From IMG/VR virus record IMGVR_UViG_3300027391_000002: DNA of 27,788 nucleotides; one strand, 5' to 3'. Source of the DNA: a virus. The position numbers and the translations under genes are program-made. Below are positions 1 through 27,788 of the stretch, piece after piece. The notes beneath the pieces are model-generated. The model was not told the DNA's origin, searched no databases, and saw only the letters and a list, made by a program, of their open reading frames with translations. Positions within the stretch are counted from its first letter, which is position 1; each line of letters begins with the position of its first letter.

Positions 1-127
1 ATAACTGCTTTTATATAACACTAAAAACATTGTTGACTCATTTGGCATAAATTGATATAATGAGTCAATATTTTATAGGTTCGGAAACAAAAAGCGGGCA
101 CCAACTAATAAAAGTTGGATACCCTAA
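1..127. repeat. Terminal overlap, copy 1. Identical to 27662-27788, which closes the contig into a circle.
   Basis: Base-by-base identity of 1-127 with 27662-27788. Base 27661 (c) lies outside the repeat. Confidence 0.95.
33..61 (+). promoter_or_regulatory. Sigma70-type promoter with an extended -10, embedded in a 9-bp inverted repeat.
   Basis: TTGACT (33-38), 17-bp spacer, TATAAT (56-61), preceded by TGa. Inverted repeat ttgactcat (33-41) / atgagtcaa (60-68) overlaps the -35 and the -10/+1 positions. Confidence 0.65.
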
Positions 128-457
128 CAAGACAGCATCAACAGTGCCTCTCAAGCATGTTTTCTGCGTATCAAGCTAATTAATTATACTACTTGATACC
201 CATTAAGTAAAGAATAAAGCATCTGTTGTGGCTGTCATAACCGCAGGAGGTGCTATTTCTTTATGAACAACGACTACATTTGAAGTAGTCCACATGACAA
301 AAAGGAACCTGTAGGTTCTTTTGTTACAAATACACGTGCACTTGTGGCTACGAGTGCACGTCATATCACTCCCTTACTGCTGAAGATCCATCACGACAAA
401 CCACCATCCCTCACGACGATCGTTATTTGCCTATATTACTAATCACAAGGAGTATTC
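69..457 (+). promoter_or_regulatory. Long hairpin-rich 5' leader, or separate ncRNA(s), upstream of the HNH gene.
   Basis: Stem-loops at 96-124, 168-199 (8 bp), 272-290 (6 bp), 297-324 (G.U on the plus strand, U-rich 3' side) and 334-361 (9 bp perfect). No ORF longer than a few codons. Confidence 0.35.
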
Positions 458-874
458 ATGTTAAAAAGGCTTGTCCATCATATAAAAAGGGTGTTTCCTT
501 CTAAGTCAACACCAAAAGCGAAGAGGTATATTGATGAAGTGCATAATCACTGTTGGTTTTCTCTTCATAATGCCAATCTAAAAAAATCAGTAAAGGAGAC
601 TTTATGGGACTTTCAAAAGGGGATCTGTACTGGATGCCAGCAGTGGTATCCAGAAAGACTCATGACAATTGATCATATCATTCCAAAGTCTCAAGGAGGT
701 AGTAACGAGCTCGAGAACAAACAGGCATTATGTTTCCCCTGCAATGTCATCAAAGCGGATGGCACTATGCAAGAGTTGAAATTGGAACTGCTTAGGCAAG
801 GCGTGTTACAAAATCGTCCGTTGCAATCACCTCATACAACCATTTTGTTTTCAAAGCAAAATCGCCAGATTTAA
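458..874 (+). CDS. HNH endonuclease (small, phage-type).
   Basis: CTGC...DHIIPKSQGGSNELENKQALCFPCNVIKAD matches the CxxC / DH..P..GG / N / CxxCN..K HNH pattern. RBS aaggag lies 7 nt upstream of the ATG. Confidence 0.85.
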   Translation: MLKRLVHHIKRVFPSKSTPKAKRYIDEVHNHCWFSLHNANLKKSVKETLWDFQKGICTGCQQWYPERLMTIDHIIPKSQGGSNELENKQALCFPCNVIKADGTMQELKLELLRQGVLQNRPLQSPHTTILFSKQNRQI

Positions 875-967
875 CTTGACTATAATCTATCATTAGGCAA
901 AAACACGAACGAATACTTGTTCAAGGAACTTGAAAGAATGGGGATACGTTCTTGGCTGTAATTTTCA

Positions 968-987
968 TTGTCAAATTAATTTGACAA
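968..987. promoter_or_regulatory. Perfect 20-bp palindrome (operator-like) overlapping a -35 element.
   Basis: ttgtcaaatt|aatttgacaa is its own reverse complement. Its right arm contains the TTGACA at 981-986. Confidence 0.5.
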
Positions 988-1009
988 CCCATTTTTTATG
1001 TGGTAAACT
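981..1009 (+). promoter_or_regulatory. Sigma70-type promoter.
   Basis: TTGACA (981-986), 17-bp spacer, TAAACT (1004-1009). Confidence 0.5.
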
Positions 1010-1081
1010 ATTGAAATGACAAACATAAAATTACCAAAAGTAAATAACAAAGGTTTATAGGGTTTTTCACAAAGCGGAAAA

Positions 1082-1246
1082 GCCGCCACTGGAGAGTGAC
1101 AGCTTTACAATAACTGGTTGTATGACAAGACCAGTGAGTGATGAGATCAGTTTGATGCGAGTAAAATCAAACCTCATATATTATACATCATGAGCAATCT
1201 AAAAGTCAATACAAAAGTGTATCTTATATGACACTCCAGTGACGGC
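1082..1246 (+). ncRNA. Candidate multi-helix structured RNA, or a structured leader element.
   Basis: Long-range helix pairs 1082-1097 with 1231-1246 (4 bp, mismatch, 8 bp, mismatch, 2 bp). It encloses hairpins at 1113-1135 (6 bp) and 1141-1177 (5+7 bp). The region has no credible ORF. Confidence 0.3.
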
Positions 1247-1293
1247 ACTCCTGAAATAGAATAAAGTATAGGAGCGATGTCGTGAAAATAGAA

Positions 1294-1322
1294 TTGACTC
1301 TCTTTGAACAATATGTTATACT
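1294..1322 (+). promoter_or_regulatory. Sigma70-type promoter.
   Basis: TTGACT (1294-1299), 17-bp spacer, TATACT (1317-1322). Confidence 0.5.
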
Positions 1323-1427
1323 TTCTGGACGGTGGATTGTCCGGGGAGTTGTCGCCTTGTGCAGTCATTCTAAACACCGCAAGATTGTGCATCATCTACA
1401 TACACAATCACTCCAATATGCCGATAC

Positions 1428-1467
1428 AATACCCGCGTTGAATACCCATTGCGCGGGTATTGCTTTT
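1428..1467 (+). terminator. Intrinsic terminator/attenuator with two competing 5' arms.
   Basis: aatacccgcg (1428-1437), or alternatively aataccc (1441-1447), pairs with cgcgggtatt (1452-1461). This is followed by gctttt. Confidence 0.5.
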
Positions 1468-1489
1468 AAAAAACATCCTGAAACACACC

Positions 1490-1518
1490 TTGACATCGCA
1501 GAAGAATTTTGCTATAAT
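1490..1518 (+). promoter_or_regulatory. Consensus sigma70 promoter for the primase-helicase gene.
   Basis: TTGACA (1490-1495), 17-bp spacer, TATAAT (1513-1518). RBS ggagg precedes the ATG at 1586. Confidence 0.7.
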
Positions 1519-1585
1519 TTGAGTATCATTCATAACAGCAACGACAACTGCTTGGATGGTATTAAACGGCACAATGGAGGAATAA

Positions 1586-4500
1586 ATGGGTACCCATCTC
1601 ATACCATATTTACAGCGTAATATCTCTATTTACAGAAATGCTACGGACAAAAAAGGTGTGACACGGACTTTGTCTGCTGTCGTCAATCGTATAACATCTG
1701 GTGAACGTGATTTAGATGCGATGACAAAGTATTGCCATTCACTGTCACAAACTGATCTTGGCGCATATAGAGACTATAAAGTGTGTCTCCCTGCAGTTAC
1801 TTTTGGCGGAGCCTTCCATAAACGCAATGCTAATAACTTAGCACAACATTCGGGACTCGTTGTCCTTGATATTGACGGGATAGACCGATCAGAAGTCACG
1901 AATGTATTATCTGATATATCAGATATTCCATTTGTGCTGTTCGCTTTTATATCTCCCAGTGGTGCGGGGATAAAAGCCATATTGCCTGTAAATCCCATAC
2001 CAACCGACGCATCTGAACACAAAGCCGCATATCAATCTTGTAAAACAGCGATCGCTGAATATATTGATTGCGAAGTAGATCCATCCGGAAGTGATGTCTC
2101 GCGTCTCTGTTTCCTATCACATAATCCGTACCCTGTCATTAATGAACAGGCTTTACCTGTTGAGTGGGATCGCGAAAGTTATCTTGAGGGGTTAAATGAA
2201 CGGAGAAGCAGGCATAAAGACCGATGTCAGAATCAAGCCGGTAATACCAATATTGATCTCACAGCTCTTGAATATATATCACCCGATGTTGAATATGAAA
2301 CTTGGTTAAAAGTTGGATTAGCTTGTTACAACGAAGGATTGGACGTATCTGTGTGGGATGCATGGAGTCAACGAGGAAGTAAGTACCGACCCGGTGAATG
2401 TGAAGTAAAATGGGAAACATTTACAACCACAATTGCAGAGGAGGATAAGATTTATTGGGCATCTGTTATACATATCGCGAAAGAACATGGGTATATTCCG
2501 CCTAAGCGTACATACCATGCTAAACAGAGGTTGACGGTAAAGGAACAGGCAGGGAGTGCCTCAGACAATGACGAAATTCGAGCATTACAAAATGAACAAG
2601 TATTAGATTGGATAGATATTACGAACGACACAAAAGATAAAAGACTACTGGTATTTGAGGGTGCGGCTGGCACCGGAAAAAGCCATTTGTGCATTACGCA
2701 AATACCTGTTTATACGGACGTAAGTCCTACGAAAGAACTTGCTGACGAGAAATACACCAAAGCCTTGAATCATGGCAAACTCGCGGTTCGACATAAACCT
2801 CGCACTCACAACCAAGAGATTATGGCAGGACGCATGATCGAGGACATAAAGATAGGTTTGGATGAGAGCAGAGGTGAGGTGCCGTGTGCGTATCCAAATG
2901 AGTGCAATGCGGTTATTCAGGGTGGCAGGAGCCCGATGCTTGTATGTCTCGTTTGTCCATTCTTTGATATATGTAAAATTCAGGGATACCTCTCCCAATT
3001 TAATAAATTCCCGTCATACGACCTTGTATTCACTTGCCTTCCCGATATATTCGCGACGGATCCAATGTATGGCAGTGTGGTGTCACAGTTTATGCCCGAG
3101 AAAGCTGTTCTTGTATTGGATGAAGTTAATCCTGCCAGCATCTCTCCTGAACGTAGTGTCAATATTGAGACACTTGAAGAGTTGATTAAAGATTACGAAG
3201 GTTTCACTGCATCAACGTATCTCAACGAGATTGTTGCAAAGACAATCCGGATAAACGAACCCAAAGAACTTGAAGATATGTTTGGACGGTTAGAATCACA
3301 CCGGCAGTGGCGTGATGCGATCGCCTCTGTACATGATTTTTATGTTGATGAGTTGGAAAATATTGAAGACGAATTAGGTGGAGTCCCTGTCAAGGTAACA
3401 TTTGAAAGGATGTCTGATTCAATCTGTGCCCCTAATGGCACACAGATAAGTTCTGTGAAAGCGATAATTGAGTGGAAACATAAATCGGTAGTTTGTGCTG
3501 TTGTTGATAGTGATAATGTTGATTTGTTTATGACTTTTTCGGATATGAATTACATTTCATCACGCATTGTTCCACCAGGTGGATGGAAGCTGGGCAAAAC
3601 GTATAGCAGGCTGTTGCATGAAGGAACACTCTTTAGGTTGTTCGTTGATACCACTGATGTCGAGAGTATTGTTAATGTGCCCCGGTCATGCAAAACTCTT
3701 GTAAGCGATTTAGAATCGTTCCTGGAGGAATATCGTGATGTAGATATACCGGCTTGCTACCAAAAGGACGGCAATTGGACGTTCCATTTCTCTCCAACCT
3801 TGAATGCGCAACGTGGTATTTTCATATCTGCCAGTGGCGTATCCCATCAGATTCAAGAGATGTACCGTGATACAGATGTTATCACGGATGTTGTGGGTGG
3901 TGAGATGCCGGCATGGAAAGACGAATGTAAACTCTATCAAATTTCTACTGGAAGGTATACTCCAAAGCAGTCTCTGTTTTATGAGAATGAATTGAAGTCT
4001 CGTGGTCGCGACTTTGTAAAACTAATAATAGATGTGGCAAACAATGAACCCGATGAAGAGATACTTGTTGTTACGCCTAAAGCCTTTACGGCAGAGGGTA
4101 TATTAAGCGACCATATTGATATAACAGCACTGCATAAGTGCGAAAATATAACTGTTATCAACCATTTCCATGGAACAGGGGTTAACCTACATTCTGATAA
4201 GGACATCGTATTTGTATTGCATTATGAGCCACTCCCCACAGAAATAGAAAGAATTGCAACTCGTATTTATGCAGATGGCAACCTTGATTTCACAAGAGAG
4301 ATTGTCACATTGAATAAATATGCAGCAGAACTGGAAGAGGTGTATAGGTATACAGATGAACGGGTTCAACGGATCTATGACTACGAATGTGAGCGACGTA
4401 TCATGCAGTCGCTGATGCGATTGAGACCCAACCTGTATGAAAACAAAATAATTGTGTTGCTGACAAGCGAACCGATCGAAACACCAGTCACACCTGTGTT

Positions 4501-4792
4501 GTTTGATTTACAAATGTTACGGAAACATGTTGATGTTGGTGGGAACATGTCTGACTTTGATCCAAAAGTAAGCGATCAGAACACTGTTGATGTGAAACAG
4601 CTGTCAGAAGAACAAGGAATTAGCAAAAGACATGCGCGCAGGAAAACCGAGGAACCGCGCAAGACATTGAAAGCGGATCGGAATGCTGAAATCATCCGAA
4701 AACATAATGCGGGCATGTCCGGTAGGGAAATAGCAAAAGAAATGAAAATTGGTTTGTCTACAGTTCAAAGAATTATAAAAAATCAGGGGTGA
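1586..4792 (+). CDS. Fusion replication protein: VirE_N/BT4734-like primase-polymerase, PriCT-type domain, P-loop helicase-like ATPase and a C-terminal HTH.
   Basis: - Prim-Pol-like: KVCLPAVTFGGAF...HSGLVVLDIDG...FISPSGAGIKAILPV.
- PriCT-like: YETWLKVGLACYNEGLDVSVWDAWSQRGSKYRPGECEVKWETF.
- Walker A: GAAGTGKS (nt 2660-2683).
- Walker B-like: VLVLDEV.
- Cys cluster: CAYPNEC...CLVCPFFDIC.
- C-terminal HTH: GMSGREIAKEMKIGLSTVQRIIK. Confidence 0.9.
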   Translation: MGTHLIPYLQRNISIYRNATDKKGVTRTLSAVVNRITSGERDLDAMTKYCHSLSQTDLGAYRDYKVCLPAVTFGGAFHKRNANNLAQHSGLVVLDIDGIDRSEVTNVLSDISDIPFVLFAFISPSGAGIKAILPVNPIPTDASEHKAAYQSCKTAIAEYIDCEVDPSGSDVSRLCFLSHNPYPVINEQALPVEWDRESYLEGLNERRSRHKDRCQNQAGNTNIDLTALEYISPDVEYETWLKVGLACYNEGLDVSVWDAWSQRGSKYRPGECEVKWETFTTTIAEEDKIYWASVIHIAKEHGYIPPKRTYHAKQRLTVKEQAGSASDNDEIRALQNEQVLDWIDITNDTKDKRLLVFEGAAGTGKSHLCITQIPVYTDVSPTKELADEKYTKALNHGKLAVRHKPRTHNQEIMAGRMIEDIKIGLDESRGEVPCAYPNECNAVIQGGRSPMLVCLVCPFFDICKIQGYLSQFNKFPSYDLVFTCLPDIFATDPMYGSVVSQFMPEKAVLVLDEVNPASISPERSVNIETLEELIKDYEGFTASTYLNEIVAKTIRINEPKELEDMFGRLESHRQWRDAIASVHDFYVDELENIEDELGGVPVKVTFERMSDSICAPNGTQISSVKAIIEWKHKSVVCAVVDSDNVDLFMTFSDMNYISSRIVPPGGWKLGKTYSRLLHEGTLFRLFVDTTDVESIVNVPRSCKTLVSDLESFLEEYRDVDIPACYQKDGNWTFHFSPTLNAQRGIFISASGVSHQIQEMYRDTDVITDVVGGEMPAWKDECKLYQISTGRYTPKQSLFYENELKSRGRDFVKLIIDVANNEPDEEILVVTPKAFTAEGILSDHIDITALHKCENITVINHFHGTGVNLHSDKDIVFVLHYEPLPTEIERIATRIYADGNLDFTREIVTLNKYAAELEEVYRYTDERVQRIYDYECERRIMQSLMRLRPNLYENKIIVLLTSEPIETPVTPVLFDLQMLRKHVDVGGNMSDFDPKVSDQNTVDVKQLSEEQGISKRHARRKTEEPRKTLKADRNAEIIRKHNAGMSGREIAKEMKIGLSTVQRIIKNQG

Positions 4793-4853
4793 CCCAAAAC
4801 GGACATTCCGGTTATAAGTACTCTTAAACGAAACGTCCGTTTTGGGTCACCCC
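4786..4853. repeat. 19-bp perfect inverted repeat with a 30-nt spacer, overlapping the primase stop codon (strong hairpin or cruciform).
   Basis: ggggtgacccaaaacggac (4786-4804) is the exact reverse complement of gtccgttttgggtcacccc (4835-4853). An A-run follows on the plus strand. Confidence 0.6.
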
Positions 4854-4967
4854 CTACGTAAAAAAAATGGCACCCAAAGATTTCTATGTATAAACATACT
4901 GGATAGAGTAAAAGAATGCACCACAAGCCATCCTGGACGCTTTTTATATAACAAAAAGGAGATTAAC

Positions 4968-5441
4968 ATGAACACAACTGGAATTGACCCCAAAACCATT
5001 GAATTTCGCAACAATATCTTAGGACGCCTACCAAAACTGAAAAACACCGGTGAATGTGCATGTCCACCAACACGGGAATTCTGGGATTACTACAAAAACC
5101 ACAAGCAAGAATTCTACGATGCCTGTTTCCGGGTGTTTCGGACTGCGAATGGTGAGTGGAGAATAAAAGCTCTTGACCTTGTAGATCGTAACCTTGTCAA
5201 TCAGCAGAAACTTGACGCCATGAAAGCGAAACACCAATTAGTGTGTCCAGATTGCCGCGAAAGTGCTGGTATCTGCCGCTCGGCGATGAAAGATGGTCGG
5301 ATGATGTATCAAGGATATTGTCCAGTCTGTAATGAGGTCTTAACAACTGCTCTACCACACGCTTTGGTTAGTTGGTATGTCGAGGGCGGTTTGATTATTG
5401 TTGACCGGAATGAATTGGGAGAAAAAAGCGATGCAAATTAA
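4968..5441 (+). CDS. Zn-ribbon-containing protein of unknown function.
   Basis: RBS aaaggag lies 6 nt before the ATG at 4968, which is Met43 of the track ORF 4842-5441. CPDC...CPVC cysteine pairs are present. Confidence 0.7.
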   Translation: MNTTGIDPKTIEFRNNILGRLPKLKNTGECACPPTREFWDYYKNHKQEFYDACFRVFRTANGEWRIKALDLVDRNLVNQQKLDAMKAKHQLVCPDCRESAGICRSAMKDGRMMYQGYCPVCNEVLTTALPHALVSWYVEGGLIIVDRNELGEKSDAN

Positions 5442-5739
5442 TGAGCATACTACAGAAAATTATGGCGAAGAGTTTGATAACGCTGATTACGAGTTAGATG
5501 ACAATTTGTTTTCTTATATTGACCTCAAAAGAGGTTGGGCAATTCCTACACCGCACTACTGGGAATTATGGCATTCTGACCTTCAGCAGGATTTACGGGA
5601 TATGCGACTGATACCGAGAAAAGAGGGAAGTGGATGGATTGTGGATTTGCCTCGTGAGTCGATTCAACCAGCCGAGAGCAATAGTGGGTATACTCGGCAC
5701 ATTAGCGATGTTCTTACAGAAGTATTTAGTCGTTGGTAG
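5431..5739 (+). CDS. Acidic hypothetical protein.
   Basis: ORF 5398-5739. I prefer the ATG at 5431 because it is preceded by gggaga and overlaps the upstream stop by 11 nt (translational coupling). Confidence 0.55.
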   Translation: MQINEHTTENYGEEFDNADYELDDNLFSYIDLKRGWAIPTPHYWELWHSDLQQDLRDMRLIPRKEGSGWIVDLPRESIQPAESNSGYTRHISDVLTEVFSRW

Positions 5740-5833
5740 GAACTAAAGTTGAAATATGGCTTGTAACAGTAAAATACGCGGCCACCTGTTTCCTATAACC
5801 GTCTATGTTCATGTGAATTATTCGGGACACTTT

Positions 5834-6313
5834 ATGGCAAAACGAAGAACACTTGATGATGACCTCATTAGAGACATTGCAATTTACCGCGAACACGGAT
5901 TGAGTTTCCGTGCTATTGCGCGAAAACTTGGTATTCCTTGGTCAACATTTTGGTGTTGGTTAGAGGCAGGCAGAAATGCCACGCGCATCAATAATAATAA
6001 AAAGTTGTGGGATATGGTTGGAAGAGCCGATTTCAATCTGGTATATGATGCTGCCGCTACAGTTCGTCAAGCAGCAACACAGGAACGTATTACGAAAATA
6101 CAGGAGAAAGACACTTTTGATAGTGAAGGCAACCCAATCACAGAAACAACCATAACGAAAGAGGGACCAAGCCTACAAGCAGCCTTGAAAATACTGAAGT
6201 TGTTTGCTGAGCGGTGGAGAGGCTACCATGAATCTATTGACATGGAAGATAACCAAGCCTCTGTTGGATATGATCCGTTAGCAGACCTTGTGGATGACGA
6301 TAATAAAAAATAA
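5834..6313 (+). CDS. HTH protein resembling a small terminase subunit (TerS-like).
   Basis: N-terminal HTH GLSFRAIARKLGIPWSTFWCWLE. The C-terminal ALKILKLFAERWRGY resembles the conserved W-L-E-R-R tail of many TerS proteins. The track ORF begins at 5756, but the first 26 residues look non-native. Confidence 0.45.
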   Translation: MAKRRTLDDDLIRDIAIYREHGLSFRAIARKLGIPWSTFWCWLEAGRNATRINNNKKLWDMVGRADFNLVYDAAATVRQAATQERITKIQEKDTFDSEGNPITETTITKEGPSLQAALKILKLFAERWRGYHESIDMEDNQASVGYDPLADLVDDDNKK

Positions 6314-6504
6314 AAAAGCCTTTAAAATCTACCACTTTGAAGTGGTTAATATTTAAAAAACTAAAAAAATACTAAATACACAGTACGTAGGCAATAGTAT
6401 CAAAATAGTATCATCACAGTAGTCTGTGAAAAATTGGAAGTTCGCTTTTATGAGCCTTGTGAGAAATGTTAATGTGTGTTGTATAAAGGGTTCGGGGGCA
6501 TCAT

Positions 6505-6525
6505 AAATGCGAATAGTTCGCATTT
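6505..6525 (+). other. Hairpin module H1 (9-bp stem, tag loop) with a conserved 3' flank.
   Basis: aaatgcgaa-tag-ttcgcattt, followed by attacgattgtgaaaa. Confidence 0.6.
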
Positions 6526-6605
6526 ATTACGATTGTGAAAACGGTCACTAATTCGTGAATTGCCAAAACAGAAAACATTACTGTTACTGGTGTAGTCAAG
6601 AAGAT

Positions 6606-6626
6606 AAGTGACAATAGTTGTCATTT
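6606..6626 (+). other. Hairpin module H2 (tag loop). The stem sequence differs from H1 but the pairing is kept.
   Basis: aagtgacaa-tag-ttgtcattt has one G.U pair, valid only on the plus strand. It is followed by attatgatggtaaaaa. Confidence 0.6.
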
Positions 6627-6742
6627 ATTATGATGGTAAAAACAAGGTAAATATATGATGAATCACAGTGTATACATGGGAATGTGATTGATTGAGATCA
6701 CGAAAAATCACAGTATGTTCAATTTAGAAAATTGGTGTGTGC

Positions 6743-6950
6743 GGAAGTGGTTAATATATAAATACTAAAAAAATACTAAATACACAGTGTATGGTAAATA
6801 GTGCAGGAATAGTGCATGCACAGTAGTCTGTGAAAATTGAAAACATAGCATTAATTCGTGAATTGCTAAAACAGAAAAAGCTTACTGTTACTGGTGCAGC
6901 TAAAAAGATAAATGTTAGTAACTAACATTAATTATGATGGTAAAAGTAGG
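6743..6950 (+). repeat. Non-coding duplicated module, copy 2.
   Basis: Shared blocks: gaagtggttaatat..atactaaatacacagt, cacagtagtctgtgaaaa, taattcgtgaattgc.aaaacagaaaa, ttactgttactggtg and attatgatggtaaaa. Confidence 0.8.
6911..6929 (+). other. Hairpin module H3. The stem sequence differs again and the pairing is kept.
   Basis: aatgttagt-a-actaacatt, followed by aattatgatggtaaaag. Confidence 0.6.
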
Positions 6951-6959
6951 ATTCAAAGG

Positions 6960-6988
6960 TTGAAAAAAGTGGCGTGTTAGGGTATACT
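6960..6988 (+). promoter_or_regulatory. Sigma70-type promoter upstream of the RHH gene and structural block.
   Basis: TTGAAA (6960-6965), 17-bp spacer, TATACT (6983-6988). Confidence 0.5.
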
Positions 6989-7079
6989 AATAGTAGAATT
7001 ATAATATACTGATAGTAAGACTGTTAGTTTCTTATTTAAAGCGCAACGCTGGATAACTGAACAAGCGAATGTCTGACGA

Positions 7080-7334
7080 ATGAAAAATTTAAGTCTTGAC
7101 CAATACATAACCAAACCCAAACAAAAAACGGAAAAGCCCGCGACCTATTCCTTTATGAAAGATACAAACACCCGTTCTAACATGAAAGTGCTCAAAATCA
7201 CTTTACCGAAACAACTTATTGAACAACTGGACGCTATCAAAAGAGATACAGGGTTAACACGTTCTGAACATATCCGTCGTGGTTTGGGTATGTATGTTGA
7301 TTATGTGAATAAAAAACAAGCAACAAAACATTAG
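7080..7334 (+). CDS. Ribbon-helix-helix (CopG/Arc/MetJ-type) DNA-binding protein.
   Basis: KVLKITLPKQLIEQLDAIKRDTGLTRSEHIRRGLGMYV fits a beta-strand, helix, helix layout. The RBS at 7080 is weak, so the start is uncertain. Confidence 0.7.
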   Translation: MKNLSLDQYITKPKQKTEKPATYSFMKDTNTRSNMKVLKITLPKQLIEQLDAIKRDTGLTRSEHIRRGLGMYVDYVNKKQATKH

Positions 7335-7645
7335 TCCTCGCTGGTGAGGGGCGAACAAAAGAAACCTCACATGGAGTTCAGAAAATATATTTTGTCTCCT
7401 ACGTCCTCGTTAAGACGAAAAACTAACGCGTTTACCGAACGTAAATCGGTATCATAGATGTCAAATATGGTCGTCTTACAGGCTGACGCTAAATGCCTGT
7501 CTATCTTGAAACCTCGCGACGGAGGGACGCGTGTAAGGGAAGTAGTCTCTCAATATAATACATTTCGCTTGATTCTCTTGATACAGGTAAGCCCTGCTGA
7601 CAGGCTTAAATGTCAGCACTAATTAGAGATATATGGAGGCGCGTA

Positions 7646-8500
7646 ATGGCTGACAAATCATCCGCGGAAAAATATTCGAATGCACTTGAAGAGATTGACA
7701 AACTGAACAAAGTCGTAGAACTACGTGATGAAGAAATTAAGACACTTACAGAAGATAAACGTGTTCTACGAGACCTATTATCAGAAAAAACGAAGGATGT
7801 TGAAGATTATCAAGAACTCATGAAAGACTTTCAACTCGGCACTGGTGAAAGAGATGCTATCGAGGCACTGCAAGATGCACGCGAATACTTTCTCCAAAAG
7901 TTTGTTATACATCAGTTTGGAGCGGACACTGAAAAGGCACGTAATACCAAGACTTTTGAGGACAAACAGCAGGAGTTATCTGAGAGAACAGATATATTCG
8001 CAATTCTCAAAGATGCGGTCGACTTAGATCCTGAATCATATTGGAGAGAAACATGCACCGAACAAAAAGCACTCTCTGAGAAATTACAGACAGAACTGGA
8101 GAATCTTAAACAAACGACTATTTCACTCTCAGATCACCGTGCCGCAGTGGAAGATCTAAAGAACGAGAATTCACCAAACGATGATGAAATCAAAGAGTTA
8201 CTCGTCGATGCTACTATGGACATCCAGCGAGGGAAACAAGCGTTGACATTGGCACGAAACCAAGCTATTTGTGCGTACCTGTACTACTCCAGTATGAATG
8301 ACGAAGTGAAACAGCATCACATATCCACCAAAACCGAAGAAATAAAAAATAATGACGATCTGCGTTCATTACATAAGGAGGCAGACGCTTTTTGGGATTT
8401 GGCAGGGTTAGAACAATGTGGCACGAAATATAAGGAGTCTCTCGTGTTGGATAATGAAGATTTGCGCAGAAAATATCTAACATACGCAACCCTATCGTAA
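7646..8500 (+). CDS. Acidic coiled-coil protein (scaffold-like; function unknown).
   Basis: RBS ggagg lies 7 nt before the ATG at 7646, which is Met13 of the track ORF 7610-8500. The sequence is E/K/D/L-rich with heptad-like stretches. Confidence 0.7.
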   Translation: MADKSSAEKYSNALEEIDKLNKVVELRDEEIKTLTEDKRVLRDLLSEKTKDVEDYQELMKDFQLGTGERDAIEALQDAREYFLQKFVIHQFGADTEKARNTKTFEDKQQELSERTDIFAILKDAVDLDPESYWRETCTEQKALSEKLQTELENLKQTTISLSDHRAAVEDLKNENSPNDDEIKELLVDATMDIQRGKQALTLARNQAICAYLYYSSMNDEVKQHHISTKTEEIKNNDDLRSLHKEADAFWDLAGLEQCGTKYKESLVLDNEDLRRKYLTYATLS

Positions 8501-8513
8501 AAGGAGAAGCAAC

Positions 8514-9014
8514 GTGATCAAGGTATTGACTCAAGGCTCCAATAGTGTTCTCGCACCAGAACTTAGTATGTCGTGGATAGATTTGGCGACAAAAGAGTTG
8601 AAGGTGGCAGAGAATACGAAAGACAATGTGACAACGATTGGGTTGGAAGTTATCGCAGGATCGCGCAAGACACCGATTCAATTGTTGTTGCTTGCTACGA
8701 TTATGATTGCTGCGGAGGTTGCTGATAAATATAAGGAAGATGACCTGCTTGAACCGACAATCAAGGATTTTGTGAACGAGAAGGTGAAACCAGTGGTTGA
8801 TCAGTGCGATCGCTATGTGATAAGCGCAATGGAAAATACAAAAGTCGTTGATTTCACAAGTATTCGTCAAGTAGACATTTCTATCAATGAACGCGTGGAA
8901 CGCGATGAGAATGACGCACCAGTAAGCGCGTCTGTTGTGGCAAAGATTGATGGTGAAGATGTGGATTATATTTATTCAAATGCGGGTGTGTTCAACACTC
9001 AACTCACATTATAG
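8514..9014 (+). CDS. Hypothetical structural protein. Its position is consistent with a tail tube or other virion component.
   Basis: GTG start preceded by aaaggag. It lies between the coiled-coil protein and the tape measure gene. I recognise no motif. Confidence 0.65.
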   Translation: MIKVLTQGSNSVLAPELSMSWIDLATKELKVAENTKDNVTTIGLEVIAGSRKTPIQLLLLATIMIAAEVADKYKEDDLLEPTIKDFVNEKVKPVVDQCDRYVISAMENTKVVDFTSIRQVDISINERVERDENDAPVSASVVAKIDGEDVDYIYSNAGVFNTQLTL

Positions 9015-9021
9015 GTGATAT

Positions 9022-9327
9022 ATGCCAACAACAAGCACAAATGGACAGGTCTTAACAACCACAGAGACCATATCCAGTACGTTCAGCATCGCGAATGAGT
9101 CATGGATTATCCTAAGAGGCACCGTTAATGGCACTTGGATGGTTGAAAGCCGTATCTTAGATGATCCAACGAACACGTGGGAACAGGACGGAGCAACACA
9201 ACAGGCGACCGTAAAGAAGATAAAGTGGGAAGGCGTGAAAGGTTTGGAATACCGGATAAATCTGGGAAGTGGAAATCAAGGACCTACAGGATACGTTTAT
9301 CCTGCAAGTGTCACAGTTTGGAGCTAA
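9022..9327 (+). CDS. Small beta-rich hypothetical protein.
   Basis: Tightly packed after 9014. T/S/G/W-rich. Followed by a hairpin at 9329-9348. Confidence 0.65.
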   Translation: MPTTSTNGQVLTTTETISSTFSIANESWIILRGTVNGTWMVESRILDDPTNTWEQDGATQQATVKKIKWEGVKGLEYRINLGSGNQGPTGYVYPASVTVWS

Positions 9328-9328
9328 C

Positions 9329-9348
9329 GTCTCTGCAAATACAGAGAC
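9329..9348 (+). terminator. GTCTCTG-N6-CAGAGAC hairpin, one of three copies of this motif in the element.
   Basis: gtctctg (9329-9335) pairs with cagagac (9342-9348). It is followed by aaacgcatttttt. Confidence 0.45.
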
Positions 9349-9433
9349 AAACGCATTTTTTGCGGTAGAGGCTGCACGCAGTTTTAACGAATGTGTAAAA
9401 CATAATAAGTAGAAGTATGTAAGGAGTTCCAAC

Positions 9434-12400
9434 ATGGCTGAAATTGGTTTGGAAATTCGCATCACAGATAACACTCTGAACGGTTTCAATGTTTTGAAAC
9501 GTAGGATTGAGGAGTCGCAGAATCAGATCACGCAATTCAACAGAAGCAGATCGCAACAGGAACGTGCTCATACGCAGTTTTTGTCTACACAATATCGAGA
9601 ACGGGTGCGTGAACGTCAACGTGCATTACAAGACGAAATGAGAGCCGCAGAAAGAGCGCGGAGAGATGAAGTAAGAGCCGCAGAAAGGGCACAACGTGAC
9701 GAGGAACGTTTACGTCGTTACCATCAACAGTTGGTGATTCGGTCGCGTCGTGACGAAGCAAGGGCTGCGGAGGCAAGCGCGAGGAGACAAGAACAAGCGA
9801 TCCGTCGGGTTGCTCGGACGTATGACAGGATATTTAGCAGGATTGCGCGGATAGGCACACGGCTTGCGGGAGCTACGATATTAGGTTCTATATTAGGAAC
9901 AGGAAGTGTCTTAAGGACAGGTATTCAGTTTGATAATATCCGTCGTGGATTGGAAGCGGTCTCTGGTTCTGCTGAAGAAGCGAATAGACAAGTGGAGCAG
10001 TTACGTAACCTTGCGCAACTGCCGGGTATCCAGTTTCAACAGGCGGTGACTGCAACTTTGCAATTACAGGGAACAGGTGTTGCTGCTCAACGTGCGACAG
10101 AACTGATTCAGGTGTTCGGGAATGAGTTGGCGATTGTTGGTGGAACGGATCTGGAAGGGACTATCCGAGCGTTGACACAAATTGCGTCTCGTGGACAGGT
10201 CGCACAAGAAGAAATAAATCAGCTTGCGGAACGATTACCGACTATCAATCAGTTGTTACGTGATGCTTTTGGCGTGACGACTGCGGAAGGCATCCGTGGC
10301 GTGATTGGCAATGATATAAACCTGTTCTTTGATAGGCTTGTGACTGCGGGGAGAGGACGACCACAGGCGGACGCAAATAGTATTACGAATGTTATCTCTA
10401 ACTTCCGTAACGCTGTAGCGGAGTTGTCTGATGAGTTGGCACAACTGGCGTTGCCTCGACTGACTGAACAGATAGAACGCGCAACGAATATCATATCGCA
10501 GAATTCTAATCGGATTATAGATGCGTTTGAGACGATTTCTGATATTGCGTTGAATGTTGTTGACGATATTATTTCGGGTATCGATACGTTGATTGTTCGA
10601 TTTGAGTCGTTTATCGGTATTATTCGGGGAGCATTGCTTGCGGGTGTGACGCTTGGCTTTACTCGGTTCTTTGGGAATGCGACTTTGGCGTTAACATCGT
10701 TTAGTTCAGGATTGACGAATGCGACAAGTGGAGCAGGATTGTTGGCTACACGGCTTGGCGGGACTCGTGCGTTAGCAGGATTGACTCGGTTTTCCAGTGG
10801 ATTAGGAAAAGTAACGGCTGGATTGACAGGGTTGACAGCTGCTTTAGGTGTGGGTGCTGCTATATTTGCCGGTGTAGAGTTGTTTCGGTTGTTGTCGAGC
10901 GATGCGGACTTCTTGAGAACGAATGTTGACCGATTGAACACCAGTCTCGTGGACACGAGGGAACGATTGACAAGTATCCAGGGCGTTCAACAAGAGATAA
11001 GTTTTCTTAATCGTCAACAAGTTGGTGAAAGATTATCAAATGTTACTGGTGAGATCAGTGCTGCTGCGGATGACATCGCAGAATCTTTAGGGTTCTTTAC
11101 ACAATCACAAGCTCAGAGTATTATAGCAGATTTGACCTCACAAGGACTGAGCGGTCGCACAGGATTGGCAAGACGAAGACGAATTGCTGAGATCAGAGAA
11201 CTTACGAGATCGGAACGTGAACTCAGAGACCTTGCGAATGAAAGATTAGAACAACTTAGACGAGAACGGAGCGAGGAGTCGCGTGGTGGTCATACAGCTG
11301 CTGCACGACGACGTGAGTTAACTGCTCAAAACAACGTGTTGTCAGAACAAGTCAATTTGCTTGAAGAATCTATTCGTCTGAGACGGCAGTTGCAGACACA
11401 GTTTAATCTGTCGCGTGGTGGCAATGTGTCACAACAACGTTCTGCTTTAACTCCCAGTGCAGGTGCAGCACGATCTGCAATCCAACCGCTGGATATACAA
11501 GACCCGGTTGGTATTGCTACGTTGCGAGTTGGTCTTAGGAACTTTCATGAAGATTTAAGGAGCACACGTGCTATTATTCGGACAAATGTGTCACAACCTT
11601 TCTTATCCGTGTTTTCTGCATTAGCAGATGTTACCGCACCTCAGAACATAAGACAACCTATTGACTTTGATGCTGTCCAACGTGGTATCCAATCCTTGCC
11701 TTCACCACTGCTTGTGAATGAGAGCGTAGAAAGAACAGCGATACAGAATGTGTTTCAATACTTTGCTGATCAGACGGAACGGATACGTCCGAGTCTTGAT
11801 AGTTTGCTTGCACCTGATAGAGTTATTGGGCGTGGTCGTGGTGTGGATCGTGCATTGATTACCGGGGAATTGGGTGAGGCTGTAGACAATTTGAGTAGTT
11901 TGCGAGTTCAGTTGCGTCGTCGGTATGATGAGATCATTGCTGATCAAGAAGCATTCCGAAATCGCGTCCGCAACATCACTTCTGGATTAGCAGATGCGTT
12001 GGGTGGTGCTGCATTAGATATAGTGTCTATCCCATCACAACTCGTTGACATACGCAGAGAAACAGCATCGCAAATAGAAAGTATTGAGCGAAACCTTGCA
12101 GCAGAGATTGAACGAATAAACAACAGCACAGAACTGAATCAACGGCAACGAGCAAGACGGATTGAGGATGCAGAACGAGATGCCGCGGCGGAACGGATAG
12201 AGATTGCTCAACAAGCAGAGGCAGCACGAAGCGAGGCGTATCTTGGTTGGGCAAGAACAGCGTTGCGGTCAATTGCTCAAGTGATTGCTGCAGAAGCACA
12301 GACGGCTATTGCTCGGTCGTTTGTCCAAGCTGCTACACCTTTTGTGACAAGTGCGTTGGCTGGTGTTGGCACTGCGGGGACACTTGGATTAGGGCTTGGT

Positions 12401-12787
12401 GCGTTTGCGGGATTGCAGTTGCTTGCGTCAAGTTTTCATAATCCTGTGCTTGACGATGCTGCACGTTATGCTGGATTGAATAATGCTCAGCAGTTGCAGT
12501 CTAATCCACGTGCATTTGGAGAACAGTCGGGCAGGGATTTGGTTTCAAACTATGACGCTGGATTCCAGAGTGGATTGCAGAATAACCAAGGCGGTGGTGG
12601 TTCGGGAGAACCTATTGTTATTCAGATTGAAAATGTGACAAACCTTGATGGTAGTAAAGTGGCAGAAAACGTGACAAGGCATCAATTGCGGATGAGTCGT
12701 CGGGGTATTATCCCTGAGATATTTGTCGATGAACAGAACTCAAGAGCTGTAAGTGAAATCAATAGAATAGTAGATCGTAGAAGGTAG
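9434..12787 (+). CDS. Tail tape measure protein.
   Basis: - TMP N-terminal-domain-like signature: TIRALTQIASRGQVAQEEINQLAERLPTINQLLRDAFG.
- Long Gly/Ala/Leu/Thr-rich hydrophobic segment: GLTNATSGAGLLATRLGG...AALGVGAAIFAGV.
- Extended coiled coils.
- 33-bp tandem repeat at 9641-9706 encoding RAAERA[RQ]RDE twice.
- RBS aaggag. Confidence 0.9.
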   Translation: MAEIGLEIRITDNTLNGFNVLKRRIEESQNQITQFNRSRSQQERAHTQFLSTQYRERVRERQRALQDEMRAAERARRDEVRAAERAQRDEERLRRYHQQLVIRSRRDEARAAEASARRQEQAIRRVARTYDRIFSRIARIGTRLAGATILGSILGTGSVLRTGIQFDNIRRGLEAVSGSAEEANRQVEQLRNLAQLPGIQFQQAVTATLQLQGTGVAAQRATELIQVFGNELAIVGGTDLEGTIRALTQIASRGQVAQEEINQLAERLPTINQLLRDAFGVTTAEGIRGVIGNDINLFFDRLVTAGRGRPQADANSITNVISNFRNAVAELSDELAQLALPRLTEQIERATNIISQNSNRIIDAFETISDIALNVVDDIISGIDTLIVRFESFIGIIRGALLAGVTLGFTRFFGNATLALTSFSSGLTNATSGAGLLATRLGGTRALAGLTRFSSGLGKVTAGLTGLTAALGVGAAIFAGVELFRLLSSDADFLRTNVDRLNTSLVDTRERLTSIQGVQQEISFLNRQQVGERLSNVTGEISAAADDIAESLGFFTQSQAQSIIADLTSQGLSGRTGLARRRRIAEIRELTRSERELRDLANERLEQLRRERSEESRGGHTAAARRRELTAQNNVLSEQVNLLEESIRLRRQLQTQFNLSRGGNVSQQRSALTPSAGAARSAIQPLDIQDPVGIATLRVGLRNFHEDLRSTRAIIRTNVSQPFLSVFSALADVTAPQNIRQPIDFDAVQRGIQSLPSPLLVNESVERTAIQNVFQYFADQTERIRPSLDSLLAPDRVIGRGRGVDRALITGELGEAVDNLSSLRVQLRRRYDEIIADQEAFRNRVRNITSGLADALGGAALDIVSIPSQLVDIRRETASQIESIERNLAAEIERINNSTELNQRQRARRIEDAERDAAAERIEIAQQAEAARSEAYLGWARTALRSIAQVIAAEAQTAIARSFVQAATPFVTSALAGVGTAGTLGLGLGAFAGLQLLASSFHNPVLDDAARYAGLNNAQQLQSNPRAFGEQSGRDLVSNYDAGFQSGLQNNQGGGGSGEPIVIQIENVTNLDGSKVAENVTRHQLRMSRRGIIPEIFVDEQNSRAVSEINRIVDRRR

Positions 12788-12797
12788 AACACAACCC

Positions 12798-13250
12798 ATG
12801 AACACAGCAGACTATTTAATTCAATCACTCATCAAAATGCGTGAAGATGCTACAGAGTCCGACAACCTTGTCGAGGTGAAGTTGGTATTACCACACCGGT
12901 TGTTAGTAGAAGATGTCTTGCTCGCTGGAGGTAAGATCGACAATTTAGGATTACTGCCAGCAAACAATAAGGCAGATGTGGTGCCAGACGTGACGGTGAA
13001 GATCCCAAAGTCATGGATTGTTGGTATGTGTATAGACAATTGTAAGAAAGTGTTTTATCTCATTGATTCACAAGTGCCGAATGCTAAGGAAGTGCCTTTG
13101 TTTATATTACCACTTGAAATGCCGATGTTGGTCTATGAGGTCGTTTCACCAGACGTGCGTATATGCTCCGCTGCACCACTCAAAAAGATGCAGATGGATC
13201 TGAATAGCGACAAATATATCAGAAACGTGCTCTCACACCAACTGAACTGA
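12798..13250 (+). CDS. Hypothetical protein downstream of the tape measure gene.
   Basis: ORF begins 10 nt after the TMP stop. No motif recognised. Confidence 0.65.
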   Translation: MNTADYLIQSLIKMREDATESDNLVEVKLVLPHRLLVEDVLLAGGKIDNLGLLPANNKADVVPDVTVKIPKSWIVGMCIDNCKKVFYLIDSQVPNAKEVPLFILPLEMPMLVYEVVSPDVRICSAAPLKKMQMDLNSDKYIRNVLSHQLN

Positions 13251-13396
13251 AAAATCGTGTCCAGAATGGCTTGTAACGCATCGCAGATAACAGAGTGAAG
13301 ATTATATCACGGGGAGCGGATGGGATTATACGGTGTGATGAAATTGACGCACCGGTGAATGAATAAGAACACTCGCGATTATGAAGGAGATACAAC

Positions 13397-13702
13397 ATGC
13401 CAAACTATAAGATTGTTCCTGTATACATCCGATCAAACTCAAGACAGAATATAACTAAAGAGTCGTGGTGGGATGTCCGAGTATATGAGTCCAAAATAAC
13501 AACAAACATTGAAGGATGCACCATAGAGCAAGAACAGTTATTGGTGACAATTGAAAATTGTGAAACACAGGACGATGCAATCACGTGTGCTGAACATTTC
13601 ATAGAAAACAACCTTGACGACCTTGAAAGGTGGACGGGCAACATGTCTGGTGAGTATTGTATCGCTGGAGATCGGTGGATAAAAGAAATTAAATCCAAAT
13701 AA
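13397..13702 (+). CDS. Hypothetical protein.
   Basis: Strong RBS gaaggag lies 7 nt upstream of the ATG. Confidence 0.7.
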   Translation: MPNYKIVPVYIRSNSRQNITKESWWDVRVYESKITTNIEGCTIEQEQLLVTIENCETQDDAITCAEHFIENNLDDLERWTGNMSGEYCIAGDRWIKEIKSK

Positions 13703-13721
13703 TAAACAATAGGATAAAGCA

Positions 13722-15617
<1,896 letters not shown>

Positions 15618-15631
15618 ACAAGGAGATAAAA

Positions 15632-16597
15632 ATGAAAGTATTTAGCTTATATAAAAACACGGGGTCATGGTCAATCTGGCAATATATTTACGACATGTTT
15701 TTTGACTATACGCCAGAAGGCATCACAGAAACATTTGACTACAAAGAAGCAGATGTAATGTTCACATTAGGCATGCCAGATCAGCCGGCAGTGGAGTTTC
15801 CTGACATCGATCCAGTAGCATTACGCAACCCACTTCTTTGGAATCAGATTAAAGGGTTCTCATCCGTCCAAAAAGCATTGCGTGAAACACCTATCATACA
15901 CTACATTGATAAATTCGGTGTTTCGCTTGGCGATAACGTGTATCGTCCTTTCATTCGCGACATTGATATACCCGTAGCGACTGCTCCATTACCACCACAT
16001 GCGAATAGTTATGTGATCCAGTGTGTTGACGGTCGCAATTTCTTTAAGGTCAACCGATTAGAACGCCGTGAGCGGAGTGTTATCTTAATACAAGATCAAC
16101 TGTTACCGATTTTAGATGTGCTGCCAACATTGTTAGAAGATGGCACAATATCACACCTAACAGTCACAAAACGCACTTTTGAAGAGTTTCCGCAGGATGA
16201 ACAGGATGCATTATTGCCAGCTTATGAGGCAGGCAAGATAACAGCTGGCAACCTCGCACATCCTAACGGTGTTCGTAATGCGCTAAATCAAAATCAGTTT
16301 GTCTTGACTACTGGTACGAATCAAGGCACCGAGTATATGGGAATAGAGGGCGGTTTCTGCGGGAGCCAACCGATTTATCCGGACACGCCTTATTACCGAG
16401 CACATTTTGGTGATGATATGGGTGTCGCATATTTTGATATTAGTAGTCCAGAAGAAAGTCTAAGATCTATTCTTACATCTACTCCGAATTGGGAAGAACA
16501 TCGTGAAGGCTTCATAAAGCATTTTGCTGCGAGTCACACAATGCCAGCATTTTGGGAACATGTCCGACAAATAATTGAGAAACCGAATAATGAATAA
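15632..16597 (+). CDS. Hypothetical protein, first gene of the cassette downstream of the fibre.
   Basis: RBS aaggag. No motif recognised by eye. Confidence 0.75.
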   Translation: MKVFSLYKNTGSWSIWQYIYDMFFDYTPEGITETFDYKEADVMFTLGMPDQPAVEFPDIDPVALRNPLLWNQIKGFSSVQKALRETPIIHYIDKFGVSLGDNVYRPFIRDIDIPVATAPLPPHANSYVIQCVDGRNFFKVNRLERRERSVILIQDQLLPILDVLPTLLEDGTISHLTVTKRTFEEFPQDEQDALLPAYEAGKITAGNLAHPNGVRNALNQNQFVLTTGTNQGTEYMGIEGGFCGSQPIYPDTPYYRAHFGDDMGVAYFDISSPEESLRSILTSTPNWEEHREGFIKHFAASHTMPAFWEHVRQIIEKPNNE

Positions 16598-17210
16598 TGT
16601 TTATGTTGAGATTGGCACAAACTACAATCCTGAATGGGGTGTTGAGAAGTTGACAGCAGGGCATACCGTCTACTTCATAGAACCTCAACCTGAAGCGTTT
16701 AGTCGTATGATTGACTATGTCCGGGCAAACTGCCACAGATACTTTCATAAAGCAAGATTTGTGAATGTCGCGGTTTATAGCAAGTCCTGTCTGGTTGACT
16801 TTGAAACTGACACACAATTCACAACCAACAGTGCAGCCGTCACGATTCAAGAGGCAATGAACACAACTAACAACATTCATGGACAGCGCACAATGCCATG
16901 CACGTATCTGGTGCATGCGTGTTCATTGTCAGATCTGCTATGTCATATCGCAAATACGACACAGAAACAGGTCTCTGGTGTTTTGATAGATACTGAGGGA
17001 TCTGAAATGCCGATACTTCAAGGATGGGGCTTTACGAACAAACCAACTGAGTTGATTATAGAAGTCCATCACCCATCAAACCAAACGAAAATCAGATATA
17101 TGTTATCAGAACACTACGATTATGTTAAAACCGAAGCCAATCCGCAGAATATTTATGTAGAATCTAAACACCTATATTTCAAACTAAAGGAGAATACTGA
17201 TGAACGATGA
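16575..17210 (+). CDS. FkbM-family SAM-dependent methyltransferase.
   Basis: N-terminal VYVEIGTNYN matches the xDxGAN-type motif I. VLIDTEGSEMPILQGW matches the FkbM IDxEGxExxxL motif. An alternative start at 16590 (MNNVYVE) overlaps the upstream stop. Confidence 0.75.
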   Translation: MRNRIMNNVYVEIGTNYNPEWGVEKLTAGHTVYFIEPQPEAFSRMIDYVRANCHRYFHKARFVNVAVYSKSCLVDFETDTQFTTNSAAVTIQEAMNTTNNIHGQRTMPCTYLVHACSLSDLLCHIANTTQKQVSGVLIDTEGSEMPILQGWGFTNKPTELIIEVHHPSNQTKIRYMLSEHYDYVKTEANPQNIYVESKHLYFKLKENTDER

Positions 17211-17508
17211 ACACAGATTTGCTTTTACCGACAATAATAACAGAGATACAGGGCATAGCATGGACACAAGTTATACAGTTGGCATAAACCACCACACTGT
17301 CCTTGATGATGAAAAACAGACCATACAAGACTTATCTATCCATCCGCCACGTATTGCTAAGACAGGTCTCGTAGGAGAATCAGGACACATACAAGACTTA
17401 TCTATCCATCCGCCACGTATTGCTAAGACAGGTCTCGTAGGAGAATCAGGACACATAGGCGACACAGGACACATGCAACTCAGTGGCACTACAGGAGCAA
17501 TTAGATGA
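17200..17508 (+). CDS. Small repeat protein with a collagen-like GESG/GDTG tail.
   Basis: RBS aaggag. Contains two identical copies of IQDLSIHPPRIAKTGLVGESGH, then IGDTGHMQLSGTTG. ATGA overlap with the next gene. Confidence 0.6.
   Translation: MNDEHRFAFTDNNNRDTGHSMDTSYTVGINHHTVLDDEKQTIQDLSIHPPRIAKTGLVGESGHIQDLSIHPPRIAKTGLVGESGHIGDTGHMQLSGTTGAIR
17324..17455 (+). repeat. Perfect 66-bp tandem duplication (two copies).
   Basis: 17324-17389 is identical to 17390-17455. Confidence 0.95.
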
Positions 17509-18842
17509 AAATAAGGTTACATTGGCTTGGATTAGCACACACTGTCACACATCCAGAATGGAATGCATGCGCTTTCACTATGAAGGTCTACAAAGGTTGT
17601 CCAATGATGACCAGATTAGGCAATACTGTCTATCATTATGGGAACGAAGAAAGTGAGGTTGAATGCACTGAACATGTATCTGTTATGAGCAAGGATGAGT
17701 GGACAAAGTTTTATGGTGATTACGACTGGCGTAAAGAGCAGTTCAAACACAGCAATCCAGAAGCATCACAACTCTTTACTAAGAATGCCATAGAGGCAAT
17801 CCGTGAACGTTACCAACCCGGTGATTTTCTGCTCTGCACGTGGGGCACAGGACATAAACCTATTGCAGACGGTTTATCTGATCTCAAGGACTTGCATGTT
17901 GTTGAACCCGGTATCGGATACCCTGATTGTTTCGCTCCGTATCGCGTGTTTGAATCATCTGCCAAAATGCATCTTGTATATGGACAGTGGGATGCGCGAC
18001 ACAAGATATATCAAGATTTTCAAGAGGCATTTAAAGAGATTCTCAGTAAAGAAAAGACATGGGAACTGATATTAGAATGCTTACCACAAACAGCAGCAGC
18101 AGTATCGCGTTTGTCACATTTGAATGAATCTATCACAGAATATTACACAACACCGAAGTGGACAGATGCTGTGATACCCAATTACTTCAATCCAGATGAA
18201 TTCACATATAAGAAAGAGAAAGATGACTACGCTTTGTTTATGGGACGTATAATCAATACAAAAGGCGTTGAAGATGCGATGCGTGTCTGTGATGTGATGG
18301 GTTGGAAGTTAAAGGTCGCGGGTCAAGGAAGCATTGAAGAGGAATTCGGTTGGGAACCTTACAAATGCGTTGAAGAGGTTGGATACGCCAATATTGAAAG
18401 GCGCAGAGAACTAATGGCTAATGCTCGATGTGTGTTTGTGCCCACTTACTACGTAGAACCTTTTGGCGGAGTGCACATGGAAGCACTTATGAGCGGAACA
18501 CCGGTGATCACAACGGATTGGGGAGTGTTTCGTGAGACTGTACCTCATGGCGAGGTAGGTTGGCGTTGTCGCAACTTCGAACAAATGGTATGGGCTGCTA
18601 AACATATTGATCAAATAGATCCAAAGAAATGTCGCGAATGGGCAATGAACTTCTCAATGGATCGCATCGGTTTAATGTATCAAGAGTATTTCGAGAGTCT
18701 ACTCCGTAACATCAAAGCAGATAATAAATGGCATCGGTATCCAGGGCGAAAAGATTTAGACTGGTTGAAACGCCCATACAAAAAGAAGCAGATCAAAGAG
18801 AAAACCGAACAAATCATTACGCACAATGCTAATCTATATTAG
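17505..18842 (+). CDS. GT-B fold glycosyltransferase (GT4-like).
   Basis: EPFGGVHMEALMSGTPVITTDWGVFRETV carries the E-x7-E motif typical of GT4 retaining glycosyltransferases. Confidence 0.8.
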   Translation: MKIRLHWLGLAHTVTHPEWNACAFTMKVYKGCPMMTRLGNTVYHYGNEESEVECTEHVSVMSKDEWTKFYGDYDWRKEQFKHSNPEASQLFTKNAIEAIRERYQPGDFLLCTWGTGHKPIADGLSDLKDLHVVEPGIGYPDCFAPYRVFESSAKMHLVYGQWDARHKIYQDFQEAFKEILSKEKTWELILECLPQTAAAVSRLSHLNESITEYYTTPKWTDAVIPNYFNPDEFTYKKEKDDYALFMGRIINTKGVEDAMRVCDVMGWKLKVAGQGSIEEEFGWEPYKCVEEVGYANIERRRELMANARCVFVPTYYVEPFGGVHMEALMSGTPVITTDWGVFRETVPHGEVGWRCRNFEQMVWAAKHIDQIDPKKCREWAMNFSMDRIGLMYQEYFESLLRNIKADNKWHRYPGRKDLDWLKRPYKKKQIKEKTEQIITHNANLY

Positions 18843-21282
18843 AAGCAATCAGAACGAGATCTAATATATTGACTTCACCATCGCTGTTTACATCCGCGGT
18901 GGTGTTTTCATTGCCAATAGCATTCGCAACGAGCACAAGGTCTTGAATGTTCACTTTGCCATCACTATTTAGATCATATTCAGATATTTCTGACACAACA
19001 AAACGGACAATCTCAGTAAAGTCATATCGTTGTGCGTTGCCTGCTTTGTCGTATAAATCCATTTGAGAAAGTCCCCACGTGCCCGGTGCACTTCCAACAG
19101 GGAGTACTATACGGTGATCATATTTTTTTGATGTGGTAGGATTATTTACAACATATATTGAACTATAATTGTCAGAATAATGGTAATGAGAATGAAGTAC
19201 CCCTTGTGGGTCTCTAAGACGCACACTGGCATATTCATAACCACTGATATCGTCCTTTACATAAAAAGCAATATCAACAACCGTTTCGCCATTAGGTGCT
19301 TTAGGATGCGTTGGTTCTGCTTTGATTGTTATTCTGTTTATATCTAAGACAGGGGGAGTTGTGTCAGGGTTTGTAGTTTCTATTCTGATCCAAGCAGGTT
19401 CCTCATCATTGCTGTCTGAAGTAAAATATGTGTGATTGCTATTATTCGCCACGTCTTCCATATAAATATAATTGACTTCATAAGTCCCATCTTGTTTGTA
19501 ATTAGGTATATGAATTGTCGAAAAAATTTGGTTGCTCCCGTGTCGATGTTTACCATACCCAAACAATGAATAAGTTTTATTATTTTCATCATTCAAACTA
19601 ATATTACCAACTTGTATACCAGATGCCTCAATAACCTCCCATGTTGCCGTGAGTATCTGATAAGTTTTACCTTCTGGTGTAACAGCATCCGACAACACTA
19701 ACCTCATAGAATTGGGAACATACTGCGGAGGTTCACAATCTGCCAGTGGATTATCAATATAGAGTTTCCAACCAAAGTCTGTTTGTCCCGCATAACGCTC
19801 ATTCCCTTGTTTATCCCATACTCGTATTTGGTCTGGTGCCCAATATCCCATTGCAGCATATTTTGATAACGTTGCTGATCCTCGTAGAATTGACGGATTA
19901 GTATTTACTGGTGCTAAACCTACATCAAAGAATGTCCCTTTGTCGCTAAATATGCGAATATATCCAGAACTCGCGAGATCCTGTTCACTTTCATTATGGA
20001 GTTCAATCTTAATTGTGATAGATTTGTCTTGATTAGGTAATCCCTCAACAGAAAGGCTTACTCGGACAATTCTGCCCGGATACACATAATCAGGATAGAG
20101 ATTATAGACTTGAAATGTTAGATCCTCACGTATCTGTGAAATATACCGAGTGCCATGCATAATACGATTCTGTATGAATTCATACTTTGCTGGCGATCGA
20201 GAACGAAGGAGATCCGGACGCACAATATAAAAACCAATACTCTCTGCCATGTCTTCATCTGGATTAGTGCCGTGCGCATACGCTGTAACGAATTCCGTTT
20301 GTTTTGTTGTTGACCATCCATCAGCGTCATCGGGGTTCGGATACCAACCGCCGAGTTCAATCCAGTCTTGTTTGAGTTGATCGTCAAAAAGATATTCCCA
20401 CAGGAAATGTGCTTTTTCATGCAATATAATGTTATAAATGGTATCGTAATTTGCACCTTTGAACGCAGACTCCATAAACTCAATATATCCAGCTCCAGTC
20501 CACGCAACCGCAGCCACACTGGGTGATATTGGATGTGGTAATCCATCAAGCCTACGCACCAGATATTTGAGTCCTGGTGTTTTAAGCATGCCTTGTGGAT
20601 ATTCTTCAAACATAGATATGATCGCGAGTATTTCCTCATTCTTAAATTCTGAAAACCGACCAGCATGTTCACCAGTAGTGTGCCGTGTCAATTCCGTATA
20701 ATCTGGCACATCGATACTCATATCATACCTTTGTTTTAGTATCTGTCTAACTGCATGCCGATCCGAACCTGAATCGGTAACATACCGGACAACAGCCCGA
20801 TGTAACCGTCGCGAGAAGAACCGACCACGCACACCTTCTATTTCAGCTAATAATGGATTGGCATAGACAAACGCATCCGCAGCGATCGTTACAAGATTGA
20901 TTTCTTCATAATGTTCTATTTCAATGTCGTTTTGAACGTGTAAGGATGTGATATGCCAGTGGGAAGTAGGAACTCGGGGTTCTAATTCGTAAGAGTTGTT
21001 AGTTGTCTGCGGAATGCTCTCAAATGTCTGTAGTAATGCCGTCGCTTGTTGATCGCTCCATTCAGCACCGAGATGCACGGAATACTTGTCTCGCAATTTT
21101 ATTGCTGCGCTATGATCCGACAACGTTACAACATCGTCAAGGATTATCACTTGCACAGGTTGAATGACGGTTGCACTTTCCTGTCCTTCAATCGTTTCAT
21201 TTATTTGCCATTCATACTCAAAGGCAATCCCATTGCCAACAAACAGAATAAACAACACACAGACGAAAATATACCTTCGCAT
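18829..21282 (-). CDS. Secreted HExxH zinc-metallopeptidase-like protein with a C-terminal type-I dockerin.
   Basis: - Signal-peptide-like N-terminus: MRRYIFVCVLFILFVGNGIAF.
- Metal-binding motif: ILHEKAHFLWE.
- Downstream gluzincin-like third ligand: NPDEDMAESIGFYI.
- Duplicated dockerin segments: DLNSDGKVNIQDLVLVANAI and DVNSDGEVNILDLVLIASNI. Confidence 0.85.
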   Translation of the reverse strand: MRRYIFVCVLFILFVGNGIAFEYEWQINETIEGQESATVIQPVQVIILDDVVTLSDHSAAIKLRDKYSVHLGAEWSDQQATALLQTFESIPQTTNNSYELEPRVPTSHWHITSLHVQNDIEIEHYEEINLVTIAADAFVYANPLLAEIEGVRGRFFSRRLHRAVVRYVTDSGSDRHAVRQILKQRYDMSIDVPDYTELTRHTTGEHAGRFSEFKNEEILAIISMFEEYPQGMLKTPGLKYLVRRLDGLPHPISPSVAAVAWTGAGYIEFMESAFKGANYDTIYNIILHEKAHFLWEYLFDDQLKQDWIELGGWYPNPDDADGWSTTKQTEFVTAYAHGTNPDEDMAESIGFYIVRPDLLRSRSPAKYEFIQNRIMHGTRYISQIREDLTFQVYNLYPDYVYPGRIVRVSLSVEGLPNQDKSITIKIELHNESEQDLASSGYIRIFSDKGTFFDVGLAPVNTNPSILRGSATLSKYAAMGYWAPDQIRVWDKQGNERYAGQTDFGWKLYIDNPLADCEPPQYVPNSMRLVLSDAVTPEGKTYQILTATWEVIEASGIQVGNISLNDENNKTYSLFGYGKHRHGSNQIFSTIHIPNYKQDGTYEVNYIYMEDVANNSNHTYFTSDSNDEEPAWIRIETTNPDTTPPVLDINRITIKAEPTHPKAPNGETVVDIAFYVKDDISGYEYASVRLRDPQGVLHSHYHYSDNYSSIYVVNNPTTSKKYDHRIVLPVGSAPGTWGLSQMDLYDKAGNAQRYDFTEIVRFVVSEISEYDLNSDGKVNIQDLVLVANAIGNENTTADVNSDGEVNILDLVLIASNID

Positions 21283-21301
21283 AATAATACCTCACAACAA
21301 A

Positions 21302-21634
21302 CTATTTTAGCAATTCGTCTTTTGAAGGTCTATTGTAATTTGGAGGAATTAAGTTGCTGCCTTTGTTCCAGTTTAATAGCCTCACATCTATATTCAATGC
21401 TTCTGCTTCCTCTTGGCATGCTGCAATCATTCTATCTGTATGAATGTGTTTTATATAGTTCCATACTTTTGCCCTGTCTTGTCCTGACTTGGCAATTTCC
21501 AAAGCCTCTTTATAGGTGTGCAATGCCTCTTGCAGACGACCTAATTCTTTAAACTTTATCCCTTTTTCAATTAGTTGATCAAAAGATTTATAATCATCAC
21601 CTTTAGCAAGGTGTTCTTTTATATCATCATTCAT
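21302..21634 (-). CDS. Small TPR-like helical protein, co-oriented upstream of the metallopeptidase.
   Basis: RBS aaaggag precedes Met9 of the track ORF. GRLQEALHTYKEALEIAKSGQDRAKVWNYI resembles a TPR helix pair. Confidence 0.65.
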   Translation of the reverse strand: MNDDIKEHLAKGDDYKSFDQLIEKGIKFKELGRLQEALHTYKEALEIAKSGQDRAKVWNYIKHIHTDRMIAACQEEAEALNIDVRLLNWNKGSNLIPPNYNRPSKDELLK

Positions 21635-21850
21635 AATATACTCCTTTTTAGTATACATGCTAATTATATAAACATCCTACCACACCATCCACACGCCTGT
21701 CAATCATGGAATGCCTTGAGGGTGTTTATAGTAGACAGAGTATCAGAACAGCACGTAAGGCATTCTGGGTGTCATTTTGCTTAACACTTGTAAAACTCTG
21801 CAATGCTACAAAGCGGTTTGGTGGATCTACCAATATTTTTAAGAAAGTTG

Positions 21851-21879
21851 TTGACCAAACTTGTTCGGTATGTTAGAAT
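21851..21879 (+). promoter_or_regulatory. Sigma70-type promoter with an extended -10, about 240 nt upstream of the Rep-like gene.
   Basis: TTGACC (21851-21856), 17-bp spacer ending in TGt, TAGAAT (21874-21879). Confidence 0.55.
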
Positions 21880-22123
21880 TGGGATATAGACATAAGAGTT
21901 TCTGCTGACAAAGAAAGAACGCCACACGAGGGAGTATGACGTTCTACAAAATCTTTTAGTCTGTAGACATAACAGAGCAGAAACCACTACACTAAATAGA
22001 AGTGGAACTGTTTAAGTATTGTATCTTATAACGCGTGGATAATCAAGAATAATATTTAGAGAGTCCATTTTAGAAGTGGTGTAGTGTCTCAAATTAGAAT
22101 TATTACATAGAAGGAGTACTACA

Positions 22124-23071
22124 TTGCATCAAATTAACTTACAACCCCCAGCCCCTGTCTTAGAATCCACAAATTCAGTGATTCCCGAAATTCAAGTGTC
22201 AACCCATCAAGTCCCGTGTGGTCAACATAGTATCTTTGACCGCGACTATGACGTGACCGAATTTGAGAGAGCCGTGTATCTTATCATCAACTATCATTCG
22301 CATTGGGATGGTGGTTATTCCCATGCGTTATCGTATAGAATGATCGCTGACAAACTCGGTGTAAAGCACAGATCGCAAGTTGTGAGAGCCGTCAAATCTT
22401 TAATTGCTAAAGGGTGGTTAAGTATTGACCGGCAACGACTAACAGATGGTGCGAACATCTACAAGATTACACATCACAATTGTTTACCGGAACAAGTGCC
22501 ACTCGATGCCGACCAACGCCCACAGAAATGTGCTATACCGCACGGAGAAGGTTCTGCGGTTGTGTTAGTTGAGGAAGGCAAACTGAGTTGGCGAGCGATG
22601 GTTCAGTGGTTTGTTAGTAAGATATTTTCAGACTGGCGCACCGGTATTGTGCAGATGTCTATCAGGATGGCGAATGATCTAATGTCATTTTGTATGCAAA
22701 CAATATGCGACAACGCTAAAAAACTGACACAGATAGGGTTATTCAAAAGATTGTCTGCCAGAAACGCCATGTCTGAGTATCAAATCTATCCACAGCCGTA
22801 TCCTGAGAAACATGAACGGCAAGCCCGACAGTGGTATGAAAAGCCGTTGCCGTTGATAAATGGATACTATTACGCATACAATCGACGGTGGAGGTTCAGT
22901 AGAGAAAACCTAAGAGTTCAGATGGAAGATGTCTGTGGAAAATGGCGTTATGCGAGTATGTCCGAACTCTTAGAGATTAATCCACAGATTCATCGCGCTT
23001 TTACTGAGTATATTGACCGTCTCGCGCGAATGATGCAAGATTCAAATTTATACACCACCGCGCGGTGTTAG
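22124..23071 (+). CDS. Rep-like or regulator protein with two winged-helix-type regions.
   Basis: TTG start with aaggag 7 nt upstream. SYRMIADKLGVKHRSQVVRAVKSLIAKGWLSI is a classic wHTH. A second HTH-like stretch is ANDLMSFCMQTICDNAKKLTQIGLFKR. Confidence 0.7.
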   Translation: MHQINLQPPAPVLESTNSVIPEIQVSTHQVPCGQHSIFDRDYDVTEFERAVYLIINYHSHWDGGYSHALSYRMIADKLGVKHRSQVVRAVKSLIAKGWLSIDRQRLTDGANIYKITHHNCLPEQVPLDADQRPQKCAIPHGEGSAVVLVEEGKLSWRAMVQWFVSKIFSDWRTGIVQMSIRMANDLMSFCMQTICDNAKKLTQIGLFKRLSARNAMSEYQIYPQPYPEKHERQARQWYEKPLPLINGYYYAYNRRWRFSRENLRVQMEDVCGKWRYASMSELLEINPQIHRAFTEYIDRLARMMQDSNLYTTARC

Positions 23072-23550
23072 ATAGAATTGGTAAATCCAAAATTAGTACA
23101 GGAAAAATGCTAAAATCAACAACCTACAACCTCAATACCAGTAAGCCCTCACAAAATTGCCACAAACCAAGTGTTCACATATACGCAGCGGTAGTGGTAA
23201 CCAATAAGGAACAGCTGGTAACATATCAACAATTCTGTATCTGCGAAATCTCTGTTTCTACGGCAAAATTGATAATAACTTGTTGGTATGAGTTCAGAAT
23301 TGAGTAATTAGGTTATCAGATTTAGCAAAATTGCCACTGCCGATGATGGTTTGGGAGTGGCGAGTGGATCGGTGCGTCCTCTTAATTAAATTCAGACAGG
23401 CTTTTACCTTCGTGAGTATCACCATTATTTTTTAGAATTATTTGAAGGCGGGGCTGAAAACGGATGAATAATATCACAAAAAAAGCCCCATGTGAATTTT
23501 GCAGGACACAACAGACGACCCTTTCATTTTGTTATTTGACAGAAATGATC

Positions 23551-23976
23551 TTATCTGTTTTTTAAAGTTCGCTTGTCTTTATTAGACGATGGGGGGAGTG
23601 TAGGGCGGTTGTGTTCATCCCTTCCATTATCTGCCCAATCTGCCCACTTCGCATGCATTTCGGCTCTGCCTTTAGCTTTACCTTCAGCTCTATATTTCTT
23701 TTTTAGGCGAGCGGTCCGTCTGAACAACATAATATCTACACCTTCTTTGACTATAATAACGACTGTTCCTACTGACAGTATACGAGGTATATGGTCTGTC
23801 ATGTGGAACAATGCTTTGAACCAACTTTTTGTAGAAATACCTTCGTATAAATAAGCGACGAGCAACCCGAAGATTACGATACAAGCAGCTGAGACCATTG
23901 TATCTTCAGCATCTTTGACTGTAAATAATGTAGATCTCTTTTGTTCTACAGCGGGATCTTCTGCCTGCTTTGTCAC
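23551..23976 (-). CDS. Two-TM membrane protein with a basic C-terminal tail (holin-like, exclusion-like or unknown).
   Basis: Hydrophobic segments MVSAACIVIFGLLVAYLY and ILSVGTVVIIV. Lys/Arg-rich C-terminus. Confidence 0.65.
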   Translation of the reverse strand: MTKQAEDPAVEQKRSTLFTVKDAEDTMVSAACIVIFGLLVAYLYEGISTKSWFKALFHMTDHIPRILSVGTVVIIVKEGVDIMLFRRTARLKKKYRAEGKAKGRAEMHAKWADWADNGRDEHNRPTLPPSSNKDKRTLKNR

Positions 23977-24030
23977 TTATACCTCTTCTTTAAGATAACA
24001 TATTAATTTTTTATGGTCAAAGTTTTTTTG

Positions 24031-24435
24031 TCATTCGTTTGGCTGGGGTGATTTGAAAAAGTTAATAACATCTGATAATCTGCGACGGGGTTTTGGCAAC
24101 ATCAACACCTCATTCTGCTTTTGTAACCGAGCTGCTAATTCTATCAATTTTGTTTTTTCTTCTTTTTCTGCGGTTAGTTGCGACTTTAGATCATTCACCT
24201 GTGTTTCAAGCAAATCAATAATTTTAGATGTGTCAACATTGTTCATTTGACTACTATTGACTGACTTATCAGATAGTTCTCCATAAACACGGATCAACTC
24301 CGCTGTGTCAATTCGCCTACGTCCTTGATCGTCCTTTTCAGAGGATATACCCCCATTCTTGATTGCTCTACGGAGAGATGACTCGGATACAGGAATAACC
24401 TCAACGGCTTGCTTAATTGTGAGTTTCGTTGACAT
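24031..24435 (-). CDS. Excisionase/MerR-type HTH protein with a C-terminal coiled coil (putative regulator).
   Basis: LTIKQAVEVIPVSESSLRRAIKNGGI...RRRIDTAELIRVYG. Leucine-zipper-like LLETQVNDLKSQLTAEKEEKTKLIELAARL. Start is Met18 of the track ORF, with aaaggtg upstream. Confidence 0.7.
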   Translation of the reverse strand: MSTKLTIKQAVEVIPVSESSLRRAIKNGGISSEKDDQGRRRIDTAELIRVYGELSDKSVNSSQMNNVDTSKIIDLLETQVNDLKSQLTAEKEEKTKLIELAARLQKQNEVLMLPKPRRRLSDVINFFKSPQPNE

Positions 24436-24537
24436 ATTCAACACCTTTCTTTTGACTGATATTGAATATGTTAACGACATACTCACACATTCGTTGCACT
24501 ATTCACTATAGTGCCAAGATTTACAAAGTGCTTGCCA

Positions 24538-24735
24538 TCACTTAAGTTTCTCATCTATTTTCTTCCCAAATTCTGTAGCAGTCATTTCCTCACTTTCTCC
24601 ATCTTCACTGAACAAGTCAGTCATAACAATATTGGGAACGCTGTTGTCATTTGGGTCTTCCGCTCTGGCAAGCATCTCTGCCATCTTTTCTATAGGGTTG
24701 CTCACTAAGTTAGTTTTGGGGTTAGACTTCTTCAT
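24538..24735 (-). CDS. Small acidic hypothetical protein, first gene of the leftward operon.
   Basis: RBS agaggt lies before Met17 of the track ORF. The upstream Met codons fall at or before the predicted promoter. Confidence 0.55.
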   Translation of the reverse strand: MKKSNPKTNLVSNPIEKMAEMLARAEDPNDNSVPNIVMTDLFSEDGESEEMTATEFGKKIDEKLK

Positions 24736-24766
24736 ATTTTTACCTCTTTTGACATGTGATTTGCTT

Positions 24767-24795
24767 AAGTATAGCATTAACACAAACGCCGTGCA
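24767..24795 (-). promoter_or_regulatory. Leftward sigma70-type promoter.
   Basis: Minus strand reads TTGCAC (24795-24790), 17-bp spacer, TATACT (24772-24767). Confidence 0.5.
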
Positions 24796-24801
24796 AATCC
24801 C

Positions 24802-24882
24802 AAAAAAGCGAAAAGCCTTCTGATTTTTTGGATGATCAGAAAGCTTTTCTACACAAAGTAAAAAGATTGTGTATAAATCTCT
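24802..24882 (-). ncRNA. Candidate sRNA of about 80 nt with its own promoter and intrinsic terminator.
   Basis: Minus-strand hairpin 1 is tacacaa/ttgtgta (24873-24850). Hairpin 2 is a 14-bp stem (24848-24811) that is perfect only on the minus strand, because the single non-Watson-Crick pair is U.G there and C.A on the plus strand. It is followed by ttttcgctttttt. Confidence 0.5.
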
Positions 24883-24888
24883 ACAGAT

Positions 24889-24917
24889 ATTCTACCAAAA
24901 ATATGAAAATATAGCAA
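24889..24917 (-). promoter_or_regulatory. Promoter of the candidate sRNA (extended -10).
   Basis: Minus strand reads TTGCTA (24917-24912), 17-bp spacer ending in TGg, TAGAAT (24894-24889). Confidence 0.55.
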
Positions 24918-24974
24918 GTATTGTAAAAAAGCGTTAAATTTCACTTAAAAGCAGTAAAAAATAGCGTTTTTTAT

Positions 24975-25003
24975 TTGACTTTTTATATAAAATGTGGTAT
25001 CAT
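24975..25003 (+). promoter_or_regulatory. Rightward sigma70-type promoter (extended -10) for the early small-gene operon.
   Basis: TTGACT (24975-24980), 17-bp spacer ending in TGg, TATCAT (24998-25003). Confidence 0.6.
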
Positions 25004-25072
25004 ATTATCAAAATAGTTTGCGAGTTAAAAAGAAAAAGGCGAGAGATGCAACTCTCACCTTCAAATGAAACT

Positions 25073-25130
25073 GACATGTTATCAGATTCTAATACTAATA
25101 ATAGGATACATTAATTTCTGATGACATGTC
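25073..25130 (+). promoter_or_regulatory. 14-bp leader hairpin just upstream of the first rightward RBS.
   Basis: gacatgttatcaga (25073-25086) pairs with tctgatgacatgtc (25117-25130), with one U.G pair valid only on the plus strand. RBS aggag is at 25140-25144. Confidence 0.5.
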
Positions 25131-25151
25131 AAATCAAATAGGAGATTTACA

Positions 25152-25394
25152 ATGTTAGACGATTTGACTATCCACTTAGGTTTCGGTCTTGAATGCCATG
25201 TGCATGCCGAACTGATAATCGGTCATTCTTGGGGTGTTCACCATTCTGCTGGTATTTGTGCGTCAGAGAGTATTCTCGCTTTACCGCAGATGCCTCGCAT
25301 GAATGGCATCAAGAGTCGTGCTGGTGTCGCGACGACAGAAATATCTTACGGAGCGGGACTTGATGCTGAGTTTGTGGGGGTGCCGTATGCGTAA
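25152..25394 (+). CDS. His/Gly-rich hypothetical small protein.
   Basis: aggag lies 7 nt upstream of the ATG. The stop overlaps the next start (ATGCGTAA). Confidence 0.5.
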   Translation: MLDDLTIHLGFGLECHVHAELIIGHSWGVHHSAGICASESILALPQMPRMNGIKSRAGVATTEISYGAGLDAEFVGVPYA

Positions 25395-26055
25395 GACTAC
25401 CGACAATCGCACTCGTGCATTGGGGGCGTGTTGGGCAATCTTGAACAGGTTGCCTCTCACTTCACCGGTGTCTGCTGATGATGTGTGGGAACACTTGAAA
25501 GACACCTGTAATGTCGTCCACGGTCGCGACTTGACGGAGAAAGACCTTGTTCTGTTGGAAGCGCGCTTACGTGCTGCACAGGACAGTCAAGAGTTGCTGC
25601 AGGCGTTGATTGATAAGGTTCTCCCACTCGCTAAGGTGAAGCACCGCGCTTTTGATGTGGTTGTGAAGGGTAATGAAACGCACTACATTGAAATCGTGCC
25701 GATCCCAAGGGTTGATAATCTGCAGCAGTGGGCACAGGAGCGTGCGAATTCTACCGGTAATATGGTGAGTGTTCGCGACTTGAACAATGTAGTTGTGTTT
25801 CGTGCTGAACCTGTATTTTCTGATATGTTCGTTAATCCAGATGTTGACGGTAAGATCGTACAGATAGAGTTCTTTGATGGTTATTTCTGTTTGGAATTCA
25901 ACGGCAAGGACAAGTCTTACACTTATGACAAGTTGAACCAGTATCAGGTGGCGTTGTGCCGTTTGTTTGCAGAACACTCGCAGTTTGATGAACTGCACCA
26001 CTATCTGACACAGGTGAGGTTGCAATGGCAAGCACAGATGACAGGTGCTATCTAA
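25387..26055 (+). CDS. Hypothetical protein (222 aa).
   Basis: Met29 of the track ORF 25303-26055. It is coupled to the upstream ORF, with ggggg 6 nt upstream. Confidence 0.65.
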   Translation: MRKTTDNRTRALGACWAILNRLPLTSPVSADDVWEHLKDTCNVVHGRDLTEKDLVLLEARLRAAQDSQELLQALIDKVLPLAKVKHRAFDVVVKGNETHYIEIVPIPRVDNLQQWAQERANSTGNMVSVRDLNNVVVFRAEPVFSDMFVNPDVDGKIVQIEFFDGYFCLEFNGKDKSYTYDKLNQYQVALCRLFAEHSQFDELHHYLTQVRLQWQAQMTGAI

Positions 26056-26114
26056 TGAATGCGCGGGTGGCATTCACATGTCATCCGCACAACCACAACG
26101 AGGAGCATTAGACA

Positions 26115-26258
26115 ATGCGTGAACATTTTTACTGGTGGCTACAGAACTACGATGATGGATCACTTGAGATGTATGACTATTATGAAGCCTGTTTTAAGGT
26201 ATATTGTTTCTTGTTCAAATACATCGATAATACTACAATAAGGGAGGCACAAGGCTAA
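26115..26258 (+). CDS. Unlisted 47-aa ORF (aromatic-rich), translationally coupled to the next gene.
   Basis: aggag lies 9 nt upstream of the ATG at 26115. The TAATG overlap places the stop at 26256-26258 against the ATG at 26258. Confidence 0.35.
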   Translation: MREHFYWWLQNYDDGSLEMYDYYEACFKVYCFLFKYIDNTTIREAQG

Positions 26259-26605
26259 TGGCACATATACCGGGAATCAAGAGCATTTACGCGTGCTGGA
26301 CGATGGCAACTGGACACAAAGGATATCCAGATGTTCTCACGGGCATACTGCAAGGTGTGAATCGATCTAAACACACGACTGAAACGCGAAACCTCTACGT
26401 GTTGTTTGAAGACAACATTCTTGAGATGATATGTTTCCAAAAAGGCGAGTATCAGTTCTCTGATCGTACTGACCTAAACAAACCTGTTGAGGAAGGACGG
26501 TATGGCAGACCGTCAAGGAAAGTGTCCGGGTCGCGACGGCGAATTGATGTTGAAAAGATGTTAGAAAGCGGCAATGTTGAGGGCAACCCTTACGTTGTTG
26601 CATAA
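26258..26605 (+). CDS. Hypothetical protein.
   Basis: RBS gggagg lies 9 nt upstream of the ATG. Basic C-terminal half. Confidence 0.65.
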   Translation: MAHIPGIKSIYACWTMATGHKGYPDVLTGILQGVNRSKHTTETRNLYVLFEDNILEMICFQKGEYQFSDRTDLNKPVEEGRYGRPSRKVSGSRRRIDVEKMLESGNVEGNPYVVA

Positions 26606-26615
26606 TAAAGAAGGT

Positions 26616-26635
26616 AGGGGTTGGCAACAGCCCCT
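26616..26635 (+). other. GNRA-capped 8-bp hairpin after the stop of 26258-26605.
   Basis: aggggttg-gcaa-cagcccct, with one U.G pair valid on the plus strand only. Confidence 0.45.
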
Positions 26636-26645
26636 GAATTACAAA

Positions 26646-26852
26646 ATGAGAGCAGAATTACTTGGAGCATATTACGAAAGCAAACAGCGTGACATTCAAA
26701 GTTATTTACGCAAACATTGCTACAGCCAAGCACGAATAAAGGATGTTTGCAGACACACCAACCTAAGCAGGCAAGAAGTTGAGCATATCGTTAATACAGA
26801 GGGATCAGACTTGACCATCAAGTATAATGGCGATTATATTCAGAAACGATAA
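26646..26852 (+). CDS. Small HTH-like protein.
   Basis: RIKDVCRHTNLSRQEVEHIVN is HTH-like. I prefer Met25 of the track ORF 26574-26852 because the upstream part would run through the hairpin at 26616-26635. Confidence 0.45.
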   Translation: MRAELLGAYYESKQRDIQSYLRKHCYSQARIKDVCRHTNLSRQEVEHIVNTEGSDLTIKYNGDYIQKR

Positions 26853-27030
26853 ACAACAAAGGACAGGGGCGGGTGACCGTCCCTTATTTAATATGATAGT
26901 AGTTTTATGTGGTTTATTGTTATTTGTGATTGGTGTTGCAATAGGTATATACGAAGATCGCAAAGACAAACAACAACGACTGGCGCATGCAGAGACGCGT
27001 CGCTGGTCGTATAGAAAAAGGAGAAAGTAG
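26827..27030 (+). CDS. Small single-TM protein with a basic tail.
   Basis: MIVVLCGLLLFVIGVAIGIY followed by a K/R/Q-rich tail. An alternative start is at 26893. No clear RBS for either start. Confidence 0.35.
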   Translation: MAIIFRNDKQQRTGAGDRPLFNMIVVLCGLLLFVIGVAIGIYEDRKDKQQRLAHAETRRWSYRKRRK

Positions 27031-27033
27031 TAT

Positions 27034-27336
27034 ATGAAAAATTCTGAACTGTTAGAGAAAATATCAGAAAAAACGGGGGTGCCAGTCGAAGTAGTGAAGG
27101 CTGTGATCACAGAATGCACAGATGTTATTGTTGAAACAATATCGTCCGGTGATTCTGTGGTTATCACACGCTTTGGACGTTACTACCCCATGCGAGAAAC
27201 GCGTGGGGCAAATCTGGCGGAAAAAGAATGGAAGGAGCCTGCTGGGGATACAGGAATAAAACTTAGATTTCGTGCATCTGACAAAGCACAGAGGAGAGTA
27301 GTAAGCCTTGCAGAGGAGAAGGGCACATCTCTGTAA
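27034..27336 (+). CDS. HU/IHF-family histone-like DNA-binding protein.
   Basis: MKNSELLEKISEKTGVPVEVVKAVI...GDSVVITRFGRYYPMRETRG...KLRFRAS follows the HU fold pattern. RBS aaaggag. Confidence 0.85.
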   Translation: MKNSELLEKISEKTGVPVEVVKAVITECTDVIVETISSGDSVVITRFGRYYPMRETRGANLAEKEWKEPAGDTGIKLRFRASDKAQRRVVSLAEEKGTSL

Positions 27337-27368
27337 ATTCAGAGACGAATAACCAATCGGATAGTGTG
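27328..27368 (+). repeat. Direct repeat A (hairpin plus taacNaatcggatagtgtg), overlapping the HU stop codon.
   Basis: tctctgtaaattcagagacgaataaccaatcggatagtgtg. About 36 of 41 positions match repeat B. Confidence 0.8.
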
Positions 27369-27616
27369 AAGAGTATTAAATTTCAACTCAGAATATATAT
27401 ATATATTTATTTTACAGCTATATGACACACATTGTCTCAATTTTCAATTGCCAAATTATATATTGTGTTGTATTAAATGGCGTTAATTCTGTATATATAT
27501 ATTGAGTTATATCGGATTGCCCTCTTACTACCATTGACTTAGCATTGAATTTTATATGTATTTGTTTTATCAACTGATTCGGCACCAGTTGATATAGGGA
27601 ATTCGAGAAGAGAACG

Positions 27617-27659
27617 TCTCTGTAATTGCAGAGACAAAAATAACTAATCGGATAGTGTG
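27617..27659 (+). repeat. Direct repeat B, 289 bp downstream of repeat A.
   Basis: tctctgtaattgcagagacaaaaataactaatcggatagtgtg. Its hairpin pairs gtctctg (27616-27622) with cagagac (27629-27635). Confidence 0.8.
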
Positions 27660-27661
27660 GC

Positions 27662-27788
27662 ATAACTGCTTTTATATAACACTAAAAACATTGTTGACTC
27701 ATTTGGCATAAATTGATATAATGAGTCAATATTTTATAGGTTCGGAAACAAAAAGCGGGCACCAACTAATAAAAGTTGGATACCCTAA
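27662..27788. repeat. Terminal overlap, copy 2 (duplicate of 1-127).
   Basis: Same 127-nt string. It therefore carries a second copy of the promoter found at 33-61 (27694-27722). Confidence 0.95.

Follow-up and report, generated by a model that had tools for sequence, protein, structure and literature searches.

The short boxes recognized by RHH proteins are arrayed in direct or inverted orientation and have AT-rich flanks, as in the Arc TAGA box, the ParG tetramers, and the MetJ met-boxes (PMC12645479, PMC3413123). The 766-base block described here (positions 6314–7079) resembles these operators in having many core boxes of 4–5 bp, both direct and inverted, with AT-rich flanks and helical phasing. 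As in P22 Arc/Mnt immI, pMV158 CopG, and the ParG/omega-type systems, a small RHH gene is present, and its promoter is overlapped by short palindromic boxes. Unlike these operators, the array is about 700 bp long, is duplicated, and is interleaved with hairpins of covarying stems. It is not a ParG/omega-type centromere, because the partner NTPase is absent.

The lambda tR’-type leader is a second point of comparison. As in that leader, several hairpins, A-rich at the 5’ base and U-rich in the 3’ tail, are found between early and late genes and point in the direction of transcription. The stems are G+C-poor here, however, the tails are only partly U-rich, and neither an antiterminator gene nor a qut/nut-like site was identified.

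Replication origins provide the remaining comparisons. The origins of SaPIs and PLEs are non-coding regions with iterons and a high AT content. Like the SaPI ori, the P4 ori/crr, and the PLE region, the block is AT-rich and non-coding, contains short repeated motifs and two larger direct repeats, and follows a replication module in which the main protein ends in a DNA-binding domain. In RSF1010, the primer is made 3’ of the stem-loop of ssiA/ssiB (PMC4234260). For replicases composed of AEP, PriCT_2, NTPase, and C-terminal HTH, the origin has been proposed to be a stem-loop 3’ of the replicase gene, as in Bordetella phage BIP-1 and in pRN1, which also carries a CopG-like RHH (PMC4234260, PMC3869888). 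The present replicon appears to share this replicase layout and, like pRN1, has a CopG-like RHH gene.

Setting and coding content of the block

The block lies in a small, circular, phage-like DNA of 27.66 kb from marine-sponge metagenomes. All coordinates refer to the window, the whole stretch of 27,788 nucleotides that was analyzed. The block is gene-free and is composed of duplicated modules dense in short repeats, together with three matching hairpins. On its 5’ side, an operon closes with a terminator-like hairpin; on its 3’ side, an RHH repressor gene is followed by tape-measure and fiber genes. The features of the block and its surroundings are as follows.

1586–4792, plus strand: replicase with a PrimPol-type primase domain, PriCT_2, Walker A (359), Walker B (508), and a C-terminal HTH
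5834–6313, plus strand: TerS-like HTH gene; the ORF opens at 5756; probable start 5834, the position from which it is similar to its homologue
6331–6346, plus strand: terminator-like hairpin ACCACTTTGAAGTGGT followed by an A/T-rich tail; ∆G −8.6 kcal/mol, z −3.4, flagged by the terminator scan
6339–6440, plus strand: module A, copy 1; box GAAGTGGTTAATAT, CACAGT at 6379, and palindrome CACAG-TAGT-CTGTG at 6415–6428
6427–6466, plus strand: decayed fourth hairpin unit, 60% identical to the reference unit; 3’ arm and flank kept, 5’ arm lost
6433–6541, plus strand: 109-nucleotide segment present only in copy 1; holds hairpin 1 and is bounded by direct repeats TGTGAAAA at 6425–6432 and 6534–6541
6503–6542, plus strand: hairpin unit 1; stem 6503–6513/6517–6527, loop TAG, 3’ flank TTACGATTGTGAAAAC, −12 kcal/mol as RNA
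6546–6648, plus strand: module B, copy 1; inverted repeat AATTCGTGAATT, conserved helix CCAAAACAG/CTGTTACTGG, and hairpin unit 2
6604–6628, flank to 6643, plus strand: hairpin unit 2, within module B copy 1
6649–6743, plus strand: spacer between the copies; CACAGT at 6664 and 6709, inverted repeat ATGAATCACA/TGTGATTGAT at 6658–6692
6744–6845, plus strand: module A, copy 2; 11-nucleotide repeats at 6760–6780, CACAGT at 6783, palindrome at 6819–6832
6849–6950, plus strand: module B, copy 2; hairpin unit 3, overlapped by a 31-aa ORF at 6830–6925
6908–6932, flank to 6947, plus strand: hairpin unit 3, within module B copy 2
6960–6988, plus strand: best sigma-70-like promoter of the block, TTGAAA-17-TATACT, directed toward the RHH gene; 10 of 12 positions match
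6983–7020, no strand assigned: two copies of TATACTRATAGTARRA, 22 nucleotides apart and overlapping −10 regions; the only two exact matches in the window and candidate RHH operators
7080–7334, plus strand: RHH (CopG/Arc-type) gene; RHH_1 E = 2.8e-8, PHROG transcriptional repressor E = 6e-8
7541–7548, plus strand: AGTAGTCT, the core of the module A palindromes, in a third plus-strand copy about 100 nucleotides 5’ of the first tail-module gene

The block is the most AT-rich part of the genome. Its GC content is 0.31 between 6501 and 7000 and falls to 0.18–0.25 in two A-tract segments (6300–6390 and 6720–6810). Fifteen ORFs of at least 20 aa overlap the block, each of them 56 aa or less in length. 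None of the 15 has a reliable Pfam match, and none keeps both its start and its frame in the two module copies. This agrees with the initial annotation, which had found no credible ORF between the TerS-like and RHH genes. A search for tRNA and tmRNA genes found none, no TerL remnant was found in the block, and no paralogue of the block is present elsewhere in the genome. Folding of the whole block gives z values of −2.4 (plus) and −3.8 (minus), which do not tell the strands apart.

Duplicated modules and hairpin units

A module of about 205 nucleotides is present twice. Once 6433–6541 is removed, the two copies are 76% identical over 211 columns, whereas shuffles average 51% and do not exceed 57%. 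The matching pairs are 6339–6368 with 6744–6773 (83%), 6356–6451 with 6760–6855 (73%), 6546–6575 with 6849–6878 (93%), and 6572–6641 with 6876–6945 (79%). A module of about 210 bp occurring twice, with an insertion of about 110 bp in copy 1, had been described before, and the alignment confirms it with an extra segment of 109 nucleotides.

Both A modules contain helically phased (11-nucleotide) direct repeats, A-tracts, and a 14-nucleotide palindrome. The phased repeats of copy 1 are AAAAAACTAAA and AAAATACTAAA at 6355–6376. Each copy also has its own local tandem repeat, as had been noted: AATAGTATCA at 6393–6402 and 6404–6413 in copy 1, and AATAGTGCA at 6797–6805 and 6808–6816 in copy 2. The palindrome reported for each copy is present in both, and the position given for the first was right, but the second lies at 6819–6832 rather than 6820–6833. 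Divergence between the A modules is blockwise. Perfect stretches adjoin fully changed ones, and the units of a tandem repeat change together, which is not uniform decay. The left edge of module A copy 1 is formed by the 3’ arm of the hairpin at 6331–6346. The block may have arisen by duplication of the module of about 205 nucleotides, with a 40-nucleotide hairpin unit copied further.

The three hairpins (6503–6527, 6604–6628, and 6908–6932) are each 25 nucleotides in length. Their bases and 3’ flanks are conserved, their inner stems are different, and the sequence upstream is not conserved. Flank conservation spans about 19 nucleotides. The flank sequence TTAYGATKGTRAAA occurs three times in the window, every time in the block, against 0.26 expected by chance, which bears out the earlier report of three hairpins with conserved flanks. 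All four hairpin units, the decayed one included, have the same orientation.

The inner pairs of hairpins 1, 2, and 3 are C-G/A-T/T-A, G-C/C-G/T-A, A-T throughout, and A-T/A-T/G-C. Both sides have changed in three pairs (5 cells). Pairing is kept in 97% of stem cells and drops to 33–55% once the partners are slid, so the inner stems do differ and yet remain complementary, as first described. Variable columns number 6 of 8 in the inner stem and 8 of 32 in the flanks (Fisher p = 0.014). The G.U pair that had been called the one non-canonical pair is found in hairpin 2, but there is also an A.A mismatch in the outer stem of hairpin 3.

Fourteen loci containing the block were fetched, and all are identical across it. 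A blastn search of the block against phages found no match, nor did a tblastn search of the TerS protein against phages. The replicase gave only weak tblastn matches in phages and plasmids, in the N-terminal primase region (residues 6–357). Related loci were sought in viral and genome collections with the TerS protein, a 296-aa protein, the replicase, and a TerS alignment, and none was found; protein searches with the RHH protein and the 296-aa protein gave no homologue. Scans of DNA for the hairpin unit and the palindrome returned chance matches only, one in a coding gene (L010) and two without flanking similarity (L011 and L012), and exact-protein look-ups returned identical genomes only. 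The collection of homologous elements proposed in the initial annotation thus yielded none in any collection searched. Because all loci are identical and no relative was found, the covariation rests on three paralogous copies in one clonal genome.

Within the limits of three copies, the pairing supports stems that are kept complementary and hence would act single-stranded rather than as a sequence-specific duplex site. Selection on structure, and not on a protein-binding sequence, had been proposed for the block. The first part is consistent with complementarity kept across three copies, but a large part of the block has the appearance of duplex DNA that proteins bind. Even without selection, the complementarity of the arms could be kept up by hairpin-templated repair.

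Boxes and promoter of the RHH gene

TAGT occurs 13 times in the block against 1.6 expected (P about 1e-8) and on one strand only, a count that the duplication itself inflates, as it does those of the other motifs. Spacing within clusters is 11, 14, 22, and 12 nucleotides. Likewise inflated by the duplication, ATAGT occurs 8 times against 0.5 expected, and its reverse ACTAT is absent. The box ATAGTAG resembles an Arc TAGA-type half-site. Six copies of CACAGT lie in the block, every one on the plus strand, in accordance with the earlier count; there are four copies elsewhere and none on the minus strand, with about 17 expected for the whole window. The spacing of CACAGT is 36, 249, 45, 74, and 36 nucleotides, which forms two clusters and is not iteron-like. 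Its orientation is uniform except inside the two palindromes.

The promoter at 6960–6988 faces an opposing minus-strand match at 7027–6998; promoter matches like the former are by themselves not rarer than chance. The palindromic cores TACTAATAGTA (6985–6995) and TACTGATAGTA (7007–7017) lie over the −10 regions of these two matches. As short symmetric boxes overlapping the promoter of an RHH gene, they are candidate operators. AGTAGTCT has four copies in the window against 0.57 expected, three of them at 6418, 6822, and 7541. The identity of the RHH gene, previously placed at 7080–7334, was confirmed, but its start is less certain. No Shine-Dalgarno sequence precedes 7080, while the genome’s genes have strong AAGGAG sites, and the RHH domain begins at residue 38; the gene may therefore start at 7183.

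Candidate functions of the block

The block is most likely an ordinary control region, either a gene switch or else a replication start. The phased 11-nucleotide repeats and the TAGT boxes linked to the RHH promoter point first to transcriptional control, and the direct repeats argue for duplex protein-binding sites. We tentatively read the block as a region under RHH control, comprising operator, promoter, and terminator, where the early and tail operons meet; we consider this possible rather than probable. It would be the cis-regulatory junction of the replication/TerS operon with the RHH gene and the tail operon. The TAGT boxes would be bound cooperatively by the RHH repressor, in the manner of RHH proteins on arrays of 4–8-bp boxes, and the repressor would act on its own promoter and on weak activator-dependent promoters within the A modules. 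In the latter, the −10 would be the palindrome center TAGTCT, with the AATAGT repeats lying across the −35. The A modules were found to lack a conserved sigma-70 promoter of good quality.

In plus-strand RNA, the hairpins would be weak intrinsic terminators or attenuators, their base being A/U-rich, their tail UUAUUAYGAU, and G.U pairing possible on the plus strand only. In series, they may insulate tail-gene expression against early read-through, and the differences between inner stems would prevent neighboring hairpins from mispairing or recombining. Plus-strand folding of the hairpins is stronger as RNA, with ∆G values for hairpins 1, 2, and 3 of −12, −11, and −6.2 kcal/mol as RNA against −12, −5.9, and −3.7 kcal/mol. 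The tails that follow the G+C core are ATTTATTAYG or ATTAATTATG, and these A/T-rich tails resemble those of the genome’s other terminator-like sites at 6331–6346 and 26865–26884. Hairpin 1 has three G-C pairs and hairpins 2 and 3 have two each, which makes them weak as terminators. The terminator scan flagged 6331–6346 and none of the three hairpins. A terminator needs no conservation of the 3’ flank, and the conserved stretch of about 19 nucleotides fits a recognition site better.

The AT-richness of the block fits an origin equally well. The main rival reading, which is somewhat doubtful, takes the block as a replication origin or cis-replication region whose hairpins would prime synthesis by the PrimPol-NTPase-HTH replicase. 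The CACAGT/TCACAG boxes would be bound by the C-terminal HTH of the replicase or by an O-like initiator, the two A-tract segments of 75–82% A+T would melt, and the plus-strand hairpins would extrude and, together with the conserved flanks on their 3’ side, act as signals for single-strand initiation (priming or loading). The base composition, the two clusters of the CACAGT hexamer, and the replicase layout agree with this, as do the iterons and AT-rich non-coding sequence of SaPI and PLE origins and the two long direct repeats, which we take to resemble the P4 crr region. The replicase has no helicase family match, though Walker A and B motifs are present. Conservation in the hairpin base and 3’ flank, near repeat arrays, is as described for RSF1010 ssiA/ssiB. 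The RSF1010 sites face each other, however, whereas the hairpins here are all on one strand with no opposite-strand pair. The stems are 11 bp in hairpins of 25 nucleotides, compared with a stem-loop of about 100 nucleotides directly 3’ of the replicase gene in pRN1 and BIP-1, and conservation of the flank does not extend to the GTG motif of pRN1. The replicase ends at 4792, and the block lies 1.5 kb further downstream, beyond three intervening genes, so that it does not adjoin the initiator gene as the SaPI, P4, and PLE regions do; the replicase is an AEP PrimPol rather than the Toprim or SaPI Pri-Rep type. The boxes are in one orientation, are irregularly spaced, and do not form the opposed sets of SaPIs. 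DnaA boxes are absent from the block, while 4 of 10 near-matches cluster at 22034–22986 around the O-like initiator gene, a rival origin site where a loose cluster of near-DnaA boxes but no iteron array was found. Cumulative GC skew merely follows gene orientation. Packaging is a less likely function still. The element’s own small terminase would bind boxes beside its gene and recruit the large terminase of a helper phage to a head-less element, which we regard as improbable. The TerS-like gene matches HTH_38/HTH_23 (E about 1e-5) and, weakly, PHROG terS. Its single homologue, P0002 in locus L009 (68% identity), is directly upstream of a TerL gene (TIGR01547, E = 1.7e-8, residues 31–440), and the two TerS proteins share a conserved acidic motif, YDPLADLV, at the C terminus. 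The block directly follows the TerS gene, and no TerL, portal, or capsid gene is recognizable in the window. Repeats and A-tracts are typical of TerS-binding regions (SPP1, P1, lambda cosB). Similar repeats are absent near the terS of L009, however, and duplex TerS sites leave the hairpin covariation unexplained. Contig break points vary among assemblies, which fits a circle or circular permutation and not a mapped site.

The block may instead be largely non-functional duplication debris, perhaps the decayed promoter and 5’ end of an XRE-type gene, in which hairpin-templated repair or gene conversion would maintain the complementarity of the arms in the absence of selection; this we consider unlikely. 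It would account for the visibly decayed hairpin unit and the short direct repeats TGTGAAAA around the extra segment, and the block sits exactly where the head module would follow terS in L009. The 31-aa ORF at 6830–6925 matches positions 1–22 of the HTH_3 profile (15.6 bits, E = 0.017), but the score is below the threshold of 23 bits, the match is not extended when the hairpin is spliced out, and copy 1 is frameshifted relative to copy 2. An HTH_3 gene relic was rejected accordingly. The blockwise divergence and the strongly one-stranded motif enrichment tied to the RHH promoter also speak against debris, and 766 nucleotides of junk would be unusual in a compact genome of 27.7 kb. Small RNAs, suggested in the initial annotation, fared poorly. 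Trans-acting RNAs of about 100 nucleotides from the B modules, each a helix with a terminal hairpin, are very improbable. The two-copy consensus fold keeps all pairs, with five one-sided changes leading to G.U on the plus strand only and three changes compensated, but a two-sequence structure is biased toward compatibility. The conserved unpaired stretches TAATTCGTGAATTGC and TTACTGTTACTGG could be seed regions, but duplexes with the 5’ regions of the element’s own genes are no better than those of shuffled RNAs, and the modules have no conserved promoter. Rfam gave no match at the gathering threshold for the whole window, and for 6200–7200 at E up to 10 only six chance-level matches (12–17 bits against thresholds of 39–114). 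Least likely are conserved small proteins or hairpin recombination sites, to which we give hardly any credence. ATG, GTG, and ATG stand at the same hairpin position in the three units, with the 3’ flank reading IYYDC/GE/KN, and a 31-aa hydrophobic ORF lies on the minus strand of module A (6751–6846). The mini-ORFs have no Shine-Dalgarno sequence in a genome with strong AAGGAG sites, though, and of the changes in the flank over three copies, four or five are non-synonymous and about one is synonymous. A type I toxin-antitoxin locus was rejected as well, the minus-strand ORF being without a Shine-Dalgarno sequence and its start missing in copy 1. Hairpin recombination sites, also suggested earlier, are unlikely because no recombinase is recognizable; integron attC sites were rejected, since no integrase, recombinase, or Y1 transposase was found in Pfam, PHROG, or NCBIfam and the stems are short and almost perfect.

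Beyond the initial annotation, the analysis adds a fourth, decayed hairpin, the one-strand enrichment of TAGT, and palindromic TAGT boxes on the RHH promoter. If the reading as a transcriptional control region is true, the block adds another example of a junction region under repressor control in a mobile element. Its main value would then be to illustrate an RHH box array, with paralogous hairpins built in on which terminator or attenuator function could be tested.

The block would matter more if the hairpins are priming signals for a PrimPol-type replicase. To our knowledge, the bacterial origins used with replicases of this type are poorly defined. It is in our estimation unlikely, though less so than debris, that the hairpins are a kind of single-strand initiation or loading signal not described before, used by the AEP PrimPol-NTPase-HTH replicase of a bacterial, TerS-only element that lacks a head, encodes a tail, and depends on a helper phage. 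If the hairpin units are such a signal, the duplicated block would be the origin and possibly the packaging site too. Its importance would likewise be greater if the host element encodes a tail and its own small terminase without large terminase or head genes. A tail-encoding, TerS-only element, if true, would be an unusual kind of helper dependence.

Genome and gene order

The window has a 127-nt direct repeat at its ends and thus stands for a 27,661-bp circular genome. The same genome was found in 16-17 contigs from several metagenomes, one of them a marine-sponge data set (bioRxiv 10.1101/2024.01.09.574914). The non-coding block is 100% identical in all 14 fetched loci containing it. The fetched loci were seen to vary only in how many units they have of a perfect 66-nt tandem repeat (17322-17457, 2.1 copies, within an ORF at 17200-17508), with one unit fewer in contig ERZ27241798. 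Ribosome-binding sites are strong and of the AAGGAG type, and consensus sigma-70 promoters lie at 33-61 and 1490-1518; the host is thus an SD-using bacterium with standard promoters. The gene order is as follows.

Gene order on the plus strand
Before the replicase, +, HNH nuclease
1586-4792, +, replicase of 1068 aa (PrimPol-type primase, PriCT_2, Walker A and B motifs, C-terminal HTH)
After the replicase, +, two small genes, then the TerS-like HTH gene (to 6313)
6314-7079, the 766-nt block
7080-7334, +, ribbon-helix-helix (RHH) gene; its start may lie at 7183
7335-7645, second non-coding stretch, 311 nt
After this stretch, +, a module including the tape-measure and collagen-like fibre genes

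Since the 311-nt stretch follows it, the RHH gene is an island within ~1.3 kb that is mostly non-coding. A G+C-rich hairpin without a U-tract lies in the 311-nt stretch (7337-7350), and the gene after this stretch probably starts at 7646 (SD GGAGA) rather than 7610. The fibre gene (13722-15617) contains extensive nested tandem repeats at 14106-15472, with periods of 9 to 270 nt. Genes at 16575-21658 are unusual cargo for an element of phage-like type: they encode an FkbM-type methyltransferase and a group 1 glycosyltransferase, and the minus strand there encodes an 817-aa dockerin-domain protein and a TPR protein. A second AT-rich non-coding region separates divergent genes (24487-25302) and contains several promoter matches, on both strands, along with a 22-nt inverted repeat (25072-25093/25110-25131) and a near-copy of the RHH-box motif (25091-25106); this region probably serves as the main genetic switch of the element.

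Duplicated modules and repeated boxes

The initial annotation described the block as an imperfect duplication lacking a credible ORF, and both points hold. All ORFs are at most 56 aa, none with a reliable family match. The two copies of a ~205-nt module, each composed of a module A and a module B with hairpin unit, are 76% identical over 211 columns once a 109-nt segment exclusive to copy 1 is taken out; shuffles reach no more than 57%. This segment has TGTGAAAA repeats at both boundaries. Minus-strand readings of the A modules (6751-6846 and 6353-6523) give hydrophobic mini-ORFs, such as MFSIFTDYCACTIPALFTIHCVFSIFLVFIY, reminiscent of type I toxins. They have no SD, and the start differs between copies.

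Module A (6339-6440 and 6744-6845) contains two pairs of phased 11-nt direct repeats, A-tracts and a palindrome, and from its sequence looks like duplex protein-binding DNA. Its copies diverge blockwise, with perfectly matching stretches (for example ACTAAAAAAATACTAAATACACAGT and CACAGTAGTCTGTGAAAA) beside wholly changed segments, and the tandem-repeat units have changed jointly within each copy (ATCA vs GCA). Both palindromes reported earlier are present, the second with its coordinates corrected to 6819-6832. The palindrome core, AGTAGTCT, has one further copy upstream of the first tail-module gene, at 7541 in the 311-nt stretch.

The sequence TAGT is present in every part: at the apex of both palindromes, in 4 of 4 tandem-repeat units, and inside or adjoining the loop in all three hairpins. 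It is also found in two palindromic boxes, TACTAATAGTA and TACTGATAGTA, spaced by 22 nt, and these overlap the -10 region of the block's best sigma-70-like promoter facing the RHH gene (6960-6988, +). Going by the rest of the genome, 1.6 copies of TAGT and 0.5 of ATAGT would be expected in the block, which has 13 and 8; no ATAGT occurs there in reverse orientation. Of the 10 copies of CACAGT in the window, all on the plus strand, six lie in the block, as first counted, and four in the remaining 26.9 kb; ~17 are expected for the whole window, and the minus strand has none. Outside the block the hexamer seems to be avoided, and in reverse orientation it seems to be lacking.

Hairpin units

Hairpins of the block
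6503-6527, hairpin 1, ATAAATG-CGAA-TAG-TTCG-CATTTAT
6604-6628, hairpin 2, ATAAGTG-ACAA-TAG-TTGT-CATTTAT
6908-6932, hairpin 3, ATAAATG-TTAG-TAA-CTAA-CATTAAT
6427-6466, fourth hairpin unit, decayed, missed in the initial annotation

Hairpins 1 to 3 align without gaps and are followed on the 3' side by TTAYGATKGTRAAA, which is absent from the rest of the window. Their inner stems differ and remain complementary, as had been proposed, with 3 of 11 pairs altered on both sides and pairing kept. Across the three hairpins, 97% of cells are paired, vs 33-55% with slid partners, and the inner stem is richer in variable columns (6/8 vs 8/32, p=0.014). The G.U pair stands, but it is not the sole non-canonical pair, as hairpin 3 adds an A.A mismatch. 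RNA folding is stronger on the plus strand (-12/-11/-6.2 vs -12/-5.9/-3.7 kcal/mol); the strand difference is small when computed as DNA. Module B and the hairpin units resemble single-strand structure, a judgement based on three paralogous copies from a single clone.

Function of the block

Relatives of the block, the RHH protein and the 296-aa protein were not found in the collections searched, where the replicase gave only distant, N-terminal matches. The DNA pattern-scan matches L010, L011 and L012 were chance matches. Tests for trans-acting small RNAs, small proteins and recombination sites gave no support.

The best explanation, a tentative one, is an RHH-controlled regulatory junction. 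The sequence itself shows the repeats, the motif enrichment, the overlap with the promoter and the kept pairing, and from these we infer RHH binding, transcription and termination. RHH proteins recognise boxes of 4-8 bp that are set in direct or inverted arrays and flanked by AT-rich DNA; the Arc TAGA box, the tetramers of ParG and the met-boxes of MetJ are examples (PMC12645479, PMC3413123). Boxes over the RHH promoter here are the standard layout of autoregulation. The A modules upstream would be additional operator arrays for the RHH protein, possibly covering weak promoters with TAGTCT at the palindrome centre as -10; a weakness here is that the A modules have no conserved good promoter. 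In plus-strand RNA, the hairpins would act as weak terminators or attenuators, shielding expression of the tail genes from the early operon, and the unlike inner stems would keep neighbouring hairpins from mispairing. Also speaking against this reading, a terminator scan flagged none of the three hairpins, whose stems are G+C-poor, and conservation of the 3' flank reaches beyond the terminator requirement.

A replication origin is the main rival and is possible, if doubtful. The block is the genome's most AT-rich part and contains a hexamer in several copies as well as two long direct repeats. Its conserved 3' flanks beside hairpins are as described for RSF1010 ssi signals, with a looser likeness to the stem-loop origins proposed in pRN1 and Bordetella phage BIP-1, whose replicases share the domain order of the window's replicase; pRN1 also has a CopG-like RHH protein (PMC4234260, PMC3869888). 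SaPI and PLE origins are similar non-coding regions rich in repeats (PMC9371898, PMC7145576). However, the replicase gene is 1.5 kb away, a single strand carries all hairpins, motif spacing is irregular, and DnaA boxes are lacking in the block. Of the window's 10 one-mismatch DnaA-box matches, four are grouped instead at 22.0-23.0 kb (22034-22986), within or beside an O-like replication initiator gene. TCCACAG occurs three times there, along with an inverted repeat (22910-22973), making this a candidate alternative origin site. It is improbable that the PrimPol replicase uses the hairpins as priming signals, in a head-less element with TerS only.

Neutral duplication debris, perhaps with the 5' end of an XRE-type gene, is unlikely; the HTH_3 match is weak and has no extension. 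A pac site is also unlikely, though the TerS-like gene adjoins the block, and the sole TerS homologue in the collections searched lies directly upstream of TerL (locus L009, 1404-3256, TerL immediately after). The window has TerS-like, tape-measure and collagen-like fibre genes, and the absence of recognised large terminase (TerL), portal and capsid genes also counts for a pac site. Going by gene content, the element may be helper-dependent (satellite-like) or defective, and tail-encoding. The block is real and tidily organised but ordinary in kind, most likely a control region acting in cis where two modules of a mobile element meet.
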